Origin: a virus
IMG/VR virus record: IMGVR_UViG_3300010399_000040
Location: 3,427 to 67,426 of that record
Length of the DNA: 64,000 bases
Reading direction: 5' to 3' (one strand)
Shown: positions 1 through 64,000 of the stretch, in pieces
How positions within the stretch are numbered: the stretch's first letter is position 1
How the letters are laid out: every line of letters starts with the position of its first letter
Program-made: the position numbers and the translations under genes
Notes under the pieces: generated by a model
Databases searched by the model: none
What the model was told of the DNA's origin: nothing
Seen by the model: only the letters and a program-made list of their open reading frames with translations

Positions 1-198
1 AATCTTGTCGCCGATGTCGAATCCCTCCTCCTTCGCTTTCGGACCGACCGCCAGGACGGTGGCCCAAAGTGAATACGTCACGCTAACGTCAGCTAACACG
101 ATGCTGCCGACTTTGGTCGTCGGCTTATCGCGCTGCGCCACGATGCGGTTCATGTGAGCTTCAAACTTCGGCGCCTTCTTGTTTATCTCGGGTCTCAC
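1..198 (-). CDS. groES: GroES-like co-chaperonin (partial, runs off window start)
   Basis: Manual translation from GTG at 198, overlapping the upstream TGA: MRPEINKKAPKFEAHMNRIVAQRDKPTTKVGSIVLAD...ATVLAVGPKAKEEGFDIGDKI; matches the Cpn10 pattern. Not in the ORF track. Confidence 0.75.
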   Translation of the reverse strand, partial: MRPEINKKAPKFEAHMNRIVAQRDKPTTKVGSIVLADVSVTYSLWATVLAVGPKAKEEGFDIGDKI

Positions 199-1403
199 AA
201 TATCTCCTTGAAGGTCGGTAGTGGCACTATGAACTTCCCACCGCGAGCTAGCCACTCACGCTCGCGCAGGAGGAACTCGCTGATGAACGCGTAAGGGAGG
301 ATGAGGAAGCGCTGCGCGCGCCTCCGTCCGAACTCCTCGTCGTGTATCGGTATGTCCGTTCCGACCGTCTTGCGGCCGTGCTTCTCCACGCTCTTGTCGA
401 CAGCTCCGTCGATGAGCGACCTGTCGAACCCGTACCACTGGAGGATCGTGTTGCCCTTCGTCGATGCGCCGTAGACCCACACAAGGTGATGTCGGCTGAC
501 GTAGTCGACGCATCTGTCCCGTTGCTCGCACAGCCGACGGAACCAATCCTTCCACATGCGAGGTTGCGTAATCTCTTGCTCGACACCGCGGGCGAGCTGC
601 ACGTTCAAGCTTTCAGGTCCATCGCCTCCAGCGTGCCTCACGAACAACCTGTAGCTCTGCCCGTTGCAGTCGTTCGTTTCGACGTCAAATATCTCCAGAC
701 CATGCGATGCAAAGAGTCGGTCGAGCGAGCGCAGTGTGTAGAACTCCAGATGTTCGTGGCACAGGTTGCCTACGTCCATCATCTGGTACATGTTGTACGC
801 GCACATGAGCTGCGCGATGAACACTCCGTCCTTATGCAGGACGTGTGCGACGTCGCGTATGAATTGGTTCGGGTCTTCGAGGTCGTAGAACATGCCGAGC
901 GCCGTCACGACCTTGAACTTCGTGTCCGCGAAGCTACCGAGAGCTCCGACGCTCCAGAAGTCGCTCACGAGCATGCTTAGCCCGCGCCGACCGTCCTCCA
1001 CAAGGTTGAGAGCGGGCTCCACGCCCACCCTCACTGTGTCAGGTCGCATGTATCCGAGCTGACGCAGGAACGTACCGTCGTTGGAACCTATGTCGAGGAT
1101 GCTGTCGCCGTCAGCGAGGTACTGAATCGAGACGCTCGCGAGGTCGCCTAGATGCTTCCGCATCCAGTCGGTAGTGCCGCTGCGATACCAGTAGTGACGC
1201 GTGTACATGAAGTCGCTTGGCGCGGTGTGGAGCTGCTGCACGAGCGTGCAGTCGCTGCACATGACGACGTCGATGGGCACCTTAGCGTCGTCAGGTGGCT
1301 GCGTTTTGACGAAGTCGCTGACATGCTGAGCACCTAGCGAGAACAACTCCTGTAGCGAGCGCGAGCCGCACGCCCTACACGTGCTACGAGTCGTGTACGT
1401 CAC
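195..1403 (-). CDS. NDP-hexose C-methyltransferase-like SAM-dependent methyltransferase
   Basis: N-terminal CRAC...CSDC zinc site, LDIGSNDG SAM motif, HEH, YGASTKGNT C-terminal domain; GTG start at 1403 overlaps upstream stop (track start 1424). Confidence 0.85.
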   Translation of the reverse strand: MTYTTRSTCRACGSRSLQELFSLGAQHVSDFVKTQPPDDAKVPIDVVMCSDCTLVQQLHTAPSDFMYTRHYWYRSGTTDWMRKHLGDLASVSIQYLADGDSILDIGSNDGTFLRQLGYMRPDTVRVGVEPALNLVEDGRRGLSMLVSDFWSVGALGSFADTKFKVVTALGMFYDLEDPNQFIRDVAHVLHKDGVFIAQLMCAYNMYQMMDVGNLCHEHLEFYTLRSLDRLFASHGLEIFDVETNDCNGQSYRLFVRHAGGDGPESLNVQLARGVEQEITQPRMWKDWFRRLCEQRDRCVDYVSRHHLVWVYGASTKGNTILQWYGFDRSLIDGAVDKSVEKHGRKTVGTDIPIHDEEFGRRRAQRFLILPYAFISEFLLREREWLARGGKFIVPLPTFKEIL

Positions 1404-1591
1404 TTTAGAAGTTTCTCCAACCATCGCTCAGCCTCCTCCGCACCCTGTCTGAGCACGCGCCGAGCCCACGCGTCCAACGCGTTCAACTTCGCTCTGCGCT
1501 CCTCGCAGCAGCAGTCGCCGATGAGCGCCTTCACTCGCTGCTCAGTCACGCCCGCAAGCGAAAGCGCCTTCTGCACGTAGTCTCCGAGCAT
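1400..1591 (-). CDS. small Cys-containing hypothetical protein
   Basis: MLGDYVQKAL...DCCCEERRAKLN; stop coupled to next gene start. Confidence 0.55.
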   Translation of the reverse strand: MLGDYVQKALSLAGVTEQRVKALIGDCCCEERRAKLNALDAWARRVLRQGAEEAERWLEKLLK

Positions 1592-2015
1592 GCTCCACCA
1601 GAGCTCCATCGCCGGAAGTCAGTTCGGTACATCCGAAGCACGCGAGGCCGACGACGTCAACGACGTACGGACCGACGCCCGGTAGGTCGCGCAAGTCCTT
1701 CCACGTGTCGGTGAGGAACACCTGCGAGAAGCGGACGAGTCGCGTCGCGCGAGTGTGTTGGAAGCCGAGTGGTCGGAGCAGATCAGCGAGCTCGCGGCGG
1801 TCAGCCTTCGCGAGCGACGGAGGGTCGGGGTAGCGAGCGAGGAGCTTCGCGAGCACCGGTTGCATCGCTACGCGCCGCGTGCGGTTCAGCAGAATGCTCG
1901 CGACGCACACGCGCCACGGGCATCCGCCGAGCCCACACTGTATAGGGACGGCGTCGAAGTCCAGCTCGTCCGTCGTAGCGAGCGTCAGCACGCGCTCGCG
2001 GGGCAGAGGTATCAC
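1542..2015 (-). CDS. HhH-GPD family DNA glycosylase (endonuclease III/MBD4-like)
   Basis: PWRVCVASILLNRT, LLRPLGF, LRDLPGVGPYVVD helix-hairpin-helix motif; GTG start overlapping upstream TGA. Confidence 0.8.
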   Translation of the reverse strand: MIPLPRERVLTLATTDELDFDAVPIQCGLGGCPWRVCVASILLNRTRRVAMQPVLAKLLARYPDPPSLAKADRRELADLLRPLGFQHTRATRLVRFSQVFLTDTWKDLRDLPGVGPYVVDVVGLACFGCTELTSGDGALVEHARRLRAEGAFACGRD

Positions 2016-2437
2016 CGTAGCTCCTTCAGCACTTGGAGGTGCTTGCACGCGCCGTTGGTCTTGAACTGCCAGCAGGAGCACGCACCGCCGACGACAGTGT
2101 GCTCCTCCGCGTCGTCGTGGGTGCCGATCACGCTCCAAGTGTCGGGTCCTACCTTGCAGACAGCGAAGGTCTGCGCGTTACACACCTTCAGCACGCGCCG
2201 ACCCTCGACCACGTCGAGGATCACTTTGCGCTGTAGCGGCGTCAGCTGCGCTGCCTTCTTCGCTATCCTGTGGAGCTTCGGCGGCTTCGGCTTCCTCGGT
2301 GGCACCGGCACCTCGCCGAGGTAGGAGTTCGCGTTGACTCTCGCGAGCAACTCCCCGATCGTCTCCTTCGGCTTGTGCCCTGTCGTGTAACTGCTAGCGA
2401 GCGTCCTACCTTCGCTGCTCGGGTCGTGGTTAGCCAT
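2012..2437 (-). CDS. SWIM zinc-finger protein
   Basis: CSCWQFKTNGACKH; start moved to ATG 2437 because the upstream part of the track ORF is a ribozyme. Confidence 0.7.
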   Translation of the reverse strand: MANHDPSSEGRTLASSYTTGHKPKETIGELLARVNANSYLGEVPVPPRKPKPPKLHRIAKKAAQLTPLQRKVILDVVEGRRVLKVCNAQTFAVCKVGPDTWSVIGTHDDAEEHTVVGGACSCWQFKTNGACKHLQVLKELR

Positions 2438-2454
2438 CGCGACGTCTCTCAGAG

Positions 2455-2515
2455 CGACCTGGCTCATCAGCGTGCGGCGGTCAGCACGCACAGACGCCCT
2501 TGCGGGCGTTTCGCC
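2455..2515 (-). ncRNA. type II hammerhead ribozyme HHR1 (GUC, cut 2493/2492)
   Basis: GGC-GAAA-CGCCC(GCAA)GGGCG-UC|UGUGCG(UGCUGACCGC)CGCACG-CUGAUGA-GCC-AGGUCG; loop UGACC pairs with tail GGUCG. Confidence 0.92.
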
Positions 2516-3421
2516 TCACTTGACAATCGCAGGTATCGCAGCCTTCGCGTGGTAGTTAAGCGAGGTCGGCTCCTCCTTGCGCCATGCGTTCCACGCGTGG
2601 AGGCACTTAACGTACATCTCACGGGAGGCGACAATCTTACGTTCTATTCCGGATCGCCTCGTCATTGAAGCTCTTACGAGGAACCGTGCGAGCACCCTCG
2701 TCGGACACATGTTGTCCGGCGCAGACTCGTCCTTCACTTTCGCCCAGAACTCCGTCGCAGCTCCTCGCGTCGAAGAGCGATCGAAGGTCGCCATCATCGC
2801 GCGCACTACAGGTTCGCGGAGCATATGCTTCGCTGGAGACATAGCAGACTTCGTGTCGCTGCTGCCGCAGAGCTTCTTCAGCCAGAGGCAGAAATCCTGA
2901 CGCTCGATGAGCTGCTCAGCTCTCTCCGCGTGGGGCACGCGCGCTATCTCTGCATCAGACCACTTCAAGTTAGCTGCCGCCGACACCGTGAGGTTGATGT
3001 ACTTCGTACCGACGTCTTTCAGCTCCGGGATCGTAGCAGCGAACGACAGGTTGACGTCGCTATGCGTCCTGCTGGACAAGTTGCTGTCGTAAGTGGCGTA
3101 CAACATAGCCGCGTCGTTCAACGTGTCGCACTTCCACCGCTCCAGGATAACGTAGAAATCAAGAGGGAGCTTCTCCTGTGAGCCCAGCATAACTGACGTG
3201 TGCTTGCCGTTCACTCGGTACGTGCAGTTAGTCTCCTTGCAGAGCACCGACGCCCACGTGACAGGGCGAAAGTTTCCGTCCTTCAAGATGCGGCGGTACA
3301 CCAGCAACCGTCGTTCGCTCAACGGACGATCGTGCGGCGCCGGTTCCATCTCCACGAACTCCTTGACCAGCGCCTGCGTAGGCAATATCGTCCTCGGTTT
3401 CTCCATCTGCGACCATGCCAT
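2516..3421 (-). CDS. ParB/DGQHR-like N-terminal domain protein
   Basis: DRPLS...RVNGKHT resembles the DGQHR motif; GAGG RBS. Confidence 0.5.
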   Translation of the reverse strand: MAWSQMEKPRTILPTQALVKEFVEMEPAPHDRPLSERRLLVYRRILKDGNFRPVTWASVLCKETNCTYRVNGKHTSVMLGSQEKLPLDFYVILERWKCDTLNDAAMLYATYDSNLSSRTHSDVNLSFAATIPELKDVGTKYINLTVSAAANLKWSDAEIARVPHAERAEQLIERQDFCLWLKKLCGSSDTKSAMSPAKHMLREPVVRAMMATFDRSSTRGAATEFWAKVKDESAPDNMCPTRVLARFLVRASMTRRSGIERKIVASREMYVKCLHAWNAWRKEEPTSLNYHAKAAIPAIVK

Positions 3422-3440
3422 TGCAATCTACCTCTGCGAG

Positions 3441-3501
3441 GGAACTGCCTCCTCAGCAGCGAGAGTTCATCCTCGCTGGACGCCCTTTCGGGCGTTTCGG
3501 C
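3441..3501 (-). ncRNA. type II hammerhead ribozyme HHR2 (GUC, cut 3479/3478)
   Basis: GCC-GAAA-CGCCC(GAAA)GGGCG-UC|CAGCGAG(GAUGAACU)CUCGCUG-CUGAGGA-GGC-AGUUC; pseudoknot GAACU/AGUUC. Confidence 0.93.
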
Positions 3502-3705
3502 TCACTCCTCGTCGGTGTCCTCCGTCACTACCATCTCGTTGATGGACTCCCTCAACTGCACGACCTCATAGTCGTCGATGTTTGGCTCGCCGTCGAACTC
3601 GCTCAACTTATCGTTGAGAGCATCGTTCGCGGCGTCCTCCGTGTCGTAACTGCCGTACACGCAGCAGGCGCTCACGTGGTTGATGCCGTACTTCATCGCG
3701 ATCAT
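3502..3705 (-). CDS. small acidic hypothetical protein
   Basis: ORF with GGAGG RBS; stop abuts HHR2. Confidence 0.6.
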   Translation of the reverse strand: MIAMKYGINHVSACCVYGSYDTEDAANDALNDKLSEFDGEPNIDDYEVVQLRESINEMVVTEDTDEE

Positions 3706-3716
3706 CCTCCGGGGTT

Positions 3717-3746
3717 AAGATACTGTCTCTTATATGCGAAAGTCTA
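3717..3746 (-). promoter_or_regulatory. candidate internal sigma70 promoter
   Basis: TAGACT-N18-TATCTT in an AT-rich intergenic gap. Confidence 0.35.
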
Positions 3747-4349
3747 CCTCACACCTCCGATCAGCTGAGCCACGATCCGGTCGGCGCACACAGGGCCGAT
3801 GCCACGTGTGACGCTCTCCGGCGTAGTCAGAGGCCGACCGCAGCATCCGCATCGGCCCTCGTGGTGTATCCTGAAACCGTTCGCTTCGATTACGTCGAGT
3901 TCGTCGGCGAACAGACGCTTCAGCACCTTGTTGAGCAACTTCACAGGGAAGCTGTCGAGGGAGTAGCTGCTCCTCCCAGTGACTCTGACTTGGCCGTCGA
4001 CCAACTTGCCGACGTACGTGTAGTCGGCCGTGTTGTTGGGGCCCGTCAAAAGCTTTACGAAGTAGGCCACTGGCCAGTTACCGTTCGCCTCCACGCGTTG
4101 CGCCCTGTAGGTGTAGTGTCGTGCTTCCGTCGCGCGGTAGCGCTCCGGTATCTCGACGGTGAAGATAGCGTCACCAGCTAGGAGCCAGCTACTGGAGAGT
4201 CGAAAGCTTTCGGTTGAGCTCTCTGGCCTCGGCGTGGGCTCGCTGACGGTCTCCTGTGACGAAGACGACGTCGAACCATCCGTCAGCGCAGACGAACCCG
4301 ACGAAGAACGCTCTTTCGTCTGGGCATACAACGACTTGGTACACGACAT
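3744..4349 (-). CDS. DUF6011-like zinc-ribbon protein
   Basis: C-terminal CGCCGRPLTTPESVTRGIGPVCA. Confidence 0.75.
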   Translation of the reverse strand: MSCTKSLYAQTKERSSSGSSALTDGSTSSSSQETVSEPTPRPESSTESFRLSSSWLLAGDAIFTVEIPERYRATEARHYTYRAQRVEANGNWPVAYFVKLLTGPNNTADYTYVGKLVDGQVRVTGRSSYSLDSFPVKLLNKVLKRLFADELDVIEANGFRIHHEGRCGCCGRPLTTPESVTRGIGPVCADRIVAQLIGGVR

Positions 4350-4369
4350 GGTACTCTCTTCCAGCGAGG

Positions 4370-4429
4370 GAACTGCCTCATCAGTGCGGAGAGTTCATCC
4401 TCCGCAAACGCCCGTGAGGGCGTTTCGGC
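4370..4429 (-). ncRNA. type II hammerhead ribozyme HHR3 (GUU, cut 4407/4406)
   Basis: GCC-GAAA-CGCCC(UCAC)GGGCG-UU|UGCGGAG(GAUGAACU)CUCCGCA-CUGAUGA-GGC-AGUUC. Confidence 0.93.
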
Positions 4430-4639
4430 TCAAGTTTTTATTGTCGATTCCAACAAGAAGCCTATTGAACTCTTCTTCGTCCGCTCCAGACACTTGTCAC
4501 ACACTGCCAGGCCGCTACCCCTTGGTCCGCCTACATTCTCGCCGCCGAACTCAAATCCAGCTGTGAAAGGTTCATCGCAAAAATCACACATAGGCCATTC
4601 ATCTTTGACAGATAGCCTCCGTATGCGTCGAATCTGCAT
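4430..4639 (-). CDS. small zinc-finger protein
   Basis: CDFC...CDKC; GGAGG RBS. Confidence 0.6.
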   Translation of the reverse strand: MQIRRIRRLSVKDEWPMCDFCDEPFTAGFEFGGENVGGPRGSGLAVCDKCLERTKKSSIGFLLESTIKT

Positions 4640-4787
4640 GCTTCACCTCCTCTCCTGTGAGGGTATATGTCGGAGCTTCCTCTCCTTCCACCCACGTGTA
4701 GAAGTTCGGTAGGTTGTTCATCCGCAGGAACTCCTGCCGCTCCTCGAACGGCAGGAGTTCCGCGATCTTCTCAAGCTCGGTCCGCAT
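4599..4787 (-). CDS. hypothetical protein
   Basis: ORF MRTELEKIAELL... overlapping neighbours. Confidence 0.45.
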   Translation of the reverse strand: MRTELEKIAELLPFEERQEFLRMNNLPNFYTWVEGEEAPTYTLTGEEVKHADSTHTEAICQR

Positions 4788-4980
4788 TCGCCACCGCCTC
4801 GTGGAACTCGCCACGGTAGTAGGCCGCCACCACCTCGTTCAAGGCGTCAGCTACCATCGCAGCGACGTCGCCCAACGGAACGTTGCCTCCGCCGGCGTCA
4901 GCTTGGTCCACTTCCAACTCGCCGGAGACGATTAGCGTCCTATCCGGCCTCATGGAAGCAGTGAAAGGTCTCGGGTACAC
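4771..4980 (-). CDS. hypothetical protein
   Basis: GTG start after GAGGAG RBS, downstream of HHR4. Confidence 0.55.
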   Translation of the reverse strand: MYPRPFTASMRPDRTLIVSGELEVDQADAGGGNVPLGDVAAMVADALNEVVAAYYRGEFHEAVANADRA

Positions 4981-4996
4981 ATTGCTCTCCTCATGT

Positions 4997-5067
4997 TGAG
5001 GGGACTGCCTCATCAGTCGGAAGCATTTCAAGCTTCCGAAACTTGGAGCAGAGCTCCAAGTTTCGGC
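4997..5067 (-). ncRNA. type II hammerhead ribozyme HHR4 (GUU, cut 5040/5039)
   Basis: GCC-GAAA-CUUGGAGC(UCU)GCUCCAAG-UU|UCGGAAGC(UUGAAAU)GCUUCCGA-CUGAUGA-GGC; loop UUGA may pair with downstream UCAA. Confidence 0.9.
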
Positions 5068-5068
5068 G

Positions 5069-5479
5069 TCAGATCGCGAGAATCTGCTTGAACTTCTTAA
5101 TCGTGTCCATGTGAGGATTGCGATAGAGCACGTAATCACCGTCTCCGACCTTGACGAGCAGATCGCGTTCGTACTCACAGCCCCGCCACGACCCGTGCAG
5201 CCAACCGACGACGTTCTTGTTCATCCACGCGCTGAACGAAGGTTTACTCGCCAACTCTTGGGCTTCCTGCCGCTCTTCCTCAGTTGCACCACTGGGAGTC
5301 GAGTACTTCGCTTCGATGCTCTTGAGACGTTGCTCCTCAACTGGCGAACGGAGAGCGACTGGAATGAGCGCCTGCAGATCGCTGAAAGTGCCGATCGACC
5401 TCATCTGCTTGAGGATGCTCTTGGTGAGCTTACAGGTCCGCAACTCCGCTTCGCCAGTCCGGACAATGACATCTGCCAT
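5069..5479 (-). CDS. hypothetical protein
   Basis: ATG after AAGGAG RBS (MADVIVRT...). Confidence 0.6.
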   Translation of the reverse strand: MADVIVRTGEAELRTCKLTKSILKQMRSIGTFSDLQALIPVALRSPVEEQRLKSIEAKYSTPSGATEEERQEAQELASKPSFSAWMNKNVVGWLHGSWRGCEYERDLLVKVGDGDYVLYRNPHMDTIKKFKQILAI

Positions 5480-5568
5480 GGTAAAACTCCTTGTTGAGCT
5501 CTGCTCGGATTGAGTCAGTAGCTCGTGTAGTGCTGGCTCCGGGCTCCAGCACAGCGCGAGACACTGCG

Positions 5569-5787
5569 TCAGTGCCACCAGCACACCTCGCAGATCGGGC
5601 ACACGAGGGTGTGACCATGCTGCGTGATGACTACCTTCTCATGGGCGTCGTCGTACCTCCAGCACTTCGGGCACTCGTGACCTGGGTCGTGACCCAAATC
5701 AGCGAGTCGCCGACCAGACTCAGTGAACATCGCGCAGTGGAACTTGACCCTGTCGCACAGGGCGGGTAGAGAGTCCATCTCTTTCAT
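5569..5787 (-). CDS. small Cys/His-rich zinc-binding protein
   Basis: HECPKC...CPIC. Confidence 0.55.
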   Translation of the reverse strand: MKEMDSLPALCDRVKFHCAMFTESGRRLADLGHDPGHECPKCWRYDDAHEKVVITQHGHTLVCPICEVCWWH

Positions 5788-5798
5788 TCTTCGCGAGG

Positions 5799-5860
5799 GA
5801 CCTGCCTCGTCAGGCGACGGAGGTCGTACCGTCGCGACACCGCTTGTGCGGTGTTTCGGC
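5799..5860 (-). ncRNA. type II hammerhead ribozyme HHR5 (GUC, cut 5836/5835)
   Basis: GCC-GAAA-CACCGC(ACAA)GCGGUG-UC|GCGACGG(UACGACCU)CCGUCGC-CUGACGA-GGC-AGGUC; pseudoknot GACCU/AGGUC. Confidence 0.93.
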
Positions 5861-6429
5861 TAGAACTCACCTGTGTAATTCCTGAGCTTCATCGCATCGG
5901 CCTCTCGGCCGTTGTCGCTGAGGTAGTCGCAGTACACGTCTATCGGCAATCGTTCGTCTGGGTTGTCGAGGATCGCTTCCAAGAGAGCGTAGTGGTCGCG
6001 CCCAGCGAACGATCCGGCGTTCTTCGCTTGGGAGTAGAGTAGAAGCAACTTGAGGAGGTCCTTGCGGCACTCTTTGTCGGTCACTGAGTAGTTGTCGCAG
6101 TCGGCGTTCGCCCTCGCGACACCCGCGGCATTGAGCTGCAGTCGTACGGGAGCTAACCACTGCCTCAGTTGCGCCTCATCAAGTCGCTTAGTCTCGGCGG
6201 AAGCTAACTCGGGAAGGCGAGCTACGATGTGCATCACTGCCTCGAGCACTTGAGCGCGCCTGAACCGACGCCCCAAGAACACCGCTGTTCGGGGACCGCG
6301 GAGGTTGACGTATATCTCGACTCTGTTTCCGACGTGTATCGTTGCGCTGTAATAACCATGCGCTTCTAACCTCGCGTTCACACCTCCGGCGTTGAGCGAC
6401 TGGACGACGGCGTCCAAGAAGTCCTGCAT
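5860..6429 (-). CDS. protein with C-terminal TIGR02996-like domain
   Basis: ALLEAILDNPDERLPIDVYCDYLSDNG; ATG 6429 after GGAGG. Confidence 0.65.
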   Translation of the reverse strand: MQDFLDAVVQSLNAGGVNARLEAHGYYSATIHVGNRVEIYVNLRGPRTAVFLGRRFRRAQVLEAVMHIVARLPELASAETKRLDEAQLRQWLAPVRLQLNAAGVARANADCDNYSVTDKECRKDLLKLLLLYSQAKNAGSFAGRDHYALLEAILDNPDERLPIDVYCDYLSDNGREADAMKLRNYTGEF

Positions 6430-6446
6430 GAACTCTTCCTCCGGAG

Positions 6447-6513
6447 CGACCTGGCTCATCAGCACGTGGAGGTCGTTCCACGTGGACACCGGGCTCTCAC
6501 CCGGTGTTTCGCC
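6447..6513 (-). ncRNA. type II hammerhead ribozyme HHR6 (GUC, cut 6485/6484)
   Basis: GGC-GAAA-CACCGGG(UGAGAG)CCCGGUG-UC|CACGUGGA(ACGACC)UCCACGUG-CUGAUGA-GCC-AGGUCG. Confidence 0.93.
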
Positions 6514-6960
6514 TTACTTCGTGATACCAAGCGCTTTGAGTTGCTCCTTGACCCGCTCGGCTTCCGCCGGGTTGGTCGCGAGCAGCGTCTTGAGCATCTC
6601 GGTCACCGAATCGGCCGTCACGGCCTTCGGAGCGCGAGGCGCCTTGCCGATCTCCTCCGCAGTGCCACCGAGGTGGTGGAGCAGCGGAGTGCCGACAGTC
6701 ATGAAGTTGTGACTCACGACAAAGTAGGTCTTTCCATGGAGGTCGACCTTGAACGCTCGCCGTGGCCCGCTGTCGCGCGCGCTCGCCGCCTTCACCGCCT
6801 CCTCCGAAGTGGCGAAGATCGCTGGAAGGTCCTTCCAGCTCGTTTTCTTCTCCTTCTTCGGAGCGTCACCGGCCACCGGGACCTTCGCGTCCCCACCCTT
6901 GTGGGTGGTGGGAGCGGTCTGGGCTTTCGGGGAAGCGGGGGCCGTCTTGACATCTGCCAT
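6514..6960 (-). CDS. Ala/Lys-rich hypothetical protein
   Basis: ATG after AGGAG (MADVKTAPASPK...). Confidence 0.6.
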   Translation of the reverse strand: MADVKTAPASPKAQTAPTTHKGGDAKVPVAGDAPKKEKKTSWKDLPAIFATSEEAVKAASARDSGPRRAFKVDLHGKTYFVVSHNFMTVGTPLLHHLGGTAEEIGKAPRAPKAVTADSVTEMLKTLLATNPAEAERVKEQLKALGITK

Positions 6961-7014
6961 TGTAGAGCTCCTGAACGCAGCTTCAGTGGGTGCTGCTGGA
7001 CCCGTACCGAGGAA

Positions 7015-7079
7015 AACCTGCCTCGTCAGAGTGGGTAGGTTAACTCCCACCTACACTGCACTATATGCAGTGTTTCGGC
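7015..7079 (-). ncRNA. type II hammerhead ribozyme HHR7 (GUA, cut 7052/7051)
   Basis: GCC-GAAA-CACUGCA(UAUAG)UGCAGUG-UA|GGUGGG(AGUUAACCUA)CCCACU-CUGACGA-GGC-AGGUU; pseudoknot AACCU/AGGUU. Confidence 0.9.
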
Positions 7080-7084
7080 TCGCA

Positions 7085-7303
7085 TCACTTGATCGAGAAC
7101 TCCTTAGCCGTCTCCTCGCGGTACTTCTTGTAGAGGATGGAGTACGACGGGGAGTAGTGGCAGCTCAACTCGGGGAACACTTCGCGATCGATGTCACGGA
7201 AAGTCGCGCCTTCGAGTCGCTTCTGAGCGACCTCGTCGGTCAAGTACTTCTGGACACCGCTAGGGAGCTTGTTGAAGTCGCGGAGAATGGACTTAGTCTG
7301 CAT
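7085..7303 (-). CDS. hypothetical protein (first gene of early operon)
   Basis: ATG after GAGGTG RBS (MQTKSILRD...). Confidence 0.6.
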   Translation of the reverse strand: MQTKSILRDFNKLPSGVQKYLTDEVAQKRLEGATFRDIDREVFPELSCHYSPSYSILYKKYREETAKEFSIK

Positions 7304-7330
7304 AGAGCACCTCGTGTATTTGAGTGAGAG

Positions 7331-7392
7331 GAACTGCCTCATCAGTGCGGAGAGTTCAACCTCCGCAGAGCAGTCACGAGACTGCTTTCGGC
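7331..7392 (-). ncRNA. type II hammerhead ribozyme HHR8 (CUC, cut 7368/7367)
   Basis: GCC-GAAA-GCAGUC(UCGU)GACUGC-UC|UGCGGAG(GUUGAACU)CUCCGCA-CUGAUGA-GGC-AGUUC; G15.2-C16.2 covariation. Confidence 0.92.
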
Positions 7393-7609
7393 TAGATGTG
7401 GGTGGCCGCTCAGGATCGACCCGTAGGTCGCTCACCCGTCCACCTTGTGTCGGCCTCGGTCGTCGCTGCCCACTTTCCGTCGTGGGTCTTGCCCAGCGCG
7501 ACTCCGACCCGAATTGTCAAAGATATGTCATCAAGGAGTTAGAGGGTCGAGTCAGCAGAAGGATTCTTCGTCTCTTCTCGCTCTCTTTCTCGCTCCATAC
7601 ATTAGATAC

Positions 7610-7637
7610 ATCATAGCAGTGAAAGTTTCAGAGTCAA
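7610..7637 (-). promoter_or_regulatory. sigma70-type early promoter
   Basis: TTGACT-N16-TATGAT with extended -10 TG, upstream of the ribozyme-punctuated operon. Confidence 0.65.
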
Positions 7638-7803
7638 CAGTTATTTTTAAGTCTTGACTTGCAAACGACTTAGGTCTCGTTCTCCAGGTTCAATCCTGGT
7701 ACCGCCGATCCGGGGATGATATAAACCCCGACCCGCCGGAGATATCAGTCCATGGATCATCCAGGGAGAACTGGGATTGATACCGTGTACCGCTAGAGGT
7801 GAT

Positions 7804-8397
7804 CTATCGACCAGCACCTAATAGCGCTGCCAACTTCGCCTTCCACTCCAGGAGCTGACCCTCGCTGTGCTGCAGAGCGCGGACGAGGGCAGCTCGTTTG
7901 GCTGCGATCACTTCCTTCGGAGAGGAGTAACTCCTTCCTCGTTGCTTATGGCGCCGCCCTTTCAGCTCCGCATCCCTCACGTTGTCGGTGTTGGAGCCCC
8001 AGAACACGTGGTCGACGCGGGCGCACTTCCTGTTGTCGCACCTGTGACACACGACGAGGCCACGGCCGATGGGAGCACCTAGCGCTGCGATCCAAGCTCT
8101 GCGTCGGTCGCGGAGCTCCTCGTACTCCTCGCACGGAGTCGTAGCTTTCTCGCCAAGCTTCTGCCCGAGGCTTCCCACTGTGTACGTCTCAAGCTCCACC
8201 AGCTGCAGGGACACCACCTTCACCTTGTCCTCGTGGAGCCTCACTTTCAGCAAAGCCGATCTGAGCTTCGGGTGGGCGTCTTTCAGCGCCGTCTGCATCA
8301 CTCTCCTCTCTATGTAGAGAGTCCAGTGGAGCACGTTGCTCGCTACCCTCTTGTCGCAACCTCTCAGTTTCGCTCTCAGCTTCGTGAGCGATCTCAT
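7804..8397 (-). CDS. HNH endonuclease
   Basis: VCHRCDNRKCARVDHVFWGSNTDNVRD. Confidence 0.85.
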   Translation of the reverse strand: MRSLTKLRAKLRGCDKRVASNVLHWTLYIERRVMQTALKDAHPKLRSALLKVRLHEDKVKVVSLQLVELETYTVGSLGQKLGEKATTPCEEYEELRDRRRAWIAALGAPIGRGLVVCHRCDNRKCARVDHVFWGSNTDNVRDAELKGRRHKQRGRSYSSPKEVIAAKRAALVRALQHSEGQLLEWKAKLAALLGAGR

Positions 8398-8528
8398 CCA
8401 GCCTCCTCAGCACGACGTCCTTAGGTAACCACACTTCCTTCACCACGAGGTCGACGTCGCCGAGTCGGTCGTACGCCTCTGCTACGTCCTCGCGCTGCCT
8501 CCTGCGTACTTCCTCCAGGAGCGAATCC

Positions 8529-9038
8529 TCACATGGGATCATCGCGGCCGCCGACTACGCCTTTGACGACGTCAATGAGCTCCTTGATGGGTCTGCTGGC
8601 GTCCAATCGGATGTACCTGTACTTCCGCACTTCCTCCCTGTATATCTGGACGAGCCTCTCGTATTTCGCCATGTCGAAGAGCGGATCGGGAGAGGCTGTC
8701 CAGCGTTGCTTCAACGTAACTAGTGGACAATCGAGGTAGAGGATGACGGACTGACGCCGCCAGAACGACTCATTGTGCGTGGAGACAGGACGACCGTAGA
8801 GGCGACCGTAGACGACGTTCGTCAAGCTCATGTGGCGGTCCACGATGTACGTCTTGGAAGGATCGTAGAGCGATATCCACAGCCTCTCGAAGCACCGTTC
8901 GACTTGGTCGACGATCTTGAGTATGTCGGACGTCATAGGAAGCGTAGGTACGAACGTGGCGTGAAGCCGACCTTGCAGAGCTTGAAAGAGCGTCGTCTTT
9001 CCGCTCTTGTCCGGCCCTTCGAGAGACACTATGGGCAA
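8529..9038 (-). CDS. P-loop nucleoside monophosphate kinase (thymidylate kinase-like)
   Basis: EGPDKSGKTT, IVDR motif. Confidence 0.8.
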   Translation of the reverse strand: MPIVSLEGPDKSGKTTLFQALQGRLHATFVPTLPMTSDILKIVDQVERCFERLWISLYDPSKTYIVDRHMSLTNVVYGRLYGRPVSTHNESFWRRQSVILYLDCPLVTLKQRWTASPDPLFDMAKYERLVQIYREEVRKYRYIRLDASRPIKELIDVVKGVVGGRDDPM

Positions 9039-10012
9039 CTGAGTATCCTCCGGATGTCAGCGACTGCGGTCTTGGCAGCCTCGTCGAAGCTGAAAGAGAG
9101 CATCTGCTTGAGGGGAACTTGCGCAGGGGCTTGCAACGCTCCTTCGATGCTAGCCACTAGATCAGCTCTGTCGGCGAAGTGCGGCCACTTCGGACCGATC
9201 ACCTCCGTGTACTCGTGCTTCCGCAGAACCACTGGACAGCAGCCAGCGGCGCACGCTTCGCGGAAGCTGACAGTGCTACCGACATTCTCAGTGAGGTGCA
9301 CAGAGACTTCGCACGTAGCTAGCTGCCTCTCGTACGATTCGGAAGTCGACCACGACGCCGGTACGATGCCTTTACGTCGTCCGTACCCAGTCGGATCGCT
9401 CACGTACACTCGGACCCCGCGGAGCTTCTTAGCGGCCGCTGCAAACATCGCGTAGTTCGTGTAGTCTGGATCGCTGATGCGACCTGAGAACAGAATCGAG
9501 CGGGGCACTCGCGCGGAGCTCCGTAGCTGTAGCAAGTTAGTTTCGTACCCGAATGGCCACACGTCGTCGCGGAGCTTCGACGACAGCGCGTACACGAAGT
9601 TCGCGCAGTTCCACCCTTCGCTGTACAGCGAAAGCTGCTCTGGCTTCGCTGGAAGCGTAGCTTCGACGATCGTCTTGACGTGAGGATGCAAGTGACGCAT
9701 GGGTATAGGTAGGAACTCGTTCGACGTGACGACGACGCCTCCGTCGCCAGCTAGACGAGCAAGCTCGCGCAACCGCGACGGGTCCCAGTGGAACTTCCTC
9801 TCCAGGTTGCTGACGTAACTCGTCCAAATCCTGTATACAGCAGAGGTGTCTACGTTGCCCTCGCACGCGCCGCGTTCAGGTAGGACCAGCAAAGAGTCGT
9901 CGATGAGTTTCGCTAAGTGCGCGTAGATGCGCACGCACGAATCGCTCATAAGGAACTTGTCGGTAACTTTGTTCTGCTGGGAGCAGAAGGGGTAGAATAC
10001 TACTCTCGGCAT
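9029..10012 (-). CDS. GT-B fold glycosyltransferase-like protein
   Basis: ILFSGRISD...VSFREACAAGCCPVV resembles the GT4 EX7E region; ATG 10012 after GAGG. Confidence 0.55.
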   Translation of the reverse strand: MPRVVFYPFCSQQNKVTDKFLMSDSCVRIYAHLAKLIDDSLLVLPERGACEGNVDTSAVYRIWTSYVSNLERKFHWDPSRLRELARLAGDGGVVVTSNEFLPIPMRHLHPHVKTIVEATLPAKPEQLSLYSEGWNCANFVYALSSKLRDDVWPFGYETNLLQLRSSARVPRSILFSGRISDPDYTNYAMFAAAAKKLRGVRVYVSDPTGYGRRKGIVPASWSTSESYERQLATCEVSVHLTENVGSTVSFREACAAGCCPVVLRKHEYTEVIGPKWPHFADRADLVASIEGALQAPAQVPLKQMLSFSFDEAAKTAVADIRRILSCP

Positions 10013-10503
10013 CGCACTTCCTCCCACGTGGTCGCGATCGCTTGACGAAAATCGATGTTCCACGTCTCGCAGAGACGGAGCAAATGCGCCACGTAGTACA
10101 CGATCGCACCGCGCTCTCGCGGGTCCTCGCACACGTACGCCGCTTGCCCGCAGAGCTTCGCTGCCATCAGGAAAGCCTCCTTCGGCTTTGGGAGCACAAG
10201 CGACGCGTCAGCGACGACTTTAGCGAAAGCTAAATTGTTGGCGGAGCACAGCGAGCAGACGAAGATCGCGCAATCTCCGACGGCGTCAACTAACATCGCG
10301 TTGAAATCAGCGTCTACGTAACGTCGCTCCGGATGCTTACCTCCGTTCGCTTGCTGGCACTTCAGCAGAGCGCGCATCAGCTCTCCTGACTCCTCGACGA
10401 GCCCTGCTGCCGGAAAGACTGGGAGCTGATCTGGGTACAACCTATCAAGCCACGCTCTGTGGTCGCGTTGGAACAGCTCTAACTCAGTAGCGACGACGCC
10501 CAC
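10000..10503 (-). CDS. MazG-like nucleotide pyrophosphohydrolase
   Basis: LVEESGEL...DAVGD. Confidence 0.7.
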   Translation of the reverse strand: MGVVATELELFQRDHRAWLDRLYPDQLPVFPAAGLVEESGELMRALLKCQQANGGKHPERRYVDADFNAMLVDAVGDCAIFVCSLCSANNLAFAKVVADASLVLPKPKEAFLMAAKLCGQAAYVCEDPRERGAIVYYVAHLLRLCETWNIDFRQAIATTWEEVRCRE

Positions 10504-11237
10504 GGGTAGGCCTCCGGGTTACGCAATGCGTCGAAACAGGTGTCCCTCGACGCGTCGCTTGGTACTAAGATGGACTCGTTACGGGAACCGCTCTCGAACG
10601 CAGGGTTCGGCTCTATACTGTGCAGCGAACCGAACGTCCAGAACAGTGAACCGACGCTACGACCGAGCGTTTCCGCAACGCGGATCAACACGTTCGTCAG
10701 CACGACGAGGTCGTACGGCATCACCTTCGTGAAGTTGCAGCTACGCTGGTAGACGAGCAGATCGAGTCCGTAGCGCCCGAACAAGAAGTGGAGATGTGAC
10801 CAGCACGCCGGTCTGTTGACGTCACGCGGAATCGGGCCACCCATCTGGACCACCGCCGCACGCGTGAAAGGGTCGAGCTGAAGCGCTGCGATGCACTGCT
10901 CTATCTGAGGCACCGCGATCGCTCCGTATGCTCCGATCCACCTGTCACCCGTGAGGTACTTCCCGGCGCGAGCGTTGTACTTACGCAGCACACCTGCTTC
11001 CTCCGTCGCTGCGAAGAAATGGAGCACGTTCGCTAGCGCCCATCTCCTGTCGATAGGACGCTCCGTGACGACGTTGAAGAGCGGGTTAGTCAGCTCGAAC
11101 GTAGTGCCGGGTTTCGCTTCGAACGTGAAGCCGTCGCACGCAGGCGAACTCTCCACGCGACGCACGTACTTGTGCTCACGTATAGCACTCCACATCCCCC
11201 TGTAGAGTTCGCAGGCGTTCGCGCATCTAAGCATCAC
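10479..11237 (-). CDS. thymidylate synthase-fold enzyme, probable dCMP hydroxymethylase
   Basis: GAYG, DPFTRAA, PAC catalytic Cys, YQRSCN...PYD, GSLH. Confidence 0.75.
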   Translation of the reverse strand: MMLRCANACELYRGMWSAIREHKYVRRVESSPACDGFTFEAKPGTTFELTNPLFNVVTERPIDRRWALANVLHFFAATEEAGVLRKYNARAGKYLTGDRWIGAYGAIAVPQIEQCIAALQLDPFTRAAVVQMGGPIPRDVNRPACWSHLHFLFGRYGLDLLVYQRSCNFTKVMPYDLVVLTNVLIRVAETLGRSVGSLFWTFGSLHSIEPNPAFESGSRNESILVPSDASRDTCFDALRNPEAYPWASSLLS

Positions 11238-11806
11238 AGCCTCCTGAGCACCGCTTGCTTACCGAGCTCCAGCACCTCGTACGAGTCAGCATACGCTCGG
11301 ATTAAGAAGTCGATAGCTTCCTTCGGTTGCACGGCTACACGTTTGAAAGGGCGCGAGTAATCGTCGAAGATCACGGTGCAACCTTCATTGAGCAATCGGT
11401 GCACCAACACGAAGTCCTGGACGACGCTACGTCCCTCGTGGTCACCGTCTATGTAGACGAAGTCGTAAGGTCCGCTGTGCCACAGGAGATATGCCTCGCT
11501 CCGCATACGTCTGATAGTGACCTGTCTGCGACGCGCATGTTCAGCGATGTTTCGCGTGAACACCTCGTACGTGTCGCGGAGCGTCTTCTCGCTCTCTGCG
11601 GTCCCCGTGAAAGGATCAACGCACGTGAGCCGAGCATCGCTGTGTGTCAGCAGATTATCGAGCATCCATACAGCGCTTCGCCCTTCGAAGGAGCCAATCT
11701 CCAGGCACTTGCACTTAGTACCTGCCAAGTGAAGGAGATACTTCTCCCACGTCGGGACGTGCTCGCTGAACCAGTCGACAGTGAAGTTCACAGTATCCTC
11801 CCGCAC
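11234..11806 (-). CDS. class I SAM-dependent methyltransferase (Methyltransf_24-like)
   Basis: LEIGSFEGRS, YIDGDH, IFDDY. Confidence 0.85.
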   Translation of the reverse strand: MREDTVNFTVDWFSEHVPTWEKYLLHLAGTKCKCLEIGSFEGRSAVWMLDNLLTHSDARLTCVDPFTGTAESEKTLRDTYEVFTRNIAEHARRRQVTIRRMRSEAYLLWHSGPYDFVYIDGDHEGRSVVQDFVLVHRLLNEGCTVIFDDYSRPFKRVAVQPKEAIDFLIRAYADSYEVLELGKQAVLRRL

Positions 11807-13851
11807 ATCGCATCCATCTTAGCCCACCCTCCGGTGTTCTTGCTCCACATGGTGGCTGTGGTGCCTTCGGCTAACAAGGGGAAATCCGGCGCCCACGCTG
11901 GGCACTCGGACATAGCGATCATGAACTCGCGAAAATGCTTCGGGCCCTTCTGACAACCGCCTTCGTCGTGTACGTGGAAGACGGGGTCAAGTCCTAACTG
12001 CTCGTGACGGACTAACGCCATGCCGAGGAAGTCCGCGCATATCCCTTGACAGATGTTCTCGACGGCCTTCGACCCATAGAGAAAGCCCGTATAGCCACGC
12101 GGATGGTCGTAGACGAACGTCGGGATCGCCTTCTCCGGCATGTTGTACATCTTGCAGTACGCCGGGACCATGTCAGCTATGCGTGAATTGCGGTACACGA
12201 TGGGTCTGCCACTCGGCAGCTCTATGTGCAAAGAGTTCTGCTTCACGTAGAACTTGCACTTAGCTACCTCCGACGACACGCCGTGCACGGCGTTTATAAC
12301 AGCGTCGCCCACCGTCTTCCACAGAGCAGGAACTTCCGGGTACGTCGAGCGGTAGAACTTGACTGCCTCGTCGGCGGTGTAGCCTGCGTCGTACATCGCT
12401 TGCAGCATATCGAACTCACCACGAGCCCTGTTAGTGAACTCGAACTTCGCACCGGACATGCCGTATCCGCACCCGAGGATCAGAGCTTTACAGAGGTTGT
12501 ACTTGTCAGCTTCGTCCTTCTTGGAGACGCGTCGTCCGAATATCTTCTCACTGAGGTCGATGTACAAACTCTGCTTCACGTCAGCGAACGTCGCGAGCAT
12601 CTTCTTGGAGTCGGCGATCCACGCGAGGCACCGCGCTTCGATCTGAGCGTAGTCAGCGATGAGGAGATCGCCCTGCACGATGTGTCGGATCATGCCGTTG
12701 AGAATCTCGGAAGGTGCGATGTGTCGCTTAGCTTTCTCGCTAGCGTGCTTCGCAGCTGCTACCACCGCCTCGTATTCAAGCTCCACGCCGCGGATGTCGG
12801 TCTCGCGAGCGAGCACGGAAGGAAGGTTGTGAGGTTGGAGACCACGTCCAGCCCAACGACCTGGACCTGCGCCGTACACGACGAACGCGTCTCGTATGCG
12901 ATCGTCAGCTTCGAGGACACCCTCGTACCTCGCTCCCTTCCTCTCGTAGCCAAGCACCGCGTCGAGCTTGCCTACGCCAATGCCTACGAGCTCCTTGCGG
13001 TGCATCAGAGCTTCCTGCGCGACCTTCAGCATCTCGCCGAGAGATCCTTCCCCCGTGAAGAACGTCTCCGGAGAGTCGTTGAACTGCTTGAGCGTGGCTT
13101 TGTTCACGCCGTCAAGCTTGAAACCCAACGTCTCCATCCACTCTTGCACCTGCTTCGACGAGCGCGGGTTCACTTTCTCTCCGTCGTTCTCGTACTCGTC
13201 GAAAGCGTCGGCGGAGCGCCGACGGTTCTCGGCAAACAGAGCTTTCAGCTTCACAGCGAACTCGCGGTTCACGGGGATGCCTCGTTGGTTGATGATGCGA
13301 TCGACCGTCATGACGTCGGCTATGCCGTACCCCGCCACGTGCGAGTGTATCTGCTCCAGCAATACTACGTCGCGGACGTTATACTCCATCAGCATGGCGT
13401 GAGCGGGACCGACGGCAGGAACGCCCAACCGACCGACTTTGCACAGCATGTCGATCAGCCGAGCGCCGTTCTTGTCTTTGCCCTCCCCTGTGAGCGCCAT
13501 ACCGAGCTTGTCGAGGCCTCCGGGGAGGCCAGCGGCGTGGGCCATCGGAAGAGTGTCGCACCACGTCGCTTCAGGTAGTTTCAGCGTGTGCTCCCATATC
13601 GCAGCGTCGAAGGCGGCGTTGTGCGCCACCAACGTGTGTTGCTCTGCGATACGTTGCAACGTCTCTCTGTGCTCCGGCGTGAGGTACGGGCCCATGCGGT
13701 GGATCGCGTCGCCGACCTTGACTACGCAAGTGAGCACCTTAGTCGACGGGTCCTTGGCGTACTTCTGCGCAGTGGAGCCTTTGAGCTCGTGCGAACTCTG
13801 AGTCTCGAAGTCGATATACGCAGGGTTCACTGGCGACCAGTCACACTTCAC
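11788..13851 (-). CDS. family A DNA polymerase with 3'-5' exonuclease
   Basis: IDFET, AHNAAFD, YN..DV exonuclease motifs; ADYAQIEAR motif A, K...LG..YG motif B, HVHDE motif C. Confidence 0.93.
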   Translation of the reverse strand: MKCDWSPVNPAYIDFETQSSHELKGSTAQKYAKDPSTKVLTCVVKVGDAIHRMGPYLTPEHRETLQRIAEQHTLVAHNAAFDAAIWEHTLKLPEATWCDTLPMAHAAGLPGGLDKLGMALTGEGKDKNGARLIDMLCKVGRLGVPAVGPAHAMLMEYNVRDVVLLEQIHSHVAGYGIADVMTVDRIINQRGIPVNREFAVKLKALFAENRRRSADAFDEYENDGEKVNPRSSKQVQEWMETLGFKLDGVNKATLKQFNDSPETFFTGEGSLGEMLKVAQEALMHRKELVGIGVGKLDAVLGYERKGARYEGVLEADDRIRDAFVVYGAGPGRWAGRGLQPHNLPSVLARETDIRGVELEYEAVVAAAKHASEKAKRHIAPSEILNGMIRHIVQGDLLIADYAQIEARCLAWIADSKKMLATFADVKQSLYIDLSEKIFGRRVSKKDEADKYNLCKALILGCGYGMSGAKFEFTNRARGEFDMLQAMYDAGYTADEAVKFYRSTYPEVPALWKTVGDAVINAVHGVSSEVAKCKFYVKQNSLHIELPSGRPIVYRNSRIADMVPAYCKMYNMPEKAIPTFVYDHPRGYTGFLYGSKAVENICQGICADFLGMALVRHEQLGLDPVFHVHDEGGCQKGPKHFREFMIAMSECPAWAPDFPLLAEGTTATMWSKNTGGWAKMDAMCGRIL

Positions 13852-14015
13852 TTCACGTCCTCTGGAGGCGGTATCTCACCGACGTAAAGCCAGTGAGTGT
13901 AATCCTGACAGCACTCGCGATACTCATTAGGCAATATGTAGCGTTCCCAATGCGTGTCTGTGTGCCACATGACGTTGAACTTGACAGGTAGCACAGACAC
14001 AGGGTGCCAGTTCAT
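13848..14015 (-). CDS. small hypothetical protein
   Basis: MNWHPVSVLP...THW, coupled to both neighbours. Confidence 0.45.
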   Translation of the reverse strand: MNWHPVSVLPVKFNVMWHTDTHWERYILPNEYRECCQDYTHWLYVGEIPPPEDVK

Positions 14016-14404
14016 AGCTTCGGCCACACGTAAGGAAGGGTGGAAGGTTCGGACCATCCGAACTGACTGTAATGCTCAGGAAACTTCCGGAGCAGGTTGG
14101 ACCTGTGGCTCGCGTGGAAAGTTTCGTCACCGAACCATGGAGGCAAAGGACGAACGTCGCTAGCGTATGCTTCTATCTTGTCGTAGCAGGTGTCGCGATA
14201 CCCGCGACTCTGCCACTCGACGCATACGTAGAGGCCGTACACCGCTAGGGCCGCTTCGAAGCCACGCCACATCTTGGAAGCGGGATGGTGAGGCCTGCTA
14301 CCTCTGAGCAGCTGCAGGACTTCGACACGTTGCTTGCCCAAACGCGCTCTATCGAGACAGGCGGCGCTGCGCGCGAAATCAGCGTGAGGTAGGAACGTGT
14401 TCAC
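14012..14404 (-). CDS. pyrimidine dimer DNA glycosylase-like protein (MSMEG_6728/DenV family)
   Basis: TFLP...LDRARLGKQRVE...HPASKMWRG...HASHRSNLLRK. Confidence 0.85.
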   Translation of the reverse strand: MNTFLPHADFARSAACLDRARLGKQRVEVLQLLRGSRPHHPASKMWRGFEAALAVYGLYVCVEWQSRGYRDTCYDKIEAYASDVRPLPPWFGDETFHASHRSNLLRKFPEHYSQFGWSEPSTLPYVWPKL

Positions 14405-14625
14405 TGGTGAAGCTCTCGCGCTACACGGTCTAGCGACCAACCTTCGAAGATCGCACGAAAAGCGATGGCTGGACGACGGTAGAGCCTCACAGCGAGTTCA
14501 GCTCTCTCGACGTCGCTCATCGACCAACCTACTTCCTTTATGAGGCCCACGTGGTGGACGATGTCTCGCCCGCAGTCGACGAGCTGCTCACCGTCTACGC
14601 TCACAACTTCATCCCCGTGTACCAC
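14401..14625 (-). CDS. hypothetical protein
   Basis: short coupled ORF. Confidence 0.4.
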   Translation of the reverse strand: MVHGDEVVSVDGEQLVDCGRDIVHHVGLIKEVGWSMSDVERAELAVRLYRRPAIAFRAIFEGWSLDRVARELHQ

Positions 14626-16748
14626 TTACCAGTGGCGTCGCAGGAGAAGCCTAACTTCTCCACTATCGCTCTGAACGTCTTAATGTTCACTTGGTCCAGG
14701 TTCTGACCCATCGACCATCCCTTATATGCAGAGTAGACGTCAGCTACTTTACATTTTGCTCCTTCTGCTCGCTCCAGACGATCCGATGCGAACAGCGAGA
14801 CGCTGTCCTGAGTTCCTTTGTACTCCTCCGTCGCTCTGCTGACTTCAGGAGTGTCACCAAGCCCTTCGCGCTGCCACAGGAAGCACCCCTCGACCATCCA
14901 GCTGAGTATACCCGGAGCTTCGTTCTGCAGCTGAGCCGCTAGCGACGTGTCCTGTTTAGCGCCTTCGAAGACGCGAAGGAACGGAACGAGCTTCAACCGC
15001 GACCAGATGGCTATATCGACGCCCTTCACTTTAGGCTCGCAGTTGGTGCAGAGGATCAGCTTGTGCGACGGTTCGAAGTACCAAAAGTCTTCGTAGAGCC
15101 TGCGCGCTTTGATCTGGTCGCCACCTGTCACGCGCTTGACTAGCTCCTCGTCTAGGCGCGCACCGTCTCCTGTCTCAAGGTCAGCGACGAAACGCTTGCC
15201 GTAGAGGCTCACTAACTTCGTAGGGTGCTGCTCACCCCTAGCTACAGTGAGGAAGCCGGAGGGAGTCGTACCGCTGTAGTCCTGACCGAGCACGGTCATG
15301 ATGGCTTTGACGAATGTCGACTTGCCGTTGCGCCCGACGCCGTGGAAGATCGGAAGGACGTGCTCCTTCACGACGCCCGTGAGGCAGTAACCCATCAACT
15401 TCTGCACCCACGACACAGTCAGACGGTCGGAGAAGACTTCGTCGAGGAACTGCATCCAACGCGGCGCCTGCGCGCCTTCGACGTACTCGGTCGGGCATAG
15501 GTTGGTGACGCGGTCGGATGGGTCGTGGTCCAACAGCTCTCCGTTGCGTAGGTTCAGCTTACCGTTCGCGCAGTTCAACGTCCACGGGTCTTTGTCGAAG
15601 GCTCTGTAATCGACTGAGAGAGTCGGTTCGGATTCAGCTAACGTACGCGCTCCGCGTATGCTCCGCTCATCCTCGTGGCGTCGGATGGCTTGCATGAAAG
15701 CCAGCTTCGACTTACGTCGTCTCTGCACATCCTCGTCGTCGCTCTTGGCTAGCTTGCTCATAGACTCGCACGCCTTCGCCATCCGGTGCTCAAGGACTTC
15801 CTTCTGAAGCTCCACTACGTACTTCTCTGCTTCTTCGCGAGTCCAGTGAGTGCCCGTCCAGCGGAGCCATCCCCACACCGCTGAGTGGAGTATGCGACCC
15901 TCCCCCATGCGAGCGAGGATGCGAGCGTTCCCGAGCTCAGTCAGCGGTTCGTGACGGTTGAGCGGTCGGTACCCGTACGGCTCAGCCCAGTAGAGTATAG
16001 TCCGGGTCGTGAGGCCTCCGTCAACGAACGTATTCCAGCGCTTCTTGCACTCCCCAGGAACGTACTTCTCTACGCACGTCGCGCTCCACTTGTCCCAAAG
16101 CTCCAACATGGAAGTGTCACCCGAAGCGTTGTGGAGCGCCATCCCGACGCCTATCCACTTATCGTATTCGTACGCTGGGAGGAAGCCAAGAGCTTCTGTG
16201 ACTTGTTGAACGTCAGGTAGCTTGAGAGTCGGGCGAAGCTCCTTCTCCAGTTGCTTTATCATCAACCCGCTGTAGTAGTCGAGCAACCACACAGGGAGCT
16301 GAGCTGGAGGAGATTCGTTGATCCAGGAATAACCCGGAGAAGGAGGCAGAACTGTGTACGCACCCGTCGACTGCAAGCGGAGCTCGTTGTGCTCCCCCTC
16401 GCCCGTCCACAGTGTGGAGGTAGTCACGCCGTCGCACCATTTGAGGAGCCAACCACGCCCACCTGACTGAGTGGCGAACTCGGACGTGTCTGGGCATCCG
16501 CCGAGCTTCTGGAACTGCTCCAGCCCACCAGGTCCGTCCACGTCGATGCGGACTACACCCGAGACTCCACCTAGAGCTAAGCCGATGAAGGCGTCCGGCC
16601 AGTCCGACCACCACTGTTTGACCTGAGCTTCGTCTGCTCTCTCCGTCTGGTACTTCTTCCATGGGACGTGGGGCCTTCTCTTGTCGTGGAGCGGGAATAC
16701 GCTCCATCCGCGCTGACAGTAAACCAGCGCCGCTTCCTTGAGCGACAT
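14601..16748 (-). CDS. Prim-Pol/PriCT-2/D5-type SF3 primase-helicase
   Basis: GWSVFPL, IDVD, YDKWIGVGMAL, NCANG, GVGRNGKST Walker A. Confidence 0.92.
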   Translation of the reverse strand: MSLKEAALVYCQRGWSVFPLHDKRRPHVPWKKYQTERADEAQVKQWWSDWPDAFIGLALGGVSGVVRIDVDGPGGLEQFQKLGGCPDTSEFATQSGGRGWLLKWCDGVTTSTLWTGEGEHNELRLQSTGAYTVLPPSPGYSWINESPPAQLPVWLLDYYSGLMIKQLEKELRPTLKLPDVQQVTEALGFLPAYEYDKWIGVGMALHNASGDTSMLELWDKWSATCVEKYVPGECKKRWNTFVDGGLTTRTILYWAEPYGYRPLNRHEPLTELGNARILARMGEGRILHSAVWGWLRWTGTHWTREEAEKYVVELQKEVLEHRMAKACESMSKLAKSDDEDVQRRRKSKLAFMQAIRRHEDERSIRGARTLAESEPTLSVDYRAFDKDPWTLNCANGKLNLRNGELLDHDPSDRVTNLCPTEYVEGAQAPRWMQFLDEVFSDRLTVSWVQKLMGYCLTGVVKEHVLPIFHGVGRNGKSTFVKAIMTVLGQDYSGTTPSGFLTVARGEQHPTKLVSLYGKRFVADLETGDGARLDEELVKRVTGGDQIKARRLYEDFWYFEPSHKLILCTNCEPKVKGVDIAIWSRLKLVPFLRVFEGAKQDTSLAAQLQNEAPGILSWMVEGCFLWQREGLGDTPEVSRATEEYKGTQDSVSLFASDRLERAEGAKCKVADVYSAYKGWSMGQNLDQVNIKTFRAIVEKLGFSCDATGKWYTGMKL

Positions 16749-16765
16749 GCATCTACACCCTGTTG

Positions 16766-16837
16766 TAGTGGAGCGGACGGGAGTCGAACCCGTTTTTCTT
16801 CAGCCTACTGGACTGAATAATACGACCGGTACACCCC
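16766..16837 (-). ncRNA. tRNA-Ala/tmRNA-like element lacking D stem and canonical anticodon arm
   Basis: GGGGUG.../CGCUCC-A acceptor with G3:U70, T arm ACGGG-UUCGACU-CCCGU, central 7-bp hairpin. Confidence 0.5.
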
Positions 16838-16939
16838 AAGTGGAGCGGTTCCCACGCTCCTTCCGGTTTTAGCCCCGGATGGCGTTCCTTCGCGCCGATT
16901 GCCTTGCTTAGAGGTTAGGTGCGAAGGATCGGCGGGAAG

Positions 16940-17230
16940 TCACGGAGCCGGCGGAGTCGCGTCGGCTTCAGCTTGGCTGAAGTCTGCGTCGAGCTTCGTC
17001 ACGGCGTCGACGACGGCTTGCGGAACGGCGGGAGTGGCACCGATGAGAGCTTTGATGGCCTTGATGTTGGCGTCGAGAGCCTGGAAGCGAGCGTCGTACG
17101 ACTGCAGCTTCGCAGTGAGTTCGTCGATAGTCATGAACGTAGCATCTCCGAAGAAGTAAGAAACTGACAGGGTGACGATAGCGACCAACAAGGTCGCGAT
17201 CGAGGTAGCTAAGATGGCTGTGAGCATCAT
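16940..17230 (-). CDS. membrane-anchored coiled-coil protein
   Basis: N-terminal hydrophobic helix; TGATG coupling. Confidence 0.55.
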   Translation of the reverse strand: MMLTAILATSIATLLVAIVTLSVSYFFGDATFMTIDELTAKLQSYDARFQALDANIKAIKALIGATPAVPQAVVDAVTKLDADFSQAEADATPPAP

Positions 17231-17994
17231 CAGGAGGCTTTCATGAGTGCGTCGAGCTTGGCTGCGCGGAAAGCGAAACGCTCCGCACACTTGTTCATCA
17301 GAGCAACGCTCTCGGGGTCCTGGTTGAAGGTTGCGATGAGCTTCCACTCATCCGGACCGGTCGGGAAGACGTCGGCGCGGGTCGGGCGGTACGGATATCC
17401 ACCTCCCTTCGGCGGACGCGGTGGAAGGACTTCGTACTTGGCGTAGAAGCGCCAGAACGGCTGCTGGAGTTGGAGCGTCTGCTTGTACAGCTCACCCTTG
17501 GACGCCCACTCGTTCGTCGACGCCAGATGCAGAGCGTCGTTGATCGTGACCATCCCGGAGCACTTCGCTTTGCGACACTCGATGGTCGCTGGAACGATGC
17601 GGTCGGAGAGGTACACGAGGATCGCAGCATCAATCACTTCAGCGAATGGGGAGGGCATCTCCACGGCCGAGACTTCAGCAGGTTCGAACACGCCGTTCTT
17701 CTCGACAGTGCGCACCCACCTCTGCTGAAGCTTGAGGATGGTGCACTTCATCACAGGGAGCGGTGTGACCGTCTTCGCTTCCATGAGGAACATGTCGTGG
17801 TCGTCGGGCGCACGTCCGATCGCTTGGACGATGCGTCTGTACTCGTCAGCGCGCTTCGCGTGAGCGAAGCACACGTACGTGCCCCAGTCCTTCGCCTTGA
17901 TGTCCTCAGCGGGCCCGCCGAAGATGGCAGGCAGCTTCGTCTCCGAGTGCTGCAGAGCACCAGATTGGGCTGCGAGGGACGTTTGCTTAGCCAT
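17230..17994 (-). CDS. hypothetical replication-region protein
   Basis: ATG after GGAG (MAKQTSL...); lies between nuclease and primase. Confidence 0.55.
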   Translation of the reverse strand: MAKQTSLAAQSGALQHSETKLPAIFGGPAEDIKAKDWGTYVCFAHAKRADEYRRIVQAIGRAPDDHDMFLMEAKTVTPLPVMKCTILKLQQRWVRTVEKNGVFEPAEVSAVEMPSPFAEVIDAAILVYLSDRIVPATIECRKAKCSGMVTINDALHLASTNEWASKGELYKQTLQLQQPFWRFYAKYEVLPPRPPKGGGYPYRPTRADVFPTGPDEWKLIATFNQDPESVALMNKCAERFAFRAAKLDALMKAS

Positions 17995-18011
17995 GCGACT
18001 AGTCTCCAGTG

Positions 18012-18848
18012 TCAAGTGACGGAAAGTTCCACTGCGGGTGCGGTGGTTCGAAGCTCCTGCTTGAGCTGCATGAGTTTGGGGAAGCAGATGTCGGGGTGAC
18101 CTTGGTGACAATACTTGCACCCGTTCGGATCGGGGAAGTGGTGGATCGCACCACGTCGTACGTCTGCGACTGCTCGGCGCAGCGGCCACACTAACTCGTC
18201 TATCCACGCTGCCTTGTAGTTGAACAGGTAGAACACCGGTGCGGAGCTGGGATCGACCCCTGGCTTGTAGTTGCGCGGCATGATGAGGCCACCTGGTTCG
18301 ACGAGTTTGCCGAGCTTGATGCTCGCGCCTACACAGTAGAGCCCCATCTGGTACCAAGACTCCGACATGACTTCGACGGGAGACCGTTTGGACGTCTTTA
18401 TGTCGTAGCACTTGTAGCGGTAGCCGTCGAAGCGGACTTGGTCGGTGGTAGCTACTACCTCGATTCGCTCTCCCGTCGGATCGTCTGGCGCGGCCTCGAT
18501 GGAGAAGGCGAGGGGCTCTTCGCAGAGGACGAGGTTGGCGTCTCTGTTGCGAGAGTCGCAGGAATATCCGAGAAACATCTGCGCCGCTTCGGCTAGGACA
18601 GCGAGAGGGTACTTGCGCACCTGCTCCCTCATGCCCACGATAGCCTCAGCGACGCTCGCTCCTTTGTGGAATAGTTCCGCTGCTTTGTGCATCGCCGACC
18701 CAGTGTCGGCCGCCTGCCCACTGCTGTCGTCCTCCGGCACGAGTCCGAGGTAGGGCATCACGATGCGCCACGGACACATGATGAGGACGCGGGCTCCGGA
18801 AGGGTGCACCGGCCACTCCTTCGTCCCGAACTTACGTAGATCGCGCAT
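18012..18848 (-). CDS. Cas4-like PD-(D/E)XK exonuclease
   Basis: CP...GSAMH...D...DIKT...QMGLY...CKYC....C Fe-S Cys pattern. Confidence 0.8.
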   Translation of the reverse strand: MRDLRKFGTKEWPVHPSGARVLIMCPWRIVMPYLGLVPEDDSSGQAADTGSAMHKAAELFHKGASVAEAIVGMREQVRKYPLAVLAEAAQMFLGYSCDSRNRDANLVLCEEPLAFSIEAAPDDPTGERIEVVATTDQVRFDGYRYKCYDIKTSKRSPVEVMSESWYQMGLYCVGASIKLGKLVEPGGLIMPRNYKPGVDPSSAPVFYLFNYKAAWIDELVWPLRRAVADVRRGAIHHFPDPNGCKYCHQGHPDICFPKLMQLKQELRTTAPAVELSVT

Positions 18849-19111
18849 CCTACCTCCATGTTCGTGAAGTCTTTATATGAGAGAGTTATCTCTACGTGAT
18901 ATCCTCCGGAACGACCTCGACGCGTCACCGGACCTTGCGCCGCATGCTGTGCACGGAACGCCCGCGCTTTAGCTTTGAAGTACTTCGTGGACGGACCTGC
19001 ACAGTAGTATGGTATCGAGTCGATCCAGAACTGTAAGTCAGTCTCGCGAGGGTAGAAACGTAGCTTATCGAGCTCCGCTCGCACTCCGTCCGCGAACTCC
19101 TTACGAGTCAT
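18758..19111 (-). CDS. hypothetical protein
   Basis: ORF coupled to upstream stop; 3' end overlaps the nuclease. Confidence 0.4.
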   Translation of the reverse strand: MTRKEFADGVRAELDKLRFYPRETDLQFWIDSIPYYCAGPSTKYFKAKARAFRAQHAAQGPVTRRGRSGGYHVEITLSYKDFTNMEVGCAIYVSSGRRSGRCTLPEPASSSCVRGAS

Positions 19112-19314
19112 TGTATCACCAAGGGTGTGGAGACAGCACGTTCAGCGACGCGTAACTTCGTGAGCACGCGGAAGATTCTCGCCATGTCGCATCCGCGGAG
19201 CGCGGCTGCCTTGATGATGCTGGCCACGACCTCCTCAAGAGGTACGTCCCTCGGGAATTGAACGTCGATTGATCCATCGTCACGTACCAGAGCAAGTAGA
19301 GCTAATTCATCCAT
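19108..19314 (-). CDS. hypothetical protein
   Basis: coupled ORF. Confidence 0.5.
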   Translation of the reverse strand: MDELALLALVRDDGSIDVQFPRDVPLEEVVASIIKAAALRGCDMARIFRVLTKLRVAERAVSTPLVIQ

Positions 19315-20801
19315 CAGTCAGGCCAGCCGCCTACGTTAGAGAGGACGGGCAAGATGGTGAAGTTCTTCTTAGTCACAGGTTGATTGGGGTCGATGCCGTA
19401 CCGACGGGCGCCAGTCGGCTTCGTCCACCATGCGCTCTGCTTGGGCGATACTTCCTTCGGAGGAACGCTAGCGAACCCAGAGAGTCCATCAGGAGCGGGG
19501 CATAGCAACCACGTTCCCCAATCGCGCGTGCGGTCCTCGTTCACCTTGCTGATCTTGGTAGCCCACAGCGGCTCCGCTCGCATCGGGTGGACGATGCACG
19601 CGTACTCGTGCACGATCATGTCGCGCAGGACTGACATGGTGTACACGTCGACGGTAGCACCGTCGAGCATCTTCACAGACGTAGGCTTGAAGCGACCCAC
19701 CGCCTCCATGCCGAGCACTCGGACGTTGCGCCGAGTCGTCGGCGGGAGCATCGCTTCGGCTTCGACGATCGACGACACAGGGACCATTCCATCCAACGCG
19801 TAACAGTGACGCAGGAGGTTGCGATTGGTGCACCAATACTCGGGTGGTGCGTCGTCGGCGGGGCGGGTGATGCGACCGAGCTGCTGCACCCACTTCACAG
19901 GGGACATAGTGGGGGACAGGTCGACCAGCCTACGGAAGGGTTCGTCGACACCTTCGCTGACGATGTTGATGTGGAGCAGAGCGAATATGCGCTCACGGCA
20001 AGCCTGAAATATCTGCCTGCGAGTCGCGGTGGGCGTCTCGGCGGATATGATGGCCGTCGGTACGCTGAGCCGCGCGAGCTCCTGCTGGAGACGGAGGCTG
20101 GTCGTCGAGGATGGACACGAAAAAACAGTTGAGCGATCCCACCTGTCGCCGTCGTACCACCGTTTCGCGTGCTGCGCGAGATCGCCGAGGCGGTCCACAG
20201 TGACGCTGTCGATGGACTTGACGTCGAAGTCTCCACCGGACGTGACTGACACTACGTCGTCATCGACTAACGGGAGCTGCGCGAACGTCGGCAGCCTGAT
20301 GAACTTCTCAGCGACAGCTTCCTTGAACGTGATGAGCCAAAGGGGCTCTCCCCACATCTCAAGCCACTCGCGCGTGCCCTTCGGTGAGCCACGGTACGGA
20401 GTCGCCGTGTAAGCGACTGACGGCGCGAGACCAGTCAGGAGGTCGAGCTGCTGCCACGTCTCCGCGTTGTGGTGGTGAGCTTCGTCGAAGATGAGCTTGC
20501 CCGGACGCACATGACCCTGCATGAGCATGTTACGCAGCTTCACAGGGGTGCAGATGCGGTGCGGGATCGGATCGCAGCACGGATCGACGCCCAACTTGTC
20601 GAGGAGGCCGTAGATTATCTCCTCCCGCGGCGTGACTATCCACAGGTCCGGAAAAGCTTCGCGCACGAGAAGCTCCACGACGCTCTTGCCTACTCCGGTA
20701 GGAGCGGCGTAAGCTTGCTTCCGTCCGGGCGCAGCTTCGCTGAGGAACGCTATCGCGTGCTCGGCTGCTACCTTCTGGAAAGGGCGCGGTGCGAACTTCA
20801 C
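19314..20801 (-). CDS. superfamily 2 (DEAH) helicase
   Basis: APTGVGKS, DEAHH, TATP, EGVD, QQLGRITR. Confidence 0.9.
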   Translation of the reverse strand: MKFAPRPFQKVAAEHAIAFLSEAAPGRKQAYAAPTGVGKSVVELLVREAFPDLWIVTPREEIIYGLLDKLGVDPCCDPIPHRICTPVKLRNMLMQGHVRPGKLIFDEAHHHNAETWQQLDLLTGLAPSVAYTATPYRGSPKGTREWLEMWGEPLWLITFKEAVAEKFIRLPTFAQLPLVDDDVVSVTSGGDFDVKSIDSVTVDRLGDLAQHAKRWYDGDRWDRSTVFSCPSSTTSLRLQQELARLSVPTAIISAETPTATRRQIFQACRERIFALLHINIVSEGVDEPFRRLVDLSPTMSPVKWVQQLGRITRPADDAPPEYWCTNRNLLRHCYALDGMVPVSSIVEAEAMLPPTTRRNVRVLGMEAVGRFKPTSVKMLDGATVDVYTMSVLRDMIVHEYACIVHPMRAEPLWATKISKVNEDRTRDWGTWLLCPAPDGLSGFASVPPKEVSPKQSAWWTKPTGARRYGIDPNQPVTKKNFTILPVLSNVGGWPD

Positions 20802-20929
20802 TGCAACCTCGATGCGTCAGGAAAGACTACGTGTATAGCGCCGGAGCGGTACACGTAGCGGATGAGCCCTACCTTGTGCCATTTGTCAAGGAGGGCTAAG
20901 CTGTACGTGGGGCGAGAGAGCACGTACGT

Positions 20930-21293
20930 GAGCGACAGTATACGCATGGTAGGTACATTGGGTTTCTAGATAGAGGAGCGAGTTTCGCCGGTTTTCACGA
21001 TAGCGATGCGGTACCCAGAATCGCCAACACCGCACTGCAGCAACAGGCCGTTTTCGTGCATGATAACTAACTTAACGTAACACGAGTCTCCGACACCGAT
21101 GCAAGCGAGCACCTTTCCACGCCATGGTGCACCCTTGTCTATGTAGCGAACAGGCTCTTCCATAGTCCCTTTGTACTCAGTATCGCGAACCCGTTCCTGA
21201 ACGAGCACTTCCGCTCCGATGAGGATAGAACTGACGTTACTCATCTTAGCTCCTTCAGCATTTACCAGCGAGCGACAGTATACGCATGGTAGG
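20930..21293. repeat. 24-bp exact direct repeat pair (20930-20953, 21270-21293)
   Basis: GAGCGACAGTATACGCATGGTAGG occurs twice, flanking one small gene. Confidence 0.9.
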
Positions 21294-21313
21294 CTGTATA
21301 TGGAGACGTCCAT
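20966..21313 (-). CDS. hypothetical protein (probable start near 21244)
   Basis: AAGGAG precedes MSNVSS; lies between the direct repeats. Confidence 0.5.
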   Translation of the reverse strand: MDVSIYSLPCVYCRSLVNAEGAKMSNVSSILIGAEVLVQERVRDTEYKGTMEEPVRYIDKGAPWRGKVLACIGVGDSCYVKLVIMHENGLLLQCGVGDSGYRIAIVKTGETRSSI

Positions 21314-21314
21314 T

Positions 21315-21593
21315 CTACGTCTTCTCGGGTGTCAGCAGGACTTGCATGGTCATCCACACGTCGCGGATGCCGCGTAAGCACGCCTCGTAGTCGGGGTCCA
21401 CGTGGCTACACACGATGTTCCGCGACGCAAAGCCGCTCGGAAACGTGTGGATCGCAGCGTAGTAAGCGAAGGAGCCATCTTTCCTCTTGATATGGGAGAG
21501 GATGAGGCTCGGTGCCAGCGGGTGCTCAGCGTAAGCTTTGCTGAGCATCTGGAGGAACTCGGGGACGTTCATTTGCGTTGCTCCTAGTGCCAA
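21315..21593 (-). CDS. hypothetical protein
   Basis: ORF with AGGAG before MNVPEF. Confidence 0.5.
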   Translation of the reverse strand: MALGATQMNVPEFLQMLSKAYAEHPLAPSLILSHIKRKDGSFAYYAAIHTFPSGFASRNIVCSHVDPDYEACLRGIRDVWMTMQVLLTPEKT

Positions 21594-21648
21594 AACAGTG
21601 CGATACGTGTGTCGTCTCCGAGCTCTGCGAGGTACGCGACGCCCATAA

Positions 21649-21918
21649 TTAGCCCCTTTGTTTGCGTAGCATACGTTTTAGGTGCCTGTGTATCTGCTCC
21701 AGCGTGGCTTGGGCGGGATCGTGAGGCGGCCACACTTCAGCCTTGACACAGGGGGACAAGGCTGATTTGGGTACGGGCACGTACTTTCCGCGGCCGAAGA
21801 TCGTGCGTCCAGTCTCGGTGTCTACGTAGTCCCACTCCACTATTGCGACCGTCTCAGTCTCCGAGACGACGTCGCCGTGGGCGGTACCAGTCACGTCAGC
21901 CCACGTTACGCGCGACAT
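21649..21918 (-). CDS. hypothetical protein
   Basis: coupled ORF. Confidence 0.45.
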   Translation of the reverse strand: MSRVTWADVTGTAHGDVVSETETVAIVEWDYVDTETGRTIFGRGKYVPVPKSALSPCVKAEVWPPHDPAQATLEQIHRHLKRMLRKQRG

Positions 21919-22090
21919 TGTCTTTGGCCTCGGTTACTTCGCGACGGTCGATGATCACGTCCGCGGGAGCGTCGAAACAGAGGCGAATCTTGTTGCGGTC
22001 GAGGTCCGATACAGTGATGGAGAACTGGACGTCGCCGACCTTCACGTCGACGATCTCGCCCTCTCTGCGAGTGAGCACTAGCTTGGGCAC
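21896..22090 (-). CDS. csrA: carbon storage regulator CsrA homolog
   Basis: LVLTRREGE...ITV...KIRLCFDAPADVIIDRRE. Confidence 0.85.
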   Translation of the reverse strand: MPKLVLTRREGEIVDVKVGDVQFSITVSDLDRNKIRLCFDAPADVIIDRREVTEAKDNVARNVG

Positions 22091-22608
22091 GGCTTCTCCT
22101 TGATGGCTAGAAACAGGAAGTACTTGTCAGTGCGTAAATCCACTTGGAACTTCCGGCGTAAAGCAAGACCTAAGTCACGCTTAGTCACCCACTTACAGTA
22201 GTAGTGTCCAGCGAACCATTCGTCCCACGCTTCAAACACTCGCTTCTTCAGCACGTGAGTCGTCGCGGCGTAGAGGCGCGCTTCTACAAACTCGCCCAGA
22301 AAACGTTTGACGATCTTCATTCGGTATTGAGTCAACGTGCGGATAGCGATGTAGCTGCCGACGTTTGCGAGATTCTGCAATTCCTCCACGCTCGGGAGCT
22401 TCGGATAAGGACTCTTCTGAGGCGGTGGAGGGGCAGGTGGACACAATAATTCTCTCGTTGTAAGCGATAGACCTACAGCACGTAGCATCTGTCCGTGTTT
22501 GGGGCATGTGTACGTTATCTCGGTGTCGGTAGCTGAGTGTACCTTGACTTCGCGGAGGCATCTCAACTGCGCACCGAGTTCGATCGGACATCGGGGAGGC
22601 ATCTTCAT
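22078..22608 (-). CDS. hypothetical protein, possible C-terminal winged helix
   Basis: VFEAWDEW...KRDLGLALRRK resembles primase C-terminal wHTH. Confidence 0.4.
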   Translation of the reverse strand: MKMPPRCPIELGAQLRCLREVKVHSATDTEITYTCPKHGQMLRAVGLSLTTRELLCPPAPPPPQKSPYPKLPSVEELQNLANVGSYIAIRTLTQYRMKIVKRFLGEFVEARLYAATTHVLKKRVFEAWDEWFAGHYYCKWVTKRDLGLALRRKFQVDLRTDKYFLFLAIKEKPCPS

Positions 22609-22767
22609 CGGAACTCTATATGCTGAAGTTTTATGAGCGTATCATTGATTTCCTGAGTCTGACACTTTCTTGCCATTGCAGGTTTCAAATTATAGGCATA
22701 TCTCTAAGAGGTATGCATACATTTTAGTTTTCAACCCTGGAAAAAGATTTAAACTCAAGAAAATACC

Positions 22768-23049
22768 TCATGTGAATAGAATGGCAGTCAATCGAAACGT
22801 TTTGATCGCTTCTGCTTCGCCGAACCAACTGAACAGTTTGTCGTCGTCGAGCCACATCTTCCACCTGTTGAGTACGTCCGCGAGCGAGTGTCGACCTCTG
22901 AGCAAATCGTTGTTGTCGCAGACAAATGCGAGCACAAACTTGCTGAGATCGTTGTCGAGTTTCTTCTGGAAGGCGTCGCCTGCTTTCATCTTAGGCATTA
23001 AGTCGTAGTAAGCGTCGTAGCACAGCTTGAACTTCTCTTTGTCGCGCAC
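22768..23049 (-). CDS. hypothetical protein
   Basis: ORF after GGAG. Confidence 0.45.
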   Translation of the reverse strand: MRDKEKFKLCYDAYYDLMPKMKAGDAFQKKLDNDLSKFVLAFVCDNNDLLRGRHSLADVLNRWKMWLDDDKLFSWFGEAEAIKTFRLTAILFT

Positions 23050-23050
23050 G

Positions 23051-23569
23051 TCATTTCTCCATAGCGAGTGAGAGGGCGTAACCGACGAAATCTTCGGTAG
23101 GGAAAGCTCTGACGAACCTGGACAGCGCTTCCTTGACGCGTCTCTTAGCTCCTGCGACAGTGATGCAGTAGCGTTTCGCTACTACGTCCCAGGCCCAGCC
23201 GTCGATGTACTTTTCGCACAGTATCTGCCAATCGGCGGGTGAGCACTCGAAGTCCGACGGTTCCGGATCGTAGGTGCACACCACCGACTCCCACCACCCG
23301 TCAGTGCGTTCGTTGCTCCTCTTCTTAGTGCAGTGGAGCTTCCGCCACTCGCCCTGGATGCCCTGAGTGACGTGCATCGCGATCCAACCTTCCTCCGTGT
23401 AGTTGCCCCACTTCAGCGTGGGCTCTCGGTAGGAGGAGTAGGCTCTCCAGGCGGCTTCGTTTGCGATAGACTCCGCTTCCGGGTCGTCCCACAAGCGTTT
23501 CGCGACTTTGCTCGCGAACGCAATGTACTCTTCGAGCGTCTTTCTGGTTCCGTGGGCAGGCGCGTCCAT
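23051..23569 (-). CDS. ECF/sigma70-like transcription factor
   Basis: region 2-like AESIANEAAWRAY; region 4-like DGWAWDVVAKRYCITVAGAKRRVKEAL. Confidence 0.55.
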   Translation of the reverse strand: MDAPAHGTRKTLEEYIAFASKVAKRLWDDPEAESIANEAAWRAYSSYREPTLKWGNYTEEGWIAMHVTQGIQGEWRKLHCTKKRSNERTDGWWESVVCTYDPEPSDFECSPADWQILCEKYIDGWAWDVVAKRYCITVAGAKRRVKEALSRFVRAFPTEDFVGYALSLAMEK

Positions 23570-23832
23570 TCCTTCTCCGTATTGCGCAGGTAAGTGAGCA
23601 TGAGCCTAAGGACAGTCTTAGCGCCCATCACTCGGTACTTGACACCGTGCTCCAACCACGATATGTAGCACTGGTTCGTGTCGCACAGCTCAGCTACTTC
23701 GTCCTGGCTACGCGATCCTCGCATCTCCATCAGCACTTCAGGATGCTCCCTGACGTACGTTTCGAGAGTAGCTAGCGCGTCCTCCTGCTTGAGCTGTCGA
23801 TCCAGAGCTTCTACGTAGTCGACGATAGTCAT
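23413..23832 (-). CDS. XRE-family HTH regulator
   Basis: SQDEVAELCDTNQCYISWLEHG. Confidence 0.75.
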   Translation of the reverse strand: MTIVDYVEALDRQLKQEDALATLETYVREHPEVLMEMRGSRSQDEVAELCDTNQCYISWLEHGVKYRVMGAKTVLRLMLTYLRNTEKEWTRLPTEPERRSKSTLRSRAKSRNACGTTRKRSLSQTKPPGEPTPPTESPR

Positions 23833-23838
23833 AGGCTC

Positions 23839-23867
23839 ATTATATCAGATTCATAGAGAGACGTCAA
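23839..23867 (-). promoter_or_regulatory. consensus sigma70 promoter for leftward arm (leaderless)
   Basis: TTGACG-N17-TATAAT with extended TG; ATG 6 nt after -10. Confidence 0.75.
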
Positions 23868-23920
23868 TCCTGGAGGAGTTCATGATAACTCCACTAAGCA
23901 AAAAATGTTCAAAATAATTC

Positions 23921-23948
23921 TTGACTCCTTGGATTATCTCAATAGAAT
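23921..23948 (+). promoter_or_regulatory. rightward promoter of virion operon
   Basis: TTGACT-N16-TAGAAT. Confidence 0.6.
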
Positions 23949-23957
23949 GCCTCGACA

Positions 23958-24644
23958 ATGCAGCCTGAGATAACTGCCGAAGACATCATCGACAAGGCTC
24001 GCCACTTGTCGCGCATCGAGCGTGACTACCTCCAGGACACGCTCGACGCGCTCAATGGCGTGTACGAGGACAAGCTCACTGACTTCGAACACCGCATAGT
24101 CGACGACATGGCGATCGAGTGCGACATAAAGCGGACTGCTAAGAACTTGGGCTACAAACCTCGCGAAGTCCGTGCGGCGCTCAGCAAAGCTGACGTGCAA
24201 GATGCGCTCACTGAGAAGCTACTGCAGCATGCTGAAGAAGCTGACCTCACCGCAGTGTACGTCCGCAAGTACGTCAAGGACATCCTCGACCTCAGCCCTG
24301 TCGACTACTACGAGGTCCTCGCAGACGGTCGGGTGGTCGTCGACTTCGACACCGTCAAGGAGGCGCCTCGCGAGGTGAAGCGACTCATCGAGTCCATCGA
24401 GACTCGATACGAAAAGCGTACTGGCGAGTGCGTGACGATCGTCAAGTTCGTGAGCAAAGCTGCCGCGCTAGCTCTCGCAGCGAAGTACACGTTGGTCGAG
24501 GAGCACACTGTCAACGTCAACAACGTGCCGTGGGCTGAGGTAGCGGGCAAGACTATCAAGGAGCTTCCTGCGCACGAGGCCAAGATCGACGACCTTCTGA
24601 AGGAGGCTGACGCTGGACTGGCGCCGACTCCGGGGGTGGCGTGA
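23958..24644 (+). CDS. terminase small subunit (probable)
   Basis: position before TerL; HTH-like N-terminus; SKAAALALAAK C-terminal pattern. Confidence 0.65.
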   Translation: MQPEITAEDIIDKARHLSRIERDYLQDTLDALNGVYEDKLTDFEHRIVDDMAIECDIKRTAKNLGYKPREVRAALSKADVQDALTEKLLQHAEEADLTAVYVRKYVKDILDLSPVDYYEVLADGRVVVDFDTVKEAPREVKRLIESIETRYEKRTGECVTIVKFVSKAAALALAAKYTLVEEHTVNVNNVPWAEVAGKTIKELPAHEAKIDDLLKEADAGLAPTPGVA

Positions 24645-26169
24645 GTGCGTCAGCTTCTGCTGGCCTCACTACACGCTCTACGACAAGCAGTGTGAGGTGT
24701 TCCAGAGCGTCTGGGACAACCGCTTCTCAGTGGTGCCCGCTGGACACAAGCTCGGAAAGGACTTCGTCGCGCCGCTCATAGCGTTGGTCGTCTTCCTCAC
24801 GAGGCACCCGTGTCGCATACTCACGACGTCAGTCGATGGTAAGCAGCTGGAAGGCGTGCTCTGGGGCGAGATGAAGCGGCACATACAGGAGAGCAGAGTC
24901 CCGCTGCTGGCGGAGAAGGGTGGTTGCCTCCGCGTCAACCACATGATGATACGTAAGGTGTACGACGGAGAGGAGTGCGGACTCAGCTACATAATGGGAC
25001 GTGTCGCTGAGTCTCCTGAAGGACTCTCCGGCCACCACATCGCGCAGACGGGAGACGGAATCTTCCGAACTCTCGCGATCGCTGACGAGTGCTCGGGCAT
25101 CGACGAGCAGTGCCTCGATAAGATGACGGAGTGGAGCCAACGTAACTTGTGGATCGGCAATCCGTACGAGTGCCAGAACGAGTTCCGCTACGCAGTGAAG
25201 GGCAATCCGAACACGAACGATCCTGGTGGAGACCTCCGCGATCCTGACACAGGGAAGCTTATCCGCAAGATCATCCGCATAACTGCCGAGGATTCGCCCA
25301 ACGTCAAGTACGCGCTGCGCGAGATCGCTAACGGAAAGAAGCCGAGCGGTCGCATCATCATACCTGGCGTACTGCCCTACGACGACTACGCGTGGGCGCG
25401 GAAGTACTGGAACGCCAAGAAGCAGTGCGCGGGACTCGACGCCGACTGGTACACCGGCTCCGAAGTCCTCATGTTCCCGCCGGAATGGCTCAATCGCGCG
25501 GAATCGCTCGCGGCAGCTTTGTCAGGAAAGCGACGCGCTGGAAAGGGCCTCGGCATCGACCCAGCGGAGGGTGGAGACAACACGTCGTGGACGATCGTCG
25601 ATGAGCTCGGCGTACTCGAGCAACTGTCCATGAAGACCGTCGATACGGAGCCCATCGTGAGCCGGACTTTGGCTCTCATGCGGGAGCACAACGTTCCGGC
25701 CGACCGAGTGTGCTTCGACCGTGGAGGCGGTGGCAAGGAGCACGCCGATCGTATGCGGAAGATGGGTCACCCAGTCCGCACTGTGGGTTTCGGCGAGAGC
25801 GTCGCGTTGGAGATAAAAGCGGGTAAGAACCCCGTGTCTCTGCGACGCGAAGTCAAGGAGGAGAAGTACGCCTTCGTGAACCGTCGCGCGCAGATGTACT
25901 GGGAAGCGCGAGACCTCCTCAACCCTGTGTCGAAGGTCGGTTTCGCGATCCCGAAGTCGCTGTCGCGCCTCCGGCATCAGCTTAGCGTGATCCCTCTGAC
26001 GTACGATCGCGAGGGGCGTTGCTCGCTCCTGCCGAAGCACGATCCGGACCCGAAGAAGCCATCGTTCACGAAGCTCGTCGGCCACTCCCCGGACGAAGCT
26101 GACAGCTTCGTGTTAGCGTTGCACGCGATGCTGCACAAATCGCATCGCGCCGTCGCAGGAGCCGCATGA
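24613..26169 (+). CDS. terL: terminase large subunit
   Basis: AGHKLGKDF Walker A, IADECSG Walker B, IGNP, GIDPA nuclease, SPDEADS; open frame extends to a CTG 6 nt after AGGAGG (track start 24697). Confidence 0.9.
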   Translation: MDWRRLRGWRECVSFCWPHYTLYDKQCEVFQSVWDNRFSVVPAGHKLGKDFVAPLIALVVFLTRHPCRILTTSVDGKQLEGVLWGEMKRHIQESRVPLLAEKGGCLRVNHMMIRKVYDGEECGLSYIMGRVAESPEGLSGHHIAQTGDGIFRTLAIADECSGIDEQCLDKMTEWSQRNLWIGNPYECQNEFRYAVKGNPNTNDPGGDLRDPDTGKLIRKIIRITAEDSPNVKYALREIANGKKPSGRIIIPGVLPYDDYAWARKYWNAKKQCAGLDADWYTGSEVLMFPPEWLNRAESLAAALSGKRRAGKGLGIDPAEGGDNTSWTIVDELGVLEQLSMKTVDTEPIVSRTLALMREHNVPADRVCFDRGGGGKEHADRMRKMGHPVRTVGFGESVALEIKAGKNPVSLRREVKEEKYAFVNRRAQMYWEARDLLNPVSKVGFAIPKSLSRLRHQLSVIPLTYDREGRCSLLPKHDPDPKKPSFTKLVGHSPDEADSFVLALHAMLHKSHRAVAGAA

Positions 26170-26540
26170 TGCCGCGAGCTGAGCTAGTCAAAGGTGGAGT
26201 TAAAATCTTCTGCCCTGGGTGCAAAGAATACCACGTGCTAGACGCTCGGTGGGCGTTCAACGGCGATCTGGAGAAGCCTACGTTCAGTCCAAGTGGCCTG
26301 GGGAAGACTTGCTCACTGTTAATTCGCACTGGACACTACTCGCAGTTCCACAAGCAAGGCGATGGTTGCTGGTGTACGTTCAAAGAGAGGTACGGATACG
26401 ATCCGGGCTTCGTATGCAAGCAGTGCCATTCGCACATAACGGACGGTCGCATAGCGTTTCTTGCTGACTGTTCGCACGAGCTTCGTGGCCAGACAGTTGA
26501 CTTACCTGACATTGCGACAGGAGCTGCGCTGGAGATATGA
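26166..26540 (+). CDS. DUF6527-like Cys/His protein
   Basis: FCPGC..H..WAFNGD..PTFSPS...CHSHITDG..FLADCSH. Confidence 0.7.
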   Translation: MMPRAELVKGGVKIFCPGCKEYHVLDARWAFNGDLEKPTFSPSGLGKTCSLLIRTGHYSQFHKQGDGCWCTFKERYGYDPGFVCKQCHSHITDGRIAFLADCSHELRGQTVDLPDIATGAALEI

Positions 26541-26752
26541 GCGATCCGTTGACGTTCCTCTACGTCGTGTTCTTCTCGGCGCTAGCGCTGCTGATCGTCT
26601 ACGACGTCTACCGTTACGCGAGGTACGGCGTGCCCGGTACGATCTCGCATTGGATGTACGTCAAGGGTACGACGCGACCGTTCTACGCGTTCATGGTGGG
26701 CGTGTTCATCGGTGGTCTGGTCTTCGGGCTCGCTGCCCATTTCTGGAGCTGA
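26537..26752 (+). CDS. small 2-TM membrane protein
   Basis: two hydrophobic helices. Confidence 0.6.
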   Translation: MSDPLTFLYVVFFSALALLIVYDVYRYARYGVPGTISHWMYVKGTTRPFYAFMVGVFIGGLVFGLAAHFWS

Positions 26753-26766
26753 CAAGGAGGTAGAAA

Positions 26767-27216
26767 ATGAGGTCGAAGTTCGTCCTGATTGCGTTATCGG
26801 TGCTGACCCTATCGACGGTAGCCCAAGCTGGTCCGCGAGCGAGGCGAGGCTACTCGCAAACGCCGCTGATTCAGTGTTCAGTTCCGGGACCGTACACTCC
26901 GGCGGTGGAGGCTCTTAGCGAAGTCAACGCCGCGAGAGCAGCTCGCGGCTTGCCGCCGTTCGCTTTTGATCCGGGCCTCTGCGACGCGGCGCGGGTGTGC
27001 GCCAACCACCGTGCCGCAACTCTCAACACGGGTCACACCGCTAACGACTTCGCAGCGCTGGCGCCCGGAGTTTACGCTTCCGCCGCGGGGTGCGGCGGAT
27101 TGGAGTGGAGCTGGGGCTGGGGGACCTGCTGCACGTACGACAACTACAGGTACGCCGGTGCGGCGTACGCTGTTGGTAGGGACGGTAAGCGCTACATGCA
27201 CATCTTCGTGCGGTAG
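26767..27216 (+). CDS. secreted CAP/SCP domain protein
   Basis: signal peptide; EVNAARAARGLPPF..D..L..AA..H. Confidence 0.7.
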   Translation: MRSKFVLIALSVLTLSTVAQAGPRARRGYSQTPLIQCSVPGPYTPAVEALSEVNAARAARGLPPFAFDPGLCDAARVCANHRAATLNTGHTANDFAALAPGVYASAAGCGGLEWSWGWGTCCTYDNYRYAGAAYAVGRDGKRYMHIFVR

Positions 27217-27237
27217 CTAACTCCAAGGAGGTTCGGT

Positions 27238-27483
27238 ATGTTTCGCCTGGCCCTGTTAGTTCTGCTGATCGCGTGCTCCGACGTGTTCGCTCAGTGCCCG
27301 AACGGCCGATGCCCTGCTCAATCGAGCGGCATCGTACGCTCCCGCACTGTGCAACGCGTCCGCCTGCAGCAAGCGCCGCCAGTGGTCGCTCCCGTCGCTG
27401 TCACTGTCTCTGGTTGCGCGTCGCAAGGTTGCGCATCGCAGAGCACCTCGCGTCGTTTCCACATCCTTCCCTGGCGCCGATGA
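27238..27483 (+). CDS. small secreted Cys-containing protein
   Basis: signal peptide then CPNGRCP; strong RBS. Confidence 0.6.
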   Translation: MFRLALLVLLIACSDVFAQCPNGRCPAQSSGIVRSRTVQRVRLQQAPPVVAPVAVTVSGCASQGCASQSTSRRFHILPWRR

Positions 27484-27929
27484 GTCGGCGGATCGTAGTA
27501 CGCCTGGACTGGCGCGCCTACTTCGCTAAGTTCTGCGAGGAGCACGGTGAGCCAGTCAACTACCGCGGAAGGCTCCTCTTCCGCGATGGCTACATGTACT
27601 CAGCAACAAACCACGCCGGCCCGGAGTATTCGCCTCCGGTCGGCGAGGCTCTGTCGCAGCTCCAGAGCGAGTATTGGACGCTGCGACGGCGCATGATACA
27701 GGAGCAGATCGACGACCTGACTTACGTCGCGGAGAGCGTGTTCCAGATGCAAGCAGGTCGCAGCGTCAAGCTCCAGCAAGTCACGTCGTACAAAGATGAC
27801 GAAGGGCGTGTCAAAGTCGAGATAGGCGACGTCGACAGGGAAGCTCTTGTGGAGCGCATGAAGTGGCTAGTCGCAGAAGCTAAGTCAGCAGATGAGATGC
27901 TTCGATCCTTAGCACCGGTGACAACATGA
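27480..27929 (+). CDS. hypothetical protein
   Basis: ATGA coupling at 27480. Confidence 0.55.
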   Translation: MSRRIVVRLDWRAYFAKFCEEHGEPVNYRGRLLFRDGYMYSATNHAGPEYSPPVGEALSQLQSEYWTLRRRMIQEQIDDLTYVAESVFQMQAGRSVKLQQVTSYKDDEGRVKVEIGDVDREALVERMKWLVAEAKSADEMLRSLAPVTT

Positions 27930-28129
27930 TGACGATTAAACTTATTACTGACGACGGAGAAGTAGCTGAGTTTACAGTTCAGGATAGCTTCGAATTGTGT
28001 AAGGCAATTCGCGATCTTGTTACGGAACGAGGTGGTTGGTTGAGCAATTTTGCGTCGCCTGGCATGCAAGAGAGCGAAGTGCCTCTGATGAGCATTCAGT
28101 TCGTTACGGAGGTTGAGCGATGCCCGTGA
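27926..28129 (+). CDS. hypothetical protein
   Basis: coupled ORF. Confidence 0.45.
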   Translation: MMTIKLITDDGEVAEFTVQDSFELCKAIRDLVTERGGWLSNFASPGMQESEVPLMSIQFVTEVERCP

Positions 28130-28311
28130 GGAGTAACGTAGGTCGCCGTGACGGGCACGTCGCGACGAGCGACGTCGTAATCTACACCGACGAGGAGTTC
28201 GAGTTCCTCAAGGCAGTCGACAAGTACAAGCGCGAGAAGCGCAGACCCTTTCCAACTTGCTCCGAGATACTCGCTATCGCCCGTGCGCTGGGCTACAGGA
28301 AGGTGGCGTGA
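28120..28311 (+). CDS. small conserved protein
   Basis: YTDEEFEFLKAVDKYKR..RPFPTCSEIL..LGYRK. Confidence 0.55.
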   Translation: MPVRSNVGRRDGHVATSDVVIYTDEEFEFLKAVDKYKREKRRPFPTCSEILAIARALGYRKVA

Positions 28312-31300
28312 TGAACCGCCTCTGGGTTAACGATCCGATACTCGTCAACAAGCTTGAAGAGATGGAGAAGCGTATGATCGCGAACGAGACGGGCATGTCT
28401 CGCGTCGCGTTGTTGGCGCAGATGTTCGATCCTCGACGTGACATCGACAACGAATGCGGATACCCGAAGAACACGTTCTGGAGCGCCGACCAGTACCAGG
28501 ATTTGTACGAGCGTGAACCCGTCGCGAACCGTGCGATACAACTCTTCCCGAAGGAAGCGTGGCAACGCTTACCGAGCATCTCCGAGGACGAGGACAGTCG
28601 GCACTTCACGAAGTTCGAGCAGGCGGTGCAGGACTTCTCTCAGAAGCTCAGCGCCAGTTCGTGGCACTCTGACACGACCGGCGTCACGTTGTGGGAGCAT
28701 TGTCACCGCATCAACACACTGTGTAGGGTCGGTTCGTTCGGTCTGCTGCTGATCGGCCTCGACGACGGCAAGGACTTGAGTGAACCCGTCGACGGCATGG
28801 TCACGGTCAACCGCCGCTTGGAGCCCATCTACAGGGTGGACGCAGAGGGCGATCCTGTGCTCAACTCCGCGGGAAAGCCTACGCAAGCCGGCGTGCGAGT
28901 AGTGAAGGAGGGTGATGCTGTCCCAGCTTTTCCTGATGGGCCGATCCTCCGCAACGAGCTCACTGCGCTGCGCAACCCTGTCAAGCTGACGGAGGACCAA
29001 ATCAAAGCGGGCGTGCGTCAGACGCCCGCTCTCAACGATGCGGAGGCGGCGGTCGTCGCTAAGTGGGAACGAGGCTGGGTCGAGGACGCTCCTGTATACG
29101 CGCGGCGTGAGGAGGTCGTCAACAAAGTCGCGACGACGTTCAGCGACTTGACTGCGACGGGGCAGCAGAGCATCCAGGGCACCGACCAGCAGTACTTCGG
29201 TGTGCAGTTCGGTCCGACCCAGCAACCTGCTCAGAAGCCAGTCAAGGCGGGTGACGTCATCTTCATGCAGGAGTTCGGTGAGCCCCTGGTGCAGATCGTG
29301 CGGTACGAGTGGAACATCCGGAATCCGCGCTTTGGCATGCCAGTCATGTACCGCGTGACGCTCAATGATCCCAGGCAGGTGCACAGCGGCGTCGGCTTGC
29401 CTCTCGCGACCGTCTTCGTCCACTGGAGTCGCGTGATCCACGTCCACGACAGCTACTCCAACCCCGGGTCGTCGCGCATCTTTGCTTACCCGGCGCTCAT
29501 GCCGATCCTTAATCCCGTGCTCGACATAAAGAAGGTGCGCGGGGCCAGTGCGGAAGCTTACTGGAAGAACTGCCTCGCGTCGCTCAGTCTTGAGACGCAT
29601 CCGCAGCTCGGTGGCGACGTGGACGTCGACAAGCAATCGCTGAAAGACATGCTGGAGCAAAAGAACAACGGGCTCCAGCGCGACATCATCCTCACTGGAA
29701 TGACAGCCAAGACGATCGCTCCGCAGGCGGTCGATCCGACGCCGTACATCGCTACGCAGATCGAAGCCATCTGCATCCAGCTAGGGTGTCCGATACGCGT
29801 GTTCAAAGGCGCGGAGCGTGGTGAGTTAGCCAGCTCCCAGGACGACGCTGATTGGAACGACCGGATCATGGGATACTGCAACGGGTTCTGCACACCCTAC
29901 ATCATCGCGCCGCTATTCGACAGGCTCATCATGTTCGGTTCGCTGCCCGAACCCGAGTCGTACACTGTTAAGTGGCCGGACCCGGAAGCTCTCGGCGACG
30001 CTGAGAAAGCGACCGTCGGGCTCACGCTCACTCAAGCGATGGCGGCGTATAACCAGGGCGACGTCAAGATGCTCGTCGGCGTTGAGGACTACATGGTGGG
30101 CGTGCTCGGCATGGACCAGGACAAAGTGGAGGAGTGGGTCAAGAACGCGCAGAAGGCGGCCGAAGACGAGCAAGCCGATCAGCAGGCTCTCGCTGACGAG
30201 CAAGGTTTCGAGCCTGCGCCTCCGCCGGGTTTTCAGACGCCCGTCGACGACAGCGAGACGCCCGTCGACGACAGCGAACCATTGGCGAACCTCCGCAGCG
30301 CTTGGAACGCGTTCTGCGCCACAGGCGAAGGCGGTGGAGTCGATCCTACGTGCTCTTCATCCGAGCATTCTTCGGCAGCTGACTCTAGCGAGAAGCTAGC
30401 CAGATCGCTGACTCAGCAATCTAAGGCGGCCGCTTCTCAGGGCGTACACGAAGTCGCCGACGCCTACGCGCACGCTGCTCAAGCGACTCGTGAGGTAGCC
30501 GGCAAGCACCGCGAGCTAGCTCAGGAACTCGCTAAAGACGAGCGAGTGGCTGCTTCACAGAGTAAAGTGGCTGCGGCGGAACGTCGAGTCGCTGAGGCGA
30601 AGCAGAAGGAGGCTGATGCGCGAAGGAAAGTCGAGGCGCTCCGTCAGAAGTACGGTATAGCTGCCAACGAGTGGAGCGATGCTGCGCGCGAGGCGGCGCT
30701 AGAAGCACGGCGGGCGAAGATGGCGGGCAAGGAAGTTCCGGAGCACCTCATGGAAGCGGAGCATTTGCTGCACCTGGGTCACCTCAGCACCGAGGTGAGA
30801 GAGGTCGCGGAGCACCTCGCGACCGGCCACTTCGGCGTCGAAGACATCGCTACCGTCGTCGGTTCCGCTCTCAAACCTCTTGCGCTCAAAGTCGGCGAAG
30901 CTTTGCAGCGGGTGCCTGGTGCGAAGGCTGCTGGTCACGCGTTGGTCGCTCTCCACGACAAGTGCAGAGACATCGCTCACGCCGCGATTGTTCGCGCTAT
31001 AGAGAGGTACGGGCACGGGGCAGTCAGCGCGGCGATCGGCGTCGGCGGGTTCGCATCGACGATGGCGGCGAAGAGCGTCGGACTTGGCGCGGCTGAGGCG
31101 GTCGGCCACAACGCTGCGAAGTACGTGGGGGCGATGCCGATCCTCGCGCTCGCTGAGGTTGGCCACCAATTGGGCGTCGTAGCGCCTCACACGAAGCTCG
31201 ACAAAGGGTTGACGTACACCGCCACCAAGTTGTTCGTGATGAGGGAGGCGGCGCACATCATCGCGCGGAGCGCCGTCAGCAAGGTGATCAGTAAAGTGAC

Positions 31301-32240
31301 TGGAGGCAAGGCGCCTGTGGGCAACGCAGATATCGTCGGCGAGATACTCAAGGAGGTCGGAGACAAGTTCACGCACGAAGCGAAGGCGGACTCGCTCCTG
31401 CTTCAAGGCGACGGCGCGGACCACATGTTCAGCGCGTTGGAGTCGCTTACGACCAACGCGTTCTGCGCTACAGGCGAAGGTGGTGGAGTCGATCCGACCT
31501 GCAGTCCAAGCGGTGGCCGCGGCGGCGGTGGCGACGCTGCGAAGGGGCTCAAGGGCAGCGGTACGAAGGAGGATCCGTACCAGTGCGGTGCTGACATCGA
31601 GAAGGCAGCGGTGCTCCTCGCGGGTGGACACCACATCACGCTCGCTCAACCGGACCAGGTGTCTTCGCTCCTCGACAAGATCGCTTCCGTCGTGAGCCAA
31701 GCGAAGGCAGCCGGCAAGGAGGCTCCGAAGTACAACCTGTGCAACGTTAGCGTGCCGAAGACGAACCTCTTCTGCCAGGACAGCCTCGGCATACCGCGCA
31801 TCAAGATGCCTCAGCTCGACGGTAGCCCTCTCTCTGGAACTAAAGCTGCCGGTATGCCGCGCGAGAAGAATGGCAACGTCGACGTGGGCCCGGCGTTCAT
31901 CGAGTACATGGCCTCGAAGGGAGTGACGCACACCGACGAGATTGTCTCAGCGTCGCACCTACGTGCGTCGCAGGGTGAGCTGGTCGGGAGCAAGGTCGCG
32001 GGCATGGTGAGGGCGGCGGAGGAGCACAAGTTCGATCCGACGAAGGGAGCGATCTACGTCACGAAGGACAACTACATCATCGACGGGCACCACCGCTGGG
32101 CGACCATCGTGGGCTTGTCATATGCAGAACGTAAAGACATACGGATGCCAGTGCGTCGGTTGAACATCGACATCGGTACCGCGCTAGATCACGCGAACCA
32201 GTTCACTAAGGACATCGGGATCGCGCCGCAAGCAGGATAA
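28311..32240 (+). CDS. portal protein (DUF1073-like) with long multi-module C-terminal extension ending in a ParB-like domain
   Basis: LYEREPVA.RAI, RFGMP.MY, VHWSRVIH, GCPIRVFKGAERGELAS; C-terminal IIDGHHRW. Confidence 0.8.
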   Translation: MNRLWVNDPILVNKLEEMEKRMIANETGMSRVALLAQMFDPRRDIDNECGYPKNTFWSADQYQDLYEREPVANRAIQLFPKEAWQRLPSISEDEDSRHFTKFEQAVQDFSQKLSASSWHSDTTGVTLWEHCHRINTLCRVGSFGLLLIGLDDGKDLSEPVDGMVTVNRRLEPIYRVDAEGDPVLNSAGKPTQAGVRVVKEGDAVPAFPDGPILRNELTALRNPVKLTEDQIKAGVRQTPALNDAEAAVVAKWERGWVEDAPVYARREEVVNKVATTFSDLTATGQQSIQGTDQQYFGVQFGPTQQPAQKPVKAGDVIFMQEFGEPLVQIVRYEWNIRNPRFGMPVMYRVTLNDPRQVHSGVGLPLATVFVHWSRVIHVHDSYSNPGSSRIFAYPALMPILNPVLDIKKVRGASAEAYWKNCLASLSLETHPQLGGDVDVDKQSLKDMLEQKNNGLQRDIILTGMTAKTIAPQAVDPTPYIATQIEAICIQLGCPIRVFKGAERGELASSQDDADWNDRIMGYCNGFCTPYIIAPLFDRLIMFGSLPEPESYTVKWPDPEALGDAEKATVGLTLTQAMAAYNQGDVKMLVGVEDYMVGVLGMDQDKVEEWVKNAQKAAEDEQADQQALADEQGFEPAPPPGFQTPVDDSETPVDDSEPLANLRSAWNAFCATGEGGGVDPTCSSSEHSSAADSSEKLARSLTQQSKAAASQGVHEVADAYAHAAQATREVAGKHRELAQELAKDERVAASQSKVAAAERRVAEAKQKEADARRKVEALRQKYGIAANEWSDAAREAALEARRAKMAGKEVPEHLMEAEHLLHLGHLSTEVREVAEHLATGHFGVEDIATVVGSALKPLALKVGEALQRVPGAKAAGHALVALHDKCRDIAHAAIVRAIERYGHGAVSAAIGVGGFASTMAAKSVGLGAAEAVGHNAAKYVGAMPILALAEVGHQLGVVAPHTKLDKGLTYTATKLFVMREAAHIIARSAVSKVISKVTGGKAPVGNADIVGEILKEVGDKFTHEAKADSLLLQGDGADHMFSALESLTTNAFCATGEGGGVDPTCSPSGGRGGGGDAAKGLKGSGTKEDPYQCGADIEKAAVLLAGGHHITLAQPDQVSSLLDKIASVVSQAKAAGKEAPKYNLCNVSVPKTNLFCQDSLGIPRIKMPQLDGSPLSGTKAAGMPREKNGNVDVGPAFIEYMASKGVTHTDEIVSASHLRASQGELVGSKVAGMVRAAEEHKFDPTKGAIYVTKDNYIIDGHHRWATIVGLSYAERKDIRMPVRRLNIDIGTALDHANQFTKDIGIAPQAG
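30235..30276 (+). repeat. 21-bp tandem duplication (TPVDDSE x2)
   Basis: AGACGCCCGTCGACGACAGCG twice. Confidence 0.85.
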
Positions 32241-32266
32241 ATAACAACACCCAGCGAGAAGCCAGC

Positions 32267-33040
32267 ATGAGACTACGTTTCGAACAACTCGAATCGCGAA
32301 CCAACCCCTCGACCGACGTGTTCGGCATCGACCACGCGGCTTTGTATCCCGGCGTCCCCGAGGTCATCGCGTACGGCGATTACAACGGCGACGGCCGGCA
32401 GGACGAAGCGATCGTCGCCGGTCGGGGTGGCGGGCCAGCCTCCACGGTCATCTCCGACGCGGGTAGCGGACAGAACTCGCCGAACCCCGACCCATTGTCG
32501 CCGTTCGTGCTGTTCAAGGATTTCGTGATGGAGCCGTCAGCCCGCATGGGCATCACGGTTGCCTCGATGCGCTCCGCCGACAACACGCATGACATGCTCG
32601 TGTACGCTTCGGATTTCGGCGGCGGCCCGCGCGTCGTCGTGCAAGACCTCATGAAAGGAACGATTACCTCGTTCTTCGTGATGGACCAGAATTACTACGG
32701 CGGCATCCATCTCACCGAGGCCGGGCCGAATTACTCCATCGTCAACGGCTTCCCCGTGGCACTGCCCGGCCACGTCAACGATATGGTTGTCGCGTTTGCC
32801 GAGGTTGGCGGCGCTCCGGAATGCACGCTGTTCAACGCGAACGGTCTGGTGAATTCGTTCTTCGCGGGGCCGCAGGATGATCGCTCTGGCGATTACCAGC
32901 CAGCGCCCGCAGCAGTCGGCGCTACGATCCTTGACGGCACACACGCGGACGGAATGATCGTCAGCAATCCGGATGGATCGAGCACGTTCTACGACATGCT
33001 GGGACGGGTGCATGCTGATCCGTTCGCGGGGACGGATTGA
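32267..33040 (+). CDS. planctomycete-type extracellular FG-GAP-like protein
   Basis: N-terminal RLRFEQLESRTNP leader, GDYNGDGRQD, GGGPRV. Confidence 0.7.
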   Translation: MRLRFEQLESRTNPSTDVFGIDHAALYPGVPEVIAYGDYNGDGRQDEAIVAGRGGGPASTVISDAGSGQNSPNPDPLSPFVLFKDFVMEPSARMGITVASMRSADNTHDMLVYASDFGGGPRVVVQDLMKGTITSFFVMDQNYYGGIHLTEAGPNYSIVNGFPVALPGHVNDMVVAFAEVGGAPECTLFNANGLVNSFFAGPQDDRSGDYQPAPAAVGATILDGTHADGMIVSNPDGSSTFYDMLGRVHADPFAGTD

Positions 33041-34872
33041 TGAAGCACGTACGCAACTACACGCCCGATCAAGCACGCGATGAGCACGGGAGGTGGACTT
33101 CCGGTGGTGGCGGAGGCTTCGCGAGCAGACCGAACCTCAAGTCGTTCACTGTCTTCCACGGCACCGCAGAGTCGCTCCTGTGCCGAAAGAAGCTCACCGT
33201 CAACCCGTTCGTCAGCGAAGCACAGCGCAAGGCTTGCTACGCAGGTGCGATGCCCGGCGTCGACTGCGACGAGTGGAATCGCAAGACGAAGGGCAAGCTG
33301 ATACGCAAGAAGCGTCACGTCAACAACGTCAGCACGCTGAAGTACGATCCTTCGCGCACGCTCCACCTCCGTCGCCAACTGTCTCTGGAGCTCAAACGAC
33401 GCTTCTCCAAGCTCCGAGGTAAGTTGCGCAAGCTTATCGTAGTCGACGACGCTTTCGGCCTCGTCGCGAACTGCGGCGGACCCGGAGGCAAACCTGGTCC
33501 ATGTCCGGAGGAAGGTCGTCTGCACTACCTCGTGGCGGGAATGAAGGCGAAGATACACGAGAAGTACGTGAAGCTTGAAGCGAGGTACGGTCCTAAGTTC
33601 GCGAAGGCTATCATCGGAGCGGCATTCGCGGGCCTGCCCATTCCTGTGCCCGGAGCGTCGATCCTGGCAGCAGCGCCGATGCTGGCGCTCGCTGAGCTCC
33701 ACCACCAGCTGACGCGCAACGCTGATTCGGCGATGATCGCGGGCATCGCTTTGCAGGCGGTCGACACCCGACGCGTGCTGATGCTCCAACGAAGCGACAC
33801 GAAGGAGTGGGAGTTCCCTGGCGGGCACGTCCAGACGGGCGAGACGATCGAGCAAGGTGCGATCCGCGAGTGGCAGGAGGAGACGGGGCTCAATTTCCGC
33901 GGCAAGCTCCTCCCCATGTGGCGGTGGACGACCCCGACGTACAACGGGCACTACGTCGGCATGCTGGCTGAGTGTCCGAGCGAGCTGACGTTCGGCGCTC
34001 TGCCAGCGGAGACTTCCGCGTTGAAGTGGGTGAAGCCGAGCGAGCTGAAGGACCTCGATTTGAGGCCGAGCGTGCGAGCGTCGCTACCGACTTTCCTCCC
34101 CATGCTGAGGATGGACGCAAGCGAGCGTGGGACGTTTGAGGATGCGCTCATTCGTGAGGAGGCGAGGGCTTTGCTGCAGTCGCTGACTGTCACTGTCAAC
34201 AAGACGTACGCGTTCGTGACGGATCCGGAGAAAGTTAGGCAGTTCCAGGCGTGGCTCAGGACTCAGATCAGCGTAGCCGGCCTCTCCGACGAGCAACTGT
34301 GGCGACGCTACGCCGCGGCTGGATTTCGGAAGGGCGCCGCACGTAGCTACGACGACGTATCTGCGAAGCAATTACGTGCGGAGAGCGAGGACTTTTACAA
34401 AGGCGGTCGAGCGCAGTTCTTGGAGTCATCGTTCAACCGACCCGAGACGGTCGACAAGGTGAAGCTTCTCGCCGGTCGCAGCTACTCCGACATGAAGGGA
34501 GTGACGGACGTGATGGCGACACGCATGTCTCGCAAACTCGTCGACGGGCTCGTGGAAGGAAAGAACCCGCGCGAGATCGGCGGCGACATCGACGACGAGC
34601 TTGATCTCGCGGAGGGCCGTGCGACCACCATCGCGCGGACGGAGATCGTCAGAGCTCACGCCGAGGGTCAGCTCGACTCCATGGAGCAACTCGGCGTGGA
34701 CGAGATCGGTGTCGAGGTCGAGTTCGCTACCGCTGACGACGGAGACGTCTGCGACGAGTGCGACGACCTCGAGGGCGACACTTACTCCGTCGACGATGCC
34801 CACGGTGTGATCCCAGTTCACCCCAACTGTAGATGCGCTTTCATCCCAACGGGGGACGCCCTGAAACTGTGA
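33037..34872 (+). CDS. MuF-like minor head protein with internal NUDIX domain
   Basis: NUDIX box GGHVQTGETIEQGAIREWQEETG; RATTIARTE...C..C...IPVHPNCRC. Confidence 0.85.
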   Translation: MMKHVRNYTPDQARDEHGRWTSGGGGGFASRPNLKSFTVFHGTAESLLCRKKLTVNPFVSEAQRKACYAGAMPGVDCDEWNRKTKGKLIRKKRHVNNVSTLKYDPSRTLHLRRQLSLELKRRFSKLRGKLRKLIVVDDAFGLVANCGGPGGKPGPCPEEGRLHYLVAGMKAKIHEKYVKLEARYGPKFAKAIIGAAFAGLPIPVPGASILAAAPMLALAELHHQLTRNADSAMIAGIALQAVDTRRVLMLQRSDTKEWEFPGGHVQTGETIEQGAIREWQEETGLNFRGKLLPMWRWTTPTYNGHYVGMLAECPSELTFGALPAETSALKWVKPSELKDLDLRPSVRASLPTFLPMLRMDASERGTFEDALIREEARALLQSLTVTVNKTYAFVTDPEKVRQFQAWLRTQISVAGLSDEQLWRRYAAAGFRKGAARSYDDVSAKQLRAESEDFYKGGRAQFLESSFNRPETVDKVKLLAGRSYSDMKGVTDVMATRMSRKLVDGLVEGKNPREIGGDIDDELDLAEGRATTIARTEIVRAHAEGQLDSMEQLGVDEIGVEVEFATADDGDVCDECDDLEGDTYSVDDAHGVIPVHPNCRCAFIPTGDALKL

Positions 34873-35084
34873 CGCCCACAGAGCAACGCATCCTGTCTAT
34901 GCTCGAGGCGCGGCCGTGCACCGCTGCCGACTTGCATCGCTGCTTACCCGACGAGCTGACGAGCGTTGCAGCAGTGAAGATGCACGTGAGCAACCTTCGC
35001 AAGCGGTTGAGCCTGCGCGGTGGCGACGTGGTGTGCCGCAGCGGGACGTACATCCTCGTGCGTATGCTGTGCGACGACAGCTGA
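34869..35084 (+). CDS. small OmpR/PhoB-type winged-helix protein
   Basis: TPTEQRIL.ML...AVKMHVSNLRKRL. Confidence 0.65.
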   Translation: MTPTEQRILSMLEARPCTAADLHRCLPDELTSVAAVKMHVSNLRKRLSLRGGDVVCRSGTYILVRMLCDDS

Positions 35085-35151
35085 ATCTTTACCTTGTTAG
35101 ACGTGAGTACGAGCCTCTTCACTCCAGGTCTATTCTCGATAGAATGCCGTC

Positions 35152-36846
35152 ATCGAGACAATATCTCTAAACTCCGTCGGCAGAGCACGACGGGAGACGC
35201 TCAACGGACGAGAGTACTTCGTGGCGCCTATGACCACGATAGTGCCTGGCGTGCTCAACGGCTCGCAGGGTCCTTTGCACTACGAACCTGAGGAGATCGC
35301 GAAGGCAGTCAAAGCGTGGGACCAAGTCGACATCTGCGTCAACCATCCTTACGATGAGCTAGGCAATCCCATCTCCGTGAAGCATCCGAGCGCACGGAAG
35401 AACGTGATCGGCTTCCTCCGGAACTCTCGCTTCGAGGGCAAACTCCAGCACGAGGGCTGGTTCGACGTCGAGAACACGAAGCGAGTCGACCACCGGGTGT
35501 ACAACGCCCTGGAGCGCGGTGAACCGATGGAGCTCTCCACGGGACTCCACACCGACAATGTGGACGAGGATGGTAAGTCTTACGCCCGCAACCATCGCCC
35601 TGACCACCTCGCGGTCCTTCCTGACCACAGGGGCGCTTGCTCCATCGACGACGGTTGCGGAGTCCTCGTCAACGTGGAGAAGCGAGGCATCTGGGAGAAG
35701 CTGAAAACGCTGCTCGGCATCGCTGACAACTCCCTCGGACGAGGCAACCACGGTTACGCGAAACTCAAAGCGCACGCGGAGTCCCTGTCTGCGTCGGCGA
35801 GCACCGCCGACGAGCACAAGGCAGCCGGTGATGCACACATGGAGGCTTCGCAGGAAGCTGCCCAACCGAAAGCGACGGGTGGCGAGACGAATTACAGCGC
35901 CTCAGGTGCTCACAAAGTGAAGGCGCAGGAACACTACGACAAGGCGGCCGCCATGACTAACAACGCGATGACGGAAGCTTACAAGACCGATGCGGAGAAC
36001 GCCCGCGGAGCGTCGCAGAAGGCTGAGAAGGCTTCCGACGCTGGCGACCACTCGAAGGCTGCCGACGCTCATTACGATGCTGCAGTTGCTCAGCGTAAAG
36101 CTGCCTCCCACGACAACGAGCATGCGCAGACGCACATGGAAGCGGCCTCGCAGCACTCGAGCAAGGGCGACGACCACTACATGCAATCCGTCGGGCTCAC
36201 CCGCAATAACTCCAAGGGAGGTTCCACCATGACCGCTGCTGAGAGGAAGTCCACGGTGGCCTTCCTGACGACCAACTGCAAGTGCGAGGAACCGTCGCTC
36301 AATAAGTTGAGTGACGAACGGTTGCTCGCGCTGAAGGTGGCCCACGAGTCGCACGCGAAGCGCGTGAAGAAGCTTCTGGCGAACGTGAGCGACGACGAGG
36401 ACGATGAAGACGATGAAGACGACTCCGAGATGGAGGAGGAGAACCGCCGGCGCATGAAGGGCAAGAAGACCAACAACCTGTCTGCAGACGACAACGAAGC
36501 CCTTCAGCTCGCTCGCGAACTTCGCGACGGAGAGAAGCGTCAACTCATCGAGAGGCTCGTCGCCAACGTCAAAGACAAGGACCTCCGCGAAGCGAAGGTA
36601 GCGAAGTACAACGGGAAGACGGTCGCCCAGCTCCGGGAGTTCGCGGAGCTCCTCCCGGAGCCCGCCCGCAACACCGATCCGCGGTACATCGGCGCGGTCG
36701 GTGGCCCAGCGTCCATGGCGGCTCCTGTCGCCAACTTCGACAAGAGCGACGACCTGCTCGACCTGCCGACGTTCAATCTGGACATCGACGACGAGACGGG
36801 GGAACCGACTAGCGCCGCGGCGACCGCCGCAGGGGGTGACAAGTGA
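35152..36846 (+). CDS. prohead protease/scaffold (DUF2213-like) with His/Ala-rich insert
   Basis: RETLNGREYFVAP, GVLNG, NHP, ELSTG, PDHLAVLP..GACS..DGCG; acidic scaffold C-terminus (track start 35221). Confidence 0.8.
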   Translation: METISLNSVGRARRETLNGREYFVAPMTTIVPGVLNGSQGPLHYEPEEIAKAVKAWDQVDICVNHPYDELGNPISVKHPSARKNVIGFLRNSRFEGKLQHEGWFDVENTKRVDHRVYNALERGEPMELSTGLHTDNVDEDGKSYARNHRPDHLAVLPDHRGACSIDDGCGVLVNVEKRGIWEKLKTLLGIADNSLGRGNHGYAKLKAHAESLSASASTADEHKAAGDAHMEASQEAAQPKATGGETNYSASGAHKVKAQEHYDKAAAMTNNAMTEAYKTDAENARGASQKAEKASDAGDHSKAADAHYDAAVAQRKAASHDNEHAQTHMEAASQHSSKGDDHYMQSVGLTRNNSKGGSTMTAAERKSTVAFLTTNCKCEEPSLNKLSDERLLALKVAHESHAKRVKKLLANVSDDEDDEDDEDDSEMEEENRRRMKGKKTNNLSADDNEALQLARELRDGEKRQLIERLVANVKDKDLREAKVAKYNGKTVAQLREFAELLPEPARNTDPRYIGAVGGPASMAAPVANFDKSDDLLDLPTFNLDIDDETGEPTSAAATAAGGDK

Positions 36847-37340
36847 AGGGCAATGAGATACTCCTCTCGTTCACTGGCGGCGAAGGCCGTCAGCGGATCG
36901 AAGGCGTAATCTCCGGCACGCCGAAGCCGGGGACTATCATGGAGCTCGTCCCTGCGACAGCTCCAATCGGTGGGCGCTTCACGTACCGCGTGTGGCAACC
37001 GGGCACCGGTGACGGCACCCCCGGTGCGATGTACATCCTCGACACCGACCCCGACCAGGGTAAGCTCTTCAGCGACGCGTACGTCAGTGGCACGCGCGGA
37101 TTCTTGCATCAGCTCCTGCCAGGCGACGAGGTCAACGTCCGCAAAGCAGACATCTCCGGTACCGGTTCTGCGACCGAAGACGTCGCGATCGGCGACAAGT
37201 TCTACGTCGTCGACGGCACGGGCATGATCAGCAAAGTCGCTGTGGGCATACTCAACGCCAGCGCTGTCCAAAAGTTCCAATCCCAAGAGGCCTTCGTGGA
37301 TCAGGCGGCGGAGACGCTCGTCTGGTGCCGAGTGATCTAA
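36843..37340 (+). CDS. head decoration protein (probable)
   Basis: position between scaffold and capsid; beta-rich. Confidence 0.6.
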   Translation: MKGNEILLSFTGGEGRQRIEGVISGTPKPGTIMELVPATAPIGGRFTYRVWQPGTGDGTPGAMYILDTDPDQGKLFSDAYVSGTRGFLHQLLPGDEVNVRKADISGTGSATEDVAIGDKFYVVDGTGMISKVAVGILNASAVQKFQSQEAFVDQAAETLVWCRVI

Positions 37341-37350
37341 GGAGACCACC

Positions 37351-38664
37351 TTGTTCGTCGACAACTACATTCCGCTGCCGCGCGAGGCTGGCGTCCAGAG
37401 CGACGCCGCGCCTCTCTCGCTCAACATGTTCGCGGGTCGTTCGTTCGACCCGGGCCTCCGCCGACCGTACTACGACAAGTACGACCGGCCTTGCGTCACT
37501 GTGAACACAGGGCGCTGGACGGTCGAGAAGGGCGTGCGTCGTCCGATCCGCGAACGTCGTCTCCTCCGCGACATGATCCTGGAGGGCGTCGTTCCTCCTG
37601 TGTTCAACGCGACGGCGCTCCGTAAGGAGGAGTGGATCGAGCTCGACAAGAAAGTGGTGCGTGCGACGCGCTACCGACTCCGCGCGGTGGGTGACCTCCA
37701 GGCGGCGTCGAGCTACGGTGGGTTCAACGGCATGGGCAAGATGCTCCTTGAGCACGAGACTATGTCGGACCCGGGCGAAGCGATCGTCGACATGGACGGC
37801 ATGACTCAGGGTCGGAACGACTCTCCGAAGTTCCAACTCGAAGGTCTGCCGTTGCCTATCACTCACGCGGACTTCTTCTACGACGCGCGGCGATTGGCCA
37901 TCAGTCGGAACACCGGCACTCCGCTCGACATGACGACGAGCGAAGCTGGCGGACGTCGCATCGGTGAGATGCTGGAGAAGACGCTCATCGGAGTCAACAC
38001 CGGCATCACGTACGGTGGTAACTCGACGCAGATTGGCGGCTACGGCCGCACGTCGGCGGTGTACGGATACACCAACTTCCCGACGCGCATCGTGAAGAAC
38101 AATCTCACGCAGCCGACTGGTTCCAACGCCAGTTCGACGCTCGCTGACGTCCTTGCGATGCGCGATTCGATGTACGCAGCGAAGTTCTTCGGCCCGTTCA
38201 TGCTGTACCACAGCAACGACTGGGACCAGTACCTCGACAACGATTACATCTTGTCGGGAGGAAACGTCGCGACTCAGACGCTCCGCAACCGTCTACGGAG
38301 CATCGGTGGGGCGGCTGACGGAAAGGGTGACGGCATACAGGACGTGCGCCGTCTCGACTTCCTGTTCGGCACCGCTCCGCAGACTAACCCATACTACACC
38401 TCCTCGACGGTCGGGACGACCGGCATCGCGGTGTACAAGGGACCCGGTGGCGACGTCGACGCTTCGCTCAAGCCGTTCACGATGATCCTTGTACAGATGA
38501 CGGAGGAAGTCGCGCGGTGGGTGAACGGCATGGACATCACCACTCTGCAGTGGGAGTCCATGGGTGGGATGCGCGTGAACTTCAAGATCATGTGCATCCA
38601 GGTCCCGCAGCTCCGCGCTGACTTCTACGGTAACTGCGGCATCCTCCACGCCACCACGAGCTGA
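37351..38664 (+). CDS. major capsid protein (HK97 fold, encapsulin/linocin-like)
   Basis: LRKEEWIELDKKVV, LPLPITHADF..DARRLA.SR..GTPLD. Confidence 0.85.
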   Translation: MFVDNYIPLPREAGVQSDAAPLSLNMFAGRSFDPGLRRPYYDKYDRPCVTVNTGRWTVEKGVRRPIRERRLLRDMILEGVVPPVFNATALRKEEWIELDKKVVRATRYRLRAVGDLQAASSYGGFNGMGKMLLEHETMSDPGEAIVDMDGMTQGRNDSPKFQLEGLPLPITHADFFYDARRLAISRNTGTPLDMTTSEAGGRRIGEMLEKTLIGVNTGITYGGNSTQIGGYGRTSAVYGYTNFPTRIVKNNLTQPTGSNASSTLADVLAMRDSMYAAKFFGPFMLYHSNDWDQYLDNDYILSGGNVATQTLRNRLRSIGGAADGKGDGIQDVRRLDFLFGTAPQTNPYYTSSTVGTTGIAVYKGPGGDVDASLKPFTMILVQMTEEVARWVNGMDITTLQWESMGGMRVNFKIMCIQVPQLRADFYGNCGILHATTS

Positions 38665-38689
38665 ATCACCTTTCGCCCGGAGTACTCCG

Positions 38690-38866
38690 ATGTCGAAAGG
38701 CCTCATATTCTGGTTGCTGATGCTGCTGTGGTTCCTGTTCGGCATTTACTGGGCTTGGCCTGAGCTCCGGATCGGCAGCTACGGGTTGGCAGGTAGCAAC
38801 TTAGTGCTGTTCATCCTTCTGGTGCTACTTGGTTGGCGGACTTACGGTCCGCCAGTCAAAGACTGA
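38690..38866 (+). CDS. small 2-TM membrane protein (holin candidate)
   Basis: manual translation MSKGLIFWLLMLLWFLFGIYWAW...LVLFILLVLLGW; GGAG RBS. Confidence 0.6.
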   Translation: MSKGLIFWLLMLLWFLFGIYWAWPELRIGSYGLAGSNLVLFILLVLLGWRTYGPPVKD

Positions 38867-38884
38867 CTTCACGGAGGAGCGATT

Positions 38885-39301
38885 TTGGAGCTCTCACCAA
38901 AGTCGGCGTTGATCGGTGTAGTAGTCATCATTACGGTCGCAGTATTCGGCGCAGTGGAATCGCCCACCAACGCTACGCAGATATTCGGCTTCTGTACGAT
39001 GGCGGTACTGACGTTGCTAGGCATCGTCAACCAACAACGCTTAAGCAAGAAAGCTGACAACCTCGACAGGAAAGTCGACCAGAACACCCAGCTCACTGTC
39101 GAAGCGAAGCAGGAGGCGAAAGCAGCCAAGCAAGCCTTGGCTATCTCGGACGCCGACAAGAGCAAGAAGTTCGACGAGCTGAAGAAGGCTGTCGACACCG
39201 TCGTCAAGCAGACGAACGGTCCGCTGACTGAGCAGCTCCACGACATCAAGGCGACCGTGGAGGAAGTCAAGCAGAAACTACCTGATCCTCCCGCCCCGTA
39301 G
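38885..39301 (+). CDS. 2-TM plus coiled-coil protein (lysis module candidate)
   Basis: two hydrophobic helices then coiled coil; GGAGGAG RBS. Confidence 0.55.
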   Translation: MELSPKSALIGVVVIITVAVFGAVESPTNATQIFGFCTMAVLTLLGIVNQQRLSKKADNLDRKVDQNTQLTVEAKQEAKAAKQALAISDADKSKKFDELKKAVDTVVKQTNGPLTEQLHDIKATVEEVKQKLPDPPAP

Positions 39302-39383
39302 ACGGTGTTTGCTTTTTCGGGGAAGCCGACTCTCCTACGTGGGCGGAGAGGGCTTCCCCGCCTCAACCCGAAGAGGTATCCGA

Positions 39384-40208
39384 ATGCGTCACGTTCTACT
39401 CATGTGCCTGCTGGCGGTCCAACCGCCTGCTCCGCCGATTCCAGGATTGAAGTTCCTGGACGTCGTACCAGTCAACCCTCCGAGCCCTAAGCCGCCTGCC
39501 CCGCCGGACCCGTCCGTCGTTCCGACGCTCACGTCCGATCAGCTCTACATACCGATCACGTCAGACCAGCCGTTCCTCCTGGTGGCGTCGCCTTCGGGCG
39601 TCGTCTCCATCACCAAGGAGGCGGGGCCGATGCGGGTGCGGGCGAAGTTCAGCGACGGGAACGGCAAGTCGGAGACTCGCAACATCACTGCGAAGTACTT
39701 CGCGACGGTGGAGGCTGTGAGTACCGGCACCGTGGAGCTGATCGCGGTACCTGTAGGCGCGACGGACGAATCTGCGATCATCCGCAAGACGATCAACGTC
39801 AACGCGGGGCAGGCTCCCCAACCTCCGCCACCGCCGAAACCCGTCGACCCTGCAGTGCCGAAGGCTTCGAAGCTGAAAGTGCTCATCATCGAAGAGACGG
39901 GCGACCGGACGAAGTTACCGAAGACGCAGTTGAATGTGCTCTTCAGCAAGACGCTGAGGGACTACCTCGACACAGTGACTCCTGTAGGTAGCGACGGTAA
40001 GACTCACGAGTGGCGCATCTGGGACAAGGACAGCGACGCATCGAGCGAACCCGCTTTCTGGCAGGGGGCGATGAAGCTAGCGGGGTCGACTCCTTGGATA
40101 GTGGTCGGCGACGCTGACACCGACAAAGTGCTGCTGAGTCAGAAGCTCCCACTCACTGTCGCTGACACCCAAGCCCTCCTCGCTACCACCCTGACTGGAG
40201 GGAAGTGA
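39384..40208 (+). CDS. secreted proline-rich protein
   Basis: signal-like MRHVLLMCLLA, Pro-rich linkers. Confidence 0.6.
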   Translation: MRHVLLMCLLAVQPPAPPIPGLKFLDVVPVNPPSPKPPAPPDPSVVPTLTSDQLYIPITSDQPFLLVASPSGVVSITKEAGPMRVRAKFSDGNGKSETRNITAKYFATVEAVSTGTVELIAVPVGATDESAIIRKTINVNAGQAPQPPPPPKPVDPAVPKASKLKVLIIEETGDRTKLPKTQLNVLFSKTLRDYLDTVTPVGSDGKTHEWRIWDKDSDASSEPAFWQGAMKLAGSTPWIVVGDADTDKVLLSQKLPLTVADTQALLATTLTGGK

Positions 40209-41119
40209 ACATGCTAAGCGAGAACGAACTCATCATCGACGAACTGACGCCGGAAGAAGTCCACGAAGCTCCCGACGGTCGGAAAAAAGGGCTCATCCCG
40301 CGCGACTACGAGGCGCATCCGCGAGGCTTCTACGCCAGCGTGGCAGCGGTGGACGTGCCGCTCATCGACAGGTCGGAGTGGCCCGAGCGGATCGCAGACA
40401 AAGTCGCGAACGAATCTCGGCTCAGCGATATCCGACTGCGAGGCAATGGTGGGCAGATGATCCCGTCGCGAGACCAGGACGGCAAGGGTTACTGCTGGGC
40501 TCATAGCTCCACCGCCGCAGTTATAATCCTGCGGGCGCTGCAGAACCTTCCGTACTCGTCGCTCAGCGCCTATGCGGTGGCTTGCATCATCAAGAACTTC
40601 CGTGACGAAGGCGGATGGGGTGCTCAGTCCCTCGACTTCATCACGCAGCGAGGAGTACCCGACGAGAAGTACTGGCCTCAGCAATCCATGTCTCGCGCGA
40701 ATGACAACCCTCAGACGTGGAAGAACGCTGCTTTCCACAAGGTGACGGAAGGTTGGATCGACCTCGCTGTCGCGCAGTACGACCGGAAGTTATCCTTCGA
40801 CCAGGAAATAACTCTCTTGTTGAGCGACGTCCCCGTCGTGAAGGACGAGAACTGGTGGGGACACTCGATCCTTGGGCTCGACGCCGTCGACGGGAACGCA
40901 CTGAAAGACACGATGCGCGCAGAGAGTGGTAAACTCATGGCTCCCGCTGAGTTCGCAGAGCGGTGGGGCATGGACGGCGTCACTGGTGGCATCGGAGTGC
41001 GCATCTGGAACAGCTGGGGAGACAGTTGGTCCGACCGTGGCATGGGCGTCCTCACGGGGAGCAAGGCGGTGTCCGACGGCGCCGTCGCTCCCCGCATGGC
41101 GACCATCTCGGAGGTGTGA
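40205..41119 (+). CDS. papain-like (C1) cysteine peptidase
   Basis: DQDGKGYCWAHS, GHSI, WNSWG. Confidence 0.85.
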   Translation: MNMLSENELIIDELTPEEVHEAPDGRKKGLIPRDYEAHPRGFYASVAAVDVPLIDRSEWPERIADKVANESRLSDIRLRGNGGQMIPSRDQDGKGYCWAHSSTAAVIILRALQNLPYSSLSAYAVACIIKNFRDEGGWGAQSLDFITQRGVPDEKYWPQQSMSRANDNPQTWKNAAFHKVTEGWIDLAVAQYDRKLSFDQEITLLLSDVPVVKDENWWGHSILGLDAVDGNALKDTMRAESGKLMAPAEFAERWGMDGVTGGIGVRIWNSWGDSWSDRGMGVLTGSKAVSDGAVAPRMATISEV

Positions 41120-41433
41120 ACGTGCGATCGCTCCTTATCACACTGTGTCTGGCGTCAATCGGAGCGTTGCCACAAGCTCCGAAGTTACCGCAGGCGCCCA
41201 CTTCTACCGTGTGCGACTGCGAGGCTACGCGCCGGTGCGCGTGTTGGGACACCCAGTGCGTGTGCAGCGCTTGCAAAACTATTGTCCCTGCTCTGCGTTA
41301 CAACGCTGACCACACGTGCCCGAACTGCCGATACACTTCGCCGCCGGGGCAAGGCACGTGGGTCGTCAAGCGATTCACTGCCGGCGGCCACGTACACTCC
41401 TGTCCTAACTGTGGGACTGAGTGGTTCCACTGA
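41116..41433 (+). CDS. small Cys-rich secreted protein
   Basis: signal-like N-terminus, multiple CxC/CxxC. Confidence 0.55.
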   Translation: MNVRSLLITLCLASIGALPQAPKLPQAPTSTVCDCEATRRCACWDTQCVCSACKTIVPALRYNADHTCPNCRYTSPPGQGTWVVKRFTAGGHVHSCPNCGTEWFH

Positions 41434-41447
41434 CCCGAGGTGAACCG

Positions 41448-41741
41448 ATGTCTCTGCTGACTGACCTGCTGAAGCTTGAGCAAGCGATCACTGCGAGCCC
41501 TCGCAGCGCGAAGGATATCTGGGCGGCGTTGAAGGTGGTCGGCGACGACTTCCTCGGCGGAACGGCTCCGCTGACTTTCGCGGCGCAAGCTGGCGCCCAA
41601 GAGGACGACTGCCGAGCGTGCGTCGAGCGCATCCGCGAGGCGTGCGCGCCACGCGCCGGCGAGGCGTCGCTCGGCGACGGTAAGATTCTGCAAGCAGTGA
41701 TGCAGATTCTTCCGATCATCCTCTCACTGTTCGGATTGTGA
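41448..41741 (+). CDS. hypothetical protein with C-terminal hydrophobic helix
   Basis: GAGGTG RBS. Confidence 0.55.
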   Translation: MSLLTDLLKLEQAITASPRSAKDIWAALKVVGDDFLGGTAPLTFAAQAGAQEDDCRACVERIREACAPRAGEASLGDGKILQAVMQILPIILSLFGL

Positions 41742-41742
41742 C

Positions 41743-42015
41743 ATGAAGAAGCGATACCGCCTCCTCTTCGGGATGTTCCAGACTACCATGGACATCAACG
41801 GAGTGCCGACGGAGTGCACCTTTAAGGCGGGCGACGAGTTCGAGACGGAAGCCGACCTGCTGTCGTTCAACGGGAAAGGTGGCATGACGCCGAAGTTCCA
41901 GTTGATCGACAGCACGGTGATCGACGAGAACTTGGAACTTCGAGCGGAGATCGCTCGGTTGAAGGCTGAGCTCATGGAAGCCCGCGAAGGCGTCCCCGTT
42001 GGAGCAGAATCGTGA
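41743..42015 (+). CDS. hypothetical protein
   Basis: coupled ORF. Confidence 0.5.
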   Translation: MKKRYRLLFGMFQTTMDINGVPTECTFKAGDEFETEADLLSFNGKGGMTPKFQLIDSTVIDENLELRAEIARLKAELMEAREGVPVGAES

Positions 42016-42269
42016 AGATCGCTCTGCACGAAATCCGCGACGGTCAGGAGCACGAGGTGCTGAAGAGCCCTCACGTGCTCGTGGCTACCGACGGGACTGA
42101 GTACCCGATCGTCGAAGCGAGGGTCGGAGTTCCTTTCGACACTCGCTTCCCCGCAGTCCACTGCAAAGTGACAATCGACGGCAAACCGGCTCAGCTCTCC
42201 GATCTGCATCAGGGTCTGGAGTGCGAACTGACGATCGTCGACGGTAAAGTGCTGGAGGTGACGGCGTGA
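42012..42269 (+). CDS. hypothetical protein
   Basis: coupled ORF. Confidence 0.5.
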   Translation: MKIALHEIRDGQEHEVLKSPHVLVATDGTEYPIVEARVGVPFDTRFPAVHCKVTIDGKPAQLSDLHQGLECELTIVDGKVLEVTA

Positions 42270-42919
42270 CACCGCGTGGGCATCCTATCGCCGAGCAAGC
42301 GAATGCGGAAGGCGTCTACGATGTGCAGTGCGTCGGCCCTCGCACGGAGGCTGAGGGTCGTCGCATCGTCGAGTACGTCCGTGACCATCCGGAGCTAGCT
42401 GCCGAGTTCGGCGGCATGTGCAACATGGAGGCAGCGGAGCGACTCGGCATCCCACTCGTTGAGAAGTGGACGGACCTCGTTCCGAACACCGTAGTCACTG
42501 TAGGCAAGAACTTAGCTCTGGACACGTTCCTCGCAGGAGCGTCGTACACCGTGACCGGGCCCTACATGGGGCTCATCAGCAGTGTAAGTTACTCGTCCAT
42601 CTCTGCGACCGACACTATGTCGAGCCACGCGGGGTGGTTGGAAGCCGGATCGGCGAATGCTCCGACGTACGCGAGGCCTCGCCCGACCGCTGCGTGGAGT
42701 TCAGCATCGGCTGGTTCCAAGTCGCTCAGCGCCGCTCTGTCGTTCGCCATCACTAGCGCAGGAACTGTCAAGGGTGCGTTCCTCGTCTTCGGCAGTGGTG
42801 CACTGACGCAGATCGACTCCACACCTGGTACTCTGTACTCCGCCGGCCTCTTCACTGGTGGCGACAAGGTCGTCGGCAGTGGCGATACACTCAACGTCTC
42901 TTACTCAGCGAGTATGTGA
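42266..42919 (+). CDS. virion structural protein
   Basis: NTVVTVG, F..GDKVV.SGDTLNVSY pattern of fibre-associated proteins. Confidence 0.55.
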   Translation: MTPRGHPIAEQANAEGVYDVQCVGPRTEAEGRRIVEYVRDHPELAAEFGGMCNMEAAERLGIPLVEKWTDLVPNTVVTVGKNLALDTFLAGASYTVTGPYMGLISSVSYSSISATDTMSSHAGWLEAGSANAPTYARPRPTAAWSSASAGSKSLSAALSFAITSAGTVKGAFLVFGSGALTQIDSTPGTLYSAGLFTGGDKVVGSGDTLNVSYSASM

Positions 42920-43224
42920 TGGCCTATTCAGCAGACAAGAATCTCACCACGTTCCAACGCATGAAGAACCTGTGCGTTGCCCTGCAAAACATCCGCGAAG
43001 AGGCGGTTCGATTGCAGAACGTCCACGATCAGGAAGCGAAGCCTGGCGGTGTCGCCGATGCCGCTTACGTCGATACAGACATCGCAACCGTGGCCGAGTT
43101 TGAGGTGATGTACAGCTATCTCACCGAGTTCCGCGAGTTCAACGACGGCAATGGCCCGACCGCAGGTCTACAGGTCGCACGGTGGGGCCAACTCGTGCCA
43201 TTCATCGACACGACTCCGGCGTAA
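42916..43224 (+). CDS. hypothetical protein
   Basis: coupled ORF. Confidence 0.5.
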   Translation: MMAYSADKNLTTFQRMKNLCVALQNIREEAVRLQNVHDQEAKPGGVADAAYVDTDIATVAEFEVMYSYLTEFREFNDGNGPTAGLQVARWGQLVPFIDTTPA

Positions 43225-43231
43225 ATAAATC

Positions 43232-44533
43232 ATGGCAACGTGGTTCGTCAACTCGAACGCGACCGGTACGAACGCCGGCACGTCCTGGCTCAACGCCTGG
43301 ACGAGCATCGCGTCGGCGACCGGCGTTGCGGCGGGCGACATCGTCAAGGTTGAGTATCGACACTCGGAGACTACGCTTGCTGCGAACGTGAACTTTGCGA
43401 ACGGTACACTTACGTCGCCGGTTCAGATCATCTCATGCGACAAGGACAATTCGGATGCGCTGCGGGCGGGAGCGGTGATCGGCTGGGGCACGTCGGGCGT
43501 CGGTGTACTCGGCAATCTCTACACGTATGGCTGCACGATCCAATCGTCAGCAAATTCGTTGCGGCTCGTTCCGCCGAGCAATGGCCAGCAGGAGCACGAA
43601 AACGCAACCTTAAAAGTGACTGGAACGACTGGCATTTCGCTGGGCGACGGCAGTGCAGCCCGCTGGAAAATGAAGTGGACGAACGCGACATATGACATTT
43701 CCGGCGCGTCGGGAACCGGGGCAATTCTGACCTTAAACCCCAGCACTCAGGGGATTTTCGAGTGGGTCGGCGGAACGTATATTTGCCGATCATCGCAGGT
43801 CTCTCTATTTACCGCGAATGTCCCTTGTGACATTATCTGCCGTGGTGTCAATTTCAGTGGCACCGTGACGAACCTATTCGCCGGAAGCATCAACTCGCCC
43901 TCTCACGTCTGGATGATTGGCTGCGTTCCGCCGACCTACACCAACGTGTTTGGCGCCGCCCCGACGAGCTATTGCGGCCGCATCAACCTCGACGGCTTCC
44001 AGTCCGGCACACTCACCGCGGCGCTGCTTCCGCCGACGCTCGAAGTGGACGTGACGGGCACCATCGCCGCCGACCTGACGCGATACCGCACGGGCGGTGC
44101 AAACGATGGCAGCAACGCCAACGCCTACTCATGGGCGTTCAATACCAACTCGAATGCCGCTCAGTTCACCACGCCGATAACGTCTCCGCCCATCTCTCGC
44201 TGGGTGGCGGCGGGCAGTCACACGGTCACCGTGTACGTCGCGAGCGGCGCAACGCAACACAATGACGATGTTTGGCTGGAGGTGATGAGTCCAAGCGAAG
44301 CAGTCTCGGCGACGGGACAGGCCCGTTACCAATCGACTCGCCGGGCGCCGCTCGCGACTCCGGCCGCGTTGACGACTGACGGCGTGAGTACCTGGACGGG
44401 AACCGGCGTTGGAACATTGCAGAAGATCAGTGTGACGATTAACCCGACCGTAGCGGGTGTCGTGAGCGTGCGGGTGAACGTCGCTGATCCGAGCGTGTCG
44501 GTTTACATCGACCCCAAGCTGGACGTGTCCTAA
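43232..44533 (+). CDS. spike/receptor-binding-like beta-rich protein
   Basis: WFVNSNATGTNAGTSWLNAW start typical of beta-helix proteins; T/G/S-rich. Confidence 0.55.
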   Translation: MATWFVNSNATGTNAGTSWLNAWTSIASATGVAAGDIVKVEYRHSETTLAANVNFANGTLTSPVQIISCDKDNSDALRAGAVIGWGTSGVGVLGNLYTYGCTIQSSANSLRLVPPSNGQQEHENATLKVTGTTGISLGDGSAARWKMKWTNATYDISGASGTGAILTLNPSTQGIFEWVGGTYICRSSQVSLFTANVPCDIICRGVNFSGTVTNLFAGSINSPSHVWMIGCVPPTYTNVFGAAPTSYCGRINLDGFQSGTLTAALLPPTLEVDVTGTIAADLTRYRTGGANDGSNANAYSWAFNTNSNAAQFTTPITSPPISRWVAAGSHTVTVYVASGATQHNDDVWLEVMSPSEAVSATGQARYQSTRRAPLATPAALTTDGVSTWTGTGVGTLQKISVTINPTVAGVVSVRVNVADPSVSVYIDPKLDVS

Positions 44534-44545
44534 AGGAGCGTCCAC

Positions 44546-45196
44546 ATGAGCGCGGAGCGATTCTACGATGGGGTGCAGGTCGGTGAGACGGGGACTGCGG
44601 ACCGGTTTTATCATGGCGGACAGGTTGGGGAGACTGTTAGCGGTGGTACGACCTACAATGTATCGGTTAACGAGAGTGCGTCAGCGACCGACACTGCTAA
44701 CGTGGTAGCGATATACGTCTCCACAGACATGGAAACAGCCGTAGGAACGGATACGTTGAGTGCGTTAGCGACGTACGTCGCATCGCTGAGCGAAGCAGCA
44801 GTCGCTGATGACTCCGTGTTCAACGGTAGCATGGTGTCAGTCGACGTAGCAGAGAGCGTCGCAGCCGCTGACATGGCTAGCGGTACTGCGACGTACGTTG
44901 ACTCAGTTAGCGAAGGTGCGAACGTCAGCGAAGCGATTTCGGCGCTGAGCACTTACGTCGGAGCTATAGCTGAAGTCAGCGTCGCTGACGACGCGGCGTC
45001 GGCAGTCGCGACCTTCGTCGCGACGCTAGCTGAATCTGCCAACGCTGTTGACGTCTACACCCTTACGTCGGGTACTGTCGTCGGCCGAGTGATCGACGTG
45101 ACGGGTGTCGACAGCACGAGCAAACGTACGAGCGGTGTGCGCACGACGCTCAATGTGAAGGGCTTCGACACGACAGACATGGCGGTGGTAGCTTGA
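44546..45196 (+). CDS. repetitive fibre-like virion protein
   Basis: about 19-aa repeats (ATYV..L.E.A.A.D). Confidence 0.55.
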   Translation: MSAERFYDGVQVGETGTADRFYHGGQVGETVSGGTTYNVSVNESASATDTANVVAIYVSTDMETAVGTDTLSALATYVASLSEAAVADDSVFNGSMVSVDVAESVAAADMASGTATYVDSVSEGANVSEAISALSTYVGAIAEVSVADDAASAVATFVATLAESANAVDVYTLTSGTVVGRVIDVTGVDSTSKRTSGVRTTLNVKGFDTTDMAVVA

Positions 45197-45522
45197 CGAA
45201 CCCGCAGGATTTAGAGTGCTCAGCCTTCGAGAGCATCGTCATAACTATGACCATGTCTCCCGTGGAGGACATCACAGGGTGGACGCTGGAAGCGCATTTC
45301 CGCGATCGCCCTGTTGGCAGCACGCCGACTCTGCTCTTGACACGCTCTGGCGTACTCAGCGACCCGACCAACGGCGTCGCGACGTTCGCGATCGTCAGCA
45401 GCGAGACGGGCACGACACTAGGCGCCGGAGACTTCGACTACGACATATGGCGCATAGATGCAGGCTCCGAGAAGCGACTGGTGTGGGGTGAGCTCAGCGT
45501 GAGGGACCAGCAATGGCAGTGA
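45193..45522 (+). CDS. BppU-like fibre adaptor protein
   Basis: DITGWT...DPTNG...FDYDIW...LVWG.L.V. Confidence 0.55.
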   Translation: MTNPQDLECSAFESIVITMTMSPVEDITGWTLEAHFRDRPVGSTPTLLLTRSGVLSDPTNGVATFAIVSSETGTTLGAGDFDYDIWRIDAGSEKRLVWGELSVRDQQWQ

Positions 45523-45950
45523 GGACGAAGGAGAAGGACGTCATTGACTTGCTTGGGGACAACTACGGATTGAAAGCCGACGGTTCGGCGCCAGTAATGA
45601 GGGGCTTCATGCTGACAGCCAATTCGCTCGTCAACCAGATGCTGACGTGCGCCTCGCGGAAGGGCGTGACAGTGAGCGTGAGCGATCAGGAGATCATCGA
45701 GCGTATGCTCTCCGCCCACATGTACATGATGAGCGACAAGGCGTACCAGAGCAGGACCACCGCCGGACGTTCAGGAACTTTCCAGGGGCAGACTGGAATG
45801 CGATTGGAAGCGACTGACTACGGCCAGCAAGCGATGGTCGTCGACCCGTCCGGATGCTTGGAGAACATCAACAAGAGGCAGAAGGCCGGAGGTGCATGGC
45901 TCGGTAAGACCAACGCGGAAGCTCTTGACTACGACCAGAGGATGAGCTGA
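45513..45950 (+). CDS. head-tail adaptor
   Basis: IERMLSAH...T.YGQ.A..DPSG.L. Confidence 0.7.
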   Translation: MAVRTKEKDVIDLLGDNYGLKADGSAPVMRGFMLTANSLVNQMLTCASRKGVTVSVSDQEIIERMLSAHMYMMSDKAYQSRTTAGRSGTFQGQTGMRLEATDYGQQAMVVDPSGCLENINKRQKAGGAWLGKTNAEALDYDQRMS

Positions 45951-46342
45951 TGCCTCCGTTCGAGTCGATGGGGCGGTACACGAGCTTCGTCCTGTGGCCG
46001 GCGATCGGTGTGGGCCCGCGTGGCGAACCGATCGTGTCGGCAGTCCCTCAAAACATCAAGTTGAAGGTCGACGACTCTCAGCGTCGCATGCTCGACGCCA
46101 AAGGAGACGAGGTCGCGCTCGACGGGACAGCGGTAGCGGGACAGAGCATCCCCGTCGGCTCCATCCTGTGGAGGGGCTCGACGGACGACATAAGTGGCAC
46201 TGGATCAGCGGCGTATCCACCCAGTGGATTGCTGCAAGTGAAGCTGTCGTCAGCGAAAGACGACCTCAAGGGACGCAACATCGCGTACGACGTCGGCTAC
46301 ATGAGGTACAACAGCGTGATGCCGTGGAGCTGGAATGGCTAA
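45950..46342 (+). CDS. head closure protein (probable)
   Basis: synteny in neck module. Confidence 0.55.
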   Translation: MPPFESMGRYTSFVLWPAIGVGPRGEPIVSAVPQNIKLKVDDSQRRMLDAKGDEVALDGTAVAGQSIPVGSILWRGSTDDISGTGSAAYPPSGLLQVKLSSAKDDLKGRNIAYDVGYMRYNSVMPWSWNG

Positions 46343-46694
46343 AGTGATGGGCGTACCGAAGCTCGTGGAGCAGCTGAGAGCGAAAGCTGCCGCCGCTCGC
46401 CGCGACGAGGACGTGGACGTCGAAGTGGGGTACACTGCATCGTACGCGATCTACGTCCACGAGAACTTGCAGGCTCACCATCCTCACGGACAAGCGAAGT
46501 TCCTGGAGGCGCCACTGCGAGCGCTCCGTGACGAGCTTATACAGTTAGTGCTCCGAGCGAGGATGCAGGGCCGAACGATGGCACAAGCTCTGCTTATAGC
46601 GGGCCTGCGACTGCAACGCGAATCGCAGCTCCTGTGCCCCATCGACACCGGTAATCTGCGCGCGAGCGCGTTCACGAGGTTGGTGCCCAAGTGA
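46335..46694 (+). CDS. HK97 gp10-like tail completion protein
   Basis: YAIYVHE, GQAKFLE, PIDTGNLRAS. Confidence 0.75.
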   Translation: MAKVMGVPKLVEQLRAKAAAARRDEDVDVEVGYTASYAIYVHENLQAHHPHGQAKFLEAPLRALRDELIQLVLRARMQGRTMAQALLIAGLRLQRESQLLCPIDTGNLRASAFTRLVPK

Positions 46695-47137
46695 GCGACA
46701 CGCTCCTCCACAACCCGAGTCGGATGCTAGTGCAGCTCCTCCTGGACGCTGCGCTGGTCGCGGCGTTTGATGCGACCTCCGGCTGGCCGGCGTTCTGGGA
46801 GGGCATGGCAGACTCGCCCGACGACGCTATCAGCATCACCGACACTTTAGGCATCGCGGAAGGCGTGACGATGCCGGACGGAGCTATACAGGAGCACCAG
46901 GGTTTCCAGCTGCGAGTGAGGAGTTCGCGCCCGCATGACGGCTACACCAAGATAGCGCAGCTGCGTCAGTACTTGTCGGAGAGCGTCGCCAATCAGTTAG
47001 TGAACGTTGACGGCACTCAGTACACCGTCCACGCTGTCACGAAGCTCGGTCCGATACTGCCGCTCGGCAGAGAAGTCCCCGGTTCCAGACGATCCGCCCA
47101 CACTGTGAATGGGCTCGTATCCGTGACAAGGAGATGA
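46691..47137 (+). CDS. tail terminator (probable)
   Basis: PDDAISITDT.G, FQLRVR; synteny. Confidence 0.65.
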   Translation: MSDTLLHNPSRMLVQLLLDAALVAAFDATSGWPAFWEGMADSPDDAISITDTLGIAEGVTMPDGAIQEHQGFQLRVRSSRPHDGYTKIAQLRQYLSESVANQLVNVDGTQYTVHAVTKLGPILPLGREVPGSRRSAHTVNGLVSVTRR

Positions 47138-47141
47138 ACAC

Positions 47142-47618
47142 ATGTCAGCACCTGTAGCGACCCCGCGCGGAGCTCCCTCCGGCATCAAGCTGAAGGAAGG
47201 TCACGCGATAAAGCACACGTTCGGTCGCAACGCCACGATCGAGCTGTGGGAGAAGGGCGTGAAGCCTCCGTCTGTAGATGGTGGCGAACCCGTAGACCAG
47301 ACGACTCAACACAACGTGACGTACGAGACGATGGCGCCTCGCACGCTCATCAAAAACGGACCTGTCACGTTCAAGTGTGCGTACGATCCTTCGATCTACA
47401 CCACGATCATGAACCACGTCAACGTCGAAGACACGTGCACTGAGACGTTTCCCGACGGGTCGACGCTCGCTTACTTCGGCTTCTTGCAGAAGTTCGAGCC
47501 CGACGACGTGGAGATCGGCAAGCAGCCTGAAGCGACCGTCACTATCATCGTGACGAACTGGGATTACGTCGGGAAGGTCGAAGCAGGTCCTGTGATGACG
47601 TCCGTCGCGGGCACTTGA
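47142..47618 (+). CDS. major tail tube protein
   Basis: FPDGST..YFGFL..F.P; synteny. Confidence 0.7.
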   Translation: MSAPVATPRGAPSGIKLKEGHAIKHTFGRNATIELWEKGVKPPSVDGGEPVDQTTQHNVTYETMAPRTLIKNGPVTFKCAYDPSIYTTIMNHVNVEDTCTETFPDGSTLAYFGFLQKFEPDDVEIGKQPEATVTIIVTNWDYVGKVEAGPVMTSVAGT

Positions 47619-47644
47619 CTTCCGCTTCTCCACCCGTATACAAT
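47615..47644 (+). promoter_or_regulatory. internal sigma70 promoter for moron-like gene
   Basis: TTGACT-N18-TACAAT. Confidence 0.5.
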
Positions 47645-47665
47645 GTAGGGTGGAGGTACTACGTC

Positions 47666-47863
47666 ATGAAGAAGTTCTTTCTTGGTCTGTTAGCGAGTCT
47701 GTTGGTCGGCGCGTGGCCGGCTTACGAACTAGCACGGTACTTACGCGAAGCGCGCGATGCGCGTCGCGAACTCGACGAATCGTACGAGCGTGGCGACGAA
47801 CTGTCACGAAAGCAGTACGAAGCGCAACACAGGAGAGTGCAACGTGCCATCTACAGTCCTTAA
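47666..47863 (+). CDS. small membrane-anchored moron-like protein
   Basis: MKKFFLGLLASLLVGAW; GGAGG RBS. Confidence 0.55.
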   Translation: MKKFFLGLLASLLVGAWPAYELARYLREARDARRELDESYERGDELSRKQYEAQHRRVQRAIYSP

Positions 47864-48227
47864 CTTCGACGACTTCGAGGAGATGGTAGTCGGTCCGTTC
47901 TCGCTCCCACGCAGCACGAGCAAGTTCGTGCTCAAAGAACCGTCCGCTGCAGGCAAAGCAACGTTCCGCGATGCGCAGCTGGCGTGCGTCACTTCGCGTG
48001 ATGAGGACAAGCTCTACTTCGGAGCTGGCATCGCTAAGACGGAGCTCGTGCTCGTCCGCGAGTGTCTGTTCGAAGTGCTGGAGAGTGGCGAGCACCGTCC
48101 GGTGTCCAAGGAGTTCGTAGAAGGCCTACCTGACAGAGTGACATCGAAGCTCTACGACGCGATCAAGGAGATGGAGAAAGTCGACCCAAAAGCTTCGTCG
48201 ATCGTAACTACGGATGGTTCCGAGTAG
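47844..48227 (+). CDS. tail assembly chaperone (gpG-like)
   Basis: between tube and tape measure; ends near slippery CCCAAAA. Confidence 0.7.
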   Translation: MPSTVLNFDDFEEMVVGPFSLPRSTSKFVLKEPSAAGKATFRDAQLACVTSRDEDKLYFGAGIAKTELVLVRECLFEVLESGEHRPVSKEFVEGLPDRVTSKLYDAIKEMEKVDPKASSIVTTDGSE

Positions 48228-48553
48228 CAGCGGCGTTGCACTGCACCGTGCGTGAAGCTAAGAAGCGCATGGGTTACAGGGAGTACCTTGGGTGGCTGGA
48301 GTTCCTGGACAGGGAGGTGCGAAGTCCTTGGCGTGCTACGGACTTGTACTTGGTGTCTTTGGCGAGGGAAGTTCGGCAGAAGTTGAGTTCGCGAGTCGTG
48401 CCATTCAAAGAGATGCTCCTCAGACACGAGGAGCCTATCACGGAAGTTCACGTAGCGGATCTGACGCGACACGCTAAGAACGTCGCTCTTGGCAGGTTGC
48501 AAGGCATGCAGGTAACGGAGGTACGAGTGCGGAGGTCCGAGCTTGGCAGCTGA
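48191..48553 (+). CDS. tail assembly chaperone -1 frameshift extension (gpT-like)
   Basis: open -1 frame W.RVAAALHCTVREAKKRMGYREYLGW. Confidence 0.7.
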   Translation, partial: SFVDRNYGWFRVAAALHCTVREAKKRMGYREYLGWLEFLDREVRSPWRATDLYLVSLAREVRQKLSSRVVPFKEMLLRHEEPITEVHVADLTRHAKNVALGRLQGMQVTEVRVRRSELGS

Positions 48554-50834
48554 CACTGAACTTGAGAGCATGGTCGTCCGGCTCGTCGGAGACGGGTCGT
48601 CGTACGTCAAGATGCTGCAGGACGCTCAGGCGCAAGCCACGCGCACGGCTCCTGTAGTCGAAGAACTTTTCCAGAAAATGGAGCGAGCAGCCAAGAGTGC
48701 ACTCGGCGTGGTAACTCAGCTAGGCGTCGGTGTCGGCGTGTGGGAAAGCTTCATGAAGTCCGCCGAAGCCGAGCGGAACATGGTGAAGCTCAAAGCTGCC
48801 ATCGAAGGTAACGGAGCCGCAGTCACTCGCACGACGGAGGATTACCTCAAGTTCGCCAAGGCTATGAGCGAGACGACGCTCATATCCAAGGGTGAGACGC
48901 TCGCGATGCTCAAGAAGGCCGAAGCTTTCGGCCTCACCGGAGAGGCAGCTAAGAAGGCGGCGCAGCAGGCGATACAGTTAGGGGCTGCTGGCGACGTCGA
49001 CGCGGAGAGCGCCTTGCGAGTGACTGCTGCGCTCAACAAAGGGGACATCGAGCGAGCCATGCACATGGCGAGGCTCATCCCTCAGCTTCGCGGCATACGC
49101 GACTCCACGGAGTTCCTCACTGTAGCCAACAGGTTGTTCGCCACCGGGCAGAAGACTCTGGCCGCCGAGATGGAGACTAGCAGTGGTCAGTTGGAGCATA
49201 TGGAGCACCAACTCGCTGCCGTCACGAAGGAGTTCGGAGCTTCGTTGGCGATAGGCATCAAACCCGCTGTCGGCTACGCTAAGGAGCTGACGGAGAAGTG
49301 GACGGAGCTCGATGATCGCACGAAGAAACTCGCTATGAACCTGCTGGCGTTGACCGCCGGCGTCGGCGGGTTGTCCAAAGTAGCCCCCATCGCAGTCGCG
49401 CAGATGCGCGCTCTGGCGCTCGCTTGCGCCGCTAACCCCTATGTCGCTCTCGCAGCTGTCGTGGTAGGCGTCGGCGTAGCGATGCATGCTCTGGCTATGG
49501 AAACATCCGGAGCGAACAAAGCTTTGGACGAACTGAACGCTTCACTCAAGAGGGGTAAGGAGCTACGGGATGCGGCTGCTTCCTCACGCGACACTCTGAT
49601 ACAGGAGATGGTGACTAAGGCCAAAGTCACTGGAGACAAATCCGGTCTAGAAGCGATGGCTAAGGACGTCGACAAGAGCATAGCGCAAGCCGAGCGCGAC
49701 ATAGAGAAGTTTAAAGCTAAGGTAGACGAGATCGGCAAATCCGGTGGAGCGATCGGTCGCCTGCTAGGTATACGCAGCGAAGATCGCGACGAAGCGAAGC
49801 GTGCGATGGATGAAGCGAAGAACCGCCTCGAACAAGCGCAGAAAGACAAGAAGGAATTGGACAAAGGCATCAATCCGCTCGGCATCGACAAGTCACAATC
49901 GCTCGAAGTTCGCAACGCTGTGCTGGACACCACTAAGAAGCTCAAGGACATGCGCGATGCACTCGGTCTGACCGCTGAGCAAGCTGAGGTGTTCAAGCTT
50001 AAGCAGATGGGCGCGACTGACGCCCAACTCCGAGAAGCAGAGGCTATACGCAAGGAGATAACTGAGTATAACAGGCTCAACAAAGAGACGGAGGACATAA
50101 TAGCGCGACGTAAGGCTATCGTCGACAGCATCGTAGAAGTGCAGCAAGCGACGACGGAGGAGATAGCTACGATGTACATGTCAGCGTCGCAGATCGCGGT
50201 GTACAAGTTGCAAGTGAAAGGAGCGACCGACGGGCAGTTGGAGATGGCGAAGTCGCTGCTAGCGACCCGCGACGCTTGGAAGGCTTACCACGACTTGCAG
50301 GACAGAGCGAAGCAACTGACTGAGCAATTCGCGTCACCTCTCGACAAGTACAAGCAGAAGGTCCAAGAGCTGCAGAATGTGTACGAGCAAGGCATGGTCA
50401 CGACGGACATCTTCAACGCTGGACTCAAGAGCGCTAAGGACGACCTGGACAGCGCGACGAAGGCTGCCGAAGGGACCAAAAGCGCGATGGACCATCTCGA
50501 CGCGACTCTCAACCACACGGCAGCATCGCAAGCTAAAGTCGAGGACTTCCTGTCTAAGCACCGCGAGAACGTGCTGGCTACTCGCTCGGCTGATCGGCTG
50601 ACGAGCGAGCTTTTCCCGAAGTCCGCCGGACCTGCTAACATAGGACCTCAGTACCCTCCTGGGTACGGGCATTACGACGCTCATCCGCCGGTCGGACAAG
50701 GGCGGATCGGTAAAGAGATGGTGGAAGCTCTGCTCCCATGGCTCAAGCAGATCGCAGGTGGCACTGGCGACACCGCGAAATCGCTGTCGAGTATCGGAGC
50801 TCAACCTCTACTGGACCTCGTAGGTGGCAGCTAG
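48543..50834 (+). CDS. tape measure protein
   Basis: 763 aa Ala-rich helical protein with central hydrophobic segment; synteny. Confidence 0.85.
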   Translation: MAADTELESMVVRLVGDGSSYVKMLQDAQAQATRTAPVVEELFQKMERAAKSALGVVTQLGVGVGVWESFMKSAEAERNMVKLKAAIEGNGAAVTRTTEDYLKFAKAMSETTLISKGETLAMLKKAEAFGLTGEAAKKAAQQAIQLGAAGDVDAESALRVTAALNKGDIERAMHMARLIPQLRGIRDSTEFLTVANRLFATGQKTLAAEMETSSGQLEHMEHQLAAVTKEFGASLAIGIKPAVGYAKELTEKWTELDDRTKKLAMNLLALTAGVGGLSKVAPIAVAQMRALALACAANPYVALAAVVVGVGVAMHALAMETSGANKALDELNASLKRGKELRDAAASSRDTLIQEMVTKAKVTGDKSGLEAMAKDVDKSIAQAERDIEKFKAKVDEIGKSGGAIGRLLGIRSEDRDEAKRAMDEAKNRLEQAQKDKKELDKGINPLGIDKSQSLEVRNAVLDTTKKLKDMRDALGLTAEQAEVFKLKQMGATDAQLREAEAIRKEITEYNRLNKETEDIIARRKAIVDSIVEVQQATTEEIATMYMSASQIAVYKLQVKGATDGQLEMAKSLLATRDAWKAYHDLQDRAKQLTEQFASPLDKYKQKVQELQNVYEQGMVTTDIFNAGLKSAKDDLDSATKAAEGTKSAMDHLDATLNHTAASQAKVEDFLSKHRENVLATRSADRLTSELFPKSAGPANIGPQYPPGYGHYDAHPPVGQGRIGKEMVEALLPWLKQIAGGTGDTAKSLSSIGAQPLLDLVGGS

Positions 50835-51843
50835 CCTTCAGAACACCACCGGTGTGCGTACCTACTCCGCTAAGCGAGACAAGGACGGGTACACCGATTA
50901 CAAAGTAGTCTTCCGCGTCAACGTCGACAAGGACGACGGACCCGGCGTAGCTATGAACTGCCCAGGTCTTCCGATCCCGGGTTCAGCGTGGGACTTCGAA
51001 GGCGACAGCGACGAGTGGGCGTACTGCACGTGGGAGATGACTGCGAGTCCGGTGCAGAAGCCAGATGACATAATAAAGCAGTTCGACGTGGAAGTGATGT
51101 TCACTACGCGACCAATGTCGAAGTACTGTCGCGAAGTCCGGTTCGAGGATCCGCTGTTGGAACCGCCTCGCATCTCAGGAAGCTTCATAAAGTACACCGA
51201 AGAAGCGTCGTACGATCGCTTCGGTCAGCCGATCGTGAACAGCGCTAACGAACGCATGCGAGGTCCGCAGACGGAGTTCGACAAGAGCCGCAACGCTATC
51301 AGCGTAGAGCAGAACGTGCTCGACTTGGAACTCGACCTCTTGTCGCAGATGAACGACACTGTCAACGAAGCTCCCATGTGGGGACTCCCTGCCCGTTGCA
51401 TAAAGCTCACTGTCGGCCCATGGGAGAAGAAGTACATCGGAGCTTGCTGCGCTTACTACACGCGCAAGTTCGACTTCGAGACTAACGTCGTGGTCGACCC
51501 CGAGACAGGAGAAGTCAGCTCCGGCTTCGACCGCGACTTGCTGGACGAAGGCACCAAGTGTCTGCGCGGAGATTGGGACCGCGATCCAGCGTCGCTCACG
51601 TACGGCGCTTTCAAGCTAGCTGACGGCGTCGACGGCACCAAGTCGTCCGACTTCATGCGGTTCAAGGATTGGAACGGGGAACTCGGCAAGGTCATACTCG
51701 ACGGATTCGGCAAACCTATACACGAGGCTATCGGCACTGGCAGCGGCACCGGGGACGCTGTACCGACTAGCCCAGGAAACGTCCACGTCGAGAAGTACGA
51801 CGAGTCGGACTTCTTCCTGTTGGGCATACCTACGGAGTTTTAA
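50824..51843 (+). CDS. tail tip protein
   Basis: follows tape measure. Confidence 0.55.
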   Translation: MAASLQNTTGVRTYSAKRDKDGYTDYKVVFRVNVDKDDGPGVAMNCPGLPIPGSAWDFEGDSDEWAYCTWEMTASPVQKPDDIIKQFDVEVMFTTRPMSKYCREVRFEDPLLEPPRISGSFIKYTEEASYDRFGQPIVNSANERMRGPQTEFDKSRNAISVEQNVLDLELDLLSQMNDTVNEAPMWGLPARCIKLTVGPWEKKYIGACCAYYTRKFDFETNVVVDPETGEVSSGFDRDLLDEGTKCLRGDWDRDPASLTYGAFKLADGVDGTKSSDFMRFKDWNGELGKVILDGFGKPIHEAIGTGSGTGDAVPTSPGNVHVEKYDESDFFLLGIPTEF

Positions 51844-51845
51844 CT

Positions 51846-52292
51846 GTGTCCAAGGAGATAACTGTACGTACTTCGCTCCGCGTCAGCAACGGGGCGATGG
51901 TGTACCAGCAGCCGTGTCCTACGCAGTACCAAGTAGATCAAGCGAACTTGGGCGGTGCGACGCCTGGCCAGCTCAACGTCACTGTGAAGGGCGTCGCTGT
52001 CGACTTGTCAGAGCTGACTTTACCGGGCGTGGTGCTCATGGTCAACCTCGATCCGACCAACTATGTAGAGTTCGGTATCTACTCACCCTCTATTTTGGAG
52101 TTCTTCCCGCTCGGAGAACTTCGTCCTGGCGATCCACCGGCATTGTTCCGGCTGAGTCGCAACCTCTCGGAGCAGTACTATGGCACAGGAACAGGAACTA
52201 CCGGAGGAGGAGAGTCAAATCAGCTCTACCTCAAAGCGAACGGACCGACGGGGACTATCTGCAAAGTCATCGTCGACGCGTTCGAAGCTTAG
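51846..52292 (+). CDS. tail-region protein
   Basis: synteny. Confidence 0.5.
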   Translation: MSKEITVRTSLRVSNGAMVYQQPCPTQYQVDQANLGGATPGQLNVTVKGVAVDLSELTLPGVVLMVNLDPTNYVEFGIYSPSILEFFPLGELRPGDPPALFRLSRNLSEQYYGTGTGTTGGGESNQLYLKANGPTGTICKVIVDAFEA

Positions 52293-52680
52293 CATCGTCG
52301 AGAACATCTATTTCCACGAACCGAATGCGCAGCCTACTGGCGTGACCAGCAGGTTCCAGCGAGAGTTGGAGTCCGATGACTTACCGTACGGACCTCGACG
52401 GATGAAAGTCACTGAAGAATGGCAACCACTGGACACAGGGTGGATCGACTCGCCGTCGCTCATCCGCATCGAGAACTTGGAGGGCGTGTTCCAGCAGCGC
52501 ATCCCCACCGTCGAGCAAAGGACAGTCGCCGCCGAGAAAGTAGTCGAGGTAGGTCGCGACGGTGTAGCGTACGCGTTGGTGCGACCGACGTGCGTAGAAC
52601 GTATCGTTCCAGCGACTGTGCTGTGCGTACGATGCCGCAGAGGTGAAGCTTCCATCTTAGTCACTGCGTATCCGAGGTAG
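52180..52680 (+). CDS. tail-region protein (start uncertain)
   Basis: synteny; IRIENL motif similar to LMVNLD of the previous gene. Confidence 0.45.
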   Translation: MAQEQELPEEESQISSTSKRTDRRGLSAKSSSTRSKLSIVENIYFHEPNAQPTGVTSRFQRELESDDLPYGPRRMKVTEEWQPLDTGWIDSPSLIRIENLEGVFQQRIPTVEQRTVAAEKVVEVGRDGVAYALVRPTCVERIVPATVLCVRCRRGEASILVTAYPR

Positions 52681-52681
52681 G

Positions 52682-53227
52682 ATGGCGTTCACTGAGGAAT
52701 CCGTAAAAGCGTTACAGGAGCTCATCTCGTGGTGGCGCCGACAACGCGTCAACACGCTCAATCGTCCGCACGTCGAAGATGAGCAAGGCGGTTCGCCGGA
52801 AGTCTACGTAGCTCGTGTGCCGACTGATGGCATTCCTGCTTGTTCGCACCCAGGGACTGGCACAGCTCCCCCTGTGGCGGAAGACGGTGAAGTCCCTGGT
52901 ACTGCCGACTGCCTTATCTACTACATAGACGAGCTGGGGACACTCCAACCGATAGGCGAGCTCAAGCAGACTGTCCACAACTTGTCGTTCGTCGACGTGC
53001 CTGGAGACACGTGGTGCAGCGTCCACCGCGACAAGTTCGGACGCTGGCTCGCTGCCACCGTCGGGAGCAGCGGCAGTTCGCTGACATCTGCGTCATTCGA
53101 AGTCATATCGGACGTTTCAGTGTCCATCGTCATCGACATGGCTACGTGTTTAGCTACAGCGACTGTGACTAAGACGTTCTCGACTGTGACTTTGACAGGG
53201 GACAACATCAGCGTGGTGTTCTCGTGA
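52682..53227 (+). CDS. tail-region protein
   Basis: GAGGTAGG RBS; synteny. Confidence 0.5.
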   Translation: MAFTEESVKALQELISWWRRQRVNTLNRPHVEDEQGGSPEVYVARVPTDGIPACSHPGTGTAPPVAEDGEVPGTADCLIYYIDELGTLQPIGELKQTVHNLSFVDVPGDTWCSVHRDKFGRWLAATVGSSGSSLTSASFEVISDVSVSIVIDMATCLATATVTKTFSTVTLTGDNISVVFS

Positions 53228-54096
53228 GGACTACGACTGACGTCACTACGCAGACGCTGGCCTGTCCTTGTACTAACTGCTTCGGCGGTTGCGAGATGTG
53301 CGCCGGCACAGGATCGGGTGCTGGCCCGCTTCCTGACGTGCTCCACATAACTATCTCTGGCAACACCTGGGTCAAGCGTGCTGGTGACTCTAACGACCAC
53401 CCTTGGATAGACGAATTAAATCCAGGTACTCAGCTACTCTTCAACGAAGTTACTAACCAGTTCGACATTGCTGCCTCATGTCCGACTCCTCCTCCGTACG
53501 ACTCGCCACCCTCCACAGGGGGGCTTCTCGATCCTATCTCCTTTCGACTAGTGTGGGACCCTAACTGGACTAACAGGGACGTCTCCGGAACTGGCTTAGG
53601 TAACGGAGCCTGGGTATACAAGCAATACGGTGGCGGAGGCTACGTTTACGGTAGCAACTATTCGGCTTTTATCATCAAGCTGGTATGCGTCAATGTCGGC
53701 GTAGAGGAGACTCCCAGCCTAAAGTGCTACATCTCTTGGTACACCGACGAGACTGGCTTCAGTGGCACAGGGACCGGTACCGGTACATCGCCGGGTACAG
53801 GCGAGGGCGACCCTGTAGGCGCACCTTACGCGAGGATATCGTCCATCACGACCGTAGGGACGAAATCAGGTTTTCGCTGGCCCGATCAGAAGGACGTCAC
53901 TTATACGAACGAGTGTAATCCACCGTTCTTCAAGTTCCCCGATCCAGGCTCGCTGATTTTTAACGCCGAAACGTCCAATGGCGCTCCTGATCAGCATTTC
54001 AGCGGCAACTACATAGGTGCTCCCGGTACGGGTATCGAGCCACTCAACTTCTACACGGGTGCTTACGCTTTACTGAGCGCTACGGTGACAGCATGA
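53224..54096 (+). CDS. Cys/Gly/Thr-rich putative receptor-binding protein
   Basis: N-terminal CPC..C..C..C, GTG repeats. Confidence 0.45.
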   Translation: MRTTTDVTTQTLACPCTNCFGGCEMCAGTGSGAGPLPDVLHITISGNTWVKRAGDSNDHPWIDELNPGTQLLFNEVTNQFDIAASCPTPPPYDSPPSTGGLLDPISFRLVWDPNWTNRDVSGTGLGNGAWVYKQYGGGGYVYGSNYSAFIIKLVCVNVGVEETPSLKCYISWYTDETGFSGTGTGTGTSPGTGEGDPVGAPYARISSITTVGTKSGFRWPDQKDVTYTNECNPPFFKFPDPGSLIFNAETSNGAPDQHFSGNYIGAPGTGIEPLNFYTGAYALLSATVTA

Positions 54097-55136
54097 GGCA
54101 GTGCAAGTGCGGAAAATGTAGGTTATGTTGGCTCACCGACAACACTGTCGAGTATGCCAAGAAGTTCGGCGAACCTGAACCTATCCACCCTAGGCCGACT
54201 ATTGAGGAAGCTCCTCCACTCCCTGTAGAGTTTCCTTGCGTACACAGGCTGGAGAGGACAGCGCAGAGAGTCGCTTGCGACGAATGTCAAGAGGGCGCTA
54301 GACTCCCTGTTTTAGGCTGCGAACTGTTTGGTACCTGTACCTACTCCAAGCGAGGTGTCGGAGTCGCTAGCTGCTGCAAATACTGTAAGTCTCGCATGAT
54401 CCTGGACAAGACGAAAGGCGCTTCGACCGACGGTGTCGGTGTTGTACTCGGAGCCTACAAGTGGCCCGAACTGATACGCTTGCAGATACGTCTCGTCCGA
54501 CACACGTGCGGCGCGGTGCCGATCCTCGTGTCCGACGACATGCAAGGTTCTCCTGTGGACAGGTCAGCTGAGCTAAGAGTTGTGTGCGAATCTGAGAGTG
54601 CGGAGTACGTCGGGGGACCGCACATAGGACACGGCGGCGGCGACGTGGCCGCCTTCCACAGGGGCGTGCTGTGGGCAACGCGTAAAGAACTGCGAGTATT
54701 AGCTAAGCTTTCGCAGAGGTTCTTAGTGCTCAAAGGCGACTGGTTACAGAAGGGCGCAGCGCAGTTGCTGGACAGCGGTCTACCTCTCGCCACGCGGCAC
54801 GCACGTCCTTCGTTTCCTCTGCGTACCGAAGCGTGCTTGCTGGACGTCGCAGCGTGGGGAGCATCGCTCAACAAGATCGAACCCAAAGCTTACTTCTCAG
54901 CAGAGAGACTGCACTCGGAGAGCGTGATCCGCAGAGCGCTGGATTCGCTCGGAGGAAAGTACTGGCCTTTGACCCTATTCGGGCCCGTGCGACGGCAGCC
55001 TTACGACGGTACAGTGTGGCACAACTCGCACGGTCGCGAAGCTTACGAGACGATCGCTAGCCTCCTCGGTGTGACTCTCGACGAAGACTTCCACACTGAC
55101 GGCTGGCAGAACGAACCGGAGTACAGCATAGGATGA
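54093..55136 (+). CDS. Cys-rich domain fused to GT-A-like domain
   Basis: N-terminal Cys clusters; PILVSDD, GHGGGD, LAKLSQR. Confidence 0.45.
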   Translation: MRQCKCGKCRLCWLTDNTVEYAKKFGEPEPIHPRPTIEEAPPLPVEFPCVHRLERTAQRVACDECQEGARLPVLGCELFGTCTYSKRGVGVASCCKYCKSRMILDKTKGASTDGVGVVLGAYKWPELIRLQIRLVRHTCGAVPILVSDDMQGSPVDRSAELRVVCESESAEYVGGPHIGHGGGDVAAFHRGVLWATRKELRVLAKLSQRFLVLKGDWLQKGAAQLLDSGLPLATRHARPSFPLRTEACLLDVAAWGASLNKIEPKAYFSAERLHSESVIRRALDSLGGKYWPLTLFGPVRRQPYDGTVWHNSHGREAYETIASLLGVTLDEDFHTDGWQNEPEYSIG

Positions 55137-56386
55137 AACTAAGCCTAGTCGTACCAACTATAGGTAGGCCAAGTATCGCAAGGACGCTCGCTTCTCTGGT
55201 CGCTCAGGAGTGGCGATCTGGCGACGAAGTGCTGCTGGTCGGCGACGGGCATCTACCGCACGTAGAAGAACTGTGGCACCAGTTCTCGCTGCCAGGGAAG
55301 TACGTAGAGGTAGATGGGCCTCACGGAGACTGGGGGCACAGCGTGCGTAACCTCGTGCTCCCTCGCCTCGTCGGCGACTACGTAATGGCGTTGGACGACG
55401 ACGACGAGATGGCGCCAGGAGCGATCAGCGTAGTACGGAAAGCGCTGAGTGCAACGCCAAGTAAGTGCCACATGTTCCGGATGCAGTGGGCCGGTGGACT
55501 ACTGTGGAAGGATCGTGAATTGCTCCACGAGAACGTCGGCACGCCTATGTTCGTGCACCCGAACGACGGTAAGTTCGGAAAATACGCCCCTGTGAGGGGC
55601 GGAGACTGCCAGTTCGCTCAAGAGACGGTCTCGCTTCACGGAGGTGAGCTCGTCTGGCGCGAGGAGATCGTGTGCCACGTACGACCGCGATCGTGGGCAT
55701 CGAAGCCGATCGTTGCACCGCCTCCGCCTCCTACCGCTCGTCCTACCTGGGCTTACGGCGTCACGACGGTACCCAGCCGACGCGAGACGACGCTGCCACG
55801 GACGCTCGCTTCCCTCGCTGCCGCCGGGTTCGCCTCCCCTCGGCTGCGCGTGGACGACGTGGAGAACGATCGGCTGTACGCGCCTGGGAACTGGTGGTTG
55901 CTCCTCCACGAGCTTTGGATTCGCAGCGAAGGTGGAGCCGACTTCTACGCCATATTCCAGGACGACGTGATAGCTGCGAAGGGCTTGCGGGAGCACATCG
56001 AGCGTAGCAGTTTCCCGGAGAAGGTGTACCTCAACCTCTACGTGGACTTCAAGAACGCTCCTCTGGCGCGGGGCGACGGCGGATGGTTCTACAGCAACCA
56101 GATGGGCAGAGGTGCGCTGGGTCTGGTGTTCACTCGCGACGGCGCTAAAATGCTGCTCTGTTCCAACTACATGGTGGAGAGGTTCGTACCTGACCCTAGG
56201 ACACCCGGGAGGCACCGTGAAGCTCTCGACGGAGGAGTAGTCACGGCCATGAAACGCGCTGGATACAAGGAGATGTGCCACAACCCTTCGCTCGTCGATC
56301 ACATCGGTACTCACTCGACCATGTCGAGCAAAGTGTGGCCGACGGGATCACCCCTGTGGAAAGGGGAGGACGTACTTGTCAGCTAA
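55133..56386 (+). CDS. double glycosyltransferase (GT2 plus second GT-A domain)
   Basis: LSLVVPTIGR, ALDDDD; IFQDD, PSLVDHIG. Confidence 0.8.
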   Translation: MKLSLVVPTIGRPSIARTLASLVAQEWRSGDEVLLVGDGHLPHVEELWHQFSLPGKYVEVDGPHGDWGHSVRNLVLPRLVGDYVMALDDDDEMAPGAISVVRKALSATPSKCHMFRMQWAGGLLWKDRELLHENVGTPMFVHPNDGKFGKYAPVRGGDCQFAQETVSLHGGELVWREEIVCHVRPRSWASKPIVAPPPPPTARPTWAYGVTTVPSRRETTLPRTLASLAAAGFASPRLRVDDVENDRLYAPGNWWLLLHELWIRSEGGADFYAIFQDDVIAAKGLREHIERSSFPEKVYLNLYVDFKNAPLARGDGGWFYSNQMGRGALGLVFTRDGAKMLLCSNYMVERFVPDPRTPGRHREALDGGVVTAMKRAGYKEMCHNPSLVDHIGTHSTMSSKVWPTGSPLWKGEDVLVS

Positions 56387-57334
56387 GTCGACAGCGAGTT
56401 CCATATATCTGCGGTGTTCGTCGACGGACTCCATCAAGTCCAGCGGGAAATAGAGCACCTCTTGCGACGCCTCCCTCGCTCCAGGACACGCCTCGCGTCT
56501 GAACTCCGCTTGCATGGACATCGGTTTGAAGCCGCACCTCGCTTGCACACCTCGTTTGCGAAGCTCCGCAACCAACGCGTCGACGTCGGTGTACTCCACT
56601 TTGACGTCGTACACCCAATGAGCATTGCGAGGCGGCATCCGCCACTCCGGAGGCGTCGCATTGCTGTACGCGAGCACGCGACGCGTCCGACAGTCAACGT
56701 TGTGCACGTAGTTACGCAGAGACTCTCGCACCTTCACCGCGAGCGAATCCGCCAACCTGTAGTTGTGCCCGCGCGGCACGTGCCTGTAGTCGTGCGCATC
56801 AGTGAATCCGAGGCACCTGAGTTGCCTGGCCAGGTCAGCTTCGCGGGGTGAGTAGAAAGCGACGGCGCCACCTTCCTCCCCCGCCACGATCTTGTTCCTG
56901 TAGAAGGACCAACACGCGGCGTCTGTGTACTTGTGCGGTATCACGCCGTGAGCTTCAGCGAGGTCCTCCACAACGACGGTGGACGTACCATCTACGATGT
57001 CGTGTAACGCATCCACGTCGCACCGCCGTCCGTAGATGTGCGTTGCGAGGATCGCTACGGTGTCGCCAGTGATCGCTCGCTCAACTTTGCGTACGTCGAT
57101 GAGGAGCTTCTCGTCGCAATCGACGAACACCGGCTTGAGACCAGCCATGACGACCGCCCGCGGGCAAGCCACCATGTTGAAGTCGCACATTATGACTTCT
57201 CCACCTCTGCGTAGCTGCAGAGCTTCGAAAGCGAGGTGGAGTGCCGCTGTACCGGAGTTGCAAGCTACGACCTGCGACGCTTCCACCCCGTTGAACTGCG
57301 CCCACTCCGCCTCCAACAACCTGACCTGTTCCAT
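56348..57334 (-). CDS. DegT/DnrJ/EryC1/StrS PLP-dependent sugar aminotransferase
   Basis: NSGTAALH, VEDLAEAHG, SFYRNK, GEEGGA, GHNYRL. Confidence 0.9.
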   Translation of the reverse strand: MEQVRLLEAEWAQFNGVEASQVVACNSGTAALHLAFEALQLRRGGEVIMCDFNMVACPRAVVMAGLKPVFVDCDEKLLIDVRKVERAITGDTVAILATHIYGRRCDVDALHDIVDGTSTVVVEDLAEAHGVIPHKYTDAACWSFYRNKIVAGEEGGAVAFYSPREADLARQLRCLGFTDAHDYRHVPRGHNYRLADSLAVKVRESLRNYVHNVDCRTRRVLAYSNATPPEWRMPPRNAHWVYDVKVEYTDVDALVAELRKRGVQARCGFKPMSMQAEFRREACPGAREASQEVLYFPLDLMESVDEHRRYMELAVDLADKYVLPFPQG

Positions 57335-57418
57335 GGCTGCCACCCTCCTGCCTAGTTCGATCCCAGTTCTTCCAGGTTCGATCCTGGTACCTCGGGACGG
57401 GTCGATATGGGGTATTCA

Positions 57419-57880
57419 TCATCCCAGATTCGGCGGTCCCAGTCTTGATCCAGGGAGATAAGTCTTATCCGCGCTACCGACGTACGGACCCTGCTTCACT
57501 TCCAGGAACACCGACTCAGCTACCATGGTCAGCGAATGCGCTCCAGAAAGGAGTATCGCTACGTCGCCGTGGTAAAGTCGAACAGTCTCGACGTGCTCAC
57601 CCGAGCTGGCGTACACGTCGAGGTCGATGATCCCCGCGACGCAGATGAGCACCTCCTGCGTGCCTACGATGCTTCGCTTAACAGGGTTGTGCACGTGCGG
57701 AGCGATGATGTGACCCTTGGGTCGACGGAACTCCGCGAACTGCAGGGTGGCATCCTCCGGCGTCACGAAGCCCAGAGGCTTCTTCGCTAGGTTGGGTACG
57801 TTGTCGCACACTACGAGAGCGAGCAGACCCTCGCCGCCATCCGGGCTGACGTGCTCTATGCGTCTGAGTCTAGCGTCCAG
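57419..57880 (-). CDS. cupin-fold (WbuC-like) protein
   Basis: PHVH...QEVL...GAH...EVKQGPY; CTG start 6 nt after GGAGG. Confidence 0.75.
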   Translation of the reverse strand: MDARLRRIEHVSPDGGEGLLALVVCDNVPNLAKKPLGFVTPEDATLQFAEFRRPKGHIIAPHVHNPVKRSIVGTQEVLICVAGIIDLDVYASSGEHVETVRLYHGDVAILLSGAHSLTMVAESVFLEVKQGPYVGSADKTYLPGSRLGPPNLG

Positions 57881-58562
57881 GGTAGTCCTCCAAGACTGGA
57901 ACGATGCTGTCGTCGCATATGAACTCCCACGTTCCGTAGGGATTGCGACCGTCACTGTGCGAACCGTAGACTCTGTCCCAACGGGCTTTGTGCTGTCGGC
58001 GCAACTCCGGAGTCTTGTAACCGTGGTGTATGCAGTGGACGTCCGAAAGGTACTCCGGCGTCACATCGACGGAGACGCCGTTACGCAAGAGCGTCGGACC
58101 GTAGACTACGGAACTCCGGAACACCCAACGACCGTGGCGTGGCGGCCTCCTGTAGAACTTCGTACGCTTGCGCGACTCCTCGCTGAACATCCCGTCTACG
58201 CGAATGTGCTGATCGTCTCCCCACAGGTTGACCCACCTAACGTCGAGAGCTAACGCGTTCGGCATCTCCGTCGGCAATCTGCTCCACGTCTCGTCGACGT
58301 CCCAGTGCATCGCCCATTCGGCTTGCGACAGTGCCACGTCCATCGCTCCCTGCTTCATCGTCTCGTCGTACTCCTTGCTCCGATCGTCTTGGTACGTCGC
58401 GTGCAAACACAAGCGCGAACCTCGCATCCGACGCTGCGTATCGAACGAGCACCTGTCGAAGTGCACCACGAACGGTACGTTCAACCGCTCGACTTCGGAT
58501 AAGTACTGAGGTATCCAGTGGACGTCATCCTCGCAGATCGGAGTGAACGCGCAGATCAGCAC
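57870..58562 (-). CDS. GT-A fold glycosyltransferase-like protein
   Basis: WAMHWDVDE DxD motif, HHGY; GTG after GGAGG. Confidence 0.6.
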   Translation of the reverse strand: MLICAFTPICEDDVHWIPQYLSEVERLNVPFVVHFDRCSFDTQRRMRGSRLCLHATYQDDRSKEYDETMKQGAMDVALSQAEWAMHWDVDETWSRLPTEMPNALALDVRWVNLWGDDQHIRVDGMFSEESRKRTKFYRRPPRHGRWVFRSSVVYGPTLLRNGVSVDVTPEYLSDVHCIHHGYKTPELRRQHKARWDRVYGSHSDGRNPYGTWEFICDDSIVPVLEDYPGR

Positions 58563-58674
58563 AGCAGACCTCCCAGGACGATTCCCAACGCGATGCCAGC
58601 GATGGACCCAACGAGCAGGCCCCAGCAGAAACCCCAGGCCATGTCTTGAAAGGCAGACAGTCCGCAGCGCCCGC

Positions 58675-59613
58675 TCACACGAAGCATGGGTCCACCACGT
58701 CACGAGCGGCGATCAACTGCTTGTTGACTTCGTGGAGTTTGCAGCAATGCTGACACTCGCGCACCACCTTCACGCCGCTTTCTAGCATCTTCCGTCGGCG
58801 CTCGCCCTTCCAGACGGCGTCCCATCCGTCTCGGATGTTGCCGAACGTGAACTCGGGTTTGCCGAAGTGATACGCGCACACTGCGAAGTCGCCATTGTAC
58901 CACATGAACGGGACGAACGTGTGCCCGAGGCAGACGTCGTACCCGTGCGGCTTGAGGTAGTCGTCCCACTTGTAGTCAGTGAGGACGATGCGGAACTCCT
59001 GCGTGTCGAAATCCATCAGCCAGTCAGGGCGCTCGACTGGCTTCTGCAGGTCCTCGCGATCGGCAAGAGCTGGCCTTACCTGGAAGTAAGCGACGCCGGC
59101 ATCTCGCGCCGCCTTGACCATCTCCGGAAGCTTCGTTTCGTTCTCGGCGCAGAGATTGAAGTTGACGCCGACCTTTGTCGCTTTGGCGTACTCCGCGACG
59201 TGTTTCGTGATGACGAACTTCTCCGTCACTGTCACGCGTATCCAGTCTAGCATATCCGGACGTGCTATTCGCTTGTAAGCGTTCGTGAACATGCCTTGCT
59301 TAAACTTGAGCGTATGTGCTAAGTCCACTGCGGCGTCGATGTGGCTGTAGACGCTCGGATCGCCTCCGCCCGTCCACGTGATCGTTTGGACGCCCGCGTC
59401 TTTTGCTTCCAACAGGAAGCGACCTAACACCGCCTCGTCTAACTCCTCGTCCGTGTGGTGCTGCTTGTACTCGCTCGCGACGTAGAAGCACCACGGGCAC
59501 TTCGCGTTGCAGCGGTTGGTCGGTGCTATCTCGACGTTGACTGGAGGGTCGTACCATTCGCGATCTGCGAGAGCGACGTTGAGAAGCTTAGCGGCGGGTG
59601 CGAACTCGTTCAC
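58675..59613 (-). CDS. radical SAM/SPASM protein
   Basis: CNAKCPWC, GGGDP, C-terminal C...C...CQHCC. Confidence 0.9.
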   Translation of the reverse strand: MNEFAPAAKLLNVALADREWYDPPVNVEIAPTNRCNAKCPWCFYVASEYKQHHTDEELDEAVLGRFLLEAKDAGVQTITWTGGGDPSVYSHIDAAVDLAHTLKFKQGMFTNAYKRIARPDMLDWIRVTVTEKFVITKHVAEYAKATKVGVNFNLCAENETKLPEMVKAARDAGVAYFQVRPALADREDLQKPVERPDWLMDFDTQEFRIVLTDYKWDDYLKPHGYDVCLGHTFVPFMWYNGDFAVCAYHFGKPEFTFGNIRDGWDAVWKGERRRKMLESGVKVVRECQHCCKLHEVNKQLIAARDVVDPCFV

Positions 59614-60524
59614 ATGGCCTCCTTCATCTGCTTCAGCATCTCCTCCACCCTGTGTCTGTACAGGTGCCTCGACAACGTGTACTCGTGCTGGAGTCGACGA
59701 TGCGCCTCCCTCAACGAGTCGTTGGAGAGGTATAGATCGACGTATTCTTCACACTGATCCCTGTCTACGTACATCGGAAGTATGCTCTGCGGGTACTGCT
59801 CAGCGAGCCCAGCGCAATACGGATGGACGATGAAACCTCCTAACCCTGTAGTGAGGTAGACTCTGTTGCTCCAGTAGCGGTCGGTCGACGGCCCGTCTGG
59901 CGCGACCACGACTTTAGTCGAAGCGAACACCTGAGCTAGCTCACGCCCGTGCACCCGTCCACGGGGACCACGGTTGCCTACAATAATGAAGTTCTCGCCG
60001 TACTTCGCCTTCAGCCTTTCGATGTGCTCGACACGTTTGCATCCGTGGTTCACCATCCCTGTGAAGAGCACCTGCGGCGCCATCGACGCTACGCTCCGCT
60101 CCAGCAAACATGCCTTGCGACCGTCGAAACCCTGCATGAGGTGGCGCAATGGTCCGCCCATCTTCGCTACCCAGTCACCGTCCGTGCAGAAGCCTAACTT
60201 GATGTGTGGCATCACGTCGAACATCCACTGCACGCGAGAGAGACTCCTAGTTCTCAGCGAAGGATCGCCCTCCACTGACTCCACCATGTCGAAGTAGTAG
60301 AAGAAGCACGGCATGCGTTTCGACGTCTCTATCAGCTCACTCACTGTAGGCCACTTGAGGAACAAGCAGAAATCAGCTTCGCACGATGCTAGAAGCTTCG
60401 TACGTTTCCACCGTTGCTCCTGCAGGCACTCGACTTCGTGGCCAAGCTCGCGGAACGCGTGGGCGATCGCACCTTCGTCGTCGTTATCTCCGCTGTCATG
60501 TTTAGCTACGAACAGAACTCTCAT
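59610..60524 (-). CDS. glycosyltransferase (CgeB/Glyco_trans_1_2-like)
   Basis: FRELGHEV, YWSNRVY...GGF, HLYRHRV. Confidence 0.8.
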   Translation of the reverse strand: MRVLFVAKHDSGDNDDEGAIAHAFRELGHEVECLQEQRWKRTKLLASCEADFCLFLKWPTVSELIETSKRMPCFFYYFDMVESVEGDPSLRTRSLSRVQWMFDVMPHIKLGFCTDGDWVAKMGGPLRHLMQGFDGRKACLLERSVASMAPQVLFTGMVNHGCKRVEHIERLKAKYGENFIIVGNRGPRGRVHGRELAQVFASTKVVVAPDGPSTDRYWSNRVYLTTGLGGFIVHPYCAGLAEQYPQSILPMYVDRDQCEEYVDLYLSNDSLREAHRRLQHEYTLSRHLYRHRVEEMLKQMKEAM

Positions 60525-60767
60525 TGTGAACTCCTAGGTTCCACTTCTTCACCGAGGCCTAGCGTTCGCGAAGCACGTACTCCACTGGCCCCTCACGCAC
60601 TGCGAACGGGTGAGAACGAACTCGGCAATCGTGGTTCGGTCGGCCATGACGCTCCAGACCTGTTTCTTTCCGGTAATCGCGTCGGGATGTTCGGATGGGA
60701 ACATCAATCCCGCAGTAACGGGCGATTCGCGTTCGGCCAGTGTTGACGTTAGCGGCCATCGGCATTC

Positions 60768-61109
60768 TCACCGCTTCCTTCCCGCCCATTTAATCGAGTG
60801 GAACGGATGCCATTCGACTCCGAGCCAGCTTCGCAAAGCGATTGATGGAGTCGGCTTCCAGTATGGCCAACCATCGTACATGCCAACGTCGATAATTGGG
60901 TTTTGCACGCCATAGCACTCGGCAACCCATTGCTCGCCGCGCTCGATACCCGAGACAATTTCACGCAATCGTTCGACATGCTTCCGGCACTCTTCGTCAC
61001 GTCCTTCATCGCTCAGGCAATGATTGTTGAAATGCGACCGGAAATCGTAGGACCAATCAATCGGCCCCACGTTCTCGCCGATCCGCTCGATGACGGTTCT
61101 GGTTTTCAT
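60768..61109 (-). CDS. hypothetical protein
   Basis: ORF after AGGA. Confidence 0.5.
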   Translation of the reverse strand: MKTRTVIERIGENVGPIDWSYDFRSHFNNHCLSDEGRDEECRKHVERLREIVSGIERGEQWVAECYGVQNPIIDVGMYDGWPYWKPTPSIALRSWLGVEWHPFHSIKWAGRKR

Positions 61110-61130
61110 CAGTAGATTCCTGTGAGTGAA

Positions 61131-61943
61131 TCAAACGGTCGCCACTTCTCGCGGCAGGCCCCAGTGTTTCACTGACGGCCATCGTGAGCGGAGCCATGCC
61201 CAATGCCGTCCTCCATCTAAACCGATAGTTGCTGTCGGCGTCGGCCACGTCGTCAGCGTAACCTCGGTGATGGGTTGCATCGCGAGCGTGACGGGTCGTG
61301 GGATGCGGCCGATGCCTGAGCATGTTTTGCATTTGTTGGTGTAGCATGTTGGTCCAGATAGCCCCGGCTGCTTCCACGGTCTGTCCGGGCAAGTATCCGT
61401 CGCCCCCGGCAGTTCGCCTTCCGTCCTAAAGCATTTCTCGCATTTTACCTTTATGACATTGCCATTTAATTGCTGACACTCGCACTTCCTCGCCGGCCAC
61501 CACGTCAGCTTATCGGCGTGGGCCTGCCAGTCGGCGCATGACATTCCGCATTCATTCGCGAAGCCTCTACCGAATCGGATGAACTCCCGATAGGACCAAG
61601 AGGCTTTCTTTACTACCGTCCCATTGCCTACAACTAAGAGGTCTGGCCATGATTTAATCAATTCTGAAGGCAACCAATGTCGCACGTTCTTTGCAAGAAG
61701 TTGTCGCTGGAGGTCATCCATGTCAACCTCATTCTGGTTCATCGCGCGCACCCATATCTGTCCCGGAGTGCCGGTTGGTCCGGAAAACGGACGTAATCTC
61801 GCCAACTCCATCTGAACCCTGATGAACGCCGCCCGTTCGCCGTCCCCGTTTTCCTCACACCAATCCGCGTACTTCATGCGCGGCATATCGTCCTCGGGGT
61901 CGGAGAGGATCGCGGTGAGCAGGGAGCGTTGGTCGTGGGTCAT
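61131..61943 (-). CDS. TIGR02996 domain protein
   Basis: LLTAILSDPEDDMPRMKYADWCEENGDGERAAFIRVQMELAR; RFGRGF. Confidence 0.85.
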   Translation of the reverse strand: MTHDQRSLLTAILSDPEDDMPRMKYADWCEENGDGERAAFIRVQMELARLRPFSGPTGTPGQIWVRAMNQNEVDMDDLQRQLLAKNVRHWLPSELIKSWPDLLVVGNGTVVKKASWSYREFIRFGRGFANECGMSCADWQAHADKLTWWPARKCECQQLNGNVIKVKCEKCFRTEGELPGATDTCPDRPWKQPGLSGPTCYTNKCKTCSGIGRIPRPVTLAMQPITEVTLTTWPTPTATIGLDGGRHWAWLRSRWPSVKHWGLPREVATV

Positions 61944-61959
61944 GAGGGGTTAGCGGGCG

Positions 61960-62289
61960 TTAATGGGCGATATACCTGTAGAAATCCATCACACCGCTAT
62001 CAAACTCCCAGACCCATCGTTGCAGGGCTCGTGCGAGTTGTTCATTTTGGACGCCTTCGACAATCACCAGGTCGAAATCGAGTTTGCACAAGTCCTCAAT
62101 GAATCGTTTGCAATGGCCCTGCCGCCGGTGTGGTTCATAGACCTCGATAGACTCCAGCACTGCTGCATGCCATACCGGAGCATCCTTGAATCCGCACTCG
62201 AAGTCGCATGAGATTCGAAGGTTGTCCTTTCGTACCCAGCATTCGCGGAGCCGCGCGTAGAGAATGTCGCTTTTGTGCACCTGAATCAT
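61960..62289 (-). CDS. GNAT-like protein
   Basis: LESIEVYEPHRRQGHC resembles the acetyl-CoA motif A. Confidence 0.5.
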   Translation of the reverse strand: MIQVHKSDILYARLRECWVRKDNLRISCDFECGFKDAPVWHAAVLESIEVYEPHRRQGHCKRFIEDLCKLDFDLVIVEGVQNEQLARALQRWVWEFDSGVMDFYRYIAH

Positions 62290-62311
62290 CGCATTCCCCC
62301 ACGCCATGACG

Positions 62312-62629
62312 CTATCCGATCCCGCGACAGTCCGCACCGCACGCGCGGCAAACGCCTTCTTCGTTAAGCCGCTCGTGCCTGCACGCCCGCCGCCACTCAT
62401 GCTCCAGTTTCAGGGCAAGCAAAGCCCTATCAAGAGCGTGCATTGCCGCCATCTCGGTTTCGTATGCTTTGACCATTTTGTTGACTCGTGGGTTGTCCCG
62501 TGGAATGAACCCGTCAAGCCGGTCAAACGCGTCTTGCGGAAGGTAGTCGTATTGGCGCTCGTCTGGCGCATCTGCTGGTTGTGGATGCCAGAGGAACTGT
62601 CCCTCGAACTTCAACGGTCGCATGTCCAT
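62312..62629 (-). CDS. hypothetical protein
   Basis: GGAGGG RBS; C-terminal CxH/CxxC. Confidence 0.5.
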   Translation of the reverse strand: MDMRPLKFEGQFLWHPQPADAPDERQYDYLPQDAFDRLDGFIPRDNPRVNKMVKAYETEMAAMHALDRALLALKLEHEWRRACRHERLNEEGVCRACGADCRGIG

Positions 62630-62633
62630 AACA

Positions 62634-63005
62634 TCACCCTCCCGCGTCAGTCACGAGCCGAGCGTGGTCGGTTTTCTCGACCCGGTCGATGTCTGGTGCT
62701 CTGGCCCATATATCCATTTCCTCATCCATTTTCTTTTGCTTCTCAACCATCGCATCGACCATCTGCTCCACGCTCAGACCATCGGCAGCCGAGATGCGGC
62801 CAGTGCCTCGGCACTGCGAGCAGTTAATTCGCGGACGATCCTTGCCCGCGTCGAATGTCTTGTCGCCATTGCAGCCTTCACACTCCTTGTCCCCTAACGC
62901 CTCGCGGAGTTTCGCGGTGATGGCAGCGAGTTGTTCTTGATGTTGCGATGTAACAAGTCGCTCTCGTTCTCTAGTCATTTCAAGCAACCGTTTCTCGTGA
63001 GTCAT
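62634..63005 (-). CDS. DnaJ-type zinc-finger-containing protein
   Basis: CEGCNGD...CSQCRGTG. Confidence 0.55.
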   Translation of the reverse strand: MTHEKRLLEMTRERERLVTSQHQEQLAAITAKLREALGDKECEGCNGDKTFDAGKDRPRINCSQCRGTGRISAADGLSVEQMVDAMVEKQKKMDEEMDIWARAPDIDRVEKTDHARLVTDAGG

Positions 63006-63011
63006 CGTGCA

Positions 63012-63404
63012 TCACTCCTTCTGGGGTTCGGTCGCGGCGAGGGCGGCGCGAGCAGCAGCGCAATCGTCGTGTTCGCAGGACTCGAAGCAGATTCCCGAAT
63101 GAGTGCTCAGAATCTCCCGCAACATCGCCACCTTCGCCCGCTCATCGTCGAGAGCATCGCACAGGGCGAGGATGGTCTGAGGATCGCACGCGGCGATGTA
63201 CTGAGCGTCGAGAATCTGTTGCTCTATCCACATATCGTTAGGAGACGTTTCAGCGATTGTGCCGTAGCCTGGACCTTTCGGACCCCAAACCATATCAGCG
63301 CCACTAGTGCCATACATCGGATGCGAATAGAACCATTGCCACGGTCCGGGCGTCGCCTTCTCAGCTAACTCCCGTAGCCGCTCAAGATGTATTCGGTGAT
63401 TCAT
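63012..63404 (-). CDS. Ead/Ea22-like protein
   Basis: LRELAEKATPGPW...DAQYIAACDPQTILAL. Confidence 0.7.
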   Translation of the reverse strand: MNHRIHLERLRELAEKATPGPWQWFYSHPMYGTSGADMVWGPKGPGYGTIAETSPNDMWIEQQILDAQYIAACDPQTILALCDALDDERAKVAMLREILSTHSGICFESCEHDDCAAARAALAATEPQKE

Positions 63405-63545
63405 TCCTTCATCCGCATCCAAAGCTGACCGAACGCTACCCCATGAGCAAACGAATCGGAGCGGTCCAGGAACGGGCATATAAGACCCCAGCCCGGCAAG
63501 CTCAGTCTCGTACGTGCCGATCTGGTCGATGCGAAGGATCATGGT

Positions 63546-63803
63546 TCACATTCCGGTAACGGGATGAGGGCCGTTGAGCAATGCCCCTTCGAGGCGGTTA
63601 TAAACATCCTCGCCCCGAAGGTTCACAGAGGCGTCGGAGAAGCATCGCCACAGGAAGCACACCCAGCAATCGGGGTCGTACTCGGCGTGCTCGCAGGCAT
63701 CGCAAAGCGTCTGGAGGATTTCCTCGCAGCCGTCCTCGATGAGCCCGACCTTCCGCCGAATGGCGCGGAGGATGTCCGCTTGCTCATTGGTTAGCCTGTT
63801 CAT
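63546..63803 (-). CDS. hypothetical protein
   Basis: GGAG RBS; CxxC motifs. Confidence 0.45.
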   Translation of the reverse strand: MNRLTNEQADILRAIRRKVGLIEDGCEEILQTLCDACEHAEYDPDCWVCFLWRCFSDASVNLRGEDVYNRLEGALLNGPHPVTGM

Positions 63804-64000
63804 GATTCACGCTCCGAAAAAGATTCGTCTTCCGGTTTTTCGTCATCGCTCACGTTTGGCTTCTCCTGTTTTGAATGAGCATAGCGCCCCGGCCACCATC
63901 ATTAGCGACCGGGGCGAAGTTATATCCGCGCTTTCTCCATCGCGCAAGTTGTACAACCACAATTGATGGGGTGCATTACACATCACCTTCCTCTCCGTTG

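Follow-up and report, generated by a model that had tools for sequence, protein, structure and literature searches.

Hammerhead ribozymes clustered around prophage genes have been described, and a role in mRNA processing has been proposed for them; tandem arrangements from three bacteria have been found to cut as predicted in vitro, one of them also in E. coli (Perreault et al., 2011, PMC3088659). The majority of the type II members carry a pseudoknot of at least four pairs that connects loop I to the bases just after stem II and is required for fast cleavage at physiological Mg2+ (Perreault et al., 2011, PMC3088659). In Desulfovibrio vulgaris, three type II hammerheads near phage-like genes have been shown to be active in vivo by cyPhyRNA-seq, a method which captures exactly the kind of RNA ends predicted for the array treated below; in that account they lie at three separate places of the genome and form no array (PMC8782182). 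The role of many bacterial and phage hammerheads has been described as unknown or only suggested (2019 review; 2023 paper).

Here, we describe eight hammerheads within 4.9 kb of a soil phage, whose genome is complete, has a terminal repeat and is without a tyrosine integrase. The window analysed is the whole stretch of 64 kb. As in the clusters of Perreault et al. (2011), closely spaced hammerheads on what would be one transcript flank single genes or short blocks of changing identity in phage DNA, and the type II form, the pseudoknot between loop I and the 3'-tail and the proposed cutting into gene-length mRNAs are shared as well. The cases tested there have been tandem arrangements of bacterial prophages, among them a triple in A. 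tumefaciens, whereas eight copies, all of type II, are found here in a complete phage genome; larger arrays may have been published (Perreault et al., 2011, PMC3088659). The interpretation as self-processing is not new, and as arrangement and hypothesis alike go back to 2011, the discovery is a modest one. New here are the layout in which the ribozymes abut stop codons, the succession of promoter-like site, leader and first ribozyme, and the conservation within a lineage; the main text of Perreault et al. (2011, PMC3088659) mentions neither stop codons nor ribosomes.

Identity and structure of the ribozymes

Judged by their sequence, the eight minus-strand elements are genuine and complete type II hammerheads with all features for activity. 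A strict descriptor (3-bp stem II, GAAA, stem III hairpin, U-H, stem I hairpin, CUGANGA, stem II) has matched exactly these eight on the minus strand of the 64-kb window, with no match on the plus strand of the window and none in 200 mononucleotide shuffles of it, and the block CTGANGAGNCAG occurs exactly eight times, always at a hammerhead site. All eight show the type II permutation, in which stems I and III are loop-closed and stem II is open. The descriptor has recovered every copy named in the original prediction, together with its triplets (GUC four times, GUU twice, GUA and CUC once each), and the predicted cut sites and fragment sizes have been reproduced exactly.

Regarding the family models, RF02276 (Hammerhead_II) of Rfam describes the same core, topology and pseudoknot tail as found in this array and has a gathering cut-off of 37 bits. 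Three copies exceed this value with default filters and four with permissive filters (47, 44.4, 43.2 and 37.7 bits), HH3, HH8 and HH5 stay below it (34.5, 34.2 and 26.8 bits), and HH2 has not been reported by the RF02276 search. HH2 and HH5, in which stem III and stem I are longer or a loop differs, obtain a low score or none with RF02276; both are nonetheless canonical by the descriptor and by our own covariance model (71.6 and 63.2 bits). This model was derived from the eight copies; without filters, it yields eight matches at 63-80 bits and a next one of 12.8 bits, which is noise level; as the eight match it by construction, their scores are circular, and the informative part is the absence of further copies.

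The core C3 U4 G5 A6 N7 G8 A9 and G12 A13 A14 is canonical in all eight copies, N7 being U in five, C in two and G in one. The pair A15.1-U16.1 is A-U throughout, and H17 is never G (five C, two U, one A). At this cut-site base of HH6, a natural variant has been found which changes GUU to GUC, both of which are allowed triplets. The compensated exchanges noticed earlier have been confirmed, with stem II as GCC/GGC in six copies and GGC/GCC in two, and the pair 15.2-16.2 as C-G in seven and G-C in one. Taking into account all modelled pairs, 14 of 21 are altered on both sides across the copies, and 97.0% of the paired cells do pair, compared with 70.6% in shuffles (0 of 500 reach 97.0%) and 35-43% with the partners slid. 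In the helices, 96-100% of cells are paired, and 12 of the 16 pairs of stems II, III and I have both partners exchanged; for the pseudoknot the value is 92.5%, with two pairs altered on both sides and one pair that is A-U in four copies and C-G in the other four. A contiguous pseudoknot of 4-6 pairs has been found in seven copies and none in HH5, which, though its core is canonical, is for this reason probably the slowest copy. The minimum-energy folds of the isolated copies contain 11-20 of the 15-20 hammerhead pairs and are complete in five of eight; with 60 nt of flank on each side, those of HH2, HH4 and HH5 keep just 7-9 of 17-20 pairs, so that cleavage may need co-transcriptional folding and could be partial.

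Layout of the array

Table 1. Features of the array and its surroundings, in the order of presumed transcription.
Feature	Position	Strand	Description
HNH endonuclease gene	7804-8397		HNH_3 domain
Weak terminator-like hairpin with T-rich tail	7726..7741	-	downstream of HNH gene; 6 pairs
Sigma-70-like promoter site	7610..7637	-	TTGACT-16-TATGAT; 10/12 match with TG, A+T-rich patch
Non-coding leader	7393..7609	-	upstream of HH1; 15-mer (7510-7524) identical in leader of relative (G015)
HH1	7331..7392	-	CUC; cut 7368/7367; pseudoknot GAACU/AGUUC; RF02276 44.4 bits
Gene A	7085..7303	-	72 aa; no family match; GC3 0.83
HH2	7015..7079	-	GUA; cut 7052/7051; pseudoknot AACCU/AGGUU
Gene B	6514..6960	-	148 aa; L126 and G015 homologs, each just downstream of a hammerhead
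HH3	6447..6513	-	GUC; cut 6485/6484; stem II GGC/GCC; pseudoknot CGACCU/AGGUCG
Gene C	5860..6429	-	189 aa; C-terminal sub-threshold TIGR02996 match
HH4	5799..5860	-	GUC; cut 5836/5835; pseudoknot GACCU/AGGUC; RF02276 37.7 bits
Gene D	5569-5787	-	72 aa
Gene E	5069-5479	-	136 aa; G015 homolog 47-49% identical, likewise abutting a hammerhead
HH5	5007..5067	-	GUU; cut 5040/5039; no contiguous pseudoknot
Gene F	4771-4980	-	GTG start assumed
Gene G	4599-4787	-	
Gene H	4430-4639	-	
HH6	4370..4429	-	GUU; cut 4407/4406; pseudoknot GAACU/AGUUC; RF02276 47 bits
Gene I	3744-4349	-	201 aa; DUF6011
Gene J	3502-3705	-	67 aa
HH7	3442..3501	-	GUC; cut 3479/3478; pseudoknot GAACU/AGUUC; RF02276 43.2 bits
Gene K	2516..3421	-	301 aa; weak phrog_5931 match only
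HH8	2455..2515	-	GUC; cut 2493/2492; stem II GGC/GCC; pseudoknot (U)GACC/GGUC(G)
Gene L	2012..2437	-	141 aa

The ribozymes lie on the same strand as the genes and delimit units of one to three genes (Table 1). Genes D and E are joined by a structured spacer of 89 nt without a ribozyme, genes F, G and H are three overlapping small ORFs of 62-69 aa (4430..4980) with start codons assigned by reading the sequence, and gene L opens a ribozyme-free, mostly overlapping block which reaches the left end of the genome. All copies had been thought to lie between genes; this has been found for the seven that directly follow a stop codon, while HH1 is situated in a non-coding stretch of ∼410 nt behind the promoter-like site. 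In these seven, the distance between the stop codon and the first base of the ribozyme is -1 to +5 nt, in five of them -1 or 0 (at HH4 the stop codon TAG overlaps the first base). Behind stem II, the next start codon is reached after 16-59 nt. The same placement has been observed on other contigs, where a stop codon is found within -4 to +5 nt in 113 of 156 hammerheads (all 113 at -1 to +4 nt) compared with 147 of 3120 random positions (4.7%), exactly at -1 or 0 in 80 of the 156, and a start codon 10-40 nt downstream in 128; at loci with at least two hammerheads, the copies share one strand in 31 of 31 cases.

Between positions 7000 and 26000, only three sites reach a promoter score of at least 10/12, two of which belong to the divergent arm junction (near 23.9 kb). 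The third, at 7610..7637, is likely to be the start of the hammerhead operon, although this and the terminator-like site are consensus matches, the overall counts of which are not above those in shuffles. It lies 218 nt ahead of HH1, and a comparable site (TTGACA-16-TATACT, 11/12) precedes the first hammerhead of the relative G015 by 283 nt. We infer from the sigma-70-like site upstream and the small ORFan genes that the operon may be an early one, as it had been called.

Proposed self-processing of one transcript

We consider it plausible, with a probability of roughly three in four, that a leftward polycistronic transcript is cut by its own hammerheads into gene-sized mRNAs. Host RNA polymerase would initiate at the sigma-70-like site near 7610, and each ribozyme, once completed through its pseudoknot tail, would cut itself after H17. 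The cuts would strip a leader of about 236 nt and release units of 316, 567, 649, 796, 633, 928 and 986 nt with one to three small genes each, followed by a final piece which comprises gene L and some ten overlapping genes behind it. Given the type II order, all upstream pieces are expected to extend 23-33 nt past the stop codon and to terminate in the stem III hairpin, bearing a 2',3'-cyclic phosphate, and all downstream pieces to have their 5'-hydroxyl end immediately at the stem I hairpin, 48-91 nt ahead of the start codon. As the cut halves would be joined solely by the 3-bp stem II, they should separate at once. The phage would probably profit in that every small accessory gene is expressed and kept stable independently of its context, in a region with rapid gain and loss of genes. 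The sequence, the fold, the covariation, the placement and the conservation in relatives have been shown; that the operon is transcribed as a single RNA, that the cuts take place in vivo and that they affect stability and translation are presumed parts of this reading, and what is understood of bacterial RNA decay would suggest a stabilising effect of the new RNA ends.

The early mRNA of phage T7 is cut by host RNase III at double-stranded hairpin sites, leaving a 5'-phosphate and a 3'-OH. In T7 as in the proposal for the present array, discrete hairpin-ended mRNAs result from cuts between the genes of a polycistronic phage transcript; the analogy drawn in the original prediction therefore holds for the outcome but not for the mechanism, since T7 RNA is cut by a protein enzyme, whereas here the RNA is predicted to cut itself, with 5'-hydroxyl and cyclic-phosphate ends. 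RiboJ-type synthetic insulators, single engineered parts derived from a satellite-RNA hammerhead, are placed before a ribosome-binding site, where they strip the upstream RNA, leave a 5' hairpin and make expression independent of the neighbours. Unlike these parts, the present array is natural and conserved in a lineage.

Relatives and gene turnover

The search for the same arrangement in related phages has been successful. The distant relative G015, collinear with this phage on either side of the array (32-47% protein identity), contains 12 hammerheads in 4.8 kb, in the same zone between the same conserved flanking genes; other phage records carry seven copies in 3.1 kb and nine in 7 kb. Eight copies are hence not exceptional, and with clustered phage hammerheads and the same role already in Perreault et al. 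(2011), novelty and an exceptional density are not supported. The junctions of gene E with a hammerhead and of a hammerhead with gene B recur in G015 and/or L126, and the order gene I, small ORF, hammerhead is kept in both. Only 4 of ∼12 genes of the array zone are common to G015, whereas both flanks are conserved: small genes turn over fast in the zone marked by the array.

A wider reading, which we put forward tentatively and consider rather doubtful, is that in some phage lineages, type II hammerhead arrays are conserved as a platform from which rapidly changing accessory genes are expressed. Behind a promoter of the host type and a leader that is discarded, self-contained units would follow, with the first ribozyme base fused to one stop codon and the tail leading into the ribosome-binding site of the next gene. 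The upstream mRNA would gain a 3' hairpin that ends in a cyclic phosphate, and the downstream mRNA a hairpin with a 5'-hydroxyl, so that the insertion, duplication or loss of a gene would leave its neighbours undisturbed and the mRNAs could escape end-dependent host decay. If true, such arrays would be nature's equivalent of the synthetic ribozyme insulators and, in terms of function, of integron cassette arrays; the insulation would explain why ribozymes gather in variable accessory regions of phages and would provide natural parts for operon design. This phage and G015, which have 8 and 12 ribozymes between conserved flanks, a defined promoter-like start and varying gene content, form a clean natural pair in which the mRNA-processing idea is testable and the placement rules (fusion of stop codon and ribozyme, next start codon close by) can be read directly.

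Alternative readings

The ribozymes might serve regulation in the first place rather than simple maturation, different cutting speeds or translation gating setting the lifetime or amount of each cistron or its shut-down. The copies do vary in features that affect the rate, such as the lacking contiguous pseudoknot of HH5 and the four different triplets, and as the stop codon adjoins the ribozyme, a terminating ribosome must cover its first part, which could delay cutting; different stabilities or translation efficiencies have been named as a suggested outcome (2019 review). The sequence gives no sign of a ligand- or protein-controlled switch, however, and the near-uniform build here and in the 156 copies elsewhere points to generic punctuation rather than gene-specific control, which makes regulation an unlikely main use.

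We consider it quite improbable that the elements matter primarily as DNA, being ∼60-bp repeats (75-85% identity) which promote a somewhat integron-like recombination by which gene cassettes are inserted, duplicated and deleted, or that they are selfish passengers of mobile cassettes, with RNA cutting being secondary. The gene turnover relative to G015 would fit, as would a 237-nt unit of hammerhead and 49-aa ORF present there in 2.4 tandem copies at 100% identity, and the ribozymes themselves are the only nucleotide similarity between L126 and this array. In related soil phage contigs, the edges of ribozymes coincide with the ends of blocks that are replaced or skipped (2437->3438 and 5067->5569), but these joints come from contigs aligned at 85% likeness and may reflect repeats or other organisms. 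Between related contigs, 9 of 228 homology breaks (3.9%) are found no farther than 10 nt from a hammerhead edge, versus 143 of 4560 (3.1%) for ordinary ORF-stop boundaries, which is no excess beyond that of a gene boundary. Furthermore, orthologous junctions hold ribozymes with quite different stem sequences, and the invariant core together with the covarying stems, including the pseudoknot, indicates selection on the RNA fold and not on DNA identity.

Circular or spliced RNAs could arise from the inter-ribozyme units by successive cutting and re-joining, as 5'-hydroxyl and cyclic-phosphate ends can be re-joined by hammerheads or RtcB-type ligases. This possibility has been raised by Perreault et al. 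(2011, PMC3088659), who report that such products were sought and not detected; the 3-bp stem II, which alone holds the cut halves, disfavours re-ligation, and the units carry ordinary ribosome-binding sites and ORFs, so that we regard this outcome as very improbable. That the motifs are inactive relics or chance look-alikes, as the four copies below the Rfam gathering score, one of them unreported, might suggest, is hardly credible in view of the empty shuffles, the canonical core bases, the strong covariation and an array conserved in a relative at 32-47% protein identity.

Eight Hammerheads on the Minus Strand

The window covers bases 3427–67426 of a virus record that is 67,426 bases long, has direct terminal repeats (118 bases, exact) and is rated complete. 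In the original prediction, eight complete type II hammerheads had been placed between 7392 and 2455 on the minus strand, and a strict descriptor has matched these same eight only (HH1 to HH8 in the direction of the genes); the plus strand and 200 mononucleotide shuffles have yielded no match. All eight share the element order stem II 5' strand (3 nt)-GAAA-stem III hairpin-U-H-stem I hairpin-CUGANGA-stem II 3' strand, and the 8 exact matches of the 12-mer CTGANGAGNCAG all lie at hammerhead sites. The predicted cut sites and product sizes have been exactly reproduced, and the prediction is right in almost all details. The Rfam Hammerhead_II model, proposed as a check, recovers only part of the set: three copies exceed its cut-off with default filters and four with permissive ones, and the other four fall below it (two at 34 bits, HH5 at 26.8 bits) or, in the case of HH2, are unreported. 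When a covariance model derived from the eight is run over the whole window with filters off, they score 63–80 bits and everything else at most 12.8 bits, and we therefore regard further or decayed copies as absent from the window. Other ribozyme classes have been found neither in the window (E up to 10) nor in the 6 kb at the left genome end, which include the 3.4 kb left of the window (E up to 1).

Covariation and Folding of the Ribozymes

The catalytic core bases are canonical in all eight copies; A15.1-U16.1 is invariant, and the base at the cut site is C, U or A. In a structure-fitted alignment of these eight copies from one genome, standard pairs fill 97.0% of 165 cells vs 70.6% in shuffles (0/500 as high), and shifting the partners by one to three columns lowers pairing to 35–43%. 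Both sides change in 14 of the 21 pairs, tertiary pseudoknot included, in agreement with the claim that the stems differ between copies and keep their pairing. The pseudoknot joins loop I to the bases directly after stem II and reads GAACU/AGUUC three times, GACCU/AGGUC or a close variant another three times and AACCU/AGGUU once. At one of its pairs, four copies have A-U and four C-G. In Perreault 2011 (PMC3088659), such a pseudoknot is described as typical of type II hammerheads and shown to be required for fast cutting at 0.5 mM Mg2+. HH5 has no contiguous pseudoknot, and its predicted cleavage may be slow.

The minimum-energy fold of each copy alone contains 11–20 of its 15–20 hammerhead pairs. 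With 60-nt flanks, HH2, HH4 and HH5 retain only about half of theirs, and co-transcriptional folding therefore probably matters. The CCCUC run in the tail has been rejected as an anti-Shine-Dalgarno element, its pairing, judged by eye, being inconsistent between copies.

Placement Between Stop and Start Codons

The distance from the upstream stop codon to the first base of stem II has been determined for seven copies as 5, 0, −1, 1, 0, 0 and 0 nt, and the next start codon follows 16–59 nt past stem II (start of gene F assumed). Elsewhere, an ORF stop (ORFs of 50 codons or more) lies within −4 to +5 nt for 113 of 156 other type II hammerheads vs 147 of 3120 random positions, the 156 being a non-random sample from contigs found by a pattern modelled on the subtype of this phage and by our own descriptor. 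A start codon is present 10–40 nt downstream in 128 of these 156 from other contigs, their median distance from stop to cut site is 26 nt, and in all 31 loci with at least two hammerheads the copies occupy one strand. The stop-adjoining placement thus holds generally among the type II hammerheads sampled. The stop is overlapped by one base in 45 of the 156 and abutted in 35, and the base preceding stem II is A in 135 (loci L008–L128), in line with the conserved A that opens the Rfam consensus; because 135 exceeds the 80 that stops at −1 or 0 explain, the A may have a role in the ribozyme itself.

From this placement, we infer that a processed mRNA would carry a 3' trailer of 23–33 nt, terminated by the stem III hairpin and a cyclic phosphate, and that the following one would begin with a 5'-hydroxyl directly at the stem I hairpin. 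After cutting, the products would be held together by the 3-bp stem II alone. Self-processing of the phage transcript into the units listed in the table is the best-supported mechanism, to which we assign a probability of about three in four. It is, however, a hypothesis already in print for a type of arrangement already described: according to Perreault 2011 (PMC3088659), the arrangement implies processing of long phage transcripts, three tandem arrangements gave the expected products in vitro, the Agrobacterium one also in E. coli, and spliced or circular products were undetected. A 2019 review has restated the processing idea and said that more work is needed, and a 2023 paper has called the reason for the association of the ribozymes with one another and with phage genes still unknown. 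In Desulfovibrio, three type II hammerheads have been shown to cut in vivo (PMC8782182). For the stop-fused layout, no description has been found in the literature searched, including the main text of Perreault 2011 (figures and supplements apart), from which the words "stop codon" and "ribosome" are absent. The value of the array lies in providing a clean model that is conserved in a lineage, and in the placement rules derived here.

Features of the array and its genome context (window positions unless stated otherwise)
Feature	Position	Strand	Remark
Unit, 316 nt		−	gene A
Unit, 567 nt		−	gene B
Unit, 649 nt		−	gene C
Unit, 796 nt		−	genes D + E
Unit, 633 nt		−	genes F + G + H
Unit, 928 nt		−	genes I + J
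Unit, 986 nt		−	gene K
Last piece, after HH8		−	gene L onward
Gene C	5863-6429	−	residues 145-179: sub-threshold TIGR02996 match, 27.3 bits vs cut-off 29.05
D-E spacer	5480-5571	−	ribozyme-free; long hairpin + second one, −33.8 kcal/mol
HNH endonuclease gene	7804-8397	−	directly upstream of the operon's promoter-like site
Weak terminator-like hairpin	7741-7726	−	after HNH gene
Promoter-like TTGACT-16-TATGAT	7637-7610	−	in A+T-rich patch, after terminator-like hairpin
Leader, ~217 nt		−	between promoter-like site and HH1
15-mer ATCTTTGACAATTCG	7510-7524; L130 4723-4737	−; +	identical in this phage and relative (L130, a stretch from it)
Gap between gene arms	includes 23839-23948		low G+C, 0.52
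Strong promoter-like TTGACG-17-TATAAT, 11/12	within 23839-23948	−	between gene arms
Strong promoter-like TTGACT-16-TAGAAT	within 23839-23948	+	opposite-facing
Sugar-nucleotide/modification, thymidylate and HhH-GPD genes	56348-60524; 8529-11237; genome 1431-5564 (L129)	−
Unusually long protein, 1327 aa	28257-32240	+	portal domain at residues 321-781; second conserved part C-terminal
611-aa protein	33037-34872	+	NUDIX domain joined to head-morphogenesis domain
Tandem repeat of relative G015	L130 5224-5786		237-nt unit

Genes and Spacers of the Array

The cassette genes are small and nearly all without a family match, and the third-position G+C of 11 of the 12 amounts to 0.69–0.90. In searches of Pfam, PHROGs and NCBIfam, gene I has matched DUF6011 and phrog_20259, and genes C, D, E and K have given weak or sub-threshold matches only. 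Going by its model name, the TIGR02996 domain is known from Gemmata obscuriglobus, and the sub-threshold match of gene C may be read as a faint hint of a planctomycete host. After HH8, about ten mostly overlapping, ribozyme-free genes extend to the left genome end, among them those for an HhH-GPD protein, a sugar C-methyltransferase, a Cpn10-like protein and a sugar dehydratase/epimerase. As judged by fold energy vs shuffles, no indication of a new ribozyme has emerged in the hammerhead-free gaps. A somewhat better fold than in shuffles is seen for the D-E spacer (z −2.44, 4/200 as good) but not for the I-J spacer (z −1.36) or the one that follows HH2 (z 0.17).

Arrays in Other Phages

A pattern scan of the viral collection has yielded at least 118 stretches (partial loci), to which our own descriptor was then applied; six copies have been found in 2 loci, five in 3, four in 5, three in 7, two in 12, one in 54 and none in 35. 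Among whole records, a complete 55-kb phage (G001) carries 7 hammerheads in 3.1 kb, a 98.6-kb record (G007) 9 in 7 kb, and a 64-kb record (G015) 12 descriptor-valid ones in 4.8 kb on a single strand, of which Rfam reports 8. Eight copies are thus not very unusual, the number being matched or exceeded elsewhere; arrays of such size have not been found described in the literature searched, figures and supplements of Perreault 2011 apart. A further record, G011, had been considered as a diverged partner of G007 and has turned out to be a second copy of the same phage.

Close relatives have been found neither by megablast against GenBank phages nor by scanning the viral collection for protein patterns of the polymerase or of gene I; the best match of the polymerase in GenBank phages is 28% identical, and a blastn search with HH6 has matched one unclassified record. 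The proposed search for the same arrangement in related phages has succeeded, with homologs of E, I and L on one locus (L088) and of B and I on another (L126), their order kept and hammerheads at matching junctions. G015, the record behind L088, is collinear with this phage on both array flanks at 32–47% protein identity, sharing a ThyA-like gene, its neighbour and Tmk upstream, and HhH-GPD, methyltransferase, dehydratase and one further gene downstream. Only four of the genes between its hammerheads are common to this phage, the ribozymes at orthologous junctions differ in stem sequence and have the same fold, and a TTGACA-16-TATACT (11/12) lies 283 nt ahead of its first ribozyme. By these comparisons, the array, its start and several junctions are old and maintained, with the inner genes turning over. 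The tandem repeat of G015 comprises a hammerhead and a 49-aa ORF in 2.4 copies at 100% identity, and in its three hammerheads loop I measures 3 nt and a pseudoknot is not apparent; the window holds no tandem repeats.

Natural Variation and Recombination

Of the public runs listed as containing the phage, none is of RNA; DNA contigs from four soil or rhizosphere studies contain near-identical or related sequence. Among the 40 of 141 substitutions listed, only one falls inside a ribozyme, a U-to-C change of the HH6 cut-site base (GUU to GUC). An AA insertion sits precisely at the junction of the gene B stop and HH3. Ribozyme edges bound two blocks that are replaced or skipped, 2437->3438 removing K and HH8 and, in one related contig, 5067->5569 removing E and the D-E spacer; the joints rest on contigs placed at 85% likeness and may stem from repeats or other organisms. 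Hammerhead edges as special recombination hot spots have been rejected: internal ends of homology between related contigs lie within 10 nt of a hammerhead edge in 9 of 228 cases (3.9%), the corresponding shares being 1.1% (random positions) and 3.1% (ordinary ORF-stop boundaries), and there is thus no excess of break points beyond that of being a gene boundary.

Genome Context and Putative Operon Start

The leftward arm of the genome encodes a helicase, a primase-helicase and a DNA polymerase, then thymidylate synthase-like and thymidylate kinase genes and the HNH endonuclease; the rightward arm encodes portal and head genes, and no tyrosine integrase has been found in the phage. Sugar-nucleotide or modification genes comprise those for a DegT-type aminotransferase, a radical SAM/SPASM protein, a glycosyltransferase, a C-methyltransferase and a dehydratase/epimerase, and together with the thymidylate synthase-like, thymidylate kinase and HhH-GPD genes they suggest DNA hypermodification or sugar decoration. 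Promoter-like sites reaching 10/12 occur only three times within 7000–26000, two of them at the divergent arm junction; as overall counts of such sites are not above shuffles, the site ahead of the array is regarded as supportive only.

At the place of the HNH gene, the collinear relative has ~2.5 kb of other sequence ahead of its promoter-like site. The 15-mer ATCTTTGACAATTCG, which contains TTGACA, occurs once per genome in otherwise unrelated leaders, in both cases between the promoter-like site and the first hammerhead, and might serve as an operator or an additional promoter element. Directly beside it, two DNA runs show a 71-letter replacement (7523->7531).

Follow-up and report, generated by a model that had tools for sequence, protein, structure and literature searches.

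Type II hammerhead ribozymes (RF02276), as characterized in Perreault 2011 (PMC3088659), combine a conserved core with capped stems I and III and an open, 3-bp stem II, and occur in a phage context. Their loop I/3′-tail pseudoknot, a published feature of the type since 2011, starts with AG directly after stem II and has at least four pairs in the majority of members, which makes it typical and not obligatory; its disruption lowered kobs 20- to >100-fold at 0.5 mM Mg2+ and compensation restored it (PMC3088659). Clusters of hammerheads flanking prophage genes were described in the same work, and triple sets found in Clostridium scindens, Azorhizobium caulinodans, and Agrobacterium tumefaciens cut polycistronic RNAs of about 2 kb in vitro, one of them also in E. 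coli (PMC3088659). The role proposed there, processing of long phage transcripts, was still presented as a suggestion in a 2019 review (PMC6765202). RiboJ-type insulators place a hammerhead and a 23-nt hairpin before a ribosome-binding site, and uncleaved RNA is said in that work to decay faster (PMC7536230).

We identified eight type II hammerheads, and no more, at positions 2452-7392 on the minus strand of the window (the whole 64,000-nt stretch of DNA analysed here) using a core regular expression and Rfam RF02276. The record, a virus genome of 67,426 b, has terminal repeats, and a model built from the eight copies found no ninth one in the window or in the whole genome, where the next match scored 12 bits (E about 0.8); a tRNA/tmRNA search of the sequence found none. 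The core (CUGANGA, GAAA, A15.1-U16.1, H17 not G) is intact in 8/8 copies by the definition in the Methods of Perreault 2011 (C3 U4 G5 A6 N7 G8 A9, G12 A13 A14, A15.1-U16.1, H17 not G; PMC3088659), with N7 being U in five copies, C in two, and G in one, and H17 being C in five, U in two, and A in one. Every copy shows the type II order of stem II 5′ strand, GAAA, stem III hairpin, cleavage site, stem I hairpin, CUGANGA, and stem II 3′ strand, together with the core-adjacent pairs G10.1-C11.1 and A15.1-U16.1, while the 1.1-2.1 pair is Watson-Crick in six copies, the exceptions being HHR1 and HHR7 with a G.U wobble. RF02276 scored four copies at or above its cut-off of 37 bits (HHR3, 47; HHR8, 44.4; HHR2, 43.2; HHR5, 37.7 bits) and three below it (HHR6, 34.5; HHR1, 34.2; HHR4, 26.8 bits, the last reported only in a search of its own genome); HHR7 was not reported at E up to 10 and was identified by the regular expression and manual parsing. 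Across the stems, 12 of 20 pairs are altered on both sides and 91.3% of cells are paired, a level equalled by 0/500 shuffles; because the eight copies and their relatives share ancestry, such cell counts overstate the number of independent events, and because the copies form only about four sequence classes (the near-identical HHR2, HHR3, and HHR8 have stem I, loop, and tail in common), the statistical power of the window by itself is limited.

The eight ribozymes occupy 4.9 kb, all in the same sense as the genes and separated by blocks of one to three genes. As in the prophage clusters of Perreault 2011, several same-sense ribozymes thus lie between genes of one operon, the neighbours are variable and mostly unknown genes, and the same processing role suggests itself, but eight copies here and 12 in a relative (G004), each within about 5 kb, exceed the triples tested there (PMC3088659). 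Taking the stem II 5′ strand as the beginning and tail base 9 as the end, the minus-strand copies and their predicted cleavage sites are HHR1 at 2452-2515 (2493 (C17)/2492), HHR2 at 3438-3501 (3479/3478), HHR3 at 4366-4429 (4407 (U17)/4406), HHR4 at 4998-5067 (5040 (U17)/5039), HHR5 at 5795-5860 (5836/5835), HHR6 at 6444-6513 (6485/6484), HHR7 at 7009-7079 (7052/7051), and HHR8 at 7328-7392 (7368/7367). Stem II is GGC/GCC in HHR1 and HHR6 and GCC/GGC in HHR2; N7 is G in HHR2 and C in HHR5 and HHR7, H17 is A in HHR7, and HHR4 combines an intact core with a 23-nt stem I hairpin.

Each copy is part of a cassette that runs from the upstream stop codon through the ribozyme to just short of the next ribosome-binding site, with the stop codon -1 to +5 nt from stem II in 7/8 copies and the next start codon 16-59 nt past stem II. 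Stop codons abut stem II in HHR1 (2516-2518), HHR2 (3502-3504), HHR3 (4430-4432), and HHR6 (6514-6516), and the stop TAG upstream of HHR5 shares one base (5860) with stem II; the following start codons lie at 2437 for HHR1 (23 nt after stem II), 3421 for HHR2, and 4349 for HHR3. According to ORF and start-codon calls, the ribozyme-separated genes (2012..7303, minus strand) are arranged from the 5′ side as 72 aa, HHR7, 148 aa, HHR6, 189 aa, HHR5, 72 + 136 aa, HHR4, 69 + 71 + 69 aa, HHR3, 201 aa (DUF6011) + 67 aa, HHR2, 301 aa, HHR1, 141 aa, and onward. Family scans of these genes matched only DUF6011 and a few function-less PHROGs. HHR8 is the first of the array and has no ORF upstream (no minus-strand ORF of at least 40 aa between 7394 and 7646). 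About 210 nt upstream of it lies a sigma-70-like promoter match (7610..7637, minus strand; TTGACT, 16 nt, TG-TATGAT; 10/12), a candidate start of the array transcript; this is a consensus match only, and it constitutes weak evidence since the scan returned 2 sites versus 1.8 expected in shuffles.

The relative G004, whose DNA polymerase is only about 45% identical to that of the window phage, was reached only via the DNA pattern of the ribozyme tail. It carries 12 hammerheads in 4.8 kb of a syntenic region, and homologues of three array genes are hammerhead-flanked there as well. Neither the 301-aa nor the 189-aa protein had a relative in viral contigs, and comparing 7 kb with cultured phages by megablast produced no match. 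The arrays of three further genomes (G001, G002, and G003) were rejected as relatives and are regarded as independent, since they have no protein in common with the window region. With eight regular stop codon/ribozyme/ribosome-binding-site cassettes here and 12 hammerheads in a diverged relative, the locus is a good model for the role of phage hammerheads.

The preliminary description had proposed that the nucleotides right after stem II complement loop I and change together. We found such pairing of the five bases after stem II in seven of the eight copies, with two positions double-changed, and the resulting pseudoknot comprises 5-6 pairs. All pairings listed for these seven copies are present: GAACU/AGUUC in HHR2 (3464-3468 with 3442-3446), HHR3 (4392-4396 with 4370-4374), and HHR8 (7353-7357 with 7331-7335); GACCU/AGGUC in HHR5 (5821-5825 with 5799-5803); CGACC/GGUCG in HHR6 (6470-6474 with 6448-6452, plus a sixth pair, C-G); AACCU/AGGUU in HHR7 (7037-7041 with 7015-7019); and UGACC/GGUCG in HHR1, one pair being U.G (loop I 2478-2482 with tail 2456-2460, to which a sixth pair, U.G, is added). 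The displaced UUGA/UCAA version described for HHR4 can be read in the sequence, but as a match it does not exceed chance, being equalled by 538/5000 shuffled tails and by 2/7 tails of other copies, and we rejected it; in register, HHR4 pairs at 2/5 positions. HHR4 therefore differs from the usual type II hammerhead in having no supported pseudoknot, and since about half of the 12 copies in G004 also have short loops without one (judged by eye), the pseudoknot is not required in every copy.

In the gap-free alignment of the eight window copies, 36/40 cells of the five in-register pairs are paired (90%), pair 45-67 being A-U in four copies and C-G in four, and pair 43-69 G-C in six copies and A-U in one. 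Sliding the partner by 1-3 columns reduced pairing to 25-47.5%; 2/500 shuffles reached the observed score, as did 132 of all 40,320 loop/tail reassignments among the eight copies for the pairing total. When relatives were included (25 distinct rows), 85.6% of 104 cells were paired (0/500 shuffles) versus 36.9% with the columns shifted by one, and one pair occurred as C-G 11 times, A-U six times, and U-A twice. A comparison of 112 distinct type II hammerheads from viral contigs gave a mean Watson-Crick run of 4.51 for a copy's own loop and tail versus 2.86 for mismatched partners, with runs of at least 5 in 54% and 7%, respectively (own-partner mean reached by 0/2000 permutations). For precisely this pseudoknot, it is established that stem I/stem II tertiary contacts permit rapid cutting at physiological Mg2+ (PMC3088659). 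Having been found and tested in 2011, the pseudoknot is no news for ribozyme biology, and the present locus is a clean new example, not a new principle. The further proposal that the copies are under selection and are not decayed repeats appears sound: intact cores in 8/8 copies, compensatory stem changes, pseudoknot covariation, and the 12 hammerheads kept in G004 all argue for it.

Beyond the known pseudoknot, what appears to go further at this locus is a second covarying pairing. Tail bases 6-9 (N′CUC) complement G8-A9-G10.1-N10.2 and covary with stem II in 8/8 copies, the 3′ strand of this alternative helix being GCUC in HHR1 (2452-2455) and HHR6 (6444-6447) and CCUC in HHR2 (3438-3441), HHR3 (4366-4369), HHR4 (4998-5001), HHR5 (5795-5798), HHR7 (7009-7012, shifted outward by two bases relative to the other copies), and HHR8 (7328-7331, overlapping the last pseudoknot base). 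Relatives included, the helix was present in 27/27 sequences versus 24/228 mismatched controls. A separate covariation test gave 91.7% paired (reached by 0/500 shuffles), with G-C 15 times, C-G five times, and A-U once. A scan of viral contigs that left both partners free detected it in 121/125 hammerheads, and free tails followed the stem II type, being CCUC in 17/108 and GCUC in 1/108 of the GGC-type but GCUC in 58/146 and CCUC in 0/146 of the GCC-type viral hammerheads. In bacterial genomes, a manual tally of the listed classes gave 22/24 true hammerheads with the helix versus 8/27 chance matches. The tail past the pseudoknot is A-rich in the Rfam RF02276 consensus, whereas it is N′CUC here and in this subclass. 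In the papers searched, we found no description of the alternative helix; the supplementary alignments and Figures S4-S7 of Perreault 2011 may already show or annotate the N′CUC tail. Pairing of CCUC with a downstream GAGG (an anti-Shine-Dalgarno role) was discarded as its chief function: within single phages, N′ tracks stem II (C, G, or U) and not the ribosome-binding site, and this pairing appeared in the predicted folds of only 2/8 copies. Pairing of N′CUC with the stem II 5′ flank was likewise rejected, as the complement is wrong in every copy (by eye).

Motifs, conservation, two covarying pairings, and placement are best explained, with a probability of roughly 0.8, by eight functional, pseudoknot-aided type II hammerheads that cut one minus-strand phage message into hairpin-capped units; from these observations we infer that the RNAs cleave, that cleavage serves processing, and what the second pairing does. 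The ribozymes would be transcribed within one long message, each folding as a three-stem hammerhead, and in seven copies the tail/loop I pseudoknot would hold stems I and II side by side and thereby allow fast cutting at cellular Mg2+. Self-cutting after H17 would leave an upstream piece ending in the stem III hairpin with a 2′,3′-cyclic phosphate and a downstream piece with a 5′-OH at the foot of the stem I hairpin, and the polycistronic transcript would become a set of units, each holding one to three genes and having uniform ends capped by hairpins. Once cutting has occurred, N′CUC would take over G8-A9-G10.1-N10.2 from the departed 5′ piece, and the small hairpin formed in this way would make the cut irreversible and place a constant structure 5-7 nt upstream of the ribosome-binding site.

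The alternative hairpin and the active fold are mutually exclusive, and the hairpin may lock the cut state or tune cutting. By nearest-neighbour energies, its advantage in stability over closing stem II is 0.6-1.6 kcal/mol in 8/8 uncleaved RNAs, with the pseudoknot and core tertiary contacts, both of which favour the active fold, left out of the count; competition from the hairpin is therefore conceivable in the uncleaved RNA as well as in the cleaved one. This raises the possibility, which we consider real but doubtful, that the hairpin is an OFF state in which N′CUC competes with the stem II 5′ strand for G8-N10.2 before the cut. Cutting would then be slowed or gated, by a ribosome at the stop codon abutting stem II (favouring OFF) or by one that loads at the binding site 5-7 nt downstream of N′CUC (favouring ON), and only the role of the second pairing would change, leaving ribozyme identity unaffected. 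Such an OFF state is consistent with the precursor minimum-free-energy folds of HHR3, HHR7, and HHR8, which contain the hairpin, with the transcription of N′CUC only 5 bases after stem II is complete, and with the tight spacing to the stop codon and ribosome-binding site. However, none of the sequence features tested tells before-cut from after-cut action. Counting against the main explanation, the minimum-free-energy folds of the eight 3′ products did not agree among copies.

Two other explanations concern the array as a whole. It is improbable that the hammerheads are selfish or neutral repeats that spread via phage intergenic gaps and self-cleave for their own propagation with no gain to the phage: several copies are near-identical (HHR2, HHR3, and HHR8), G004 contains three identical tandem units 237 b apart, and neighbouring genes are not constant here or in Perreault 2011 (PMC3088659), but all eight copies are oriented like the genes and placed exactly from stop codon to ribosome-binding site, the array recurs in the syntenic region of so diverged a phage, and none lies elsewhere in the 67-kb genome. 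Even less credible is that paired cuts free gene-sized RNAs whose ends are rejoined by the ribozyme or a host RtcB-type ligase into circular or spliced RNAs. The end chemistry fits and the idea was raised in Perreault 2011, yet that study reports failure to detect such products (PMC3088659). Pfam scans of the 91 phage ORFs (24 with an E limit of 0.01 and 67 with one of 1e-4) found no RNA ligase, RtcB, or polynucleotide kinase family, and release that is fast and irreversible is favoured both by the alternative hairpin and by a stem II of 3 bp.

Returning to the processing of one message by functional hammerheads, the covarying alternative helix is a concrete element through which folding of the ribozyme is tied to the 5′ end of the message that follows. 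Should it lock the cleaved state or couple cleavage with translation, clean and irreversible processing by such arrays would have an explanation, and insulators for synthetic operons could be modelled on a small natural element. We see balanced odds for the broader proposal that a large subclass of phage type II hammerheads carries N′CUC as a built-in strand-exchange element, serving as a post-cut lock or for translation-dependent cutting. Using Watson-Crick pairs, N′CUC would imitate the 5′-strand segment in contact with G8, A9, G10.1, and N10.2. Once the RNA has been cleaved, it would displace the 5′ product and hold the core in a hairpin whose distance to the ribosome-binding site downstream is fixed; alternatively, acting before cleavage, it would render cutting dependent on translation. 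If true, the cassette would be a natural, self-contained insulator between cistrons, with the pseudoknot and the lock as two alternative uses of one tail. It would resemble RiboJ in that a hammerhead strips the upstream RNA, leaving the same 5′ untranslated region for every gene, and in the hairpin between ribozyme and ribosome-binding site (PMC7536230). The RiboJ hairpin, however, is a separate added element, whereas the hairpin here is built from the ribozyme's own core strand and can form only at the expense of the active fold. RiboJ itself was engineered from a type III satellite-RNA hammerhead. Among the 125 hammerheads of the viral-contig scan, 94 have 15-20 nt between the end of N′CUC and the start codon, and in 76 a Shine-Dalgarno motif follows that end by 5-7 nt.

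The eight hammerhead copies (HHR1 to HHR8, 2452-7392, minus strand) lie in a window that covers bases 3427-67426 of a viral record of 67,426 b; the record has direct terminal repeats and is estimated to be complete. With the Rfam model Hammerhead_II (RF02276, cut-off 37 bits), four minus-strand matches scored above the cut-off (4367-4430, 47 bits; 7328-7393, 44.4 bits; 3439-3502, 43.2 bits; 5796-5861, 37.7 bits), two on the same strand scored below it (6450-6514, 34.5 bits; 2458-2516, 34.2 bits), and one more, near 5000-5067 (minus, 26.8 bits), appeared only in the search of the phage's own genome. All seven of these copies, and an eighth at 7023-7076 that is absent from the Rfam output, were recovered with the simple pattern GAAA ... 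CUGANGA. A covariance model trained on these eight sequences, which fits them by construction and is informative only on the absence of a ninth, revealed no such copy in an unfiltered search of the window (next match 12 bits, E ~0.8) and no further copies in the whole genome. ARAGORN detected no tRNA. Each copy follows the type II order, that is, a 3-nt 5' strand of stem II, GAAA, the stem III hairpin, U16.1, H17, the stem I hairpin, CUGANGA, the 3-nt 3' strand of stem II and a tail. The stem III hairpin comprises 6-9 bp across the eight copies, the stem I hairpin spans 22 nt in seven of them and 23 nt in HHR4, and stem II is GGC/GCC in HHR1 and HHR6 and GCC/GGC in the other six. All core positions are intact in 8/8 copies, and the eight motifs are intact type II hammerheads. 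In a MAFFT alignment of these copies (77 columns, no gaps from H17 to the end), 91.3% of the 160 cells of 20 pairs (stems I-III and the pseudoknot described below) were paired, 12 of the 20 pairs had changes in both partners, and no shuffle out of 500 attained any of five measures; slid partners, the control, were 32-42% paired.

The pseudoknot joins the five bases 3' of stem II to the five loop I bases just before the 3' strand of stem I. Its first pair is G-C in six copies, A-U in one and neither in one; the second is A-U in seven, with one exception; the third is evenly divided between A-U and C-G (four each); the fourth is C-G in seven and U.G in one; and the fifth is U-A in six, with two exceptions. 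In all, 36 of 40 cells were paired, the observed percentage or covariation score was attained by 2 of 500 shuffles, slid partners were 25-47.5% paired, and exhaustive dealing of the eight tails to the eight loops produced 132 arrangements among 40,320 that equal the real one. A sixth pair is possible in HHR6 (C-G) and HHR1 (U.G). The in-register loop I/3'-tail pairings listed in the preliminary description are correct, and its interpretation that the copies are under selection for activity and are not decayed repeats is supported. HHR4 forms only two of the five in-register pairs, and the displaced UUGA/UCAA pairing proposed for it was abandoned, since 538 of 5000 shuffled tails and two of seven foreign tails equalled or bettered it.

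The pseudoknot is an already published feature of the class. Perreault et al. 2011 (PMC3088659), who described the first natural type II hammerheads, report in the sections consulted that at 0.5 mM Mg2+ kobs fell ~20-fold when only four of the six pairs were left and >100-fold with a deeper deletion, and that a compensatory mutant restored activity; rapid cleavage at ~0.5 mM Mg2+ is established for this pseudoknot. The initial observation is thus real, but since the structure has been published and the disruption and compensation test has been done on other members, the window copies are a new example only; the array is a good specimen, not an exceptional one. At least 112 distinct type II hammerheads were also parsed from viral contigs, among the matches listed for a pattern that required AG at tail bases 1-2 and GGC in stem II and placed no constraint on the loops. 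Within these 112, the longest Watson-Crick run between loop I and tail averaged 4.51 for own partners versus 2.86 for mismatched ones, runs of at least 5 occurred in 54% versus 7%, and the observed mean was attained by 0 of 2000 permutations.

A second pattern, built on the tail of the window copies, led to a 64-kb phage record (G004) whose DNA polymerase and primase-helicase are 45% and 56% identical to those of the window phage. The order of the thymidylate-synthase-like, MazG-like, kinase, HhH-GPD and methyltransferase genes also agrees between the two, and G004 is a true relative. Its array holds 12 hammerheads within 4.8 kb at the syntenic location, and in both phages hammerheads flank homologues of the 148-aa, 136-aa and DUF6011 genes. 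In a model-guided alignment of 28 rows (25 distinct) drawn from the window, G004, G005, G006, L134 and L138, 85.6% of 104 pseudoknot cells were paired, which 0 of 500 shuffles attained, and one pair occurred as C-G (11), A-U (6) and U-A (2). About half of the G004 copies, read by eye, have short loops and no pseudoknot, so that pseudoknot-less and pseudoknotted members coexist, as with HHR4 in the window. Within the G004 array, an entire unit of ribozyme and spacer is repeated in tandem, as three identical hammerheads (L142; 8824-8894, 9061-9131 and 9298-9368; spacing 237 b); each of the three lacks a pseudoknot and has a short loop I and a stem II of 4 bp. Dense type II arrays were also seen in G001 (L064-L067 / L131; nine in 6 kb that exceed the Rfam cut-off), G002 (L132; four matches in 1.3 kb) and G003 (L133; five matches in ~4 kb), unrelated viral records with no protein similarity to the window's array region.

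The part of the locus that deserves follow-up is a covarying alternative helix. A tail tetranucleotide N'CUC, 3' of the pseudoknot strand, is the Watson-Crick complement of G8, A9, G10.1 and N10.2. On the minus strand it reads CCUC in six copies (3438-3441, 4366-4369, 4998-5001, 5795-5798, 7009-7012 and 7328-7331) and GCUC in the two with stem II GGC/GCC (2452-2455 and 6444-6447), and each of the eight can form the hairpin (4 bp, loop of 5-8 nt). Among relatives found without fixing the tail, the rule held in 27 of 27 full-length copies, including GAC with UCUC and GGCC with GCCUU, and in only 24 of 228 mismatched combinations. In the 28-row alignment, 91.7% of the 96 cells of this helix were paired (0 of 500 shuffles attained this), the variable pair being G-C in 15, C-G in five, G.U in two, A-U in one and another combination in one. 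A viral-contig scan fixing only CUC at tail bases 7-9 yielded 125 distinct sequences, 121 of them complementary (C:G 67, G:C 37, A:U 17; chi-square p ~1e-47), and median divergence of stems I and III was about equal within (0.39-0.55) and between (0.37-0.41) classes. With free tails, the 108 GGC-type hammerheads included 17 with CCUC, one with GCUC and none with ACUC or UCUC, and the 146 of GCC type included 58 with GCUC, none with CCUC, three with ACUC and one with UCUC. In bacterial genomes, 22 of 24 matches to the CUC pattern with a paired stem II were complementary; for chance matches without stem II the count was 8 of 27 (our own tally of listed classes). The N'CUC rule also applies to a sizeable fraction of type II hammerheads from viruses and bacteria. 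In the CUC-fixed viral class, the end of N'CUC lies 15-20 nt from the start codon in 94 of 125 sequences and 5-7 nt from a Shine-Dalgarno-like motif in 76 of 125. We found no description of this helix in the consulted sections of PMC3088659 and PMC10085705 or in the literature listings searched.

Genes and ribozymes of the region all share the minus strand. In HHR1, HHR2, HHR3 and HHR6 the stop codon of the preceding gene is directly adjacent to stem II; in HHR5 the two overlap by one base, and gaps of 1 nt and 5 nt separate them in HHR4 and HHR7, respectively. No ORF was found upstream of HHR8, where a promoter-like site with a weak consensus match occurs at 7637-7610. From stem II to the next start codon there are 23 nt in HHR1, 25 in HHR2 and HHR3, 26 in HHR4, 16 or 25 in HHR5, 23 in HHR6, 59 in HHR7 and 32 in HHR8, and a purine-rich ribosome-binding site precedes each of these codons. 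Most of the genes between the ribozymes, all of them small, belong to no known family; a DUF6011 domain occurs in one, which has relatives in phages of Caulobacter and Rhizobium.

Judging from sequence, the most likely mechanism is a self-cutting operon transcript followed by a tail-locked cut state. The transcript would cut itself at up to eight sites, upstream products ending in the stem III hairpin and downstream products beginning, with a 5'-OH, at the base of the stem I hairpin. As only 3 bp would join the two pieces, separation should be immediate, whereupon the tail could pair with the freed G8-N10.2 and fix the cut state. Each message would thereby gain a uniform structured leader just before its ribosome-binding site, the same logic as in the engineered insulator RiboJ, described as a hammerhead combined with a hairpin ahead of the ribosome-binding site (PMC7536230). 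A role in processing long phage transcripts was proposed in PMC3088659, where three triple arrangements are reported to cleave in vitro and one in E. coli, with polycistronic RNA; in vivo cutting by three type II hammerheads is described for Desulfovibrio vulgaris (PMC8782182), and a 2019 review, in the part consulted, continues to present the role in processing as no more than suggested (PMC6765202).

The tail N'-C is identical to 11.2-11.1, with U-C in place of G12-A13. It therefore mimics, in Watson-Crick form, precisely the 5'-strand segment that contacts G8-N10.2 in the active fold, so this fold and the hairpin are mutually exclusive. Under the main alternative, the hairpin would already compete in the uncut RNA and tune or gate cutting. 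Nearest-neighbour energies, which exclude pseudoknot and tertiary contacts, make this possible, at -3.8 to -4.8 kcal/mol for the hairpin versus -3.2 for stem II closure. That the copies are selfish repeats, or that the array gives rise to circular RNA products, is less likely. A 64-aa ORF at 21896-22090 (minus) matches CsrA (Pfam PF02599, E 1.3e-10), a family of RNA-binding regulators whose targets are GGA motifs in ribosome-binding sites and hairpin loops. The loop I sequence of HHR2 and HHR3 is GGAUGA; any connection of this ORF with the ribozyme cassettes is purely speculative.

The phage is distant from cultured phages, its polymerase being at most 28% identical to any of theirs. Upstream of the array are genes for DNA polymerase A, a methyltransferase, thymidylate-synthase-like, MazG-like and thymidylate-kinase proteins and an HNH endonuclease. 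The nucleotide-metabolism block directly upstream (8529-11806, minus) encodes the thymidylate-kinase-like protein, a 367-aa protein without known function, the MazG-like and thymidylate-synthase-like proteins and a Methyltransf_24 protein. Downstream, at 195-2138, lie an HhH-GPD glycosylase and a C-methyltransferase. Together with the nucleotide-metabolism block, this pair suggests modified DNA bases. A weak Rfam tmRNA match of only ~70 nt at 16766-16837 (minus; 22.8 bits versus a cut-off of 47, E 3e-05), overlapped by a weak permuted-tmRNA match, may be a tRNA-like fragment or chance; ARAGORN called no tmRNA. A sugar-modification cluster at 55133-60524 contains two glycosyltransferases, a DegT/DnrJ/EryC1 aminotransferase (E 7.6e-55) and a radical SAM/SPASM protein. 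The structural module includes two unusual fusions on the plus strand, one of 1327 aa (28257-32240) with a portal domain at residues 353-595 only, and one of 611 aa (33037-34872) that combines a NUDIX hydrolase domain with a Mu F-like head-morphogenesis domain.

Follow-up and report, generated by a model that had tools for sequence, protein, structure and literature searches.

Type II hammerhead ribozymes beside stop codons in a tailed phage, a probable array for mRNA punctuation

A hammerhead array among small phage genes

The virus record is complete, with terminal repeats, and its 67,426 bp represent a tailed-phage genome of 67 kb, of which we analyzed a window of 64,000 nucleotides. A structural scan of the window, and then of the whole genome, returned a total of eight type II hammerheads, all located on the minus strand together with the small genes and a promoter match (Table 1). 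The eight copies occupy 4.9 kb of one strand and flank blocks of one to three genes, which places them among clustered arrays. Genes between the hammerheads mostly lack a known family, the ORFs upstream of hammerheads encode 67-301 aa, and of 13 genes checked, 12 had a GC3 of 0.68-0.88, with only the CxxC gene H falling below this range (0.49). The promoter match may possibly mark the operon start, a weak indication because it is a consensus match only (2 sites in 12 kb, compared to 2.7 expected from shuffles).

The catalytic core is intact in all eight ribozymes and comprises C3-U4-G5-A6-N7-G8-A9 (CUGANGA), G12-A13-A14 (GAAA), the A15.1-U16.1 pair and an H17 other than G (from HHR8 to HHR1: C, A, C, C, U, U, C, C). 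Every copy forms a three-way junction in which stems I (6-8 bp) and III (6-9 bp) are loop-closed and stem II is open-ended, with 3 bp flanked by non-pairing bases. A pseudoknot of 4-5 bp between loop I and the 3' tail is likewise present in 8/8, with partner sequences that vary among copies (GAAC/GUUC, AACCU/AGGUU, GACCU/AGGUC, UGACC/GGUCG, UUGA/UCAA). Scores against Rfam family RF02276 were at or above the gathering score (37 bits) for HHR3 (47), HHR8 (44.4), HHR2 (43.2) and HHR5 (37.7) and below it for HHR6 (34.5), HHR1 (34.2) and HHR4 (26.8); HHR7 was not reported.

The original prediction listed seven of these ribozymes as starting at the stop codon of the upstream gene, and its distances from stop to stem II proved exact for all seven (0, 0, 0, +1, -1, 0 and +5 nt from HHR1 to HHR7, -1 denoting an overlap). 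The eighth, HHR8, was absent from that list and has no upstream gene.

Table 1. Features of the array, from the promoter match onwards. Ribozyme coordinates (stem II) run from stem II start to stem II end on the minus strand; gap is the distance from stop codon to stem II; the lock is a tail 4-mer discussed in the text.
Feature	Position	Strand	Details
Sigma-70-like promoter match	7610..7637	-	TTGACT, 16 nt, TG-n-TATGAT; ~215 nt upstream of first ribozyme
HHR8	7328..7393	-	5' leader, no upstream ORF; stem II 7392-7336; predicted cleavage 3' of C7368; pseudoknot tail 7334-7331; lock 7331-7328
Gene A	7085..7303	-	72 aa, no family; TGA 7087-7085, gap 5 to HHR7
HHR7	7009..7080	-	stem II 7079-7077 / 7022-7020; predicted cleavage 3' of A7052; pseudoknot tail 7019-7015; lock 7012-7009
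Gene B	6514..6960	-	148 aa, no family; TAA 6516-6514, gap 0 to HHR6
HHR6	6444..6514	-	stem II GGC/GCC 6513-6511 / 6455-6453; predicted cleavage 3' of C6485; lock GCUC 6447-6444
Gene C	5860..6429	-	189 aa, no family; TAG 5862-5860, G is first stem II base of HHR5 (overlap, -1)
HHR5	5795..5861	-	stem II 5860-5804; predicted cleavage 3' of C5836; lock 5798-5795
Genes D + E	5069..5787	-	TGA of E 5071-5069, gap 1 to HHR4
Gene D	start 5787 or 5778	-	72 aa
D-E spacer	5481-5568	-	88 nt, structured, no ribozyme
Gene E	ATG 5479	-	136 aa
HHR4	4996..5068	-	stem II 5067-5007; predicted cleavage 3' of U5040; pseudoknot partner displaced to 4999-4996, 7 nt further downstream; lock 5001-4998
Genes F + G + H	4430..4980	-	TGA of H 4432-4430, gap 0 to HHR3
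Gene F	GTG 4980	-	69 aa
Gene G		-	62 aa
Gene H		-	69 aa, two CxxC pairs
HHR3	4366..4430	-	stem II 4429-4375; predicted cleavage 3' of U4407; lock 4369-4366
Genes I + J	3502..4349	-	TGA of J 3504-3502, gap 0 to HHR2
Gene I		-	201 aa, DUF6011
Gene J		-	67 aa, acidic
HHR2	3438..3502	-	stem II 3501-3447; predicted cleavage 3' of C3479; lock 3441-3438
Gene K	2516..3421	-	301 aa; single weak PHROG match; TGA 2518-2516, gap 0 to HHR1
HHR1	2452..2516	-	stem II GGC/GCC 2515-2461; predicted cleavage 3' of C2493; lock GCUC 2455-2452
Gene L	2012..2437	-	141 aa; first gene of last predicted fragment
HhH-GPD glycosylase-like gene	1542-2015	-	3' of gene L
Methyltransferase gene	195-1424	-	follows glycosylase-like gene

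Stop adjacency in type I and type II, not type III, phage hammerheads

Phage hammerheads were surveyed in IMG/VR only; counts are among the matches listed, some of which share a contig or a family, which leaves these counts less than fully independent. The survey yielded at least 129 phage hammerheads of type II with a valid structure, spread over at least 99 loci, with Rfam (E <= 0.01) confirming a hammerhead in 53 of 99 loci and the structural filter identifying the rest. Among the matches listed, 105 of the 129 lie downstream of an open frame of 50 codons or more, and in 77 of these 105 from other phages the stop lies within -2 to +3 nt of stem II (gaps of -2 to 0 in 45, 1-3 in 32, 4-10 in 14 and >10 in 14). 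The Rfam-confirmed subset was similar, with a gap <=0 in 21 and of 1-3 in 18 of the 55 with an ORF among the matches listed. A stop trinucleotide occupied gap -1 in 18 and gap 0 in 14 of 59 listed hammerheads (51 from other phages and the 8 in the window), where ~1.9 are expected per position. Chance proximity of stops and ribozymes, in whose favor nothing speaks except a few cases in the window, is rejected by these 32 of 59 among the matches listed against ~3.8 expected, with which the survey (n=105) agrees; its probability is negligible.

Type I hammerheads behaved in the same way as type II (gap <=3 in 24/32; Mann-Whitney p = 0.54), in contrast to type III, where 0/24 had a gap <=3 and none lay within 7 nt of the stop (p = 1.3e-9 versus type II; all counts among the matches listed). 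The stop-abutting layout is general for phage type II hammerheads, and likewise for type I, and does not extend to type III.

The original prediction also saw stem III as a hairpin that stays on the 5' product and protects its 3' end, and this idea gains support from the comparison of types. With types I and II, the upstream fragment ends in a ribozyme hairpin and the ribozyme abuts the stop; type III leaves no such hairpin, stays away from the stop, and in 28 of 52 copies carries an additional perfect hairpin of at least 5 bp ending 0-4 nt before the ribozyme, compared to 3/66 type I and 11/127 type II copies by the same criterion (among the matches listed). These 28 hairpins are all distinct in sequence and form 18 clusters, and 26 of them would leave a 3' overhang of 5-8 nt. 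In the window, the predicted folding energy of the stem III hairpin carried by each 5' product ranges from -11.0 to -16.8 kcal/mol.

The base preceding stem II is A in 101/130 hammerheads, and it is kept when the stop is 1-3 nt off (24/32) or when there is no stop nearby (31/39; all among the matches listed); position 1 of the RF02276 consensus is also A. We read this A as a feature of the ribozyme itself, a part also played by the final A of UGA and UAA and by the one in UAG. The downstream side is tight as well, stem II and the start codon being separated by a median of 26-27 nt among the matches listed. In listed intergenic regions with spare length, 32 ribozymes sit closer to the stop and 12 closer to the start, a bias that drops to 20 versus 12 when more room is reserved for the ribosome-binding site; this mild asymmetry in roomy regions is not expected from compaction alone.

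Alternative readings: inherited junctions, ribosomes and the lock helix

Adjacency might be inherited rather than selected at each junction, if ribozyme units spread as mobile cassettes by duplication or recombination and brought their own UAG, UAA or UGA; conserved ribozyme sequences could then act as homology for the shuffling of small genes. HHR8 keeps the UA-GCC context though no ORF ends at it, stem I and tail are nearly alike in HHR2, HHR3 and HHR8, and uaGCC and uaaGCC contexts recur in relatives on other contigs. Furthermore, 26 of 38 hammerheads without a nearby long-ORF end have a stop at gap -2 to 3, compared to 13.5 expected (among the matches listed), and 9 of those 26 stops close frames of at most 3 codons. 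However, the A before stem II accounts for part of this enrichment, many of these "orphan" stops close frames of 9-47 codons and could belong to short genes, and both stop type (TGA, TAA, TAG) and gap (-1 to +5) vary among the eight ribozymes in the window. We found no close relatives of this phage, and consequently no homologous junctions comparable between phages. Cassette spread appears to us quite improbable as the source of the layout.

The ribosomal mRNA channel reaches ~9 nt beyond the A-site codon. In line with the original proposal that a terminating ribosome would cover stem II and GAAA, one seated on the stop would by this footprint take in the stop-side strand of stem II (3 nt) along with G12-A14 and the opening bases of stem III, so that termination and the active fold would be mutually exclusive. 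Cleavage could then be gated by the ribosome: the stop-side strand of stem II would be free only when no ribosome is terminating, and the cleaved fraction would follow upstream translation. In the subfamily found here there is an additional element, a covarying segment of the tail that resembles the stem II strand next to the stop. This segment, the lock, can pair with G8-A9-10.1-10.2 in 8/8 ribozymes of the window and in 10/11 co-resident relatives not picked out by the search pattern, with three compensatory pair types (GAGG/CCUC, GAGC/GCUC, GAGA/UCUC). The predicted energy of the lock helix is -2.6 to -3.6 kcal/mol versus -3.2 for closing stem II; the tail could thus form an alternative hairpin about as stable as stem II, and the two states would be nearly balanced. 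In a gated subfamily ribozyme the lock would capture the partner strand while the ribosome is present, tipping the ribozyme into an inactive state, and the junction would be cut only when the upstream gene is not terminated on. If true, the punctuation of the mRNA would read out upstream translation, which would make this a ribosome-gated ribozyme.

The geometry of the survey is consistent with gating: by the same footprint the stop is within reach of the core (gap <=10) in 91/105 type II hammerheads and it overlaps stem II in 26/105 (among the matches listed), and the mild positional bias towards the stop, the lock pairing with its compensatory changes and the near balance of the two states all point the same way. 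Nevertheless, the gaps pile up at the smallest possible value, as compaction predicts; type III is not placed within the reach of a terminating ribosome; HHR8 has the same design, lock included, without an upstream ORF; and a 4-bp hairpin should reopen fast and would make a poor kinetic trap. The lock is equally explicable as a post-cut hairpin, and its rarity outside the subfamily (8/129 allowing G-U, 4/129 with Watson-Crick pairs only, among the matches listed) means that it cannot explain the general stop adjacency. In addition, other phage arrays have been reported to cleave in E. coli and in vitro, there in plain transcription without translation (Perreault et al. 2011, PMC3088659). Taken together, these results give no support to a dependence of cleavage on upstream translation, what they establish being the geometry and the presence of an alternative helix. 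We regard ribosome-gated cleavage as unlikely, and a gate operated by the lock as equally so.

Translation might instead promote cleavage, if ribosomes moving up to the boundary stop the coding RNA from mispairing with the stem II strand. According to a crude thermodynamic model, the native nested fold became less probable with the real upstream flank (120 nt) than with shuffled ones in 8/8 ribozymes. However, neither the pseudoknot nor co-transcriptional folding enters the model, the shuffles kept base composition only, the probabilities were tiny in every context, and HHR8 lacks a translated upstream sequence. Such assistance is very improbable.

Probable message punctuation and related systems

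We consider it fairly probable that the eight hammerheads constitute an mRNA punctuation array in an accessory-gene operon, with compaction setting the stop adjacency. Cleavage in vivo, assumed for this phage from sequence, the protection of ends and the reason for the adjacency are what we infer in this reading. During transcription of the operon, each ribozyme would cut itself 3' of H17, and one transcript would give rise to a leader and eight messages (A; B; C; D+E; F+G+H; I+J; K; L onwards). Upstream fragments would end 23-33 nt past the stop, with the stem III hairpin, one further nucleotide and a 2',3'-cyclic phosphate, and downstream fragments would start with a 5'-OH and the stem I hairpin, their own ribosome-binding site following ~16-60 nt on. 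Prompt separation of the fragments is expected because the 3-bp stem II alone joins them. Since nothing is required between the ORF and the hairpin module, selection for compactness would drive the gap to zero or to overlap. A terminating ribosome would have to melt the ribozyme transiently, a physical consequence rather than a demonstrated regulatory device. A hairpin, a cyclic phosphate or a 5'-OH can protect RNA ends.

RNase III cuts between cistrons at sites in the early region of phage T7, and the upstream message then ends in a stable hairpin. These sites resemble the array in being intercistronic, in their 3' hairpin and in belonging to a phage early operon; cutting in T7 needs the host enzyme, whereas the RNA here would cut itself and leave 2',3'-cyclic phosphate and 5'-OH ends. 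Among engineered systems, RiboJ is a synthetic ribozyme insulator. Another, pRAP, uses ribozyme-assisted polycistronic expression (PMC9872166). As far as the descriptions of these systems go, they share with the array the use of self-cleaving ribozymes, placed between cistrons or within a 5' UTR, to obtain separate messages with defined ends from a single transcript, and a hairpin that lies between the ribozyme core and the ribosome-binding site; with its position in the leader, HHR8 is similar to such a 5' insulator. They differ in being engineered and in using other ribozyme types, the phage array being natural, flush with the stop and of type II, a topology by which both products keep a terminal hairpin.

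RNA mycoviruses also carry hammerheads in intergenic UTRs, and in a fusarivirus one takes up the entire intergenic region of 66 nt, with its cleavage site 7 nt upstream of the following start codon (PMC13725137). Such mycoviruses are RNA viruses of eukaryotes, their motifs are of type I, and the role proposed is in translation initiation; that study sets DNA phages aside (PMC13725137).

It has been previously reported that clustered hammerheads, known in phages since 2011, flank single genes in prophages, and a role in the processing of polycistronic RNA was proposed for them (Perreault et al. 2011, PMC3088659). In the features described there, those arrays have in common with ours the type II topology, the pseudoknot between loop I and 3' tail, a very short stem II, and several ribozymes on one strand flanking small non-conserved phage genes; the array described here differs in having eight copies in 4.9 kb. 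The term "stop codon" is absent from the main texts of PMC3088659, PMC8782182 and PMC6765202, and these main texts describe neither the placement beside stop codons and how general it is, nor the contrast with type III or the lock helix; the supplements of Perreault et al. 2011 may bear on the matter.

In the common pattern, the stop codon runs directly into a module from which the upstream fragment gains a 3'-terminal hairpin. Such a layout supports the idea of a protective hairpin together with genome compaction, and not translation-dependent cleavage.

Eight type II hammerheads and their surroundings

A structural scan of the genome identified eight type II hammerheads (HHR1 to HHR8, numbered from the 3'-most to the 5'-most), all of them minus-strand, and no others. 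Rfam model RF02276 returned three matches at its default threshold, six at E up to 10 and seven in a search restricted to the phage's own genome. The full catalytic core and a 3-bp stem II are present in all eight copies, with stem I of 6–8 bp, stem III of 6–9 bp and a 4–5 bp pseudoknot between loop I and the tail, whose partner sequences co-vary between copies. The original prediction held that the ribozymes start at the stop codon of the gene upstream, and the distances from stop codon to stem II that it gave (0, 0, 0, +1, −1, 0 and +5 nt for HHR1 to HHR7) proved exact. The eighth ribozyme, HHR8, lies outside the stretch covered by that prediction and has no upstream ORF. It is found ~215 nt 3' of a match to a sigma-70-like promoter, which is weak evidence, and would cut the leader away from the first message, comparable to a synthetic 5' insulator, which likewise trims its leader. 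The distances from stem II to the next start codon, read from HHR8 to HHR1, are 32, 59, 23, 16 or 25, 26, 25, 25 and 23 nt and, save at HHR7 and HHR8, leave space for little beyond the pseudoknot tail and a ribosome-binding site.

Features of the ribozyme region and other elements in the window
Feature	Position	Strand	Description
Terminator-like hairpin	7741–7726	minus	ahead of HHR8
Promoter-like site	7637–7610	minus	sigma-70-like match
Region before HHR8	7393–7646	minus	~250 nt; no convincing ORF
HHR8	7392–7336	minus	type II hammerhead
HHR8 lock helix	7340–7337 with 7331–7328	minus	the other seven copies have counterparts
Hammerhead copy	7079–7020	minus	absent from every Rfam RF02276 search made
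Proposed cuts, 3' of H17	7368, 7052, 6485, 5836, 5040, 4407, 3479, 2493	minus	would occur co-transcriptionally
D–E spacer	5481–5568	minus	88 nt; long imperfect hairpin, predicted −32.8 kcal/mol
tmRNA-like matches	16721–16837	minus	weak (22.8 and 22.4 bits), below the Rfam gathering score

The IMG/VR record is 67,426 bp long, has direct terminal repeats and is rated complete (the window is its bases 3427–67426). Genes run on the minus strand to ~23,600 in the window and then on the plus strand across the structural block. The ribozyme region is downstream of genes for an HNH endonuclease and for proteins similar to family A DNA polymerase, methyltransferase, thymidylate synthase and thymidylate kinase, and a HhH-GPD glycosylase-like gene and a C-methyltransferase are map-upstream of it. 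Most genes between the ribozymes are without a family match; one is a DUF6011 protein and one encodes a 69-aa protein with two CxxC pairs. The spacer between genes D and E gave no ribozyme match, and its predicted hairpin may be an element of another kind, for processing or termination, at a junction that could have been expected to hold a ribozyme. No further ribozyme class or tRNA was found in the window, and ARAGORN detected no tRNA or tmRNA there.

Stop-codon adjacency in phage hammerheads

Searches of viral contigs with gene K, a 301-aa operon gene, and with the DNA polymerase found no close relatives of the phage, and the best matches to the polymerase in phage collections were ~28% identical; homologous junctions therefore could not be compared. 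We scanned IMG/VR with a type II core pattern and retained matches with all three helices, which left 129 ribozymes in 99 loci among the matches listed once duplicates and one chimeric call were removed. An upstream ORF, defined as an open frame that spans 50 or more codons and ends no more than 300 nt away, precedes 105 of these 129. Among these listed matches the gap between stop codon and stem II, where negative values denote overlap, was −2 to 0 nt in 45, 1–3 nt in 32, 4–10 nt in 14 and larger in 14. At E ≤ 0.01, Rfam gave 67 hits, which confirmed hammerheads at 53 of the 99 loci; with Rfam coordinates alone the gap was ≤3 nt in 39/55 of the matches listed. A stop trinucleotide occupied gap −1 or 0 in 32 of 59 ribozymes when ~3.8 were expected, which rules out chance placement. 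Prokaryote genomes yielded nearly all chance matches to the type II pattern, with structurally valid hammerheads at 2/120 loci among those listed. These results demonstrate that phage type II hammerheads are genuinely, and normally, stop-adjacent; the feature noticed in this one phage was correctly observed, and it is both significant and general.

Ribozymes lacking an upstream ORF also adjoined a stop about twofold more often than expected (26/38 versus 13.5 among the matches listed), and many of these stops may close short genes. Dense arrays of the same ribozyme subfamily were seen in other uncultured phages, with at least 11 copies in the fetched stretches of one 64-kb viral contig (L601, L602, L609 and L610) and at least three in those of a 31-kb contig (L603–L605); most copies in both arrays are likewise stop-adjacent. 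At another locus (L538, minus strand, ~924–1052 of the reversed locus) two type II hammerheads, both Rfam-supported, stand in direct tandem ~11 nt apart.

The base preceding stem II is A in 101/130 of the matches listed, and in these matches it is kept when the stop is 1–3 nt off (24/32) or when no stop is near (31/39). This A is position 1 of the Rfam consensus. The ribozyme effectively starts one base earlier, and UGA, UAA and UAG overlap its start by one or two bases, which is the minimum possible spacing. Where intergenic regions had spare length, the ribozyme was closer to the stop than to the start in 32 cases versus 12 among the matches listed, a bias that drops to 20 versus 12 in the same matches when more room is reserved for the ribosome-binding site. 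This is a mild stop-side asymmetry, beyond what compaction alone predicts.

Terminal hairpins and proposed processing

Type I hammerheads resemble type II in stop-codon adjacency, with gaps ≤3 nt in 24/32 of the matches listed, and none of the 24 listed type III ribozymes has such a gap, their stops being 8–53 nt away. An extra perfect hairpin 0–4 nt before the ribozyme was present in 28/52 type III, 3/66 type I and 11/127 type II hammerheads among the matches listed, so that the space between stop and ribozyme in type III is usually filled by an extra hairpin. No two of the 28 type III hairpins are identical; by sequence they form 18 clusters, of which the largest has ten members. They are GC-rich and end before stem III (for example at L140, L150, L168, L224, L274, L283, L305 and L326), within the 20–35 nt preceding each type III hammerhead, and the stop codon is mostly 4–13 nt ahead of the hairpin or inside it. 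A family of GUGUCUUCAAAGACAC-like hairpins recurs before type III hammerheads on many contigs.

Cleavage of types I and II would leave a ribozyme hairpin at the extreme 3' end of the upstream fragment; cleaved type III would leave 5–8 nt of single strand alone, with the added hairpin immediately upstream. What the topologies share as a rule is that the stop codon precedes a module giving the upstream fragment a terminal hairpin. The earlier remark that the 5' product keeps stem III as a protective 3' hairpin gains support from both arrangements, the stop-adjacent types I and II and type III with its added hairpin.

In the phage studied here, co-transcriptional cuts would leave each upstream fragment ending in stem III, 23–33 nt past the stop codon and with a predicted stability of −11.0 to −16.8 kcal/mol; the survey median for this 3' UTR is 27 nt among the matches listed. 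Stem I would form the 5' start of each downstream fragment, and since the fragments would be held by a 3-bp helix alone, they should separate immediately. The array would thereby divide the transcript into a leader and eight messages, each carrying one to three genes, plus the distal genes. Bacterial RNases are generally slowed by hairpins, 2',3'-cyclic phosphate ends and 5'-OH ends.

Translation coupling and the lock helix

From the length we take the mRNA channel to have, a ribosome at these stop codons would cover the stem II strand, G12–A14 and the start of stem III, and on this model termination and the active fold would be mutually exclusive. Coupling of cleavage to upstream translation, as the original prediction proposed, is a less likely possibility. 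HHR8 has no ORF to be translated ahead of it, and type III hammerheads are not stop-adjacent; since a terminating ribosome would not reach their cores, occlusion by ribosomes is disfavoured as the general cause of adjacency. A designed dependence on translation is also disfavoured by Perreault 2011 (PMC3088659), which reports other clustered hammerheads that cleave in E. coli as well as during simple in vitro transcription.

A new point sustains the translation idea for the subfamily to which HHR1 to HHR8 belong. In all eight, G8-A9-10.1-10.2 can pair with a 4-mer ~4–7 nt into the 3' tail, forming a 4-bp alternative helix (the lock); six copies have the pairing GAGG/CCUC, and the two with an inverted stem II have GAGC/GCUC. 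A tail-motif scan found at least 22 related ribozymes on other contigs, and 10 of 11 relatives not selected by the search pattern keep the lock and add a third compensatory type, GAGA/UCUC. Loci of this lock-bearing subfamily include L599–L610. In the general survey the lock occurs in 8/129 of the matches listed with G-U pairs and in 4/129 with Watson-Crick pairs only, versus 2.5 expected, which rules it out as a general type II feature. Judged by sequence, the covarying lock is specific to this hammerhead subfamily, and the tail mimics the stop-adjacent strand of stem II.

Formation of the lock is incompatible with stem II and the core, and its predicted stability (−2.6 to −3.6 kcal/mol) about equals that of the stem II closing (−3.2 kcal/mol). 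A terminating ribosome tipping the RNA into a lock-stabilized off-state is possible but unlikely, given that a hairpin of four base pairs makes a poor trap and that the lock is also present in HHR8. The simplest reading is a hairpin formed after the cut, which would block re-pairing or religation and organise the new 5' end. We rejected masking of the downstream Shine-Dalgarno sequence by the tail CCUC, as changes in the 4-mer (GCUC, UCUC) track stem II and not the ribosome-binding site, and CUCC and GGAG directly adjoin in HHR6, where no hairpin is possible. A thermodynamic context test of the native fold was set aside as too crude, since it ignored the pseudoknot and gave tiny probabilities.

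Clustered hammerheads flanking small, non-conserved phage and prophage genes are established, and processing of polycistronic RNA by them has been suggested, in passages of Perreault 2011 (PMC3088659), de la Pena 2017 and Weinberg 2019; passages of the latter two reviews still term the function of phage and bacterial hammerheads open. The words "stop codon" appear in the main text of neither Perreault 2011, the cyPhyRNA-seq paper nor the 2019 review (PMC3088659, PMC8782182, PMC6765202), and we found no statement of an adjacency rule or a type III hairpin in the main texts of the open-access papers covered. The rule is that types I and II begin at the stop codon and type III brings its own hairpin, so that each upstream fragment is hairpin-ended. 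It would make the vague idea of "processing" a specific, testable design principle and give annotators a simple expectation of where a ribozyme is located, and the lock helix offers a concrete, subfamily-specific experimental handle on the interaction of ribosome and ribozyme at these junctions.
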